From an uncultured Nitrospirales bacterium (GTDB lineage Bacteria > Hydrogenedentota > Hydrogenedentia > Hydrogenedentales > GCA-2746185): a stretch of 34,944 bases of DNA. The notes under the pieces were generated by a model. The model was not told the DNA's origin. It did no database searches and worked only from the letters and a program-made list of their open reading frames with translations. Numbering within the stretch: the first letter of the stretch is position 1; each line of letters starts with the position of its first letter. The stretch is taken from positions 1-34,944 of the forward strand of contig CAYUZD010000001.1 in the NCBI GenBank assembly GCA_964449475.1, read 5' to 3'. Of this stretch, positions 1-34,944 are shown one piece after another. The position numbers were made by a program, and so were the translations under genes.

Positions 1-2
1 GG

Positions 3-1826
3 AAATCCGTCGACGATTGGATCAGCAAGAGCGTCGCCGGCGGCGAATGGTGGACACGCTCGACACCGATCTTCGACGACCTGCAGAAGGACAATCCCGA
101 CCGGTGGCGGGGCGGGCTCGCTCCGAGGCTCGCCGGGCTGAAGGCGACGCCGCTGATGGTGGACGGCGTGTTGTACATGACCACGGCGCTCTACCAGGCG
201 GCCGCGATCGATGCGAAGACCGGCGAGACGCTCTGGGTGTTCAACCCGAAGAGCTACGAGGCCGGCACGCCGACGATGAGCATCTTCTGGAGCCACCGCG
301 GACCGGCGCTGTGGCGCTCGGGCGCGGAATCCCGAATCCTCTACGGCACGGGCGATGCGTGGCTCTATTGCCTGGATGCGAAGACGGGGCGGCCATGCGC
401 GGACTTCGGCGACGGCGGCCGCGTCGATCTGACCGATGGCATTCCGCGCGCGGACCGTGAGGACCGCGACTACTTGAACGCGCTGCTCTACTCCTGCGCG
501 TCGCCGCCACTCGTGGTGCGCGACGTCGTGGTGACGGGGGCGTCGATCGCGGATCGCCGCGTCGTGAAGGAGGCGCCGCCGGGATGGGTGCGCGGCTACG
601 ACGTGCGCACGGGCGAGATGAAGTGGACGTTTCACACGATACCGCTGCCGGGCGAGCTCGGGAACGAGACCTGGGAGAACGGGTCATGGGAGTACTCCGG
701 GAACGCGAACGTCTGGACACAGATGAGCGCCGATCCGGAACTTGGCTACGTGTATTTGCCGACGGGCACGCCCACAAACGATTTCTACGGCGGACACCGC
801 TTGGGCGACAACCTGTTTGCGGAGTCCGTGATTGCGGTCGATGTCGAGACGGGCGAGCGCGTGTGGCATTTCCAGACTGTGCACCATGGGGTATGGGATT
901 ACGACAATCCGGCCGCGCCGAATTTGATGGATGTTACGGTCGATGGCAGGCCGGTGAAAGTGCTGGCGCAGATTACGAAGCAGGGTTTCGTGTTTGCGTT
1001 CGATCGCGTTACGGGCGAGCCGATCTGGCCGATCGAAGAACGGCCCGTGGACACGAATACCAATCTGGAAGGTGAACGGCTCTCCCCCACTCAGCCCGTG
1101 CCAACACGTCCGGCGCCGTTCGAGTACCAGGGCGCACTCGAGGAGGACCTGATCGACTTCACGCCCGAGTTGAAGCAGGCGGCGCTCGACATCACAAAGG
1201 AGTACACGCTGGGTCCGTTGTTCACGCCGCCGCTGATGGGCAAGGCGACGATCATGCGGCCGGGACTGGGTGGCGGTGCGAACTGGCAGGGCGCGGCGGC
1301 AGACCCGGAGACGGGCATTCTGTACGTGCCTTCGCAGGCGGGATATTCCGTCGTCCATTTCTACACGCCGGGCGAAGACGTCGGCGGCAACTTGCGCTAT
1401 ACGCACGGCGCCCGCGGCGGACTTGCGCGCGGGCCGAACAACCTGCCGTTATTCAAGCCGCCCTACACGCGCCTTACCGCCATCGATATGAATACGGGTG
1501 AGCACGTCTGGATGACGCCGACGGGAAACGGCGACGAAGTGCGCAACCATCCGGACCTGAAGGCGCTCAACCTGCCGCCCGTCGGCGGTGAGGGCGAGAC
1601 GGGGCCGCTTCTGACCAAGACGCTGCTCGCACTCGGGCAGGCGTCGGCCGATGGCAAGTTCTCGCTAACCGCATACGACAAGTCAACAGGAGCGGTCATT
1701 GGTGAAGTCGCGTTACCCGGCCGTCCGGTCAGCACGCCGATGACCTATCTTGCGGATGGAAAGCAGTACATCGCGCTCACCGTCAGCGGATCGCCACCGG
1801 AACTCGTAGCGCTGGCGCTGCCCTGA
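3..1826 (+). CDS. PQQ-dependent dehydrogenase, quinoprotein glucose/quinate dehydrogenase-like beta-propeller; 5' end cut by window edge
   Basis: Track ORF is 156..1826, but I translated the same frame back to nt 3 without a stop (KSVDDWISKSVAGGEWW...LKATPLMVDGVLYMTT), so the gene starts upstream of the window. Repeated propeller blades and WHFQTVHHGVWDYD resemble the PQQ glucose dehydrogenase active-site region. Confidence 0.8.
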   Translation, partial: KSVDDWISKSVAGGEWWTRSTPIFDDLQKDNPDRWRGGLAPRLAGLKATPLMVDGVLYMTTALYQAAAIDAKTGETLWVFNPKSYEAGTPTMSIFWSHRGPALWRSGAESRILYGTGDAWLYCLDAKTGRPCADFGDGGRVDLTDGIPRADREDRDYLNALLYSCASPPLVVRDVVVTGASIADRRVVKEAPPGWVRGYDVRTGEMKWTFHTIPLPGELGNETWENGSWEYSGNANVWTQMSADPELGYVYLPTGTPTNDFYGGHRLGDNLFAESVIAVDVETGERVWHFQTVHHGVWDYDNPAAPNLMDVTVDGRPVKVLAQITKQGFVFAFDRVTGEPIWPIEERPVDTNTNLEGERLSPTQPVPTRPAPFEYQGALEEDLIDFTPELKQAALDITKEYTLGPLFTPPLMGKATIMRPGLGGGANWQGAAADPETGILYVPSQAGYSVVHFYTPGEDVGGNLRYTHGARGGLARGPNNLPLFKPPYTRLTAIDMNTGEHVWMTPTGNGDEVRNHPDLKALNLPPVGGEGETGPLLTKTLLALGQASADGKFSLTAYDKSTGAVIGEVALPGRPVSTPMTYLADGKQYIALTVSGSPPELVALALP

Positions 1827-1900
1827 ATAGTCGCGGCACTGCGTCTCGAAATGGGCCCCGTTGTGCGTATTTATGGACGTATCTGGGCAGAATTCACACA

Positions 1901-1940
1901 CAATAGGTAGGTTCGACTTTGATCATAATTCGACCTATTG
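1901..1940. promoter_or_regulatory. 8-bp inverted repeat CAATAGGT...ACCTATTG flanking two TTCGAC direct repeats; candidate operator just upstream of the 1951 promoter
   Basis: CAATAGGT at 1901-1908 and its exact reverse complement ACCTATTG at 1933-1940. TTCGAC occurs at 1912-1917 and 1929-1934. The patch is locally AT-rich. Confidence 0.3.
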
Positions 1941-1950
1941 AAAATAATAC

Positions 1951-1979
1951 TTGACAATACCTACAGGTTGTGGTATTCA
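1951..1979 (+). promoter_or_regulatory. sigma70-like promoter (TTGACA-17 nt-TATTCA)
   Basis: Consensus -35 TTGACA at 1951-1956, a 17-nt spacer, then TATTCA at 1974-1979, in an AT-rich intergenic patch. Confidence 0.5.
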
Positions 1980-1985
1980 TATGCC

Positions 1986-2243
1986 GGTGTCAGGGGGGCG
2001 ACACCGCAGGGGGATTGGGTACCAGCCTACACGCTCTTCAGCCCAGCTTGTAGGCGTTTCATCCGCTAAAACCCTAAACGAAGCCTGCAACGAGTTGATG
2101 GACGCCGACGACCGCAGCCCGTTGGCCCCGTCGAAGACGACTCGACCCGTGTGCCTTGCGCCAAGAACACGGAGTCGCCTCGTAGACACACCCCGCATCG
2201 TACGGGCGGTGGGCCCAAGGGCCCACCGCCCCGTCATTTTTAT
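1986..2243 (+). ncRNA. unclassified structured RNA, either a candidate stand-alone sRNA or a terminator-type leader, ~255 nt
   Basis: Bounded by the 1951 promoter and the 2204-2241 intrinsic terminator. Contains several local helices: 1985-1991/2000-2006, 2025-2031/2049-2055, 2106-2110/2129-2133 and 2138-2143/2172-2177. The only ORF here reads through the terminator and has atypical A/T-ending codons. End points are approximate. Confidence 0.45.
2204..2241 (+). terminator. rho-independent terminator
   Basis: 12-bp perfect GC-rich stem GGGCGGTGGGCC (2204-2215) / GGCCCACCGCCC (2220-2231) with a 4-nt loop CAAG, followed by a T5 run at 2237-2241. Confidence 0.7.
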
Positions 2244-2261
2244 GGGGGATTCTGGGCCGCG

Positions 2262-2290
2262 TTGCATCGCGCGGCGGTCGACCGTATACT
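2262..2290 (+). promoter_or_regulatory. sigma70-like promoter for the pnt operon (TTGCAT-17 nt-TATACT)
   Basis: TTGCAT at 2262-2267, a 17-nt spacer, then TATACT at 2285-2290. It lies between the terminator and the pntAA start codon. Confidence 0.5.
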
Positions 2291-2342
2291 ACGCGCCTTT
2301 CCGGTCCGGTTTGCGCTCCCTCCGAGGCTGTTTCTCGTTCCC

Positions 2343-3488
2343 ATGATCATTTACGTTCCGAAGGAATCTCGTTCCGGCGAAACCCGCGTGGCATTGCTAC
2401 CCGCGAACGTCAAGAAGCTCACGGGCGCCGGCGCCGAGGTCATTGTCGCGCCGGGCTTGGGCGCGCCGATCCACGTCGCGGATGCGGAATACCGAGACGC
2501 GGGCGCGACGATCGAAGGGGATCACGCCGGTTGCGTCGCGCGGGCGGACTTGATTGTGCATCTGAGGCGCCCACCGGCCGACACGCTGGCCGGGATTCGG
2601 CCAGGCGCGATTGTTGTCGGTTTGTTCGAACCATTCGGCGATCCGGAATTTCTCCGGGAGATGGCCGTGCGCGGGGCAAGTTGCCTCTCGATGGAGATGA
2701 TCCCGCGCAGCACGATCGCGCAAAAGATGGACGTGCTGAGTTCGCAGGCGAACCTGGCCGGCTATATGGCCGTCATCCTCGCGGCGGAACGGTTGCAGAA
2801 GATTCTGCCGATGATGATGACGCCGGCGGGGACGATCGCGCCTGCACGTGTGTTCATCATCGGCGTGGGCGTGGCGGGATTGCAGGCGATCGCCACGGCG
2901 AAGCGGCTGGGTGCGCGCGTGGAAGCGTTCGATACGCGGCCCGTGGTCGAGGAACAGGTGCAGTCGCTCGGCGCGAAGTTCGTCAAGATCGATCTCGGCG
3001 AAACGGGGCAGACCGAGCAGGGATACGCCAAGGAACTGACGCCCGAGCAGCAGGCGAAGCAGCGCGAAGGCATGGCGAAGGTCTGCGCGCAGTCCGACGT
3101 GGTGATCACGACGGCGCAGTTGTTCGGCAAGCCCGCGCCGCGGATTGTGACGCGAGACATGGTCGAGGGCATGCGGCCGGGTAGTGTGATTATCGATCTC
3201 GCGATCGAGACGGGCGGAAATGTTGAAGGTGCCGAGCTCGATCGAGAGGTCGAGATCGGCGGCGTTCGCATCGTGGGATTGTCGAACCTGCCTGGCCGGA
3301 TTCCGGCAGTCGCGAGCCAGATGTACTCCGCGAACGTCGGGTACCTGCTCGAACATTTCTGGAACAAGACGGACAAGCGCTTCGCGCTGAAGCTGGACGA
3401 CGAGATCATCAAGAGTTGCCTGGTGACGCATGGGGGCGAGATCTGTCATCCGATGATTCGCAGCCGAATCGAATCGGGAACGGCCTGA
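2343..3488 (+). CDS. pntAA: NAD(P) transhydrogenase alpha subunit part 1 (dI domain)
   Basis: MIIYVPKESRSGETRVALLP..., Rossmann motif IIGVGVAGLQAIATAKRLGA, alanine dehydrogenase/PNT-like. The track ORF start at 2151 is an upstream extension running through the promoter region; ATG 2343 gives the canonical N-terminus. Confidence 0.9.
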   Translation: MIIYVPKESRSGETRVALLPANVKKLTGAGAEVIVAPGLGAPIHVADAEYRDAGATIEGDHAGCVARADLIVHLRRPPADTLAGIRPGAIVVGLFEPFGDPEFLREMAVRGASCLSMEMIPRSTIAQKMDVLSSQANLAGYMAVILAAERLQKILPMMMTPAGTIAPARVFIIGVGVAGLQAIATAKRLGARVEAFDTRPVVEEQVQSLGAKFVKIDLGETGQTEQGYAKELTPEQQAKQREGMAKVCAQSDVVITTAQLFGKPAPRIVTRDMVEGMRPGSVIIDLAIETGGNVEGAELDREVEIGGVRIVGLSNLPGRIPAVASQMYSANVGYLLEHFWNKTDKRFALKLDDEIIKSCLVTHGGEICHPMIRSRIESGTA

Positions 3489-3498
3489 GGGACACACG

Positions 3499-3789
3499 AT
3501 GCAATTGTTGCTGTTGTTCACGTTCGTACTGGCGATATTCCTCGGCTTCGAGCTGATTTCGAAGGTGCCGTCGCAGCTGCACACGCCGCTGATGTCGGGG
3601 TCGAACGCGATTTCCGGCATCACCATCGTCGGCGCGCTGGTCGCGGCGGGGAACGTCGAACACCACGGCCTGGCGACCGCGCTCGGCGCGCTTGCGGTCG
3701 CGCTGGCAATGATTAACGTGGTCGGCGGTTATCTTGTGACGGACCGGATGCTGACCATGTTCAAGTCCAAGGGTAAAGACGCGAAGTGA
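3499..3789 (+). CDS. pntAB: NAD(P) transhydrogenase alpha subunit part 2 (membrane dII-alpha)
   Basis: 96-aa hydrophobic protein with the motif HTPLMSGSNAISGI. GAGGGA RBS upstream. Positioned between pntAA and pntB. Confidence 0.9.
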   Translation: MQLLLLFTFVLAIFLGFELISKVPSQLHTPLMSGSNAISGITIVGALVAAGNVEHHGLATALGALAVALAMINVVGGYLVTDRMLTMFKSKGKDAK

Positions 3790-5276
3790 ACTCGCACACC
3801 CTCGTCGAACTGAGTTATATCGCCTCGGCGATCCTGTTCATCTTCGGCATCAAGATGCTCGGGTCGGCGGCAACGGCGCGCCGGGGAAACCTAGTCTCCG
3901 CGCTTGGGATGCTGGTCGCCATCGTGGCGACGTGCTTCAGCATGGAGATGCGCTGGGAGTACATTGCCGCCGGCGCGGCGATCGGCTCGATCGTCGGCGC
4001 GTGGTCCGCGCTGCGCGTCCCGATGACGTCGATGCCGGAGTTTGTCGCGTTTTTCAACGGTTCGGGCGGGCTCGCGAGCCTGTTGGTTGGGTGGGCCGAA
4101 TACCATACACGCCGCGGCCATTACGATCCGCAGGCGAATGCGGTCGAGACGGTGGCGACGATCGCTGCCGTGTTGATCGGGGGCGTGACCTTCACCGGGA
4201 GCATGATCGCGGGCGGGAAACTCGCCGAGATTCCGTGGCGGATCGAATCGCGGCTGAAGAAGAAGAGTTCCGGGCTACTGGCGGGCATCTTGAAGCCGCT
4301 TCAGAAACCGCTGGGCCTCGTGCTGGACCAGAAGCCGGTGCTGTACACGGGCCAGCAGATCGTCAATGGTCTGATCGTCGCGATCATTCTGGGCTGCTCG
4401 GTGTGGTTTGTGTACGACCCGAACGCGGCGCTCACCTATCTTCCGCTCGTCGCGGTCATCGTGCTGGCGCTCGTGCTGGGCGTGTTGTTCACGATACCGA
4501 TCGGCGGCGCGGACATGCCGGTGGTCATCTCACTGCTGAACAGCTACTCCGGCCTGGCGGCGTGCGCGGCGGGGTTCGTCATCAGCAACACCGTGCTGAT
4601 CGTGTCCGGTTCGTTGGTCGGTGCGAGCGGCATCATCCTGACGCAGATCATGTGCAAGGCGATGAACCGGTCGCTCGCCAACGTGCTGTTCAGCGGCTTC
4701 GGCAGCGGGACGATGGCGACGAGCGGCAAAGCGGTGGAAGGCGAAGCCAAGGCGCTGACGCCGGAGGACGCCTACTACGTGCTCGAGGCCGCGAGCGTCG
4801 TGGTGGTGGTGCCGGGCTACGGGATGGCCGTCGCACAGGCGCAGCACGCGGTGCGTGAGTTGGGCGACCTGCTCGAGGCGAACGGGGCGGAGGTTAAGTA
4901 CGCGGTGCATCCGGTGGCGGGACGCATGCCGGGGCACATGAACGTGCTGCTGGCCGAGGCGAACGTGCCGTACGAGCAACTGGTGGAGATGGATGACATC
5001 AACCCCATCATGCCGAACGTGGACGTCGCGATCGTGATCGGCGCGAACGACGTCGTGAATCCCGCGGCGCGCGAGGACGAGACGAGTCCGATCTACGGCA
5101 TGCCGATCATCAATGTAGATCAGGCGCGGAGCGTGTTCGTCGTGAAGCGCTCGATGCGATCGGGGTTCGCGGGGATCGAGAACCCGCTGTTTTACAAGGA
5201 AAACGTCCGGATGATCTTCGGCGATGCGAAGAAAGTCATCGAGTCGCTCGTCGCGTCGTTCAAATCGAGCAACTAG
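3786..5276 (+). CDS. pntB: NAD(P) transhydrogenase beta subunit
   Basis: Motifs GGADMPVVISLLNSYSG, PGYGMAVAQAQH, HPVAGRMPGHMNVLLAEA and GANDVVNP. The GTG start overlaps the pntAB stop (GTGA). Confidence 0.92.
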   Translation: MNSHTLVELSYIASAILFIFGIKMLGSAATARRGNLVSALGMLVAIVATCFSMEMRWEYIAAGAAIGSIVGAWSALRVPMTSMPEFVAFFNGSGGLASLLVGWAEYHTRRGHYDPQANAVETVATIAAVLIGGVTFTGSMIAGGKLAEIPWRIESRLKKKSSGLLAGILKPLQKPLGLVLDQKPVLYTGQQIVNGLIVAIILGCSVWFVYDPNAALTYLPLVAVIVLALVLGVLFTIPIGGADMPVVISLLNSYSGLAACAAGFVISNTVLIVSGSLVGASGIILTQIMCKAMNRSLANVLFSGFGSGTMATSGKAVEGEAKALTPEDAYYVLEAASVVVVVPGYGMAVAQAQHAVRELGDLLEANGAEVKYAVHPVAGRMPGHMNVLLAEANVPYEQLVEMDDINPIMPNVDVAIVIGANDVVNPAAREDETSPIYGMPIINVDQARSVFVVKRSMRSGFAGIENPLFYKENVRMIFGDAKKVIESLVASFKSSN

Positions 5277-6478
5277 ACGGACGCACCGCCCTCGGCCGGT
5301 GGGATATCGAGCGGCGCGGGTTTCTCGGGCACGTCACGCTCGCGCCGCGGCGGCATCATCATGCGCAGCTCGCGCAACTCGCCGTAACACAGCAGCAGAT
5401 CCCCTTCGCGCACGACCTCGTCGCCCTTTGGGTTTGGGATGATGGCGTTCTTTCGCGTGATGCTCATCACGTGGATGTTGTGCTGCGTGAGGTCCGTATC
5501 GCGCAACGCGCGATTTTCGAGCGCGGGCATGCCGTGGACGGTGAATTCCGCGATGCCATACCCCCCCGTGAGCCGGAGCCGCTGGCGCAGGTCCACCTCG
5601 GGGAACAACACCTGTTGCTGGATGTCTTCGATAATGGCGCCGGCCACGTCGAGCCGGGTGGCGCCTTCGATACCCTCGAGGCCGGGTGAGGAATTGACCT
5701 CGAGGACGCGCGGACCTTCGTTCGACTCGAGCATGTCGACACCGGCCATGCGTAGACCCATAATTTGCGCCGCGCGGATCGCAGTACTCTCGAACTCGGG
5801 CGGCAACGTGACGGCTTCGGCCGAACCCCCGCGGTGGACATTGCTGCGGAACTCTCCGGGCGTCGCAGTGCGGCGCATGGCGGCAACGACGCGATCGCCG
5901 ACGACGAACGCGCGCAGATCCGATCCGCCGGCTTCCTTCACAAACCGCTGGATGAGGACGTTCTGCCGGGCAAGCTGCAAGGTCTGGATGATGGCCTCGG
6001 CGATTTTGGTGGTCTCCGCGAGGATGACGCCAATGCCTTGCGTGCCCTCGAGCACCTTGATGATCACGGGCGGGCCGCCGAGCCGCTCGATGGCGGGCAG
6101 GATTTCGTCGGCGTCGCGCACGAAGGCCGTGGCCGGGATGCCGACATCGTGTTTGCTGAGCAGTTGCATCGCGCGGAGCTTGTCGCGCGAACGGCCGATG
6201 GCGAGTGACGAATTGATGGAGTAGACGCCAACCTGTTCGAACTGCTGCACCACGGCGAGCCCGAAGAACGTGATCGACGCGCCGATCCGCGGGATGATCG
6301 CATCGGTCTGGGGCAGCGCGCGGTGCTCGTAGAACAGCGCGGGTTTCTGGTGCTCCAGCATGATGGAGAACTTGAGCGTGTCGAGCACGTGCGCCGCGTG
6401 ACCGCGATACCGCGCGGCCTGGCACAGGCGTTTGACGCTGTACGAGTTCAGGTTCCGGCTGAGGATCAGGATATTCAT
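5273..6478 (-). CDS. rimK: RimK-family alpha-L-glutamate ligase (ATP-grasp) fused to a C-terminal RCK_C/TrkA-C domain
   Basis: N-terminal ~300 aa is collinear with RimK (MNILILSRN..., PVIIKVLEGTQGIGV, AGVDML..GPRVLEVNSSPGLEGIE). The C-terminal ~90 aa (IAEFTV..ALENRALRDTDL..IHVMSITR..IIPNPKGDEVVREGDLLLCYGE) looks like an RCK_C fold. Confidence 0.85.
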   Translation of the reverse strand: MNILILSRNLNSYSVKRLCQAARYRGHAAHVLDTLKFSIMLEHQKPALFYEHRALPQTDAIIPRIGASITFFGLAVVQQFEQVGVYSINSSLAIGRSRDKLRAMQLLSKHDVGIPATAFVRDADEILPAIERLGGPPVIIKVLEGTQGIGVILAETTKIAEAIIQTLQLARQNVLIQRFVKEAGGSDLRAFVVGDRVVAAMRRTATPGEFRSNVHRGGSAEAVTLPPEFESTAIRAAQIMGLRMAGVDMLESNEGPRVLEVNSSPGLEGIEGATRLDVAGAIIEDIQQQVLFPEVDLRQRLRLTGGYGIAEFTVHGMPALENRALRDTDLTQHNIHVMSITRKNAIIPNPKGDEVVREGDLLLCYGELRELRMMMPPRRERDVPEKPAPLDIPPAEGGASV

Positions 6479-6481
6479 GGT

Positions 6482-6976
6482 CTATCGTTTCGCCCGGCGC
6501 TTGATGGGCGGCAACGCGACGGGCCGGCGGCCGACGTCGATGACGAAGTCACCCTCGAGGGCCTCGCGGCCCAGCAACATGCGATACGTCATTTTCTCAC
6601 GGGAGACGAGCGACAACTCAATCTTCTTTTCGACGGGCCCGATGCGAATCGTGGTGCGCACGAAGCACCGCATCGAGTAGTGGCCGTTGCTGGAGCGCAC
6701 CTTGGCCCAGCGGGAGATTTTCGCGACGATCCGTTGCCGCTGCTCGACGTTCTGACGCGAGAGGACGACGTCGAACTCGGCGTAGTCGTCCGGCAGAAAC
6801 TCCATCTTTTCGACATGCAGCGCGCTGGTGTTCGCTCCGGTGTCCACCTTGGCGCGCAGCCGCCGTATCCCCCATTCCACGAAGTCAACCGGTTCGAGCC
6901 AGCCAATGACGACCTTGTCCTCGTGGCGCGGCGCGACGCCGGACGACCGGTCGGATGCCCTGGCTTTTTTCGTCAC
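6482..6976 (-). CDS. RimB-like retropepsin-type aspartic endopeptidase (the 'putative ATP-dependent zinc protease' DUF785 family)
   Basis: 164 aa, IGWLEPVDF..LRAKVDTGANTSALH with a DTGA catalytic-type motif. Lies immediately upstream of rimK, 3 nt from it, as in known rimB-rimK arrangements. Confidence 0.7.
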   Translation of the reverse strand: MTKKARASDRSSGVAPRHEDKVVIGWLEPVDFVEWGIRRLRAKVDTGANTSALHVEKMEFLPDDYAEFDVVLSRQNVEQRQRIVAKISRWAKVRSSNGHYSMRCFVRTTIRIGPVEKKIELSLVSREKMTYRMLLGREALEGDFVIDVGRRPVALPPIKRRAKR

Positions 6977-7030
6977 GCGTGTCCCCGTAGTTGACGCAGG
7001 GCGAGTGTAGCAAAGGCCGCGAGATGGGGC

Positions 7031-8509
7031 CTAATGCGCGGACGGCGCGTCGCGGTATTCGAGCGGAGGCGGTTGGTCCGGCTCGAGCATGGCCTCGTAG
7101 CGATAGTATTGGGTCCGGCGTTGGAGTTCTTCGCGCGCTCGCCCGAGCAGCGCGGGATCGTGCGCGAGGTCCCAGGCCGTCGCGGCGAGGACGCGCGCGG
7201 CGAGTTCCATGCCTTTGCGTCCGATCGTGGTTCCGCCGGCGGCCGTCGCCTGCCAGGAATGCGCGGGCGTGCCCGGTACCCAACACGCCGTGCGGAAACC
7301 GGTCGTGGGAGCGACCCACGACACATCGCCAACGTCTGTCGACCCCTTGCTGAGATCGCCGTCGCGGTCGATAACTTCGCCGGCCATCGAGAGCGGAGCG
7401 GGCGCGGCCAACGTGCGCTGAATTTCGCGCGCGAAGGACTCCTCCTCCGGCGTATAGGTGATGTGCGTGAACTCCTTCAGGTTTCGCAGCGTGACTTCCG
7501 TGAGCGCGTCGTTCGGCAAGAGGTTGTAGGTCCCGCCAAGCGGCTCGATTTCGAGGCGCGTCTCCGTGGCGAGCGCGCCGGCCTGCGCGCAGAGCACGAG
7601 CCGCCGGTAGAGGTCGCGCACGACGCGCGGATCGGGATGCCGGACGTAGTAATAGCTTTCGGCGAAGGCCGGGACGACGTTTGGGGCGTCGCCGCCCGAT
7701 GTGATGACGTGATGGATGCGGGTGAAGTCGGGAGTGTGTTCGCGCAAGAGCTGGGCCGCGTGATTCATGAGTTCGACGGCGTCAAGCGCGGACCGGCCCT
7801 GTTCCGGGGAGCCGGCGGCATGGGCGGCCGTGCCGTGAAACCGGAACTTCGCCGCGAACCGCGACAGGTTGGTGGGATCGCCAGCGGTGTTGCGATCCCC
7901 GGGGTGCCAGTGCAGGACGGCGTCGCAGTCGTTGAACAGGCCCGCGCGCACCATGAAGACCTTCGCGGCGCCGCCCTCCTCGGCGGGCGTGCCGTAATAC
8001 CGAATCGTGCCGGGCAGTTCGCCGCGCTGGACGGCCTCGGCGAGCGCGAGGGCCGCGAGCATCGAGCCGGCGCCGAACAGGTGATGGCCGCAGGCGTGAC
8101 CATAATCGTTCCCCGGACGCGGCGTACGCGCGGGGACGGCCTCCTGTGCGAGCCCGGGCAACGCGTCGAACTCGCCGAGGATCCCGATGATCGGGGTGCC
8201 GGAACCGATCGTGGCGACGAAGGCCGTGGGGATGTCGGCCACGCCGCGTTCAACGCGGAAACCGGCGCGCTCCAACGTGTCGGAGAGCAACTTCGAGGAC
8301 TGGAGTTCCTGGTAGCCGGGTTCCGCCCAGTTCCAAATGCTGAGAGCGGACTGCCAGGTCTCGTCGAGGCGTCGATCGATCGCGTCGTTGAGGTGCGCGC
8401 GATCCGCGTGAACGGACGATGCCGTTGCGGCGGACACCGCAGCGATCAGGATTGTTCTGATTAGCACGCGACGCTCCAAATGACGTGTCGGTGGAGGACG
8501 ATGGGACAC
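7031..8509 (-). CDS. secreted M20-family amidohydrolase (AbgB/aminobenzoyl-glutamate hydrolase-like)
   Basis: N-terminal signal-like segment RRVLIRTILIAAVSAATASSVHA. Also GILGEFDALPG, HACGHHLFGAGS and YGTPAEEGGAAK, typical of M20D/AbgB-type peptidases. Confidence 0.8.
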   Translation of the reverse strand: MSHRPPPTRHLERRVLIRTILIAAVSAATASSVHADRAHLNDAIDRRLDETWQSALSIWNWAEPGYQELQSSKLLSDTLERAGFRVERGVADIPTAFVATIGSGTPIIGILGEFDALPGLAQEAVPARTPRPGNDYGHACGHHLFGAGSMLAALALAEAVQRGELPGTIRYYGTPAEEGGAAKVFMVRAGLFNDCDAVLHWHPGDRNTAGDPTNLSRFAAKFRFHGTAAHAAGSPEQGRSALDAVELMNHAAQLLREHTPDFTRIHHVITSGGDAPNVVPAFAESYYYVRHPDPRVVRDLYRRLVLCAQAGALATETRLEIEPLGGTYNLLPNDALTEVTLRNLKEFTHITYTPEEESFAREIQRTLAAPAPLSMAGEVIDRDGDLSKGSTDVGDVSWVAPTTGFRTACWVPGTPAHSWQATAAGGTTIGRKGMELAARVLAATAWDLAHDPALLGRAREELQRRTQYYRYEAMLEPDQPPPLEYRDAPSAH

Positions 8510-8607
8510 CTTATGCGTTTCGCGCGGAGAATCTCAACTATCGGCGACAGCGCTTCGGCGGGAGTAGTGGCGGCGCGCCACGTGTTTTAACGCTGGTAAA
8601 CTTTGAT

Positions 8608-8636
8608 TTGATTGTTTGACGCTCGTGGCATAGAAT
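8608..8636 (+). promoter_or_regulatory. candidate sigma70-like promoter (TTGATT-17 nt-TAGAAT) for the DtxR-family gene
   Basis: TTGATT at 8608-8613, a 17-nt spacer, TAGAAT at 8631-8636. It sits 45 nt upstream of ATG 8681. Confidence 0.4.
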
Positions 8637-8680
8637 GTGGCTTCGAGTGTGGATTGTGCGTTGCACGTGGGAGAATCCGC

Positions 8681-9232
8681 ATGTCCAAAGAGATCAACGA
8701 TTCCGCGTACTGGCGCGAGTTCGAGAAAAACGAGCTCACGCATTCCGCGGCGCATTACTTGATGGCGATCGACGCGTTGCGCGAGGAACTCGGGTACGCG
8801 CGAGTGACGGACGTCGCGGATAAGCTCGAGGTGACGCGCGGCGCCGCCTCGATGTCCATCCGGCAGTTGAAGAAGCGCGGATGGGTGAAGGAAGACCCGA
8901 ACAGGTTCCTGTTACTCGCGGACAAGGGGTCCGAAATCGTCAATCTCGTCGAGCACAACTTCCGAATTCTGACGCGATTCTTCACGGATTTTCTGGGATT
9001 GTCCAAGGACACGGCATTCGCGGATGCGTGCAAGATGGAGCATCTGGTGAGCCTGGAGACCGGCAAGCGGCTCCTCGGCCTGATGCACTTCCTGGAAGCG
9101 CATCCGAAGCTGCTAAAGGAACTTGAGTCGTTCCTCAGGTCCGGCCAGGAACAGTGCGAAGACGTGGAAGGTTGCCCCATCTGCGAGGGTGAATGCTTGG
9201 CCGCGACGCGCGGCGAGTCGGCCTCGAATTAG
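8681..9232 (+). CDS. DtxR/MntR-family metal-dependent transcriptional regulator with a Cys-rich C-terminal tail
   Basis: LTHSAAHYLMAI..., YARVTDVADKLEVTRGAASMSIRQLKKRGWV (wHTH) and a dimerisation helix region. GGGAGA RBS lies 8 nt before ATG 8681. The track start at 8612 falls inside the promoter. Confidence 0.8.
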   Translation: MSKEINDSAYWREFEKNELTHSAAHYLMAIDALREELGYARVTDVADKLEVTRGAASMSIRQLKKRGWVKEDPNRFLLLADKGSEIVNLVEHNFRILTRFFTDFLGLSKDTAFADACKMEHLVSLETGKRLLGLMHFLEAHPKLLKELESFLRSGQEQCEDVEGCPICEGECLAATRGESASN

Positions 9233-9296
9233 ACGGACCGCACCTCGCGCGTATCATTCCGAATACGGTAGTGCTCCCGTCGATCGGGTCCGCGGG

Positions 9297-10262
9297 TCAC
9301 CCCCGGTACAGCACGAACGCGATGTAGGCGATGTAACTGCCGAAGAACAACCCTCCCTCCCACCGCTGCACGGTTTTTCCGGGACGACTGATGAACATCG
9401 CGGCGAACAGCGCGATCGAGGCGAGGTTCATCACGATCAAGTCGATGTTCGACGAGACGTCGTAGGCAATTGGCCAGAGCAATGCCGGGATGCCGAGCAC
9501 GAAGAAGATATTGAATATGTTCGAACCGACGACATTACCGATGGCGATGTCCGAATTCTTGCGAAACGCCGCGACGGCGGACGTGGCGAGCTCCGGCAGC
9601 GACGTACCGATGGCGACGACGGTGAGCCCGATGAACCGTTCGCTCATCCCCCACGACTCGGCGAGGCCCACCGCGCCTGAGACGGTGAGCCGGCCACCGA
9701 TCACAAGCCCGGCGAGTCCGCCGGCCATCAGCAGGAGCGCGAAGCCGGCCGTATGCGACGGCCGGTCTTCCTCTTCAAGGCTCGGGCCGGCGCCGCTGCG
9801 GACGACGAGCGCAATGTAGTAGAGGAAGACCGCGAAATAACCCAGCAGAACGAGACCGTCCGTGCGATCGAGGATCGCGGGGCTACCCTTGTCGAGGAAG
9901 GTGTCGTTCAACTGGAACGTAACCACCAGCGACGACAACACCATGAACGGTATTTCCCGGAAGACCGTATTGGGCTGAGCATGGACCGGCCGGATCATGG
10001 CGCAGATGCCGAGAATGAGCAGGACGTTGCAGATATTGCTGCCGACGACGTTTCCAATGACGATTTCCGGATTTCCCTCCATGCCGGCGACGACCGACAC
10101 GAGAAATTCGGGCATGGACGTGCCGAACGCGACGATGGTCAGGCCGATGACGATCTCGGGCACGCCGAGCCGGCGCGCGAACGAGGAGGAACCCGAGACA
10201 AGGTAGTCGGCGCCTTTGATGAGCAACGCGACGCCGACGCAGAAGTAGATGTAGTTGAGCAA
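9297..10262 (-). CDS. Ca2+/Na+ antiporter, CaCA (YrbG-like) family
   Basis: Two alpha-repeats, GTSMPEF..GNVVGSNICNVLLILG and GTSLPELATS..GNVVGSNIFNIFFVLG, with ~10 TM segments. The annotated start is a TTG, so the start is uncertain. Confidence 0.85.
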   Translation of the reverse strand: MLNYIYFCVGVALLIKGADYLVSGSSSFARRLGVPEIVIGLTIVAFGTSMPEFLVSVVAGMEGNPEIVIGNVVGSNICNVLLILGICAMIRPVHAQPNTVFREIPFMVLSSLVVTFQLNDTFLDKGSPAILDRTDGLVLLGYFAVFLYYIALVVRSGAGPSLEEEDRPSHTAGFALLLMAGGLAGLVIGGRLTVSGAVGLAESWGMSERFIGLTVVAIGTSLPELATSAVAAFRKNSDIAIGNVVGSNIFNIFFVLGIPALLWPIAYDVSSNIDLIVMNLASIALFAAMFISRPGKTVQRWEGGLFFGSYIAYIAFVLYRG

Positions 10263-10413
10263 CCGTGAAACCCCGGAATTCTTCAGGAGGGACTCGGCGA
10301 TCGTAACATGTAGAGGCGTTTGATTTCCTGTCGGACCCGTTGTCCGGCGTATGGGCGCGACGTTATGCTACGTGGACGATCCGATGAGTGGGATCGTGTG
10401 AAGGAGTGAAGGC

Positions 10414-11685
10414 ATGCAAGAACCATTGGGCGTGACGCGGCGGGGATTTCTTTCGGCGGGTACGATCGCGGCGGGCGCGATGGCGATGTCCGCGCGTAGT
10501 CATGCCCGGACGATCGGAGCAAACGATCGGTTGGGCGCGGCGATCGTCGGTTGCGGCGGCATGGGCGGGAGCCACTTGGACACACTCATCGCGATCGCGG
10601 CGGAAGACAACATCGATGTGCGGATGACGTGCGACGTGAACCCCGAACGCGCGAACGCCTTTCGCGATCGCGTGAACGATTCAGGCGGCAAGGCCGTTGC
10701 CGTGACGGACTATGACAATGTGCTCGGCAGCCCGGATATCGACTACATATTGGTCGCCGTTCCGGAGCACGGCCACCACTACCTGACGATGGAGGCGCTC
10801 GGCGCCGGAAAGCACGTCTACTGCGAAAAGCCGATGTGCTACGACGTCCGCGAGGCGAAGGAGGTTGTCGAGAGGGCCGCGCAGACCGGCCTGAAACTTC
10901 AGGTTGGTGTGCAGGGCATGGCGGATGACAGCTATTCGTCGGCGCTGGACGCGATCCGCGCCGGAAAAATCGGCAAGGTCGTCGCCGCGGAAATCGAGTA
11001 TGTGCGAAATCATCCAGCCGGCAGCGGGCCATGGCGCAGGACGAGTGTGTCGGACGCGACGGCGATGCCGGAAGGGCTGGACTGGGCGCGCTGGCTCTAT
11101 CCGCGGGAGCCGCGGCCTTGGGACCCGCACCATTACTTCGAGTGGCGGTGTTACCGCGCGTACTCAGGGGGCATCGCGACCGATTTGTTCGTGCACCGCA
11201 TCACGCGGATCATCCGCGCGTGCGGGCTGACGTTTCCGGCACGGGTCGCAGGCCTGGGCGGGATCTACACGTGGAACGACGGGCGCGATCTGCCCGACAG
11301 CATGGAGATGTTGCTCGAGTATCCCGCGGTCGAGGGTGTGACGGACGGCATGACGGTGCGCCTATTGGGTACGATGGCGAACAAGCGGCCGAGTCCGCAT
11401 TGCATTCGCGGCAAATCTGGGACACTAGTCTTTACTTCGACGGGCTGGGACATCATCTCAGAGGATGATGGCAAGACCTCGGAATCGCACGTCAAGACCG
11501 GCGGCGAGGATCTGCGTCCGCACCACATGAACCATCATGCCGCGATCCGGACGGGCGAAGCGTTGTTCTGTCCGCCGGAGTTGGGCCTGTACGGCGTGGT
11601 CGCGGCGCGGATGGGCAATCTGTCCTGGTTCCAACAGAAGATGGTAGCGTGGGACGCGGATAACGAGTACGTCGTGGCGTTGTAG
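10414..11685 (+). CDS. Gfo/Idh/MocA-family oxidoreductase with twin-arginine (Tat) signal
   Basis: TRRGFLSAGTIAAGAMA Tat motif, then GAAIVGCGGMGGSH Rossmann and EKPM motifs. GAAGGAG RBS upstream. Confidence 0.85.
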   Translation: MQEPLGVTRRGFLSAGTIAAGAMAMSARSHARTIGANDRLGAAIVGCGGMGGSHLDTLIAIAAEDNIDVRMTCDVNPERANAFRDRVNDSGGKAVAVTDYDNVLGSPDIDYILVAVPEHGHHYLTMEALGAGKHVYCEKPMCYDVREAKEVVERAAQTGLKLQVGVQGMADDSYSSALDAIRAGKIGKVVAAEIEYVRNHPAGSGPWRRTSVSDATAMPEGLDWARWLYPREPRPWDPHHYFEWRCYRAYSGGIATDLFVHRITRIIRACGLTFPARVAGLGGIYTWNDGRDLPDSMEMLLEYPAVEGVTDGMTVRLLGTMANKRPSPHCIRGKSGTLVFTSTGWDIISEDDGKTSESHVKTGGEDLRPHHMNHHAAIRTGEALFCPPELGLYGVVAARMGNLSWFQQKMVAWDADNEYVVAL

Positions 11686-11691
11686 CGCGGC

Positions 11692-13734
11692 TCAGGATGC
11701 GGACGACGTCTGCGTCTGCCGCTTGAAGTACGAGTACAATTCCTTGAAACCGCCCTTTTCGGCCAGCGAGACGGCCGTCTCGCCGGAGTTGTTCCAGGTG
11801 AGCGGATCGGCGCCGCGTTCCACCAGCGCCCTCGCGAAGTCCACTTTGCCGGTTTCGCTGGCAAGGTGAAGCGGCGTGTTCCCGCGCGAATCCTTGACCT
11901 CAACGCGATATCCCGCGGCGATCATCGGTTCGAGGAGGTCGATTCGGCCGTCCTTCGCGGCGATGTGGAGCGGGCCGCCGAGCGGACTCTTGGTATCGGG
12001 CGTTGCGAAACCGTTCTTGAGGAGCATCAGCGCGACTTCGTCGGTTGAATTGAGTACCGCGGTCTCGATCGGGCTGCGGCCGGCACCAAGCCAGGCGCCC
12101 TTGTCGGCGCCGTACTCGAGAAGCACGCGCACGATTTCGGACTGATTGGTTTCCACCGCGATGGCGAGCGCGGATTCACCGTACAGCCCCTGAATTGAGA
12201 GCGCCTTGGGATCGTCCTGGCAATACTGCCGCACGCGGTCGGCATGTCCGAACCGGGCAGCATGCGTAACGTCGTATGGCACCCGGCCGACACCGCCGTC
12301 GTCGCTCGCGTTCGCGCCGGCATCCAGCAGCGCCTTGGCGACACGGCCGAGGGCGAGCGCGCGCTGCGAGGAACGCGGCAGCGACGCGACCGCCCTGGCG
12401 ACGCGATGCAGCGGAGTCCCCACACCTTCCATGCGCGCGTTGGGGTCTGCGCCCTGAATCAGCAACTGGCGGAGCTGTTCCGTTTCATCCTTGCCGGCAT
12501 CCGGATCATCGTCCCTGCTGCGCTCGATGGCCTTGACCGCCTCCGCGGTCGCGTCATGCGCCAGTCGCGCGCCCTCTTCCGATGCGCCGACGTGCGCCCC
12601 ACGGTCAATGAGCGCGGCGAAAAGCTCGTCGTCCGACTGGGCATAGGCGACGGATAGCGCGGTGCGGCCTGTATTGTCGCGCGCATTTATGTCCGCGCCG
12701 GCGTCGAGCAGGAGCCGGACGATGTCGGTCCGGCGCGCCTCGGCCGCGAGATGGAGCGGCGTGAGCTCGTTCTCATCACGCGCCTGGACATCGGCCTTTG
12801 CTTTGACGAGCACCAAGACGATCTCGGGCCGGGCCGACGCCGCGGCGAGCATGAGCGGCGTCCTGCCGTTCGCGTCCTTGGCGTCGATCTCAGCCTTGCG
12901 GCTGCGGGCGAGTTCCGTTGCGAGTTTGGTCATGCCCCGGTCGGCCGCCAGGTGCAGCGCGGTCGCGCCGTCTTCCGTCGTGGCGGTCGTGTTCCCAGCG
13001 AACTGAATCAATTGTGTCGCGAGGGATTCATCGTTGGAAGCGATGGCCGCGAGTTGGATCCGGCTCATCAGCGCGCCCAATCTGTCGGTTGAGCTGGTAA
13101 ACGTCGTCGAGGCTTCGACACGCGCATATCGGACGGCTATAAGATTGACGGTGAGCAGAATTAGGATGACGAGTCCGCTGCCCACGTTGGCGCGGACCGC
13201 GATCGATCTATTGCGAAGCGAGTTCAGATACAGGACCGCGATGCACGCCCCGCCCAGAATGCCGGAGGCGAACCCGACGATGCCCGTGAGTCCTTCGCCC
13301 TGATCGGTGACCGCATAGAGACGATCAAGGTCGCGCCGAATGACTTCGGAATTGGCCAGTCGCATTGACGCGGTGAGACTGTCGATCTTTCCGCGGATGG
13401 CGGTCAGGCTTTCGAGTGCCGCCAGGTCGGAACGACTCTGCAGGTCGAACACGCGCGGCATCGCGATCGTAAACACGAGCGGCACCATCAATGCGAGCAA
13501 CGTCGCCCGAACGTAATGCTCGCGACGGAATCGGAATCGACGTGCGGGTGGCGCGCCAGTGGCTGACCGTGGCGCAGCGGCAGGCGTTGAAACCAACTCC
13601 AGCTCCGCGGACGACTGTGCACGGGACCGGACACTCCGGAAACACGCAGGACACACGTTTCCGGAGATAAGTTTCGTGATTTCAGTGACTTGCCCGCATT
13701 TTGGGCAGGTCACGTCCCCTTCGGCGACGGACAC
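11692..13734 (-). CDS. membrane-anchored ankyrin-repeat protein with N-terminal zinc ribbon
   Basis: CPKCG-x16-CPAC at the N-terminus, three hydrophobic segments, then ~10-12 ankyrin repeats (G.TALHLAA, GRTPLMLAA, LTPLHLAAE, GNTPLHLAS...). GTG start. Confidence 0.8.
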   Translation of the reverse strand: MSVAEGDVTCPKCGQVTEITKLISGNVCPACFRSVRSRAQSSAELELVSTPAAAPRSATGAPPARRFRFRREHYVRATLLALMVPLVFTIAMPRVFDLQSRSDLAALESLTAIRGKIDSLTASMRLANSEVIRRDLDRLYAVTDQGEGLTGIVGFASGILGGACIAVLYLNSLRNRSIAVRANVGSGLVILILLTVNLIAVRYARVEASTTFTSSTDRLGALMSRIQLAAIASNDESLATQLIQFAGNTTATTEDGATALHLAADRGMTKLATELARSRKAEIDAKDANGRTPLMLAAASARPEIVLVLVKAKADVQARDENELTPLHLAAEARRTDIVRLLLDAGADINARDNTGRTALSVAYAQSDDELFAALIDRGAHVGASEEGARLAHDATAEAVKAIERSRDDDPDAGKDETEQLRQLLIQGADPNARMEGVGTPLHRVARAVASLPRSSQRALALGRVAKALLDAGANASDDGGVGRVPYDVTHAARFGHADRVRQYCQDDPKALSIQGLYGESALAIAVETNQSEIVRVLLEYGADKGAWLGAGRSPIETAVLNSTDEVALMLLKNGFATPDTKSPLGGPLHIAAKDGRIDLLEPMIAAGYRVEVKDSRGNTPLHLASETGKVDFARALVERGADPLTWNNSGETAVSLAEKGGFKELYSYFKRQTQTSSAS

Positions 13735-13847
13735 CGGGCGTTCCCCTCATGGCGCATCACGCCGGTACGCTAAACTACCTAATGCTACCACAAAATGTTG
13801 ACTTTTGCAGGCCGTAACTGCGCAATGTGCTATTTTTCCGTATGGGC

Positions 13848-13876
13848 TTGACGATCCGCGCAAACGGGCGTATTCT
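13848..13876 (+). promoter_or_regulatory. sigma70-like promoter (TTGACG-17 nt-TATTCT)
   Basis: TTGACG at 13848-13853, a 17-nt spacer, TATTCT at 13871-13876. It lies upstream of the GTG at 13911. Confidence 0.45.
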
Positions 13877-13910
13877 GCTACTGAGAATCCCTTCTTATCT
13901 AGTACCGGCT

Positions 13911-14222
13911 GTGCGCAAACGTACTCAAAACGCGACTTGGCAACTCCGAATAGGGATTTCCCTGTCCGTTTGCCTGTTAATGGCGTTTGCCGGGCACGGG
14001 CTGCTGCATCACCCTGCCGATGACGGCGGCGCGCATTCGAGCCCGCATTGCGCCATCTGTCAGTCCGGAAGCGGCCATGGCATCGCCGTGGCCGCACCGG
14101 ATGCCGCGGCGCCCGTCACGGATGCCGCCGATCGGGAGCGTCCGACCGGACTCGATACCCCGCGCCTCGAACCGGACTGGGCGCCGTCCTCCCCACGCTC
14201 TCCTCCCGCGTTTCTGTCCTAA
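13911..14222 (+). CDS. small hypothetical membrane/secreted protein with a His/Cys motif (HH-x12-H-C-x2-C)
   Basis: Same frame as track ORF 13827..14222. That start lies upstream of the promoter, so I prefer GTG 13911, giving a basic N-terminus plus hydrophobic segment ([16 protein letters not shown]) and then [23 protein letters not shown] recognise no family. Start and coding status are uncertain. Confidence 0.4.
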
Positions 14223-14343
14223 CTCACTCCAAAGAACTCATCGAACAACTGCCCGACGCGTCACTGCCCGGTACCGTCCGCGCTTGGTGGCGGTACGCAG
14301 TGCGCGCGGCAAAGGACTGCAACCCAACACGAGGAATGTCGTC

Positions 14344-15297
14344 ATGAATAAGCACAAGCAGGGTTTCACCCTGATTGAATTACTGGTCGTCATTGCCATC
14401 ATCGGAATACTCGCGGCGATCCTGTTACCGGCGTTGGCGCGTGCGCGCGAAGCGGCGCGCCGAGCGAGTTGTCAGAACAATCTGAAACAGATCGGGCTGT
14501 CGCTCAAGATGTACGCGAACGAGACGCGCGGTGAACGGTTCCCGCGGCTGCAGATAACGAATTGCGTGCCGGAAGTGCACGCCGCATGGAACTGGATGTT
14601 CGACATGACGGCGATGTATCCGGAGTACCTGCCGGATCTCGACGTGCTGATTTGCCCGAGTTCGCTTGGCGGCTCAACCGCCATCGAGCGATGGGATGAA
14701 GGCGATACGGAAAGCCCGCTTTGGGACCCCGTGTCGAACCCGCTGTTGGGCGTGTCGAACGACGGGAAGCTGACCGGCTGCGAAGTGGTCGACCATCCGT
14801 ATTACTACTACGGCTGGGCGCTGCATCGGAACATGTTCCGGTCGCTGACGGAATTCGTCGTACTGGAGGAGGCGCTGATCTTCAACTACGAAGAGCGAAT
14901 CGATCCGTTTGCAGATGCCGATGACATCGAAGGCGCGCAGGACTTCGTCGACGGTTCACTCGTGCTGGAGACCGCGCCGGACGTCTTTGGCACGATTGAC
15001 GGGCGGGACCGGCTCGAACGGCTGCGCGAGGGGATCGAACGGTTCTTTATCACCGATATCAACAACCCTGGCGCGTCGGCCCAGGCGGCGTCGGATCTCG
15101 TGGTGATTCACGACGCGATTTCACCGGAAGCAGATCACTTCAACCACGTTCCGGGCGGAGCGAACGTCTTGTACATGGACGGCCATGTGGAGTTCCAGCG
15201 CTGGATTCCGTCGCCGGAAAACGTTGGCGGTCAATTCCCGGTAAACGGCGCGGGACTTGTTCTACACGAAGTACCCGAGGAGTTAATCGGGCAGTAG
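14344..15297 (+). CDS. prepilin-type N-terminal cleavage/methylation domain protein, DUF1559 / H-X9-DG family (type II secretion pseudopilin-like)
   Basis: [27 protein letters not shown] prepilin motif directly after MNKH. C-terminal [17 protein letters not shown] matches the H-X9-DG signature. The track start at 13987 is a long Arg-rich spurious extension. Confidence 0.85.
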
Positions 15298-15315
15298 CAG
15301 TCAGCGAAACACATC

Positions 15316-15344
15316 GCGGCGGCCGGAGCGCGTCCGGCCGCCGC
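15316..15344 (+). terminator. strong GC hairpin downstream of the prepilin-like gene (terminator-like, no clear U-tract)
   Basis: 12-bp perfect stem GCGGCGGCCGGA (15316-15327) / TCCGGCCGCCGC (15333-15344) with a 5-nt loop. The following sequence is T-poor. Confidence 0.4.
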
Positions 15345-15393
15345 CGCTTCGTCGAACCCGCCCGAATCTGTTAAGCTACTCAGGAACGAGATC

Positions 15394-15413
15394 TTTCTCC
15401 GAGTTTCTCCGAG
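15394..15413 (+). repeat. perfect tandem duplication of a 10-mer (TTTCTCCGAG x2) ending 4 nt before the DUF420 start codon
   Basis: Read directly from the sequence: 15394-15403 is identical to 15404-15413. Confidence 0.9.
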
Positions 15414-15417
15414 ACGC

Positions 15418-15963
15418 ATGAATCAAACGATTGCCCACGATCCCGGCATCCGCCCCGTTGTAATCCGAATCCTCGCGCTGAGCGCCACAGCATTCGCGTT
15501 CTTGGTGTGGTTGCTGTACTTCCGCGGGGAGCGCGACCCGAACCCGGACGCGCTGTCGTTCCTGCCGGCGGTGAACGCCGGCTTAAACGGACTCGCCGCG
15601 GCGTGCATCATGGCCGGGTTCGTCGCGATCCGCACGGGACACAAGCGGCTGCACATGACGCTGATGATCAGCGCGGTGTCGCTGTCGGTCGTGTTCCTCG
15701 CGAGCTACATCACCTACCACAACATTCACGGCGACACGAAGTTTCTGACCGAGGGGTTCATCCGCTACGTATACTTCTTCATTCTGATCTCGCACATCGG
15801 ATGCACCGTGTTTGCGCTACCGCTGATCATGAGCGCCGTGTATTTCGCGGCGACGAAGCGGTTCGAGTTGCACAAGCGGGTGACGAAGTACACGGTTCCG
15901 ATCTGGCTCTACGTATCGATCACCGGCGTGGCCATCTACTTCTTGTTGCGCGCGAACTCCTGA
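15418..15963 (+). CDS. DUF420-family integral membrane protein (CtaM/YozB-like)
   Basis: 181 aa with 4-5 TM segments. LPAVNAGLNGLAA..., ITYH..HG and ILISHI...LP pattern typical of DUF420. Confidence 0.75.
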   Translation: MNQTIAHDPGIRPVVIRILALSATAFAFLVWLLYFRGERDPNPDALSFLPAVNAGLNGLAAACIMAGFVAIRTGHKRLHMTLMISAVSLSVVFLASYITYHNIHGDTKFLTEGFIRYVYFFILISHIGCTVFALPLIMSAVYFAATKRFELHKRVTKYTVPIWLYVSITGVAIYFLLRANS

Positions 15964-15971
15964 CCCGCCGG

Positions 15972-16550
15972 TCAGGCGTGGAGCTTGCGGAGCGTCGCGA
16001 CCAGTTTCCGCCCGAGGTTTTCGACGCCTTCCTGTTGCTTGGGATCCTTGAGCCGCCCGTCCGCGTCGAATACTTCGTGGGCCTTCGAGATGGCAAGTTG
16101 ATCCGGCAGCACTAGTACCTGGATGTTACCGAGGATCGCGCGCACATGCACCAGTCCGCGCAGGCCGCCGAGCGCGCCGGGCGAGGCGCTCATCAGAACG
16201 GCCGTCTTGCCCGCGAACGCCTTCAGCGGCGGATCGCCGAGCTCAGCGCGCGATGCCCAGTCGATCGCGTTCTTCAGCAGCGGCGTGATCGAGCTGTTGT
16301 ATTCGGGCGCGGCGATCAGGAACCCGTCGTGCCCGATGAGCAGGTTGCGAAACGTCCGGACGTGCGCCGGTAGGCCGTGGGCGGCCTCGTCGTCCTGATC
16401 GAACATTGGGAGCGGAAGCGCGTCCCAATCCACGATCGTGACCTGCGCGCCTGCGTCCCGTGCGGCGCTGGCCGCGATGCGGACGAGCCGCGTATTGAAC
16501 GAATCCATTCGCCGGCTTCCGGAGAATGCGACTACTTTTGGCGTATACAT
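15972..16550 (-). CDS. NAD(P)H-dependent FMN reductase family oxidoreductase
   Basis: KVVAFSGSRRMDSFNTRL... and FLIAAPEYNSSITPLLKNAIDW, the flavodoxin-like FMN_red signature. GGGAGA RBS. Confidence 0.85.
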   Translation of the reverse strand: MYTPKVVAFSGSRRMDSFNTRLVRIAASAARDAGAQVTIVDWDALPLPMFDQDDEAAHGLPAHVRTFRNLLIGHDGFLIAAPEYNSSITPLLKNAIDWASRAELGDPPLKAFAGKTAVLMSASPGALGGLRGLVHVRAILGNIQVLVLPDQLAISKAHEVFDADGRLKDPKQQEGVENLGRKLVATLRKLHA

Positions 16551-16580
16551 ACTTGGACTCTCCCACGCGTTGTCGACACG

Positions 16581-17369
16581 TTACACAATAACGGTCGGGT
16601 TGCCGTCCGGTACGCAGAGATACCGATCGAAGTCGGTGTAACCCAACGCGCGGAGAAAATCCTCGTCGATCAACGCCTGTCCGTTGGAGCGTTCAGGATG
16701 CTGAACGATTTCATACGAGGCATCGGCCAGAATGTCGGCCTTGCGCCAGACACTGGGATCTCCGAGCTGGAAATTGATCGTGGCGTAGGATTCGATGAGC
16801 GTCTTCGGCCAAAGTGCGGTCGCGCGGATGTTCAGCGAGCCGAATTCCTTGGGCAGGCCGTGCGCGATCATGGTCATGCCGAACTTGCTGATGCAGTAGC
16901 CGATGTGGCCGGGGAGCATGTCCATCGTGATCGGTGGCGACATCACGATGACATGACCGGAGTTCTGCCGCTTCATCGCCGGCAGGAAGGCGGCGGTCAC
17001 GGCGAAGGACCCGCGTACGTTCACGTTCATCATCAGGTCGAAGCGCTTCATCGGCGTTTCGTCCATCGTCTTCCACCAGAGCGCGCCGGCGTTGTTGATG
17101 ACGACGTCGACCCGGCCAAACCTGTCGAGCGCCACCTGCGCGGCCTGGTCTACGCTTTGCAGGTCGGTCACATCGCAGCGGACGGGGAACACCTCGGTGC
17201 CGTGCCGCGAGACCTCGTCCGCGGCGGTAAAGATCGTGCCGGGGAGCTTTGGGTTTTCCTCGGTGGTCTTTGCGGCGATGACAATGTCGTAGCCGGCCTG
17301 GGCGAATCGGTGCGCGCACGCCTTGCCTATGCCGCGCGACCCGCCGGTGATGAATGCGACCTTGCTCAT
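16581..17369 (-). CDS. short-chain dehydrogenase/reductase (SDR), HSDL2-like
   Basis: FITGGSRGIGKA cofactor motif, NNAGA, Y-x3-K (YCISKFG). The start ATG overlaps the upstream hydrolase stop (ATGA). Confidence 0.88.
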   Translation of the reverse strand: MSKVAFITGGSRGIGKACAHRFAQAGYDIVIAAKTTEENPKLPGTIFTAADEVSRHGTEVFPVRCDVTDLQSVDQAAQVALDRFGRVDVVINNAGALWWKTMDETPMKRFDLMMNVNVRGSFAVTAAFLPAMKRQNSGHVIVMSPPITMDMLPGHIGYCISKFGMTMIAHGLPKEFGSLNIRATALWPKTLIESYATINFQLGDPSVWRKADILADASYEIVQHPERSNGQALIDEDFLRALGYTDFDRYLCVPDGNPTVIV

Positions 17370-18238
17370 GGCGACTCCTCCACTACTGTATTGGCCTCAG
17401 CGGCCCTTGCGAGCCTCTCGACGGCGCTGCGTACGTCGGTTTCCGCGTTCCACGGGATGAAATGGTTCTTGCCCTCAAGGACGACGGTGTCCACAATCTG
17501 CCCGGTCGGAAAGTTCCGCTCCATGAACGCGACATTCGAGAACGGCACCAGGATGTCGTCCGGCGCGTGGAGGATGATAACAGGACAGGCGATCCCGGCG
17601 AGCCGTGGTTGCAGCGATTCGAGTTCGGCCTTCATCGGCAACAGCTCGCGGTTGCTGTTTCGCAGGAACCGCGGGATCATGTAGGCGATCACGGGAAGAT
17701 TGGCGATGCATTGATACCAGGCGACTTTTTCCTCCGCCGGGTCGAGCGAACCCGAGAGGATGACGAGGCCCCCGACGCGGCCGGGATAATCAGCCGCCAC
17801 TTGCGCGACGATGGGTCCGCCGAGGGAATGGCCGATGAGGACGGGCCAGCGTCCACCTCGCTGGACGAGGAACGGCTCGATGCACTCGGCTTGTTCGCGA
17901 AGCGTGAGCGCCGGTCGCCGGGGCCGGGTGCGGCCGAATCCGGGGCGATCGATCGAGATCGACTCGAAGCCCGGGATGGGCGACTGCACATATGAGCGGA
18001 ACGCGTTTGCATCGCCCGGGGTGCCGTGGACATAGATGAGTCGCGGCGCATCGGCCGCAGCTGCCGGTTGCCGGATGTAACTGATTGACCAGCCTACTGG
18101 TACTTCCAACTGTCCGCGCACGACGTCCTCGGCGTCCTCGGTTTCAACGATCGCGTCGAAGACCTGGCACGATCCGATCTCGAACACGATCAAGGCGAGC
18201 AACGCGACGCCCAGCTTCCACAAGCGACTCCGACGCAT
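17366..18238 (-). CDS. alpha/beta-fold hydrolase with N-terminal membrane anchor
   Basis: GHSLGG nucleophile elbow and HGTPGD oxyanion region. I prefer ATG 18238 (MRRSRLWKLGVALLALIVF), which leaves 1 nt after the OlsA-like stop; the track start at 18301 would overlap that gene by 62 nt. Confidence 0.8.
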   Translation of the reverse strand: MRRSRLWKLGVALLALIVFEIGSCQVFDAIVETEDAEDVVRGQLEVPVGWSISYIRQPAAAADAPRLIYVHGTPGDANAFRSYVQSPIPGFESISIDRPGFGRTRPRRPALTLREQAECIEPFLVQRGGRWPVLIGHSLGGPIVAQVAADYPGRVGGLVILSGSLDPAEEKVAWYQCIANLPVIAYMIPRFLRNSNRELLPMKAELESLQPRLAGIACPVIILHAPDDILVPFSNVAFMERNFPTGQIVDTVVLEGKNHFIPWNAETDVRSAVERLARAAEANTVVEESP

Positions 18239-18239
18239 G

Positions 18240-19076
18240 CTAGGCGCGGTCGCGGCTGGCTTCCAGCAACCCAGCGACGGCTTCGCGCGCCTTCGCGGCA
18301 AGCGCTTTGCGGTCGGCGCCGGTCTCCGTGGGGATCGGATCGCCGAAGCTGACCGTCACGCGAATGCCGCGCAGACCGATCGCGCGCCAGGCGTGCGTGA
18401 CGAAGTTGTGTTCAGGCCGCCAGTAGGCGACGTCTTCCGAGATGCTCAGCGACGACGAGTCGACGAACCAGTTCAACGCGACGGGAACGATCGGCGTGCC
18501 GGTGTCAACGGCGGGCTGCGCGAGCGACGCATAGAAGGGAAGCATGCGCGAGCCGTCCGTGGACGTCCCCTCGAGGAAGACACACACCCTCAGTCCGCCG
18601 TCGAGGCGTTCGGCGATAGAGGCGTTGACGCCGCTGAGGCTGCGGCGATCGGAACGCATGACGCCGATGTGCTCCGACATATCGAATAAGTGGCCCACGA
18701 CGGGCCACGACCGCACGTCCGCCTTCGAGACGAAGACCGCGGGGCAGGCGGCGCCGACCGCGAGAATGTCGAGATACCCCAGGTGATTCGGCACGAGCAA
18801 CGCGGGCGCCGGGGGAAGCGAACCGCGCACGTCGATCCGAATACCGGCGATCGGCGCGCCGCGGCGCAGCCAGCGATGGGTCCATTCCGCTGACCGTGCG
18901 CGCTTCTCGGCGCGATCGGAAGTCGCGGCGCGGCTCACGAGACAGCCGCAGTAGCAATACAGCGTCCACGCGGCGAAACCGCCGAGGCGCGCGATGGCGA
19001 GCAGCGGGTTCGACCATGCGCGGGCCGCGGGGCGTGCTTCGGACGGCGAATCCGCGCCCACTTCTCCGGGATTCAT
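18240..19076 (-). CDS. lysophospholipid/lyso-aminolipid O-acyltransferase, PlsC family (OlsA-like)
   Basis: H-x4-D motif NHLGYLD and the FLEGTSTDG motif, with an N-terminal hydrophobic segment. 4-nt start/stop overlap with the upstream OlsB-like gene. Confidence 0.8.
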   Translation of the reverse strand: MNPGEVGADSPSEARPAARAWSNPLLAIARLGGFAAWTLYCYCGCLVSRAATSDRAEKRARSAEWTHRWLRRGAPIAGIRIDVRGSLPPAPALLVPNHLGYLDILAVGAACPAVFVSKADVRSWPVVGHLFDMSEHIGVMRSDRRSLSGVNASIAERLDGGLRVCVFLEGTSTDGSRMLPFYASLAQPAVDTGTPIVPVALNWFVDSSSLSISEDVAYWRPEHNFVTHAWRAIGLRGIRVTVSFGDPIPTETGADRKALAAKAREAVAGLLEASRDRA

Positions 19077-19915
19077 TCCAATACGTCCAGCCGCGAGAGC
19101 GCCACCTGTTTACCGTCCATCATGACGAGAAAATCCACGGTGCCGAAATCGCGATCGATGGCGGGTTCGGAAACGACGACCGAGCCGAGCTTCAGATAGG
19201 TGCGAAACAGTTTGGGCAATTTGAGCGCGGGTCCGAGATCCGGGGCCAACTCACGTTCGGGAGGACCGCAGGAATGGCTCGGGCGCGCACGGACGAGGAC
19301 GTCGGCATGCAAGCAGTTTCCTTCACGGACGGTTTTCATCGCGCGCCAGCCGTCGTCGGGATCTTGCGTGGTCAGGGAACAACAGCCGAACAGATACCGC
19401 GAGCCATAAGCGTTCATGAATCCGCCGATACCGAGCCACATGGTGATCATCGCGCGGAAGTTTCGATGATCCGCGGCGAGGCACGCGCGTCCGAGTTCGA
19501 TGCTCTCGGCAAAATAGGGTTCAAGCGGCGCGAGGTCGTATTCCTCGGCGCAGTAGACTCCGCCGGTCGCGAGAGCGTGTTGAATGGTCTGCAAGCGATA
19601 CGTGCCCACCACACGACCGGACTCGCGGTGAATCAGGACGAGGTGCGTCATCTGTTCGTCGTAGCGATCTCGATCCAGCCCGATCGCCATCGACGACGCG
19701 AGGCCCTCCTCCAATTCGAGATTGAACACCTCGAATCGCAATCGCTGGGCCGCCTCGACGCAGCGCCGGGAGTTGGCGAAGCCCGCGACGTAGCGGTCCG
19801 CGGGCGTGTGCGGCAGCGCGAGGAAGTCCACGTCGCGCGGGCGGCGCTCGAAGTCCTCCGCGCTGGAAAACGCGCCCCAGGACAGCCTGCCTTCCTCGCG
19901 TTCTACGTGGGCCAT
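19073..19915 (-). CDS. GNAT-type N-acyltransferase of the OlsB / 'hemolysin-like' family (amino acid N-acyltransferase for aminolipid synthesis)
   Basis: AQRLRFEVFNLELEEGL, DRYDEQMTHLVLIH..GRVVGTYRL, YCAEEYDL and IELGRACLAADHRN match the OlsB-like family pattern. Paired with a PlsC-type gene as in olsBA. The amino acid substrate cannot be read from the sequence. Confidence 0.75.
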   Translation of the reverse strand: MAHVEREEGRLSWGAFSSAEDFERRPRDVDFLALPHTPADRYVAGFANSRRCVEAAQRLRFEVFNLELEEGLASSMAIGLDRDRYDEQMTHLVLIHRESGRVVGTYRLQTIQHALATGGVYCAEEYDLAPLEPYFAESIELGRACLAADHRNFRAMITMWLGIGGFMNAYGSRYLFGCCSLTTQDPDDGWRAMKTVREGNCLHADVLVRARPSHSCGPPERELAPDLGPALKLPKLFRTYLKLGSVVVSEPAIDRDFGTVDFLVMMDGKQVALSRLDVLE

Positions 19916-19948
19916 GGGTCGTTGCTCGAGATGCCGGCGGGCGCAGCG

Positions 19949-21601
19949 TCAACCGGCCATAGGATAGTTGCGTGCAAGACGGTGGTAGCTTATCACATCC
20001 CTAAGGAATTGAACGGGGCCGATCGGCTTGTGACCGGTCCGGCGATTGATGTCTCCGATACCGAACAAGATTCGGTACTGTTCGAACAGGGTGCTGTACG
20101 CATCGGACAGCGCGGCATCGGCGTCCCAGATATGGGTCGCTTCGGCGCCCGCGCCATTGATCTCCACGATCAAGAATCCCTCGCCGCGCTGAAAAGATTC
20201 CAAGTCGCGGAAGCGGATGTCGAAACGGCCGAAGTAGAACTGCGGTAGGGACTGCGCGATTTCGTCGATGCGCGCAGTGAGCGCGGGCGTGAGCACGTGC
20301 AGACCGTCCTTGAAGATGCAGCCCTGCGCGTGGTTCCCGGCGAAGACCAGCGGGAACTTCTGGCCGTCGGGTATGATGCGGTCGAGCGTGGCCTCGTGTC
20401 GCTTGAAGTACACCTCGGCGATCAGCCGGGCGCGGTCGTCGGCCTGAATCAGCTCGCGCAGCGATCGGCGGCCGTCGCCCACAACCACCGGGAACTCCTT
20501 GAGCGTGATGGAGATCACGCGCCCGCGCTCCTCGTGCGGCATCCGGTAATACATCACGCCGGCCTCATGCTGGAATGGCGCGAGTGTTTGCAACACGAGC
20601 AGATTGCCGCGCGGGAAGACCGAGAAATAGTCGCGAAGTTCGTCGGCGGTGCGCACCGGCCGCACTCCGGCGCCGCGCTGGCCCATGTCGGGCTTGGCGA
20701 CAATCGGGAACGTAATGCCGGCGGCCGCGAGCGCGTTCAACGCATCGCCGACATGGGTATCGACGGGCAGGCCGTCGTCGCTGTAAAAAAAAGTCGTGTG
20801 TGGAGCGACCCAACGGCGCGAGATCTCCGGGACGAGCGCGAGAATCTGGCTCTTGGACTCCCGGATCATGCCGCCGGAATAGATGGATGGGTTGACGGAG
20901 GTGGGCAGCGTGAGGCTCCGATAGCGAAGCGCGAGCCAGAAGTAATACGCCGCGACCGGCGTGTAGAACAGCCAGGGGTGCCAGAACTCGAAGAACGACG
21001 CGGGCGCCTCCTCCGCGGAGACACTCTCGGGGTCCGTGCTCATTTGCTTGTACGACCGGCGCTGGATGTACATGACCGCGGCGATGAGCGCGATGCCGAT
21101 GGGCCACTTCAGATCGCCGAGAATCGGCATGACGGCGCTGCCGACCCGCGAGATCAGCGTGAGTACGATGAAGTTCCACAGCAGCGAGGCAAAGAGGGCG
21201 GACGGGAGATACGTCCGCAGGCTCGCGCGCGCCATGCCTGCGGCGATGTTCGCAGGCAATCGAAGCCCCGGGACGAACCGCGAGACGAGGATGGCGGTGA
21301 ACATGTTCTCGTCGAACCAGACGCGGATGCGCTCGAGCCGGGCCTGCGAAACGAATTTCCAGGCAACGAGCTTCGGTCCCAGGAAGCGCCCGGCGACGTA
21401 CAGCCCCCAGTCGCCCACCCCGATGCCGATCGACATGCTGACGAGCGCGGTGGAGTACGCCATGCTGCCATCGGCGACGAGCAGACCGACGGCGATAATC
21501 GTCGGGTCTTCGAGTACGAAGCTGCACGCGATCGCGAGCATGCCCTGAAGGATCGGGTCGTTCGAGAGTGCGTGCAGTGCCCGATCGAACAGTTCGGCCA
21601 C
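19949..21601 (-). CDS. fusion protein: N-terminal DedA/VTT (SNARE-associated) membrane domain plus C-terminal ATP-grasp carboxylate-amine ligase domain
   Basis: The N-terminal ~175 aa is DedA-like (EDPTIIAVGLL..., SRFVPGLRLPANIAAG), followed by extra TM segments. The C-terminal region has ATP-grasp motifs (PIVAKPDMGQRGAGV, LVLQTL..HEAGVMYY, GRFDIRF...FLIVEINGAGAE). The GTG start lies 1 nt after the NRDE stop. Confidence 0.75.
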   Translation of the reverse strand: MAELFDRALHALSNDPILQGMLAIACSFVLEDPTIIAVGLLVADGSMAYSTALVSMSIGIGVGDWGLYVAGRFLGPKLVAWKFVSQARLERIRVWFDENMFTAILVSRFVPGLRLPANIAAGMARASLRTYLPSALFASLLWNFIVLTLISRVGSAVMPILGDLKWPIGIALIAAVMYIQRRSYKQMSTDPESVSAEEAPASFFEFWHPWLFYTPVAAYYFWLALRYRSLTLPTSVNPSIYSGGMIRESKSQILALVPEISRRWVAPHTTFFYSDDGLPVDTHVGDALNALAAAGITFPIVAKPDMGQRGAGVRPVRTADELRDYFSVFPRGNLLVLQTLAPFQHEAGVMYYRMPHEERGRVISITLKEFPVVVGDGRRSLRELIQADDRARLIAEVYFKRHEATLDRIIPDGQKFPLVFAGNHAQGCIFKDGLHVLTPALTARIDEIAQSLPQFYFGRFDIRFRDLESFQRGEGFLIVEINGAGAEATHIWDADAALSDAYSTLFEQYRILFGIGDINRRTGHKPIGPVQFLRDVISYHRLARNYPMAG

Positions 21602-21602
21602 G

Positions 21603-22376
21603 TTAGCGGGCCTTCGCGAGCGACCTCGCGGGCGCGAGCGGCAGGGAACAGTGCGCGCCCGGCTCGCGCGAGTCGGGAGCCGGCTCGGGCCAATAGCGCA
21701 ACTCGACGCGCCCCGACTCTGGAAGTATGCGGGCCTGCGTGATGCTGCGCGTAGCGGACCACGAGCGGCGCATCAGCGGCGAGCGTTCCGCGTGGCCGGG
21801 TTCCTGAATCAGGTGGAATGAGGGAAGCGTGCCGACGTGCGGCTCGCCTTCACGACGCCACTGCGCGAAGCGCTCCTCGCGCCAAAGCCGCACATCGAGA
21901 CTGTCCCAGCCGGACGACGATCGCAATACCCAATCCTCGACGAGTTCCGTCTCCGCCGGCCCGTGTTCGCCGAGCCACTCCCACGACACCGCGCCCTCAG
22001 GACTCGCGACCAGCAGCGTAAACGACGGGTAGGCATGCGGATCGAGCGAGTCGCGGAGCCAACGCCGCGCGGCGCGCCCGTCTCCCTGCGCCAGCAGCGT
22101 GGAGACAATCTCGCCGCGGGTGCGGAATCGTCCGGTTGTGTCGGGCAGGAGGCTCTCGCCCGGCTGATAGGCGTTGAGCAGGCACGCCACGACGCCGTAA
22201 TTGTTCACGCCCATCCAGGTCCCGCCGCGCTCACTGTCACGCGGGGCAATCCAGGCGACGCCGTCCGGCGCGTGCATAATCTCGGGCCGGAGTTCCGGTG
22301 CGCGAATTAGCGCCTCGTCCCGGTTCATCGTGGCGACAAGCGCGCCGTTCCCCCGGTAGATGGTGACGGTGCACAT
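21603..22376 (-). CDS. NRDE-family protein (TANGO2 homolog; Ntn-hydrolase-like with Cys2)
   Basis: Starts MCT..., contains the eponymous NRDE motif (ATMNRDE), and GGTWMGVNNYGVVACLLN. Confidence 0.8.
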   Translation of the reverse strand: MCTVTIYRGNGALVATMNRDEALIRAPELRPEIMHAPDGVAWIAPRDSERGGTWMGVNNYGVVACLLNAYQPGESLLPDTTGRFRTRGEIVSTLLAQGDGRAARRWLRDSLDPHAYPSFTLLVASPEGAVSWEWLGEHGPAETELVEDWVLRSSSGWDSLDVRLWREERFAQWRREGEPHVGTLPSFHLIQEPGHAERSPLMRRSWSATRSITQARILPESGRVELRYWPEPAPDSREPGAHCSLPLAPARSLAKAR

Positions 22377-22394
22377 GACGGCGATCTGGGACGC

Positions 22395-22919
22395 CTACCC
22401 TTTGACGGCTTGCTGGTGCGCGGCGGTGGAGAACGCCAGGGAGATTTCCTCGGGCAACTCGACATCGTGTTCGCGGCAGAGATGCACCACGATCGCGAGA
22501 TGGTGAATGGTGTGTCCGGAGAGGAACGCGAGCTCGCGCCCGACGGTGCTCTCGACGACGTCCGGTTCGGCGTCCAGCGAGACGGACTGCCGGACGCGCA
22601 GGGGAGTCGTCACCGATGACGCGGACACGGCGGCGAGTCCCGTGCGCACGTCCCGCAGTCTCTCGCGGAAGCAGTCGATGCTGCGCTCGAGCATCTCGTC
22701 ACGCGCGCGGGAATCGTAATCGACGATCCCGTCATTCAATCCCGCAAGGAAGCACTGGAAGTGTTCGAGCGCGTGGCGGAGATGCGAGCCCACGGGGTAG
22801 CGCCCCGGCAACGCGCCGGCGTACATCTCGGGCGTGATCGCGTCGATCACGCGCTCGCACCGGTCGCAGGCATCGAGACACCCGCGCACGGCCGCGCACT
22901 CAGAGTGGGTGGTGGACAT
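22395..22919 (-). CDS. DinB-family (DinB_2-like) metal-binding four-helix-bundle protein
   Basis: 174 aa with a His-triad pattern (SHLRHALEH ... GHTIHHLAIV) typical of DinB/YfiT-like proteins. Confidence 0.65.
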   Translation of the reverse strand: MSTTHSECAAVRGCLDACDRCERVIDAITPEMYAGALPGRYPVGSHLRHALEHFQCFLAGLNDGIVDYDSRARDEMLERSIDCFRERLRDVRTGLAAVSASSVTTPLRVRQSVSLDAEPDVVESTVGRELAFLSGHTIHHLAIVVHLCREHDVELPEEISLAFSTAAHQQAVKG

Positions 22920-23174
22920 GATGTACGGGCTCCCCTGAAAACTGAGAAATCAGCGGAACGGAGTCTAACACCGCCGTCGCAATGCGGACAAACGGTGTCG
23001 AAACGTCACGACGATTGGACCCAAGGGACTTCCCCGTGGATTCATGCTCGGGCGCGGCCGGTCCGGCGTGGTGAATGTACGACCGGATTTATCGTCTGCT
23101 CCGCCGTATGCTAAACTCCCGCCCGGACTCGTTTTGACGGTATGCCGCCCGGTGCGGTCAAGGAAAGGTGACAC

Positions 23175-23840
23175 ATGCGTGGTGTTTCGATGTTTTTGGG
23201 TCTTTCGTTGGTGCTGACGGCAATTCCGCTGTTCGCGGAAGAAGCCGGAAAGGTCCAGCTCGGTATTGAGTTGCCGGAGCCGTATTTCGGCGGCACGCCG
23301 CTGGACTATTTCGGGCCGAACCTCGAGGAACCGAACTACAAGCCGCGTCCGCCGTTCATGGTGCCGGAAGGAACCGAGAACGTGGCCAAGGGCAAGCCGG
23401 TAACCGCGAGTTCCGCAACGCAGTTCGGCGACCTGGCCATGCTGGTGGACGGCGACAAGAGCTACAAGGACGAGAGCCTGCTGGGACTCGATCGCGGACA
23501 CCAGTGGATTCAGATCGACCTGGGTGCGGCGTACGATATTTACGCGGTGCTTTTCTGGCACTTCCACCAAGGGGATCGGGTGTACTTTGACGTGGCGATC
23601 CAGGTGGCGGACGATGCCGCCTTCACGCAGAACGTGCGGACGATTTTCAACAACGATCACGACGACACCGCGGGTATGGGCGCGGGCAAGGACAAGGAAT
23701 ACATCGAGAACTATCGCGGCAAATTCTTCGACACCGGCGGCGTGAAGGCACGGGCCATCCGGTTCCTCAGCAAGGGGAACACGACGGACGACTTCAATCA
23801 TTACGTCGAAGCGGAAGTGTTCGGCAAGCCGGCCGAGTAA
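23175..23840 (+). CDS. secreted discoidin (F5/8 type C, galactose-binding-like) domain protein
   Basis: Signal peptide MRGVSMFLGLSLVLTAIPLFA. NVAKGKPVTASS...LVDGD...WIQIDLG..YDIYAV is the classic discoidin opening. AGGAAAGG RBS. Confidence 0.75.
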   Translation: MRGVSMFLGLSLVLTAIPLFAEEAGKVQLGIELPEPYFGGTPLDYFGPNLEEPNYKPRPPFMVPEGTENVAKGKPVTASSATQFGDLAMLVDGDKSYKDESLLGLDRGHQWIQIDLGAAYDIYAVLFWHFHQGDRVYFDVAIQVADDAAFTQNVRTIFNNDHDDTAGMGAGKDKEYIENYRGKFFDTGGVKARAIRFLSKGNTTDDFNHYVEAEVFGKPAE

Positions 23841-23852
23841 GCCGGAGCGATT

Positions 23853-25442
23853 GTGTCCCGGCGCTGGTCGAGGCGCATCGCGCACGGCACCCCCTACGCC
23901 GCCATACTGCTGATCGCCGCCGCGGGGCTCGTGGTGCGATCGGCCGAACTCGAATACCGGCCGGTGCACGGGGACGAAGCGAACCAGGCGTACAAGGCCG
24001 GGAAGCTGCTCGATACGGGGCGGTACGTCTACGATCCCCACGACCACCACGGGCCGACGCTGTATTACCTCGCGCTCATTCCGTTCTACCTGACCGGCAC
24101 GAATTCGCTCGCCGATGCGGATACGTGGATGGTGCGGATCGTGCCGGTGGCGTTCGGCGCGGGCCTGATCGCGCTGCTCGCATTGGCACGCCGCGAGATC
24201 GGCACCGGCAGCGCGATCTGCTCGGGACTGATCCTGCTCGCCTCTCCCGCGTTTACGTTTTACTCCCGATACTTCATCCAGGAGACTTTGCTCGTCTTCT
24301 TCACGTTCGCCGCAATCGTGTTTGCCTTGCGGTATCTGCGGAGTCCGCGACTCGGATGGGCCATCGCGTTCGGAATCGCAATAAGCCTGATGCATGCGAC
24401 GAAGGAAACGACCGTCCTTGCCTACTCGGCGATGGCGGTGTCTGGTGTCGTTGTGTGGATGCTGCACGGCCGCACGAAGGATAAAGAGAGCGAGACCACG
24501 CAACCTTCGCTGCGCCATGGCGTGGCCGCAATCGGGGTAGCGCTCGCCGTCAATGTGGTGTTGTTCAGCGCGTTCTTCACGCACTGGCGCGGTCCGCTGG
24601 ACAGCGTCCTCACGTATGCAAACTATTTCGATCGTGCCTCCGGAAGCCACATCCATGACAAGCCGTGGTACTACTACCTCTCGCTGTTGTGGTACACGAA
24701 GCGCGCGCCGGGGCCGTGGTGGAGCGAGGGGCACGTGCTCGCGCTGGGGTTGGCAGGAATAGTTCTCGCGTTCATGCGGCCGCCGCGCGGCACGGAGGAC
24801 GCCGCGCCGTTCGCCCGGTTTCTCGCGCTGTACACGTTGCTGCTTGCAATCGCGTATTCAGTGATCCCCTACAAGACCCCGTGGAGCATGTTGAGTTTCT
24901 ATTTCGGTATTGTCTTGCTCGCGGGGATGGCCGTGTCACGCGCAGTCCACGTGGCACCTGCCGGGTGGCGCCGGGCGCTGGTGGTCATTGCGTTCGGGCT
25001 CGTGTTGACGCACCTAAGCGTTCAATCCTGGCGCGCGGAGACCGTCTACGCGGCAGACGTCCGCAATCCCTATGTATACGCGCATACATCGACGGCGTTG
25101 GTGCGCTTCGTCGATCAGGTCGAGGGCATCGCGGCGTCGAGCCCATCGGGCCGGAACGTGTCTATCAAGATCATTCAGCCTGATGCCGACTACTGGCCGC
25201 TTCCGTGGTATTTGCGCCGCTACCCTAACCTTCACTATGTCCATGGCGTACCGGAAGACGCCGACGCGGACATCGTGATAGTCGACCCGAGACTCATCGA
25301 CTCCGTATCCACAAGTTTCCAGGACGAGTACTTCGGTCCGTTCACCGCGGGCCTGCGTCCCGGCGTGCTGCGCGCCGTGTTCGTACGCGAGGACCTCTGG
25401 GAGGCGTACATGGACTCGCGCGGTGCCGTGTCCGACGACTAG
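23853..25442 (+). CDS. GT-C fold membrane glycosyltransferase (ArnT/PMT GT39/GT83-like, TIGR03663-type)
   Basis: 529 aa, ~11 TM segments, early periplasmic-loop motif VHGDEANQAYKA and a large C-terminal soluble domain. GTG start 12 nt after the discoidin gene stop. Confidence 0.7.
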   Translation: MSRRWSRRIAHGTPYAAILLIAAAGLVVRSAELEYRPVHGDEANQAYKAGKLLDTGRYVYDPHDHHGPTLYYLALIPFYLTGTNSLADADTWMVRIVPVAFGAGLIALLALARREIGTGSAICSGLILLASPAFTFYSRYFIQETLLVFFTFAAIVFALRYLRSPRLGWAIAFGIAISLMHATKETTVLAYSAMAVSGVVVWMLHGRTKDKESETTQPSLRHGVAAIGVALAVNVVLFSAFFTHWRGPLDSVLTYANYFDRASGSHIHDKPWYYYLSLLWYTKRAPGPWWSEGHVLALGLAGIVLAFMRPPRGTEDAAPFARFLALYTLLLAIAYSVIPYKTPWSMLSFYFGIVLLAGMAVSRAVHVAPAGWRRALVVIAFGLVLTHLSVQSWRAETVYAADVRNPYVYAHTSTALVRFVDQVEGIAASSPSGRNVSIKIIQPDADYWPLPWYLRRYPNLHYVHGVPEDADADIVIVDPRLIDSVSTSFQDEYFGPFTAGLRPGVLRAVFVREDLWEAYMDSRGAVSDD

Positions 25443-26176
25443 AGGGATCCGGTTGCGCGGTACGCTCCGCGCCAGGACCGGACGCGTACGCGCAGGACCT
25501 CGCGAATCATCACGAGCGTATGGCGAATCGGGCGTACGCGTGTGTCGGTTGAGTTAATCCACCGGACGGGTATCTCGACGACGCTGAAACCCTGTTGTTG
25601 CGCGGCGACGAGGAGTTCGCAGTCGGCGCCGAACCCGTCGATGACCAGCCTCGGGACGACGCGATCGCTCACGGCGCGGTCGAATGCCTTGAACCCACAT
25701 TGCGTGTCGCGAAAAGCCGTCAACCCAAGCACTCGCAGCAGCGTGTTGTACACGCGGCCCATAATGCGGCGGTGCCTGGGCTGTGGCACTTCGACGCGAC
25801 TGCCGGGCAATGCGCGGGATCCAATCACGACCGAGGCGCCCTTCGCGAGTTCTGCCCACACACGTTCGACTTCTTCGATCGGGGTCGACGCGTCGGCGTC
25901 GTAGATGAGACAGACCTCGCCGCGAGCGGCCCGCACCCCCTCGCGCGTGGCGTAGCCTTTGCCGCGATTTTGCGCATAGTGCACGACGCGAACGCCTGGG
26001 AACGCCTTCGACACAACCCCTGCCGTATCGTCGCCGCTTCCGTCGTCCACGACGATGATCTCGAACGCATAGGGTTGGGCGCGCAGATATCTCTCGGCCT
26101 TCTCGATGGTCGCGGACACCCTCGCGGATTCGTTGTACGTGGGGATAATGAGCGACAAACGAGGGGCGGGATTCAT
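25439..26176 (-). CDS. family 2 glycosyltransferase, polyprenyl-phosphate hexosyltransferase-like
   Basis: LSLIIPTYNES, IIVVDDGSGDDT, DAD and QCGFKAF motifs. ATG 26176 gives the canonical N-terminus; the track start at 26368 adds 64 atypical residues. Confidence 0.85.
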   Translation of the reverse strand: MNPAPRLSLIIPTYNESARVSATIEKAERYLRAQPYAFEIIVVDDGSGDDTAGVVSKAFPGVRVVHYAQNRGKGYATREGVRAARGEVCLIYDADASTPIEEVERVWAELAKGASVVIGSRALPGSRVEVPQPRHRRIMGRVYNTLLRVLGLTAFRDTQCGFKAFDRAVSDRVVPRLVIDGFGADCELLVAAQQQGFSVVEIPVRWINSTDTRVRPIRHTLVMIREVLRVRVRSWRGAYRATGSL

Positions 26177-26327
26177 GCGGACGGCGGCCAATGGGTTCGA
26201 AGCTTCGGAAAGAGCCGAACTGTAACAAATCGGGGGAGGCCGGACAACGGCGCCCCGCCGCTGTTGGGCGCCTTTTTTCCGCGCTTGCGTGCATATACAA
26301 TGCCAGGGCAGGTACGGAGCGGCTCGC

Positions 26328-26993
26328 ATGGACCCCTCGGACGGCGCACCCACCCTCGAACGCGGCATTCAGCCCCGGCGTCAACCGATGCAGCAGCGCA
26401 GCCGGGACCGCGTCGAGAAAATACTCGACGCCGCCGCGCAGTTGCTCGCCGAGGACGGCTACGACGCGGTGAAGACCAATGCGATCGCGGCGCGGGCCAA
26501 GGTGTCGATTGGGTCGGTCTACCAGTTCTTCCCGAACCGGTTCGCGATTTTCAATGCACTCGCGGAACGCTACCGGTCGAAGATCAGCGAGTCGTTGCGC
26601 ATCCACCTTGCGCCGGCGACGATCGACGATTGGGACGAGGCGCTCGAGAACACGATCGACAGTCTGGCGACGCTGTGGCGGACGGATTGGGCGTTCCACT
26701 CGGTATGGCTGGCCATTCAGAACACGGCGGAGCTGCGCGACTCGAGCGAACACTATCGCAGCGCGCTCATCACCAGTCCGCTTGCCGAGTTCCTGAAGCG
26801 GCTTCTGCCGGGGCTGCCTCGCAACCAGATTCTGACGATGGGCCGCGTGATTCTCGAGACGAGCAACCTTTTACTCGACCTCTCGATGCGCGGCGGACCG
26901 AATCAGGACGAGTCCATCATCGACGAACTCAAGTTCGTCCTGCATCGGTACATCCGGGGTCACATCGAGGCGGCGCGCGCGCCGCGCTCCTGA
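26328..26993 (+). CDS. TetR/AcrR-family transcriptional regulator
   Basis: RDRVEKILDAAAQLLAEDGYDAVKTNAIAARAKVSIGSVYQFFPNR is the TetR HTH signature. GGAG lies 8 nt before ATG 26328. Confidence 0.85.
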   Translation: MDPSDGAPTLERGIQPRRQPMQQRSRDRVEKILDAAAQLLAEDGYDAVKTNAIAARAKVSIGSVYQFFPNRFAIFNALAERYRSKISESLRIHLAPATIDDWDEALENTIDSLATLWRTDWAFHSVWLAIQNTAELRDSSEHYRSALITSPLAEFLKRLLPGLPRNQILTMGRVILETSNLLLDLSMRGGPNQDESIIDELKFVLHRYIRGHIEAARAPRS

Positions 26994-26994
26994 A

Positions 26995-27318
26995 TCACCC
27001 GGCAGCGAGCCACATCATCGCGGCGATCACGAACGCGTTCAGAAACAGCGCCAGATACCCCACGGACAGGCCGAACGTCGCCATGGATTCGTTGCGGTAC
27101 GTGCCAGGCGACCGGCGGAACTGCCGCCGCGCGAGGTGACCGGCCACGATGGCCGGCACAAAGCACAAGACGAGATAGACGAGCCCCTGAGCGAACTGAC
27201 CTAGCAGCAGACCCAGGATTGAGACGACGGCGAATACGAAACTGGCCAGCGCGAACCGCGAGAATGGCCGGGGACCGGCACCGGCGGCGCGCAGGAGTAC
27301 GTTGGCCGATTCATCCAT
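26995..27318 (-). CDS. small integral membrane protein, DUF4190-like
   Basis: 107 aa with two or three hydrophobic helices. Starts 24 nt downstream of secDF on the same strand. Family assignment is tentative. Confidence 0.5.
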   Translation of the reverse strand: MDESANVLLRAAGAGPRPFSRFALASFVFAVVSILGLLLGQFAQGLVYLVLCFVPAIVAGHLARRQFRRSPGTYRNESMATFGLSVGYLALFLNAFVIAAMMWLAAG

Positions 27319-27342
27319 CCGTGCGCCGCGCGAGCCCCGGGC

Positions 27343-29946
27343 CTACGCCTCCTTAGCCTTGCGTTTGGGGCCCTTGCCGTCCTCGTCACGGTTCCCGCGC
27401 ACCTTGTCGCGCCAATTCTGCCACGCGATGACCACGGGCGACGCTACGTAGATGGACGAGTATGTGCCGATGACAATGCCGAGAATCAGGGCCAGCGAGA
27501 ACGGCTGCAACTCTTCGCCTCCGAAGAAGTACATCACGATGATGACGATCATCGTCGTAACCGAGGTTAGGAGCGTGCGACTCAGCGTGCGGTTCAGACT
27601 TACGTTCAGACTCTCGACGAACGACAACGCGCGTCCGCGATGCTGCGCCAGATCCTCGCGGATACGGTCGAAGACGACGATTGTGTCGTTCAGCGAGTAT
27701 CCGATGATCGTGAGAAGCGCGGCGATGACGGGAATGGTGATTTGTTGTCCGAGCGCGGACATGACGCCCACGACGACGAGCAGGTCGTGTCCCATCGCGA
27801 CCACAGTCGCGAGGGCGTACTTCCACTCGAAGCGGAACGTGAGATACGCGATGATGAACAGTATCGCGTAGAGCACGGCGTTAAGCGCATCCAGACGAAG
27901 CTGTGCGCCGACGGCCGGGCCGACGGTCTCGACGGAGAGCAGTTCAACCTCCTGATCCAGCTCGACCGACGCGGGGTTCGCGGACAGCGGCAGGAGGGCC
28001 TTCTGAAGCCGGGTCGAGACTGACTCGTCGTCGATCTGTTCGGACTCCGTCACGCGGATCAGAAACGTGCTATCGCTGGCAACGCCTTCCATTTCGAAGT
28101 GTTGTACCTGGGGCGTGTCGAAACCGGCCGCCGCCAGCGCATCGCGCACTTCGCCGTCAACCACTTCGCGATCGGAATGGATCTGAATACGCGCGTTGGT
28201 GCCGGTGCGGAAGTCGACGCCGAAGTTCTCGTCGCCGCGCATCGCGAAGACCGCGATACCCGCGATCGTGATCACGATGCTGAACAGAATCGCGATGCGG
28301 CGTTTGCCCAGGAAGTTGATTTTCGGCTCGAGCGGAATCAATTCGGTCATCGAGAAGCGCGAGACCCACTGGCGTTCCGCGACCAGTTCCATCACGGCGC
28401 GCGAGAACACGAGGGCCGCGAACAACGTCGTGATAACGCCGATCGCGAGTGCTACGGCGAATCCCTGGACCGCGCCGGTGCCGAATTGCAGGAGCACCGC
28501 GGCGGCGATGAGGTTGGTGATGTTCGAGTCCAGGATGGCCGATGCGGCGTTCTGGAATCCCGATTCGACGCAGTTGGCAATCGACTTGCCCATCCGCTGT
28601 TCCTCGCGGATGCGCTCGTAGATGAGGACGTTAGAGTCCACGGCCATCGCGATGGTGAGCACCATGCCGGCGATGCCGGGCAGGGTCAGGGTAATGTCGA
28701 AATACGCGAATGCGGCGAGCAGCGTCAACCCATTGAACAGCAACGACAGCACTGCGATGAACCCGGCGAACCGGTACCACGCGATAACGGTGATGATGAC
28801 GAGCACCAACCCGATGACCGACGCATTGACTCCGTTGCTGACCGCCTCGCGGCCGATGGAGGCGCCAACGATGGCCGCGTACTCCTCGCGCACGTCCACC
28901 GGGAGGGAGCCGGAATTGAGCACGATCGCGAGATCTTTGGCCTCGTCCGCGGTGAAACTGCCGGTGATGTTGCCCGAACCCGATATCGCGCTTTCGATGG
29001 TTGGCGCGGACATCACGTTGTCGTCCACGACGATGGCCATCGCGTTTCCGATGTTGGATTGCGTGAGTTCCCGGAACTCACCCGATGCTTCGCCGTCGAA
29101 CTGGAAAATAATGAGCCAGTTTCCCGGACGGCGATCGTCCGGGCGCGCGACGGCCGACGTGAGTCCCTCGCCGGACATCCGCTCCTCGCGGTCCATGACG
29201 TAGATCTCGTAGTACTCCGGATCCCACGGGTCAGGCGGCGGGCTGAACGCGATGGTCTTGTCCGCCGGGACGAGTCCCGGAGTATTGATGGCTTCCTGGA
29301 CGACGCGGCTGACCAACTCGAAATTGTCAACGGTCACGCGAAACGGCGCGCCGCGGTCCTGCGGGCGCTCGAGAAACGGCACGAACCCGTTGTTAAACCG
29401 TGCGTCGATCTCGCTGAACAGCGCGATGGTCTCCGCCGGGCCGGCGACAATGTGAAACCCGAGGTGCGCCGTCTGGGTGATGATGTCCTTGGCGCGCTGG
29501 ATGTCCTTCTGGCCGGGCAGCTGAATCTGGATCTGATTAGTGCCGAGGGACTGGATCAGCGGCTCTTTCGCCTCGAACTCACCGATGCGGTTCGTGATGT
29601 TTTTGAGGACGATGTCCTGAACGTCGGCTTCGGCGAGCCCTCGGTCCGTCATCTCTTGGGTCATGTCAAACCCGACGACCATCAGGACGCCGCCCTGAAG
29701 GTCGAGCCCGAGGTTGATCACCATATCGCGGTTGAACTCGGACCACTTGCGCACCCCGTGCATCGTGCGCTCGATGATGCCCGCACCCTCGCGGCGCATT
29801 GTCATCTCGTCTTCGCGCCATTTCTCGATGCGCGCCTGCTGCTCCACCTCATCGAGGCCATACCAGCCGATGGTCGGATAGATATTCACGAGTGACAGGA
29901 CCACGGCGGCGGTGATGAGCAGCGTGCGTCCGAGATGTTTTCGCAT
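27343..29946 (-). CDS. secDF: fused protein-export membrane protein SecD/SecF
   Basis: 867 aa. SecD part (LGLDLQGG, periplasmic P1 domain, AVDSNVLIYERIREE) is followed by the SecF part (YSLNDTIVVFDRIRE). Confidence 0.92.
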   Translation of the reverse strand: MRKHLGRTLLITAAVVLSLVNIYPTIGWYGLDEVEQQARIEKWREDEMTMRREGAGIIERTMHGVRKWSEFNRDMVINLGLDLQGGVLMVVGFDMTQEMTDRGLAEADVQDIVLKNITNRIGEFEAKEPLIQSLGTNQIQIQLPGQKDIQRAKDIITQTAHLGFHIVAGPAETIALFSEIDARFNNGFVPFLERPQDRGAPFRVTVDNFELVSRVVQEAINTPGLVPADKTIAFSPPPDPWDPEYYEIYVMDREERMSGEGLTSAVARPDDRRPGNWLIIFQFDGEASGEFRELTQSNIGNAMAIVVDDNVMSAPTIESAISGSGNITGSFTADEAKDLAIVLNSGSLPVDVREEYAAIVGASIGREAVSNGVNASVIGLVLVIITVIAWYRFAGFIAVLSLLFNGLTLLAAFAYFDITLTLPGIAGMVLTIAMAVDSNVLIYERIREEQRMGKSIANCVESGFQNAASAILDSNITNLIAAAVLLQFGTGAVQGFAVALAIGVITTLFAALVFSRAVMELVAERQWVSRFSMTELIPLEPKINFLGKRRIAILFSIVITIAGIAVFAMRGDENFGVDFRTGTNARIQIHSDREVVDGEVRDALAAAGFDTPQVQHFEMEGVASDSTFLIRVTESEQIDDESVSTRLQKALLPLSANPASVELDQEVELLSVETVGPAVGAQLRLDALNAVLYAILFIIAYLTFRFEWKYALATVVAMGHDLLVVVGVMSALGQQITIPVIAALLTIIGYSLNDTIVVFDRIREDLAQHRGRALSFVESLNVSLNRTLSRTLLTSVTTMIVIIVMYFFGGEELQPFSLALILGIVIGTYSSIYVASPVVIAWQNWRDKVRGNRDEDGKGPKRKAKEA

Positions 29947-29987
29947 GTACGACTCCGTCCTTGAGGATGCGCGCGTGCGCGTCCGGT

Positions 29988-31710
<1,723 letters not shown>

Positions 31711-31752
31711 TTATACACAAGTCATTCCGCGCCAATCGCTTATAACACGGCC

Positions 31753-33132
31753 TCATTTACCGATACAAAACGAAGCGAACACCCGATCGAGTATGTCGTC
31801 CGGGGTCGTCTCCCCTGTGATTTCGCCGATGGCGTCCAGCGCCTCGACGAGGTCGATGCCGAGAAACTCGGGGGAGCGGTCGAACCTCTCCTCGACCCGG
31901 CGTACGGCGTCCAACGCGCGGCGCAGGCTGTCTTTCTGATGCAGCCGTGTGACGAGCGCCTGGTCGGGCGCCGTTGCCGGCCCGCCCCGGAGCTGGGCGG
32001 CGACTGCGCGTTCCAGATTTTCCAGCCCGGCACCGGTTTGGGCCGATACGCGACACGTTTGGTCCGCAGCGATTTCAGGAACAGACGCGTTCTGTGCGCT
32101 CGAGACGTCGATCTTGTTCACTACGAGCAATGCGGGAATGCCCAGTCGGACCAATTCGCGCGCCAGCACGCGATCGGCTTCGATCACTCCCTCCACCGCG
32201 TCGACGACGAACAGCAACAGCGCGGACTCCGACACGGCACGCCGCGCGGATTCGACACCCATACGCTCTACTTCGTCCGACGACTCGCGAATGCCCGCCA
32301 TGTCGGTGAGTCGGACGGGAATCCCGTCGATGAGGGCGGTCTCCTGGAGGACGTCGCGCGTGGTACCGGCATGCGCGGTAACGATGGCGCGCGAATCACG
32401 CAGCAGCGCGTTGAACAGGCTCGACTTTCCGACGTTCGGCCGGCCGGTGATGGCGACCGTGGCGCCTTCGCGCAGCAATCGTCCGGCATCGGCGGTCTGG
32501 AGCAGCCGTTCCATCTTCGCGCGCGCGGACGCCACCGCAGCCAGCAATTCGGGCGCGACTTCGCCGGGCACATCCTGATCGGGAAAATCGATCGCCGCTT
32601 CGATGTGTGCCTTCGCTGAAACAAGGATTTCGCGAATGGCGTGGATCTCCCGCGAGAGGGTCCCGCGCGCGGCGGCGGACGCGGCAGCCAGCGCGGCGCG
32701 GCCCTGTGCGCGAATGCGATCGATGACGGCCTCGGCCTGCACAAGATCGATGCGCCCGTTGAGAAACGCGCGGCGCGTGAACTCGCCGGGGCCGGCCAGC
32801 CGTGCGCCCTGGCGCAGCACGGCATCGAGCACGGCGTGCAGCGGACCCGCGCCGCCGTGGCAGTTGATCTCGACGACGTCCTCGCGCGTGTAGCTGTGCG
32901 GCGCGCGCATCACGTGAAGCAGGACTTCGTCCAGCACGGTCTCGTCATCGCGAATCTCGCCATAGAACACACGCCGATCGCCGTCGCCGGGTTTTCGGCC
33001 GGACGCACCATGGAAAAGCCGTCCCGCGATGGGGACGGCTTCGGGACCGCTGATACGCACGATGCCGATGCCGCCTTCGCCCGGCGGCGTGGCTATCGCG
33101 GCGATGGTGGTTTCACTTCTCGTCGGAGTCAC
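31753..33132 (-). CDS. mnmE: tRNA uridine-5-carboxymethylaminomethyl modification GTPase MnmE
   Basis: [22 protein letters not shown]-terminus, G-domain [16 protein letters not shown]-like (TDMAGIR), and the C-terminal FCIGK hallmark. GTG start. Confidence 0.92.
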
Positions 33133-34465
33133 CGCTCGAATTGTCCGCGGTCACCGGCTCGGAATCATCGTCACCGTCGCCATAGCGCTTGAAATCCGGA
33201 TCGTTATCGTACTCGTCCGCGGGAATGTCCTCGGTAGCGTCGTCGATCGGCCCGGTCTCTTGCGCGCCGCCCTCGGACTCGTTCGCCGGCGCGATGACGA
33301 CGCGGCGGTGCAGACTGTTGCCGAGCGAGAACGTGCGCACATCGGGATCGCTTTCGAGCGCGAGGTGCACGATGCGGCGCTCCTGCGGATCGAGCGGCTT
33401 GAGGCGCAGTGCGCGTCCTGAGGTCTTGACCTTCTCGGCCATGGCGCGCGCCATTTCCTCGAGCTGTTCCTTGCGGCGCTTGCGGTAGCCCTCGATGTCG
33501 ATCAGGATGCGATCGACGGTGTCCTTCTCGTCGCCGCTGACGAAAATCCGGTTAATCAGGAATTGCAGCGATTCCAGGTTCTTGCCCTTGCGGCCGATCA
33601 GCATGCCGCCGTGCTCGGTCGTGACATCGAGCACCACGTTGTCGTCCTCGTTCAGACTGCTGCCGACAGTACCGGGCATGTCCATCTTCGCGAGGATTTC
33701 CTCGAGCAGCGATGCCGCGGCCTTGCCCAGCGCCTCGGCGGCTTCCTTATCGATGGGCTGCGTCCGTTCCTTGCGCGGCTTGGGGCGCGACGGCGCTTGG
33801 TTCTGTTGCGGCCGGCGCTGTTCATGCTGCCGATTCGGACGCCCGCCGCGGCCTCCGCCGCCCTCGCGGTTTCCACGGCCTTCGCCCCGCGGGGGCCGCC
33901 GATCGCCGCCGCCGCGCGGTTGCCGGTTTCCGCCGCCGTCGTGCGGCCGGCCGGAGCGCGGCCGATCCCGGTCACGATCGCGGTACTGATTCGGGCCGCG
34001 ATCCTGATCGCCCTCGCGGTTGGGGCGCGGGCGTTGTTGCTGGCGTTCTCCACCGGCGCCCGCGCCGCGCGACATCGGCTGCGGACCGCGGACCAGGTGC
34101 GGCTGGGGCCGGCGTTCCTGACCGCCTTGCTGGCCACCGCGTGCCGGTTGTCCGCCGCGCCCGCGGGGACCACGCCGACGCGTCTGGACGCGCGACCGCT
34201 GTTGCTGGTGCGTTGGCGGGCCGTCGATCCGATTGCCGATGTTGTCGTCGACGGCGCCTTCTTCATCGTCCTCGGTGATCACGCCGCCGGACAGGTGCGC
34301 CGCCTTCACGCGGACGTGCACGTCGCGCTGGCCGATGCCAAGGAACCCGGCGCTGCCTTCGTCGAGGATTTCGATCTCGACCTCGTCCAGTTCGCACCCG
34401 AGCTTGTCGAGCGCCTTCTGGATGGCATCCTTGCGAGTCTTCGCTGTCGTCTCCACTATCTTCAT
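33113..34465 (-). CDS. jag: Jag/KhpB RNA-binding protein (Jag_N + KH + R3H) with a long Arg/Gly-rich insert and an acidic tail
   Basis: [19 protein letters not shown] (Jag_N), KH ([19 protein letters not shown]) and R3H (ERRIVHLAL). GGGAGG RBS before ATG 34465. Sits between yidC and mnmE. The track start at 34591 is an extension. Confidence 0.85.
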
Positions 34466-34591
34466 TGCTGTCTTGCCTCCCTTGGCCCCACTGCGTTCGT
34501 CGGGGCGCTGTACGGCCGACGATGCCCTTGCTGCGTCCGGGAGCGCTTGCGGGACTCGAGCGCGCGAACGGACTGCGCGGCAGGCGGGCAT

Positions 34592-34944
34592 CTATTTCCG
34601 TTTTGGACGTTTTCGGTCGGCCTTGGCCATTTCCTTCTTACGCTGTTGAGCGCGGTCATAGAAATGCTGCGGCTTTTTCCGTCGAAGGACGGGCGCCGCG
34701 GACTTCACTGGGTTTGAGCCGGGCGATGGCGGACTGCCGCCGGCCGGAGCGGCAGGCGCGGGCACCACGGCCGGGCCGCCGATGTCGGTGACACGCACGA
34801 GCTGATTCTGCAGGATGCCGAGCAGCGTACTCGTGAGGATGTAGAGGTTCAGGCCCGCCGAGAATCCGTACGAGAACGCCATGAAGATAATCGGCATCAG
34901 CGTCATCATCATTTTCTGTTGCGGGTTCTGCATGCCGCCGGACG
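34592..34944 (-). CDS. yidC: membrane protein insertase YidC, C-terminal part (gene continues beyond window end)
   Basis: QQKMMMTLMPIIFMAFSYGFSAGLNLYILTSTLLGILQNQLV is the conserved last TM pair, followed by a basic C-tail. The frame stays open to nt 34944 (..SGGMQNP..). Confidence 0.85.
   Translation of the reverse strand, partial: SGGMQNPQQKMMMTLMPIIFMAFSYGFSAGLNLYILTSTLLGILQNQLVRVTDIGGPAVVPAPAAPAGGSPPSPGSNPVKSAAPVLRRKKPQHFYDRAQQRKKEMAKADRKRPKRK

Follow-up and report, generated by a model that had tools for sequence, protein, structure and literature searches.

A predicted operon that pairs OlsB/OlsA-like acyltransferases with a DedA::ATP-grasp fusion protein recurs across phyla

Two genes in a compact run within the window (the whole 34,944-nt stretch of DNA analysed here) encode relatives of known aminolipid enzymes, which raises the question of what the genes packed around them do. 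The six-gene core of the operon joins these two enzymes to four uncharacterised partners, one of them related to TANGO2, a human disease protein, and thus offers a testable clue to several enzyme functions. The region is a predicted operon of eight minus-strand open reading frames (ORFs), whose successive spacers are 18, 1, 33, -4, 1, -4 and 30 nt:

22395..22919, minus strand: DinB-fold metalloprotein, 174 aa, heading the operon (Pfam, AF2 model, Foldseek)
21603..22376, minus strand: NRDE/TANGO2-family protein, 257 aa, putative N-terminal-cysteine (Ntn) hydrolase (Pfam, profile search)
19949..21601, minus strand: DedA::ATP-grasp fusion gene
21032..21601, minus strand: DedA/VTT membrane domain of the fusion, aa 1-190 (Pfam VTT_dom, invariant residues)
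20918..20998, minus strand: aromatic 'FEFW..P..FY.PV' helix, aa 202-228, connecting DedA to ATP-grasp (invariant residues, model)
19952..20917, minus strand: ATP-grasp ligase domain of the fusion, aa 229-550 (PDB profile search, Foldseek, motifs)
19073..19915, minus strand: OlsB-like N-acyltransferase, 280 aa (Pfam, NCBIfam)
18240..19076, minus strand: OlsA-like (PlsC-type) O-acyltransferase, 278 aa, overlapping the OlsB-like gene by 4 nt (Pfam, NCBIfam)
17366..18238, minus strand: alpha/beta-hydrolase, 290 aa, with an N-terminal membrane helix (Pfam, motif)
16581..17369, minus strand: SDR oxidoreductase, 262 aa, overlapping the hydrolase gene by 4 nt (NCBIfam, motifs)
15972..16550, minus strand: NADPH-dependent FMN reductase, 192 aa, the final gene of the run (Pfam)

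For the hydrolase gene we took ATG 18238 as the start rather than the TTG at 18301, where the mechanical ORF begins. Pattern scans of the region found no sigma-70-like promoter and no enrichment of terminator-like sites (2 found versus 5.2 expected from shuffles). The first-pass annotation had described eight co-directional genes with tiny or negative spacers, and every one of its spacers agreed exactly with ours. Its family labels for all eight genes were also upheld by the profile-HMM check, with structure and PDB-profile searches supplying the DinB and ATP-grasp assignments.

The acyltransferase pair resembles the OlsB/OlsA (and OlsF) pathway in domain content and in the adjacency and overlap of its genes. 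The OlsB-like protein carries the OlsB-type Acetyltransf_5 domain (PF13444, 92.6 bits, E 2.9e-26), and the OlsA-like protein the PlsC-type Acyltransferase domain (PF01553, 77.2 bits, E 1.3e-21) with an H98-x4-D103 motif. Both match the corresponding NCBIfam models over their full length, but well under the equivalog cut-offs (134.6 versus 350 bits for OlsB; 117.9 versus 300 for OlsA). OlsF-like proteins of related loci also fall under theirs, and these scores do not fix the specific amino acid. In contrast to the operon, none of the reviewed ols, gls and glu loci has DedA, ATP-grasp, TANGO2, DinB or alpha/beta-hydrolase partners.

Neighbourhoods were counted in 43 genome loci with enough flank around the DedA::ATP-grasp gene. 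An OlsB-like gene lay within 5 kb in 36 of them; the other seven had none nearby, and Sphingomonadales loci also lacked one. The order DinB-NRDE-DedA::ATP-grasp-OlsB-OlsA-hydrolase occurred in four loci labelled Hydrogenedentota (L004, L005, L007 and L016) and in an unlabelled metagenome contig with unrelated flanks (L128). In Sumerlaeota (L011, L045), some Acidobacteriota (L025, L058) and other MAGs the order was kept with no hydrolase gene detected, and L025 additionally lacked the DinB and NRDE genes. Elsewhere, in Geobacter (L079), in Acidobacteriota (L021) and in loci L127 and L084, a fused OlsF-type synthase replaces the OlsB/OlsA pair. Association with two different kinds of aminolipid synthase speaks for a tie to the lipid and not to a single gene. 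The same cluster came up when searches started from NRDE or from DinB, and two loci (L099, L100) contain DinB-NRDE-OlsF units without a local DedA::ATP-grasp gene. The first-pass annotation had centred the cluster on the OlsB/OlsA-like pair, and this was borne out: the neighbourhood is conserved outside the source genome, with DedA::ATP-grasp, NRDE, DinB and hydrolase genes as partners of OlsB/OlsA or OlsF in many lineages.

DedA and ATP-grasp are encoded by separate, overlapping genes in Ideonella alba. In the Sphingomonadales loci of Novosphingobium (L074) and Glacieibacterium (L083), a stand-alone ATP-grasp lies beside a DedA gene and a beta-lactamase-fold protein; L074 also has a hydrolase, and L083 has YHS and peroxiredoxin genes but no called hydrolase. 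Conversely, six representative proteins or clusters have the architecture ABhydrolase::VTT::ATP-grasp with the hydrolase at the N-terminus, and one 1121-aa fusion (P0330) is TANGO2::ABhydrolase::VTT::ATP-grasp, with a single helix between its TANGO2 and hydrolase parts and with its gene flanked by DinB and OlsF genes. Such natural fusions argue that the parts cooperate. The arrangement lies far beyond chance, and its gene order is shared across phyla. Six genes make up the conserved core (DinB, NRDE/TANGO2, DedA::ATP-grasp, OlsB-like, OlsA-like and hydrolase) and are very probably functionally linked; we found no description of this six-gene module in the literature.

The eight-gene unit proposed at first therefore stands as a layout, while conservation extends to six genes only. 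The SDR (adh_short, 142 bits; NCBIfam PRK08278, 295.8 bits, cut-off 250; TGxxxGxG and YxxxK motifs) is encoded in only 4 of the 43 loci, all close relatives. The FMN reductase (FMN_red, 136.6 bits, E 6.5e-40) is encoded in two of the 43 full-flank loci and otherwise only in two loci of the window's lineage (L051, L088). Both genes are confined to loci whose flanking genes are also syntenic, and the six-gene operon of L128 already stops at the hydrolase. They had been put forward as pathway members that might oxidise or hydroxylate the product, but they fall outside the conserved unit and are probably lineage-specific add-ons of the window's own lineage.

The N-terminal part of the fusion protein has hydrophobic helices, matches VTT/DedA (PF09335, 65.5 bits, aa 33-150) and contains E31, D32, D64, R72, R108, P111, G112 and R114, all invariant across 25 homologues. 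A linker of low pLDDT, basic and then acidic, follows at aa 192-203, and the connector, with a helix predicted at aa 209-226 in the structure model, has invariant S202, F204, E205, F206, P209, F212, Y213 and P215. In stand-alone ATP-grasp homologues of 350-390 aa, the matches start at this aromatic segment. Retention of the aromatic membrane helix with ATP-grasp even in these forms points to a lipid substrate. The C-terminal half matched no Pfam ATP-grasp model; the fold was found by a PDB-sequence profile search (CphA2 8fxh at 1.8e-6, with CphA1 and Ddl also matched) and by Foldseek on a model of pLDDT 85.8 (best matches CphA2 7ta5, CphA1 7wae, GshF 3ln7 and Ddl/VanA). Three motifs do not vary among homologues, K303-P-D-x-G-Q-R-G-A-G, G458-R-F-D and E480-I-N-G, and the ATP-binding Lys and Mg-binding E-x-N that the protein shares with these relatives are likewise invariant. 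In the cyanophycin synthetase G domain, GshF and Ddl/VanA, a carboxylate is converted to an acyl phosphate, to which an amine or hydroxyl is then added. Unlike these enzymes, the operon ATP-grasp is membrane-tethered and fused to DedA, and fold alignments give only ~10-21% identity. The fusion also has neither a Mur-ligase-like M domain nor an N domain, and it scores 23 bits against the NCBIfam model of cyanophycin synthetase (cut-off 850). As the membrane helix seems to replace the usual ATP-grasp N-terminal substrate domain, inference of the substrate from these relatives is weak.

The alpha/beta-hydrolase (Abhydrolase_1, 72 bits, E 7.9e-20; G-H-S138-L-G motif), encoded in 16 of the 43 loci, begins with MRRSR followed by a hydrophobic helix (aa 6-24), and judging by this sequence its catalytic domain is probably extracytoplasmic. 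The DinB-fold protein scores slightly under the Pfam cut-off (DinB_2, 24.5 versus 24.8 bits), but its AlphaFold model (pLDDT 93.5) returned only DinB/YfiT or mycothiol S-transferase structures as its top 26 Foldseek matches. The His triad H46, H136 and H140 is invariant in cluster-linked homologues, as are H49, Y68, D69, R71, R128, E129 and H139, and the DinB gene adjoins the DedA::ATP-grasp gene in 26 of the 43 loci. The NRDE/TANGO2 protein matches PF05742 (51.3 bits, cut-off 22.6, E 2.4e-13) and, in a profile search, crystal structures of human TANGO2 (9bwa and 8sv7, E 5e-8). It begins with MC and has a conserved N18-R19-D20-E21; family, N-terminal Cys and NRDE motif are common to it, human TANGO2 and bacterial HtpA (SO0126). 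Human TANGO2, which has no defined substrate, adopts a Cys-Ntn hydrolase fold that resembles lipid amidases (PMC13044924). Shewanella HtpA is a reported haem-trafficking protein, whereas the operon NRDE gene sits among genes for lipid-modifying enzymes or, in P0330, is fused to them. Further homologues of the NRDE protein, at 42-46% identity, have unrelated gene contexts.

How might these parts work together? By the established OlsBA pathway, the OlsB-like enzyme would attach a 3-hydroxyacyl chain to the nitrogen of an amino acid, and the OlsA-like enzyme would then O-acylate the product to give an acyloxyacyl amino-acid lipid. The membrane-tethered ATP-grasp may phosphorylate the free head-group carboxylate of this aminolipid or its lyso form and couple it with an amine or amino acid, yielding a dipeptide-type or amidated head group. 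The fused DedA domain could shift the lipid between leaflets, following the MprF logic of synthase and flippase in one protein. An outward-facing alpha/beta-hydrolase, a cytoplasmic Cys-Ntn TANGO2 amidase and the DinB metalloenzyme might trim, edit or recycle the lipid and so set its level. MprF and the lpiA-acvB operon are a synthase-flippase-hydrolase precedent, in which AcvB and PA0919 trim or recycle aminoacyl-phosphatidylglycerol (PMC8131360, PMC13197417). Like MprF, the fusion is predicted to unite in one membrane protein a domain that modifies head groups on the cytoplasmic side and another that translocates lipids, and its operon encodes a hydrolase that probably faces outward, as do the operon-encoded periplasmic hydrolases AcvB, PA0919 and AhyD (PMC8131360, PMC13197417). 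However, the domains are unrelated: DedA/VTT takes the place of the MprF flippase, Pfam found no MprF domain in the operon proteins, an ATP-grasp stands in for the aminoacyl-tRNA-dependent transferase, and the presumed substrate is an aminolipid carboxylate rather than the glycerol of phosphatidylglycerol.

Head-group extension or amidation by the ATP-grasp, as suggested in the first-pass annotation, fits the nearest structural relatives, all carboxylate-amine ligases. It also agrees with gene gaps in a 2026 ornithine-lipid review, which assigns no gene to ATP-dependent taurine transfer onto the ornithine-lipid carboxyl and lists no enzyme behind the serine in flavolipin (PMC12971839). In Gluconobacter cerinus, cerilipin is made by an ornithine-lipid:taurine ligase whose ATP-dependent reaction amidates the carboxyl group of ornithine lipid (PMC12971839), the chemistry expected of an ATP-grasp encoded beside OlsB/OlsA; however, the homologues returned by a search not specific to this family included none from Gluconobacter or other Acetobacteraceae. 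A suggested link to the Ser-Gly lipids of Bacteroidota is analogy only, since no locus labelled Bacteroidales or Flavobacteriales was among those returned. Counting against the mechanism are the loci with no OlsB-like gene nearby and the weak inference of the substrate; moreover, two hydrolases and a DinB protein are not obviously needed by a purely biosynthetic pathway. Overall, we regard carboxylate extension by the ATP-grasp as a tentative reading, with a probability somewhat below one half.

The polarity of the ligation could be the reverse: like Ddl, the ATP-grasp would activate a soluble amino acid and couple it to a free amine of the lipid head group, perhaps the delta- or epsilon-amine if this is an ornithine or lysine lipid, and the aminolipid would be N-aminoacylated rather than C-terminally extended. 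Ddl, VanA and L-amino-acid ligases are strong fold matches too, the OlsB- and OlsF-like partners match ornithine-lipid models best, and ornithine and lysine lipids have a free amine. Nevertheless, we consider this unlikely: the C-terminal carboxylate that the best matches (the glutathione-synthetase part of GshF and the CphA G domain) extend belongs to an N-blocked substrate, a description that fits N-acyl amino acids, and a free amine on the head group of the operon lipid is an assumption. L-amino-acid ligases and Ddl also make soluble dipeptides, and the ATP-grasp might first form a soluble dipeptide or modified amino acid for N-acylation by the OlsB-like enzyme, which is divergent from ornithine-specific OlsB and could thus take an unusual amine. 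DedA would then be an anchor or exporter only. With a soluble substrate, both the membrane helix conserved in fused, split and stand-alone ATP-grasp forms and the invariant functional residues of DedA are hard to explain, making this route quite improbable.

Salvage or repair, like that of lysophospholipids by LplT-Aas, would give the hydrolases a central role: hydrolase and TANGO2 would degrade an aminolipid or lyso-aminolipid, DedA would return the fragments, and the ATP-grasp would re-activate the freed carboxylate (of a fatty acid or N-acyl amino acid) for re-ligation. The core does contain two hydrolases and a transporter domain, united in one polypeptide in P0330, the hydrolase is probably extracytoplasmic while the ATP-grasp is necessarily cytoplasmic, and ATP-grasp enzymes can form fatty acyl phosphates, for example in acyl-histidine synthesis (cited in PMC11631085). 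Yet the translationally coupled synthase genes within the operon suggest de novo synthesis, neither an acyl-ACP synthetase nor an acyl carrier is present in it, and the nearest ATP-grasp relatives use amino-acid or peptide carboxylates rather than fatty acids, which leaves salvage with a low probability. A general envelope-stress or redox module acting on another carboxyl-bearing membrane molecule, with proximity to aminolipid genes reflecting shared regulation only, would suit the Sphingomonadales loci, the YHS-domain, peroxiredoxin, MsrB, NDH-2-like and DoxX genes that recur nearby, the stress-linked thiol-transferase role of DinB/YfiT proteins, and the SDR and FMN reductase added in the window's lineage. 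This explanation is also doubtful in view of the frequency of OlsB-like genes within 5 kb, the association with both OlsBA and OlsF, and the DinB-NRDE-OlsF units that occur away from any local DedA::ATP-grasp gene.

The feature under study is a run of eight minus-strand genes at 15972-22919, for which the ORF table gives the following:

22395-22919, minus strand, DinB-fold gene, 174 aa
21603-22376, minus strand, NRDE/TANGO2 gene, 257 aa
19949-21601, minus strand, DedA::ATP-grasp fusion gene, 550 aa, GTG start
19073-19915, minus strand, OlsB-like gene, 280 aa
18240-19076, minus strand, OlsA-like gene, 278 aa
17366-18238, minus strand, alpha/beta-hydrolase gene, 290 aa counted from ATG (the mechanical ORF begins at a TTG at 18301)
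16581-17369, minus strand, SDR gene, 262 aa
15972-16550, minus strand, FMN reductase gene, 192 aa

From DinB to FMN reductase, the spacers between the eight ORFs are 18, 1, 33, -4, 1, -4, and 30 nt, identical to those reported in the first-pass annotation, so the tightly spaced run it described is real. The run is bounded because the nearest gene on either side lies on the plus strand, encoding a DUF420 protein (15418-15963) and an F5/8-type-C protein (23175-23840), respectively. According to a pattern scan, the cluster region contains no sigma-70-like promoter, and terminator-like hairpins occur there at or below chance (2 found versus 5.2 expected), a result compatible with a single predicted transcript for the eight genes. 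The ATGA overlap further suggests that the SDR and hydrolase genes may be co-expressed in this organism.

The first-pass annotation had read these genes as an eight-gene aminolipid tailoring system, and its family labels were supported by Pfam and NCBIfam, except for DinB and ATP-grasp, which were assigned via models, Foldseek, and, for ATP-grasp, a profile. The OlsB-like protein matches the GNAT-type N-acyltransferase family Acetyltransf_5 (PF13444, E 2.9e-26, aa 59-160), and the OlsA-like protein, whose gene overlaps that of the OlsB-like protein by 4 nt, matches the PlsC-type acyltransferase family (PF01553, E 1.3e-21) and has an intact HX4D motif (H98-LGYL-D103). Together they cover the NCBIfam OlsB and OlsA models end to end, and judging from sequence both are predicted to be of the OlsB/OlsA kind. 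Ornithine specificity cannot be claimed, because the scores are far under the NCBIfam equivalog cut-offs (134.6 bits versus 350 for NF052554 and 110.2 versus 320 for NF052555 for the OlsB-like protein; 117.9 versus 300 for the OlsA-like protein).

The 550-aa fusion protein carries a DedA/VTT domain at aa 33-150 (PF09335, 65.5 bits versus a gathering score of 33.9) in which the membrane-embedded charged residues E31, D32, D64, R72, R108, and R114 are invariant, and this domain probably has an active role, as transporter or scramblase, and is not a passive anchor. VTT_dom is the sole Pfam domain, and the C-terminal 320 residues have no Pfam match; one homologue has a weak match to ATP-grasp_3, under the Pfam cut-off. 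A profile built from 25 homologues and compared with PDB sequences matched the ATP-grasp (G) domain of CphA2 and CphA1 as well as D-Ala-D-Ala ligase, while an AlphaFold2 model (pLDDT 85.8) matched CphA2, CphA1, GshF, and Ddl/VanA in Foldseek, with a best E of 7e-10 for the ATP-grasp part (CphA, GshF, and Ddl). No variation was seen in K303-P-D-x-G-Q-R-G-A-G, G-R-F-D461, and E480-I-N482, motifs that include the ATP-binding Lys K303 and the E-x-N Mg site formed by E480 and N482. On the profile search, the structural matches, and these motifs, the C-terminal half of the protein is an ATP-grasp fold, and the matches place it in the branch whose members join amines to carboxylates. Cyanophycin synthetase itself, which has N, G, and Mur-ligase-like M domains, was rejected as an identity: the G-like region aa 292-483 alone aligns, at 23.1 bits versus 850. 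In the model, a low-confidence linker (aa 192-203) lies between the DedA domain and the ATP-grasp part and is followed by an invariant aromatic segment, S-x-F-E-F-W-x-P-x-x-F-Y-x-P-V, for which a helix is modelled at 209-226; the N-terminal domain customary in ATP-grasp enzymes is apparently absent. As stand-alone ATP-grasp homologues start at this same segment, the ligase would be membrane-tethered in every form. More than 1,000 homologues with the 550-aa fusion architecture and nearly constant length were detected, and those with a name are called merely 'DedA family' or 'VTT domain-containing'.

The first gene of the operon encodes a protein marginally under the DinB_2 gathering score (24.5 bits versus 24.8), many close homologues of which bear a precomputed PF12867 match. 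Its alignment profile gave nothing meaningful against PDB sequences. An AlphaFold2 model based on 24 homologues (pLDDT 93.5) matched only DinB, YfiT, or mycothiol-S-transferase structures among its best 26 Foldseek matches, and the His metal triad (H46, H136, and H140) is conserved. The prediction of a DinB four-helix-bundle metalloprotein thus stands. The NRDE protein scores 51.3 bits for PF05742 (gathering score 22.6), retains a Met-Cys start (Cys2) and an intact N18-R19-D20-E21, and its profile matches the human TANGO2 PDB entries 9bwa and 8sv7. The hydrolase belongs to Abhydrolase_1 with an intact G-H-S138-L-G motif, and a single hydrophobic helix following MRRSR occupies its N-terminus, which we treat as a putative membrane anchor; a canonical lipobox there is ruled out by Glu at position -4. 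Under the positive-inside rule, the hydrolase domain would face outwards. The TANGO2 protein, which depends on an unblocked N-terminal Cys, and the ATP-grasp domain, which depends on ATP, would therefore both be cytoplasmic. Hydrophobic segments were not found in the DinB, NRDE, OlsB-like, SDR, or FMN reductase proteins.

A one-genome-per-species scan for the fusion yielded 319 encoding stretches, from which 78 loci were taken and compared with the eight window proteins by tblastn. Counts were restricted to loci having at least 2.5 kb of upstream and at least 3 kb of downstream sequence, 43 in all, and genes were detected within 5 kb of the fusion as follows:

OlsB-like gene, 36/43 loci
DinB gene, 26/43 loci
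alpha/beta-hydrolase gene, 16/43 loci
NRDE gene, 15/43 loci
separate OlsA gene, 15/43 loci
SDR gene, 4/43 loci
FMN reductase gene, 2/43 loci

The complete order DinB-NRDE-fusion-OlsB-OlsA-hydrolase occurs in loci labelled Hydrogenedentota (e.g., L004, L005, L007, and L016 in our numbering of homologous loci from genome and metagenome scans). In loci labelled Sumerlaeota or Acidobacteriota, and in other MAGs, the order is kept with the hydrolase gene undetected and, at times, other partners too. For many Acidobacteriota, a weak 'OlsB' match about 1 kb downstream proved to come from an OlsF-type synthase in which Acyltransf_2 and Acetyltransf_5 domains are fused (L021), and a Geobacter MAG (L079) has DinB-like, TANGO2, DoxX, and OlsF genes with the fusion farther along. 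With the NCBIfam OlsF model, OlsF-like proteins of this type reach 350-418 bits against a cut-off of 620; the GlsB and GlsA models give them far lower scores. A Burkholderiales set combines a divergent OlsB-like gene with hydrolase, DedA, ATP-grasp, and DinB genes, and in Ideonella alba (strain 3Y2, L070) DedA and ATP-grasp are separate, overlapping genes. Besides this species, Herbaspirillum sp. Sphag64 (L077) is a candidate culturable carrier. Two further loci were anchored on distant DinB proteins (34% and 41% identical): L127 has DinB, fusion, and OlsF, while L128 has DinB, TANGO2, fusion, Acetyltransf_5, Acyltransferase, and Abhydrolase, flanked by molybdopterin genes upstream and by MarC downstream on the opposite strand, and is a clean six-gene unit ending with the hydrolase gene.

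A metagenome scan anchored on NRDE gave 40 loci. Where NRDE is at least 50% identical, DinB-NRDE-fusion was found at every locus with enough downstream sequence (DinB lies beyond the contig start in two), and OlsB, OlsA, and hydrolase then follow wherever the contig reaches; the shortest contigs stop at NRDE. At 41-48% identity, some loci carry DinB-NRDE-OlsF units (L099 and L100) or DinB-NRDE pairs (L120 and L122), and another group has unrelated neighbours including UbiA, M50 peptidase, and metallophosphatase, which indicates that the TANGO2 family is not exclusive to the aminolipid module. Conservation of the neighbourhood beyond this genome was therefore borne out by the fusion-, NRDE-, and DinB-anchored surveys alike.

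The SDR (NCBIfam PRK08278, 295.8 bits versus a cut-off of 250; TGxxxGxG at aa 8 and YxxxK at aa 158) and the FMN reductase (PF03358, 136.6 bits versus a gathering score of 24) are found with the cluster only in L001 (SDR alone), L029, L043, L051, and L088, whose fusions are 63-80% identical to that of the window. Their conservation in this lineage is functionally uninformative because the flanks are syntenic as well (DUF420, F5/8-type-C, PMT-like glycosyltransferase, SecDF, and ankyrin protein), and the same synteny rules out using the four closest loci as evidence of membership. Both genes, proposed earlier as pathway members, fall outside the conserved unit at 4/43 and 2/43 loci and are probably lineage-specific add-ons.

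Gene fusions tie the remaining six genes together. We searched the ATP-grasp part (aa 197-550) with full HMMER against 1.84 billion representatives (E ≤1e-30) and obtained 1,116 clusters at 50% identity from many phyla, annotated no further than 'DedA family' or 'hypothetical', in three length classes: stand-alone proteins of about 350-390 aa, DedA fusions of about 520-590 aa, and proteins of 720-1121 aa. Pfam analysis of ten long proteins identified ABhydrolase::VTT::ATP-grasp in six representatives. The longest, P0330 (1121 aa), is a TANGO2::ABhydrolase::VTT::ATP-grasp protein that begins MCTV...NRDE, with one helix, following a stretch of Arg residues, between its TANGO2 and hydrolase domains; its gene (L084) has DinB_2 on one side and an OlsF-type gene on the other. 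In L086, DinB_2 and TANGO2 genes precede an ABhydrolase::VTT::ATP-grasp gene. Four of the six core functions reside in one polypeptide, which is strong evidence that they act together. These data show the six genes to be a conserved unit, partly fused elsewhere and tied to OlsBA- or OlsF-type aminolipid synthases, and we regard their functional linkage as highly probable. The aminolipid interpretation of the first-pass annotation accordingly keeps its OlsB/OlsA-centred core and its conserved neighbourhood and loses the SDR, the FMN reductase, and the connection to Ser-Gly lipids of Bacteroidota, which is an analogy only.

Chemically, N-acylation blocks the amino group of an amino acid and leaves its C-terminal carboxylate free, which makes the product the type of substrate used by the CphA G domain and glutathione synthetase. 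In the mechanism we propose, OlsB/OlsA would produce an acyloxyacyl amino-acid lipid, the tethered ATP-grasp domain would phosphorylate the head-group carboxylate and then add an amine or amino acid, and DedA would shift the lipid across leaflets; the outward hydrolase, a cytoplasmic Cys-Ntn amidase, and the DinB metalloenzyme might trim or recycle it. We advance the specific carboxylate-extension chemistry tentatively, as somewhat short of probable. The model mirrors the logic of MprF, in which one protein is both synthase and flippase (PMC8131360), and the pairing in the lpiA-acvB operon of a synthase with a periplasmic hydrolase controlling Lys-PG levels (PMC13197417). The likeness to MprF is one of architecture and logic, as Pfam detected VTT_dom alone in the fusion and neither the MprF flippase domain nor its aminoacyl-tRNA-dependent synthase domain.

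Several rivals compete with head-group carboxylate extension: the polarity may be reversed, with the head-group amine being aminoacylated; the genes may form a salvage cycle resembling LplT-Aas; or a soluble dipeptide may be made before acylation. A further rival, which we keep alive, is a general stress module merely co-regulated with aminolipid genes, and it draws support from recurrent YHS, peroxiredoxin, MsrB, and NDH-2-like neighbours and from Sphingomonadales loci lacking OlsB. For the NRDE protein, an alternative is haem trafficking, assigned by a 2023 paper to the Shewanella homologue HtpA; a term search of its text returned no discussion of the present gene context. A CCP_MauG gene lies close by in one Geobacter locus, but the window cluster is without haem or cytochrome-maturation genes, and the context gives this role no support. 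A 2026 crystal-structure study proposes that human TANGO2 is a Cys-Ntn hydrolase akin to bile-salt hydrolase, acid ceramidase, and NAAA; it notes acyl-CoA binding and gives no substrate (PMC13044924). A joint reading, in which the DedA-fused or DedA-coupled ATP-grasp proteins are the founding class of aminolipid carboxylate ligases and the TANGO2 homologue acts on those lipids as an N-acyl-amide hydrolase or acyltransferase, is speculative, and we think it rather unlikely to hold in full. If true, it would supply the type of ligase long sought for cerilipin (a taurine-bearing ornithine lipid) and dipeptide lipids, and reveal an ancestral biochemical activity for the TANGO2 family, which is mutated in human metabolic disease.

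A full-text literature search found no paper joining OlsB, aminolipids, or ornithine lipids with ATP-grasp, DedA, or TANGO2. A 2024 aminolipid review mentions ATP-grasp enzymes solely as a theoretical route of fatty-acid activation (PMC11631085). According to a 2026 ornithine-lipid review, taurine transfer to the ornithine-lipid carboxyl in cerilipin is ATP-dependent with its gene not known, and glycine lipid is a flavolipin intermediate, with the serine-adding enzyme not named (PMC12971839); neither review gives an enzyme for ATP-dependent head-group extension (PMC11631085, PMC12971839). OlsBA aminolipid synthesis is a known type of locus, to which a large, conserved, uncharacterised accessory module is joined here. 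For head-group extension, the ligases conserved beside OlsB/OlsA or OlsF offer a concrete class of candidates. DedA substrates are debated, and a DedA domain joined to a lipid-modifying enzyme offers a defined system for transport study. The biochemical function of TANGO2 is unsettled despite crystal structures and human disease, and homologues partnering or fused with aminolipid enzymes suggest N-acyl amino-acid lipids as a substrate class. The module thereby opens direct experiments on aminolipid head-group ligases, DedA substrates, and TANGO2 activity.

Redox and metal genes recur beside DedA/ATP-grasp in unrelated lineages (L079 5299-7976 and 9665-13422, L083 2047-5569, and L070 12079-12867), namely YHS-domain, peroxiredoxin/redoxin, MsrB (SelR), NDH-2-like flavoprotein, DoxX, CCP_MauG, and DsbD genes. 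They hint at a connection with oxidative or copper stress, and this association may explain the SDR and FMN reductase added in the window's lineage. In Sphingomonadales (L074 9965-12150 and L083 8001-10156), the ATP-grasp gene stands alone and shares an overlap with the beta-lactamase-fold (PF00144) gene downstream of it; DedA is encoded separately nearby, the gene directly upstream encodes an alpha/beta-hydrolase (L074) or an unannotated 418-aa protein (L083), and no OlsB-like gene lies within 5 kb of the ATP-grasp gene at either locus. In a search with the stand-alone Novosphingobium protein, aimed at the cerilipin lead, the 120 matches listed were all at least 61% identical; among them the few named ones were Sphingomonadales, and none was named as Gluconobacter or another member of the Acetobacteraceae. 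The NRDE clade of L101 and L104-L119 (42-46% identical) has UbiA prenyltransferase, M50 peptidase, metallophosphatase, and nucleoside symporter genes nearby, and in L107 no stop codon interrupts the NRDE frame (2908-3588) for about 480 codons ahead of Met-Cys. Within L084, a bacterial TMEM164-family protein (7436-8209) adjoins the OlsF-type synthase and P0330; the eukaryotic TMEM164 family is a lipid acyltransferase.

Several loci (L029, L043, L064, L051, and L054 versus L001-L008) bear conflicting MAG labels (Nitrospirales, Rhodothermaeota, and Hydrogenedentales), with identical gene order and fusions 57-80% identical to that of the window. Some of these bins are probably mislabelled, and the source organism of the window is most likely Hydrogenedentota-like. 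Upstream of the operon, the F5/8-type-C gene and a PMT/ArnT-like GT-C glycosyltransferase gene (23853-25442, plus strand) diverge from it and are followed by a GT2 glycosyltransferase gene (25439-26368, minus strand); the trio resembles a polyprenyl-phosphate-sugar envelope-modification set and its synteny with the cluster extends to Hydrogenedentota-type relatives of only about 50% identity. A strong GC-rich hairpin at 15316-15344 (12 pairs, 11 being G-C) received a terminator-like score on the minus strand; it sits about 630 nt past where the FMN reductase gene ends, in the gap separating DUF1559 from DUF420. The DUF1559-domain protein (14350-15297, plus strand) has a prepilin-type N-terminal methylation motif, and L001, L029, and L043 also have related copies close to the cluster; such proteins are plentiful in Planctomycetota-like genomes. 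Beyond it lies a gene for an ankyrin-repeat protein (11692-13734, minus strand) of 680 aa, a size unusual for a bacterium, which consists mostly of repeats and is kept in L029 at 58% identity.

Follow-up and report, generated by a model that had tools for sequence, protein, structure and literature searches.

The window, a 34,944-nt stretch of contig CAYUZD010000001.1 (assembly GCA_964449475.1) from an uncultured Nitrospirales bacterium, carries on its minus strand a tightly packed operon centred on a 550-residue fusion protein (19949..21601), which begins with a GTG codon. The first gene of the operon encodes a DinB_2-superfamily protein of 174 residues (22395..22919; PF12867, E 3.9e-5, just below the cut-off) with invariant histidines H46, H49, H136, H139 and H140, for which neither a single-sequence search nor a family-profile search found a solved relative. 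It is followed by a TANGO2/NRDE-family protein of 257 residues (21603..22376; PF05742, 51.3 bits against a cut-off of 22.6), which starts with Met-Cys (MCT), contains the NRDE motif and matches TANGO2 structures in the PDB (8sv7 and 9bwa, E 6e-5). All 30 cluster-linked homologues that have the NRDE motif start with (M/V)-Cys. The stop codon of this gene lies one base before the start of the fusion gene (TAAcGTG).

Downstream of the fusion gene, after 33 nt, lies an OlsB-like N-acyl amino acid synthase of the GNAT Acetyltransf_5 family (19073..19915; PF13444, E 2.9e-26), whose stop is overlapped by 4 nt by the start of an OlsA-like lyso-aminolipid O-acyltransferase of the PlsC family (18240..19076; PF01553, E 1.3e-21). 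Both score far below the equivalog cut-offs of the ornithine-lipid enzymes, with 134.6 and 110 bits against 350 and 320 for the OlsB models and 117.9 and 97 bits against 300 for the OlsA models, and thus N-acyl-ornithine is not established as the product. Next comes an exported or membrane-anchored alpha/beta-hydrolase (17366..18301; Abhydrolase_1, E 1e-19), with a likely start at the ATG at 18238, one base after the OlsA stop, and the N-terminus MRRSRLWKLGVALLALIVFEIGSC. The hydrolase is followed, with a 4-nt overlap, by an SDR oxidoreductase (16581..17369; adh_short, E 1.6e-41; NF006133, 295.8 bits, above the cut-off of 250) and by an NADPH-dependent FMN reductase as the last gene (15972..16550; FMN_red, E 6.5e-40). 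The last two genes belong to the operon only in the closest relatives, with the SDR in the same gene order in four other loci and the FMN reductase in three of these. A promoter and terminator scan of the operon gave nothing above the shuffled expectation, and a PADLOC search with six operon proteins returned no anti-phage defence hit.

Domain architecture of the fusion protein

The N-terminal part of the protein (residues 1-190; 21032..21601) is a DedA/VTT membrane domain. Residues 33-150 (nt 21152-21505) match PF09335 at 65.5 bits against a cut-off of 33.9 (E 8e-18), and hydrophobic segments were found at about residues 17-46, 52-70, 130-164 and 155-179. In an alignment of 26 diverse homologues, E31, D32, D64, R108, P111, G112, R114 and P116 are invariant, and these include the acidic pair of the first re-entrant helix and the basic R..PG.R motif of the second that are the signature of YqjA and VTT proteins. 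The domain is not an equivalog-level match to a characterized transporter, as the UptA models score 39.3 and 28 bits against cut-offs of 250 and 300 and the DedA model PRK10847 scores 28.3 bits against 236.

The DedA domain is followed by an invariant aromatic, proline-containing hydrophobic segment (residues 200-228; 20918..21004; S202-x-FEFW-x-P209...F212 Y213-x-P215...RYRS) flanked by basic residues, which the predicted structure renders as helices 203-206 and 209-226. We infer that it is an interfacial or re-entrant anchor on the cytoplasmic face. The sequence-only reading had described extra transmembrane helices here, whereas we find this one segment, at about residues 203-226. It is connected to the C-terminal domain by a loop (residues 229-260; 20822..20917; LPTxxNPxIYxGGxxxESKxxIL) with invariant P233, P238, I240, G244, E248, S249, K250, I253 and L254, inferred to be a substrate-binding element held at the membrane surface.

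Residues 286-495 (20117..20746) form an ATP-grasp core that escapes Pfam: no ATP-grasp family was found at E<=0.01 on the whole protein, and even at E<=10 the only hit on residues 196-550 was CPSase_L_D2 (E 0.32), although two longer relatives give weak ATP-grasp_3 and Dala_Dala_lig_C hits. A single-sequence search of the PDB gave only marginal hits (E 0.07 and above). In contrast, NCBIfam returned a weak cyanophycin synthetase hit on residues 292-483 (E 1.6e-5), and a family profile matched, over residues 286-490, the G domains of the cyanophycin synthetases CphA2 and CphA1 in the PDB (8fxh, 1.9e-6; 7ta5, 5.2e-5; 7txv, 3.9e-4). The fold was also recovered from an AlphaFold2 model (pLDDT 84, with only moderate interdomain confidence, pTM 0.65), for which the top 50 Foldseek matches are all ATP-grasp enzymes at probability 1.0 (best E 4.4e-9), led by cyanophycin synthetases, GshAB and D-Ala-D-Ala ligases (7ta5, 7wae, 7txv, 3ln7 and Ddl).

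The catalytic motifs are intact. VAKPDxGQRGxGV (301-313, with K303 and the Gly-rich loop G307-V313) and ExNGAGAE (480-487, with E480 and N482) are invariant in the 26 homologues, as are R459 and D461 of the R-x-D motif; these residues align with the corresponding CphA motifs and correspond to DdlB R255/D257/E270/N272. Further motifs are GDG at 375-377, N423/H424 and THIWD at 489-493. Homology to CphA starts only at about residue 286, and residues 227-285 contain one strand and short helices in the model, judged from its secondary structure alone, where ATP-grasp enzymes usually have an N-terminal sub-domain. The protein ends in a conserved helical tail (residues 496-550; 19952..20116; helices 498-521 and 529-543) with invariant L498, Y502, F506, Q508, G516, N519, R520, Y546 and P547.

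The matches to L-amino-acid ligases and glutathione synthetases (3vot in the profile search, 3ln7 and 3ln6 by fold) raise the possibility that the ATP-grasp makes a soluble small molecule, such as a dipeptide, a modified amino acid or a low-molecular-weight thiol, which would be either the head-group donor that the OlsB-like enzyme N-acylates or a product exported through DedA, the membrane segment merely co-localizing the enzymes. DinB-fold enzymes are often thiol-dependent, and DoxX, AhpC, MsrB and a YeeE-type sulphur transporter occur among the neighbours. We consider this reading unlikely, since the aromatic anchor is kept even in stand-alone ATP-grasp relatives and a membrane domain appears to replace most of the usual N-terminal substrate domain, both of which argue for a membrane-bound substrate, and since DedA proteins are known as transporters of lipids, not of small peptides.

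Conservation, gene linkage and further fusions

The fusion is conserved and widespread. A word-indexed search gave 1066 hits, of which the best 120 are 541-572 residues long, cover 97-100% of the query, are 49-83% identical to it and all carry a precomputed PF09335 match. More than 100 full-length homologues from many phyla therefore share the same length, which excludes a frameshift artefact. The C-terminal module alone finds 2863 clusters at 50% identity, and 319 relatives were found among the GTDB species genomes. Sources name the family only 'DedA', 'VTT domain-containing' or 'hypothetical protein', and thousands of proteins are therefore under-annotated.

Among the 150 best cluster representatives there are 85 DedA-grasp, 49 stand-alone, 9 hydrolase-DedA-grasp, 2 hydrolase-grasp and 1 TANGO2-hydrolase-DedA-grasp proteins; stand-alone proteins align from query residue about 196-200 and so retain the aromatic segment. 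The two halves are separate adjacent genes in Burkholderiales and separate genes about 1-3 kb apart in sphingomonads, and the split DedA genes keep the DedA motifs. In Novosphingobium silvae, the stop of a hydrolase gene overlaps the start of the stand-alone grasp gene, and this hydrolase is 44% identical to the one in the window.

The linkage to lipid genes extends far beyond the window. Within 4 kb of the 45 loci that have at least 3 kb of flanking sequence on both sides, an OlsB/OlsF-like gene occurs in 37, DinB in 25, TANGO2 in 18, OlsA in 16 and the hydrolase in 16; among all 82 loci, DinB is present in 48. Two synthase architectures are recruited, either OlsB plus OlsA or a fused OlsF-like protein, the cluster-linked OlsF-like proteins scoring 353-418 bits against an equivalog cut-off of 620. 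The linkage has exceptions, as eight of the 45 loci lack such a gene and two sphingomonad loci have DedA, hydrolase and grasp but no OlsB within 8-10 kb, and the substrate need not always be an OlsB product. Many recurrent neighbours are redox or stress proteins (YHS, DoxX, AhpC, cytochrome c peroxidase, MsrB, Rieske protein, FMN reductase) that our favoured explanation does not account for. Since single-linkage clustering of six-frame ORFs merged several families through overlapping, stop-to-stop high-GC ORFs, we used only its clean clusters (YHS, DoxX and Rieske-type).

A GT-C (PMT/ArnT-like) gene and a GT2 gene lie within about 4 kb on the other side of the operon's upstream end. With UptA as the best NCBIfam hit of the DedA domain, they could point to polyprenyl-phosphate handling, in which DedA recycles undecaprenyl phosphate as UptA does and the ATP-grasp acts as a kinase or ligase on a polyprenyl-linked intermediate. 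This is very unlikely: the UptA score is far below its cut-off, the glycosyltransferases are separated from the operon by a gene on the opposite strand and are not among the conserved neighbour families in the 82 loci, the conserved linkage is instead to OlsB-like genes, and the R-x-D and E-x-N motifs and CphA-like profile point to carboxylate-amine ligation.

Orthologues of the hydrolase carry signal or lipobox sequences, and the TANGO2-hydrolase-DedA-grasp mega-fusion has a hydrophobic helix between TANGO2 and the hydrolase, so that a step outside the cytoplasm is implied. PDB matches of the hydrolase include 6i8w (E 1.5e-8), the membrane-anchored phospholipase PlaF of Pseudomonas aeruginosa. 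These observations, the stress and redox neighbours and a weak hit of the OlsA-like protein to the fused LplT-Aas model NF006386 would also suit a salvage or repair route by vectorial ligation like that of LplT-Aas, whose logic is a flippase joined to an ATP-dependent enzyme. In this view the hydrolase, or envelope damage, produces a lyso-lipid, free fatty acid or amino-acid fragment in the outer leaflet, DedA flips it inward and the ATP-grasp re-ligates it on the cytoplasmic face using ATP, with TANGO2 and DinB acting in the same recycling route. We regard this as unlikely, since no acyl-ACP/CoA synthetase-type chemistry is needed if an ATP-grasp is present, no ATP-grasp enzyme is known to us to activate long-chain fatty acids, and co-transcription with de novo synthases suggests biosynthesis more than salvage.

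A proposed aminolipid-modification module and its relation to known systems

The observation made by the sequence-only reading, of a DedA domain and an ATP-grasp joined in one ORF, is confirmed. Its interpretation, that an MprF-like fusion directly upstream of aminolipid acyltransferases could ligate an amino acid to a lipid head group and translocate the product, is partly supported. The conditions under which it would have failed did not materialize: the C-terminal domain is an ATP-grasp, separate halves remain adjacent or within about 3 kb, and the fusion is not a sequencing artefact. Regarding its remark that it knew of no characterized member with this architecture, we likewise know of no biochemical or genetic data on any member, although no literature search supports this.

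Our favoured explanation, to which we assign a probability of roughly 0.45, is that the gene encodes a bifunctional inner-membrane enzyme of a conserved aminolipid-modification module. Homology shows that the neighbouring acyltransferases are of the kind that build an N-acyl(acyloxyacyl) amino-acid lipid with a free carboxylate, that the C-terminal domain is an ATP-grasp with intact catalytic residues closest to the cyanophycin synthetase G domains, and that the N-terminal domain belongs to a family containing lipid and polyprenyl-phosphate translocators. Everything beyond this is inferred, including ligase, ATPase and flipping activity, the lipid substrate, the ligation partner and the direction of transport. 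In this model, the FEFW...P...P segment holds the ATP-grasp on the cytoplasmic face, where it would convert the head-group carboxylate of the aminolipid to an acyl-phosphate and couple to it an amino acid or a similar small amine, as the G domain and RimK phosphorylate a terminal carboxylate of a larger substrate and add a free amino acid to it. The DedA domain would then move the lipid with its extended head group to the outer leaflet, where the exported hydrolase would de-acylate or trim it, and TANGO2 (an N-terminal-Cys, Ntn-hydrolase-like protein) and DinB (a His-rich metalloenzyme) would be cytoplasmic accessory enzymes of the same pathway. The choice of the phosphorylated partner and of the flipping direction rests on analogy only, and the orientation of the active site toward the membrane is assumed.

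The reverse polarity is possible but less likely. The ATP-grasp would then phosphorylate the carboxylate of a free amino acid and transfer it, without tRNA, to an amine or hydroxyl of a membrane lipid such as the delta-amine of ornithine lipid, PE or PG, with DedA flipping the product outward and the hydrolase removing the modification, making the system a true functional analogue of MprF with an aminoacyl-PG hydrolase. It shares the architecture and context evidence, Ddl/VanA-type ligases activate a free amino acid and accept amine or hydroxyl nucleophiles, Ddl structures are among the fold matches, and it would explain loci without an OlsB because PE and PG are universal. However, the closest sequence relatives are the CphA G domains, which activate the carboxylate of the larger substrate, and the strong OlsB/OlsF linkage would only make sense if the aminolipid supplied the nucleophile.

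A bolder proposal, possible but less likely than not on present evidence, is that the fusion is the core of an unrecognized, widespread lipid pathway, in which the anchored ATP-grasp builds, without tRNA, an extended and possibly thiol-carrying head group on an OlsB-type aminolipid, DedA exports the product and bacterial TANGO2 is a dedicated enzymatic partner. TANGO2 is linked to the fusion gene by a 1-nt junction here and is fused into a single TANGO2-hydrolase-DedA-grasp protein elsewhere. If the proposal holds, this would be, as far as we know, the first ATP-grasp acting on a membrane lipid; it would define a substrate for a DedA protein and provide a concrete biochemical setting (an N-acyl amino-acid lipid or acyl-thioester amidase/transferase) for the human disease gene TANGO2, whose function is disputed.

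DedA proteins are nearly universal, yet very few have a known substrate, and a DedA domain fused to an enzyme within a lipid-synthesis operon points to its cargo and makes that cargo testable. A lipid-directed ATP-grasp would add an ATP-driven, tRNA-independent route to head-group diversity alongside MprF, and the repeated coupling to TANGO2 offers a genetically tractable bacterial setting for a human disease protein. Cultured hosts include Ideonella alba, Herbaspirillum sp. Sphag64, Novosphingobium silvae and Glacieibacterium frigidum.

The proposed logic matches that of MprF and its companion aminoacyl-PG hydrolases (PA0919 and AcvB/VirJ-type), as one polypeptide combines an N-terminal membrane domain of a translocator family with a C-terminal, putatively cytoplasmic and head-group-modifying enzyme and an exported alpha/beta-hydrolase is encoded in the same operon. 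This is an analogy and not family membership: Pfam finds only VTT_dom and neither LPG_synthase_TM nor DUF2156, there is no sequence or fold relationship, ATP would replace aminoacyl-tRNA, the translocator is DedA and the linked genes are for aminolipids rather than PG. The LplT-Aas system likewise couples, and often fuses, a lipid flippase to an ATP-consuming enzyme acting on the flipped lipid at the cytoplasmic face, but its folds are unrelated (MFS plus adenylate-forming enzyme and PlsC) and it works inward.

The G domain of CphA1/CphA2 and RimK share with residues 286-495 the VxKP, Gly-rich loop, GDG, NxxxGG-like and ExN motifs, at only 15-18% identity in the fold alignments. The protein is not a cyanophycin synthetase, since only the G-like region aligns, it lacks the N domain and the Mur-ligase-like M domain, its N-terminal half is a membrane domain and TIGR02068 scores 23.1 bits against a cut-off of 850. 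With the DedA/VTT transporters (UptA, PetA, YqjA/YghB, TMEM41B/VMP1) it shares the VTT domain, the acidic pair and the RFxPGxRxP motif, yet no characterized member known to us is fused to an ATP-grasp. The neighbouring genes share the Acetyltransf_5 and PlsC acyltransferase domains of the OlsB/OlsA and OlsF ornithine-lipid and GlsB/GlsA glycine-lipid synthases and give their best hits to these models, all below equivalog level, and none of the known Ols modification enzymes (OlsC, D, E, G) is, to our knowledge, an ATP-grasp.

Domain anatomy and distribution of the DedA–ATP-grasp protein

The window encodes a 550-residue ORF at 19949..21601 on the minus strand, whose GTG start codon lies one base after the TAA stop codon of the upstream gene (TAAcGTG). 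Residues 33-150 match the Pfam VTT/DedA domain well above threshold (65.5 bits against a cut-off of 33.9, E 8e-18), whereas Pfam reports nothing for the C-terminal half, even at E<=10. The sequence-only reading had nevertheless assigned this half to the ATP-grasp ligases, and our data show that this observation was correct. NCBIfam yields a weak match of residues 292-483 to the ATP-grasp region of cyanophycin synthetase (E 1.6e-5), and a profile built from 26 diverse homologues hits the G domains of CphA2 and CphA1 in the PDB (8fxh, 1.9e-6; 7ta5, 5e-5; 7txv/7lg5, 4e-4). An AlphaFold2 model (mean pLDDT 84, pTM 0.65) has cyanophycin synthetases, the ATP-grasp of GshAB, biotin carboxylase domains and D-Ala-D-Ala ligases as its best PDB fold matches (E from 4e-9, probability 1.0). 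The catalytic signature is also invariant in the family and aligns with the CphA motifs: K303 within VAKP, the glycine-rich loop G307-V313, R459-x-D461 and E480-x-N482, the latter two corresponding to R255/D257/E270/N272 of DdlB.

An artificial fusion created by a sequencing frameshift had been named as a result that would refute the ‘modify and flip’ reading of the fusion, and is ruled out. The 120 best database hits are 541-572 residues long, cover 97-100% of the query and are 49-83% identical to it; they originate from Hydrogenedentota, Sumerlaeota, Acidobacteriota, Geobacter, Methylomirabilis, Poribacteria and others, and are named only ‘DedA family’ or ‘VTT domain-containing’ by their sources. 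A scan of one genome per GTDB species found 319 relatives, and a HMMER search with residues 196-550 alone found 2863 clusters at 50% identity, of which 1117 have E<=1e-30.

Residues 1-190 form the DedA domain, which carries the acidic pair E31/D32 and the motif R108-F-x-P-G-x-R114-x-P. A poorly modeled acidic linker (residues 193-197, pLDDT below 50) leads to an invariant, very aromatic segment with two prolines (S202-x-FEFW-x-P209-x-x-F-Y-x-P215...RYRS), followed by an invariant loop (LPTxxNPxIYxGGxxxESKxxIL, residues 229-254), the ATP-grasp core (about residues 286-495) and a conserved helical tail. Stand-alone relatives begin just before the aromatic segment, so that the unit that moves in evolution is the aromatic anchor plus the ATP-grasp. 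Basic residues follow both the last DedA helix (RRSYK, 181-186) and the aromatic segment (RYRS, 226-229), from which we infer, on sequence grounds and without recourse to the model coordinates, that the aromatic segment is an interfacial or re-entrant anchor on the cytoplasmic face rather than a full membrane crossing.

Fused and split architectures and their genomic context

Among the 150 best cluster representatives, 85 are DedA-grasp, 49 are stand-alone, 9 are hydrolase-DedA-grasp, 2 are hydrolase-grasp, 1 is TTC38-like-grasp, 1 (P0210, a 1121-residue protein) is TANGO2-hydrolase-DedA-grasp and 3 carry an N-terminal extension that matched none of the models used. In Burkholderiales, including cultured Ideonella alba, DedA and grasp are separate, abutting genes. 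In sphingomonads they are separate genes about 1-3 kb apart, and in Novosphingobium silvae the stop codon of the hydrolase gene overlaps the start of the grasp gene. Cultured carriers are Ideonella alba 3Y2 (locus L074), Herbaspirillum sp. Sphag64 (L081), Novosphingobium silvae FGD1 (L078) and Glacieibacterium frigidum (L083). A protein of roughly 410 residues sits between DedA and the grasp or hydrolase genes in sphingomonads (locus L078, 7924-9147; locus L083, 6695-7951); Pfam gives it only a weak TPR_14 hit, it looks TTC38-like, and it is fused directly to the ATP-grasp module in the 773-residue protein P0136. Together, these split and fused forms are strong evidence that DedA, the ATP-grasp, the hydrolase and TANGO2 work together.

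In the window, the fusion gene is the third of eight tightly packed genes on the minus strand, in the order DinB_2 (22395-22919), TANGO2/NRDE (21603-22376), the fusion (19949-21601), an OlsB-like GNAT (19073-19915), an OlsA-like PlsC acyltransferase (18240-19076), an alpha/beta-hydrolase (17366-18301), an SDR (16581-17369) and an FMN reductase (15972-16550). The junctions are 1-nt spacers, 4-nt overlaps or gaps of 18-33 nt. The likely true start of the hydrolase is the ATG at 18238, one base after the OlsA stop codon, and not the TTG at 18301. The DinB_2 protein belongs to a subfamily with invariant H46, H49, H136, H139 and H140, and no sequence relative was found among solved structures, even with a 25-sequence profile. 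The TANGO2/NRDE homologue starts with Met-Cys and has the NRDE motif, and its linkage to the fusion gene recurs in 34 of 82 loci.

Just beyond the upstream end of the operon (23175-26993) lie an F5/8-type-C domain protein, a PMT/ArnT-like GT-C glycosyltransferase, a GT2 glycosyltransferase on the opposite strand and a TetR regulator. A role of the fusion protein in polyprenyl-phosphate handling is the weakest of the alternatives we considered, since the UptA score of the DedA domain is far below its cut-off and the PMT and GT2 genes are not conserved neighbors of the fusion gene in other loci, nor are the other genes of this group. The window holds a second, unrelated ATP-grasp, a RimK-type ligase with a C-terminal TrkA_C domain, about 0.5 kb from an M20-family peptidase (5273-6478 and 7031-8509 for the pair, both on the minus strand). 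It also encodes, at 11692-13734 (-), 13987-15297 (+) and 27343-29946 (-), a 680-residue ankyrin-repeat protein, a prepilin-type N-methylation/DUF1559 protein and a fused SecDF. DUF1559 proteins are typical of Planctomycetota-like genomes, whereas the closest loci are binned as Nitrospirales or Hydrogenedentales, so that the taxon of the window is uncertain.

To assess the context elsewhere, we searched six-frame ORFs of 82 loci with the proteins of the window. The order DinB-TANGO2-fusion-OlsB-OlsA-hydrolase recurs in Hydrogenedentota, Sumerlaeota and the closest relatives, the latter being those binned as Nitrospirales or Hydrogenedentales. Acidobacteriota have DinB-fusion-OlsF-like, and Geobacter has DinB-TANGO2-DoxX-OlsF-like-cytochrome c peroxidase-YHS-fusion. 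Burkholderiales have OlsB-like (divergent), hydrolase, DedA, grasp and DinB, with YHS, DoxX or TANGO2 nearby in some loci. The locus of P0210 (L084, with P0210 at 1790-5155) reads DinB, P0210, then OlsF-like on the opposite strand, then TMEM164-like. Among the 45 loci with at least 3 kb on both sides, an OlsB/OlsF-like gene lies within 4 kb in 37, DinB in 25, TANGO2 in 18, OlsA in 16 and the hydrolase in 16. The acyltransferases all score far below the NCBIfam equivalog cut-offs for OlsB, OlsA and OlsF, and we therefore refer to them only as aminolipid synthases of unknown head-group specificity, of which two different architectures are recruited to the same module.

A secreted YHS-domain protein (23 loci) and a DoxX-like membrane protein (20 loci) are further conserved neighbors of the DedA/ATP-grasp genes in Proteobacteria, Geobacter and Myxococcota (locus L003, 2957-3352 and 7524-7976; the Ideonella alba locus L074, about 12010-13400; L083, 5120-6083), with AhpC-like, cytochrome c peroxidase, MsrB and YeeE-type sulphur-transport genes also nearby. 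A membrane protein of roughly 650 residues lies upstream of DinB in 11 loci, mostly from Hydrogenedentota (loci L010, 6640-8652; L030, 6639-8621; L054, 7271-9460), and by eye its sequence resembles a ferric-reductase-type transmembrane domain followed by a Rieske [2Fe-2S] motif (CRHQGGP...CPWHGW). None of the models discussed here explains this recurrence of redox and stress genes (YHS, DoxX, AhpC, cytochrome c peroxidase, MsrB, the Rieske/ferric-reductase membrane protein and FMN reductase), or the lack of a nearby OlsB in sphingomonad loci.

Inferred mechanism and comparison with known systems

The hydrolase is predicted from its sequence to be exported. It has a signal or lipobox-like N-terminus (MRRSRLWKLGVALLALIVFEIGSC) that is conserved in orthologues, which carry an N-terminal signal with a lipobox-like Cys (for example ...LAAVGC... 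and ...EIGSC...) or a signal anchor. In P0210, a hydrophobic helix separates TANGO2, which must stay cytoplasmic because its N-terminal Cys is the presumed nucleophile, from the hydrolase. The PDB sequence matches of the hydrolase include 6i8w (E 1.5e-8), the membrane-anchored phospholipase PlaF of Pseudomonas aeruginosa. In this view, one component acts outside the cytoplasm while the ATP-dependent one must act inside, which requires transbilayer movement of something, and the DedA domain is the obvious candidate. We favor outward movement by analogy, although an inward salvage and re-ligation system similar to LplT-Aas is an alternative.

Homology establishes that the neighboring enzymes are of the kind that makes N-acyl amino-acid lipids, that the ATP-grasp is catalytically intact as judged from its motifs and that a DedA domain is present, whereas the activities of these proteins and the pathway that would connect them are our inference. 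We propose that the anchored ATP-grasp phosphorylates a head-group carboxylate and couples an amine to it, that DedA moves the product outward, that the exported hydrolase turns it over and that TANGO2 and DinB, with its invariant histidines, are cytoplasmic accessory enzymes. All 30 cluster-linked TANGO2 homologues that have the NRDE motif start with (M/V)-Cys. We assign this general model a probability of about 0.45 and are less confident in its polarity. We favor activation of the lipid's own alpha-carboxylate because the closest relatives, the CphA G domain and RimK, extend the carboxylate of the larger substrate; with the opposite polarity, the amino acid would be activated and the lipid would supply the nucleophile, as in a tRNA-independent MprF analogue. 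The ATP-grasp might instead make a soluble product, a dipeptide or a thiol, that is then N-acylated or exported.

No source gives any member a functional name beyond DedA or VTT, ‘hypothetical protein’ or, once, ‘D-alanine--D-alanine ligase’. No characterized member, and no ATP-grasp shown to act on a membrane lipid, is known to us, a statement that does not rest on a survey of the literature. The module is of interest because it offers testable substrates for a DedA protein and a bacterial handle on TANGO2, and the P0210 fusion of TANGO2, a transmembrane helix, an alpha/beta-hydrolase, DedA and the ATP-grasp could bear on the disputed function of human TANGO2.

The protein matched no known anti-phage defense protein. 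It is not a cyanophycin synthetase, since it scores 23 bits against a cut-off of 850 and has no N or M domain, but it is a member of the DedA family and of the ATP-grasp superfamily. The MprF-like ‘modify and flip’ interpretation of the sequence-only reading is partly supported. The protein resembles MprF on paper, combining a translocator and a putative head-group enzyme with an exported hydrolase, yet it is not a member because neither MprF domain is present. A head-group enzyme fused to a flippase is the known arrangement, and what is new here is that it would be built from different parts.
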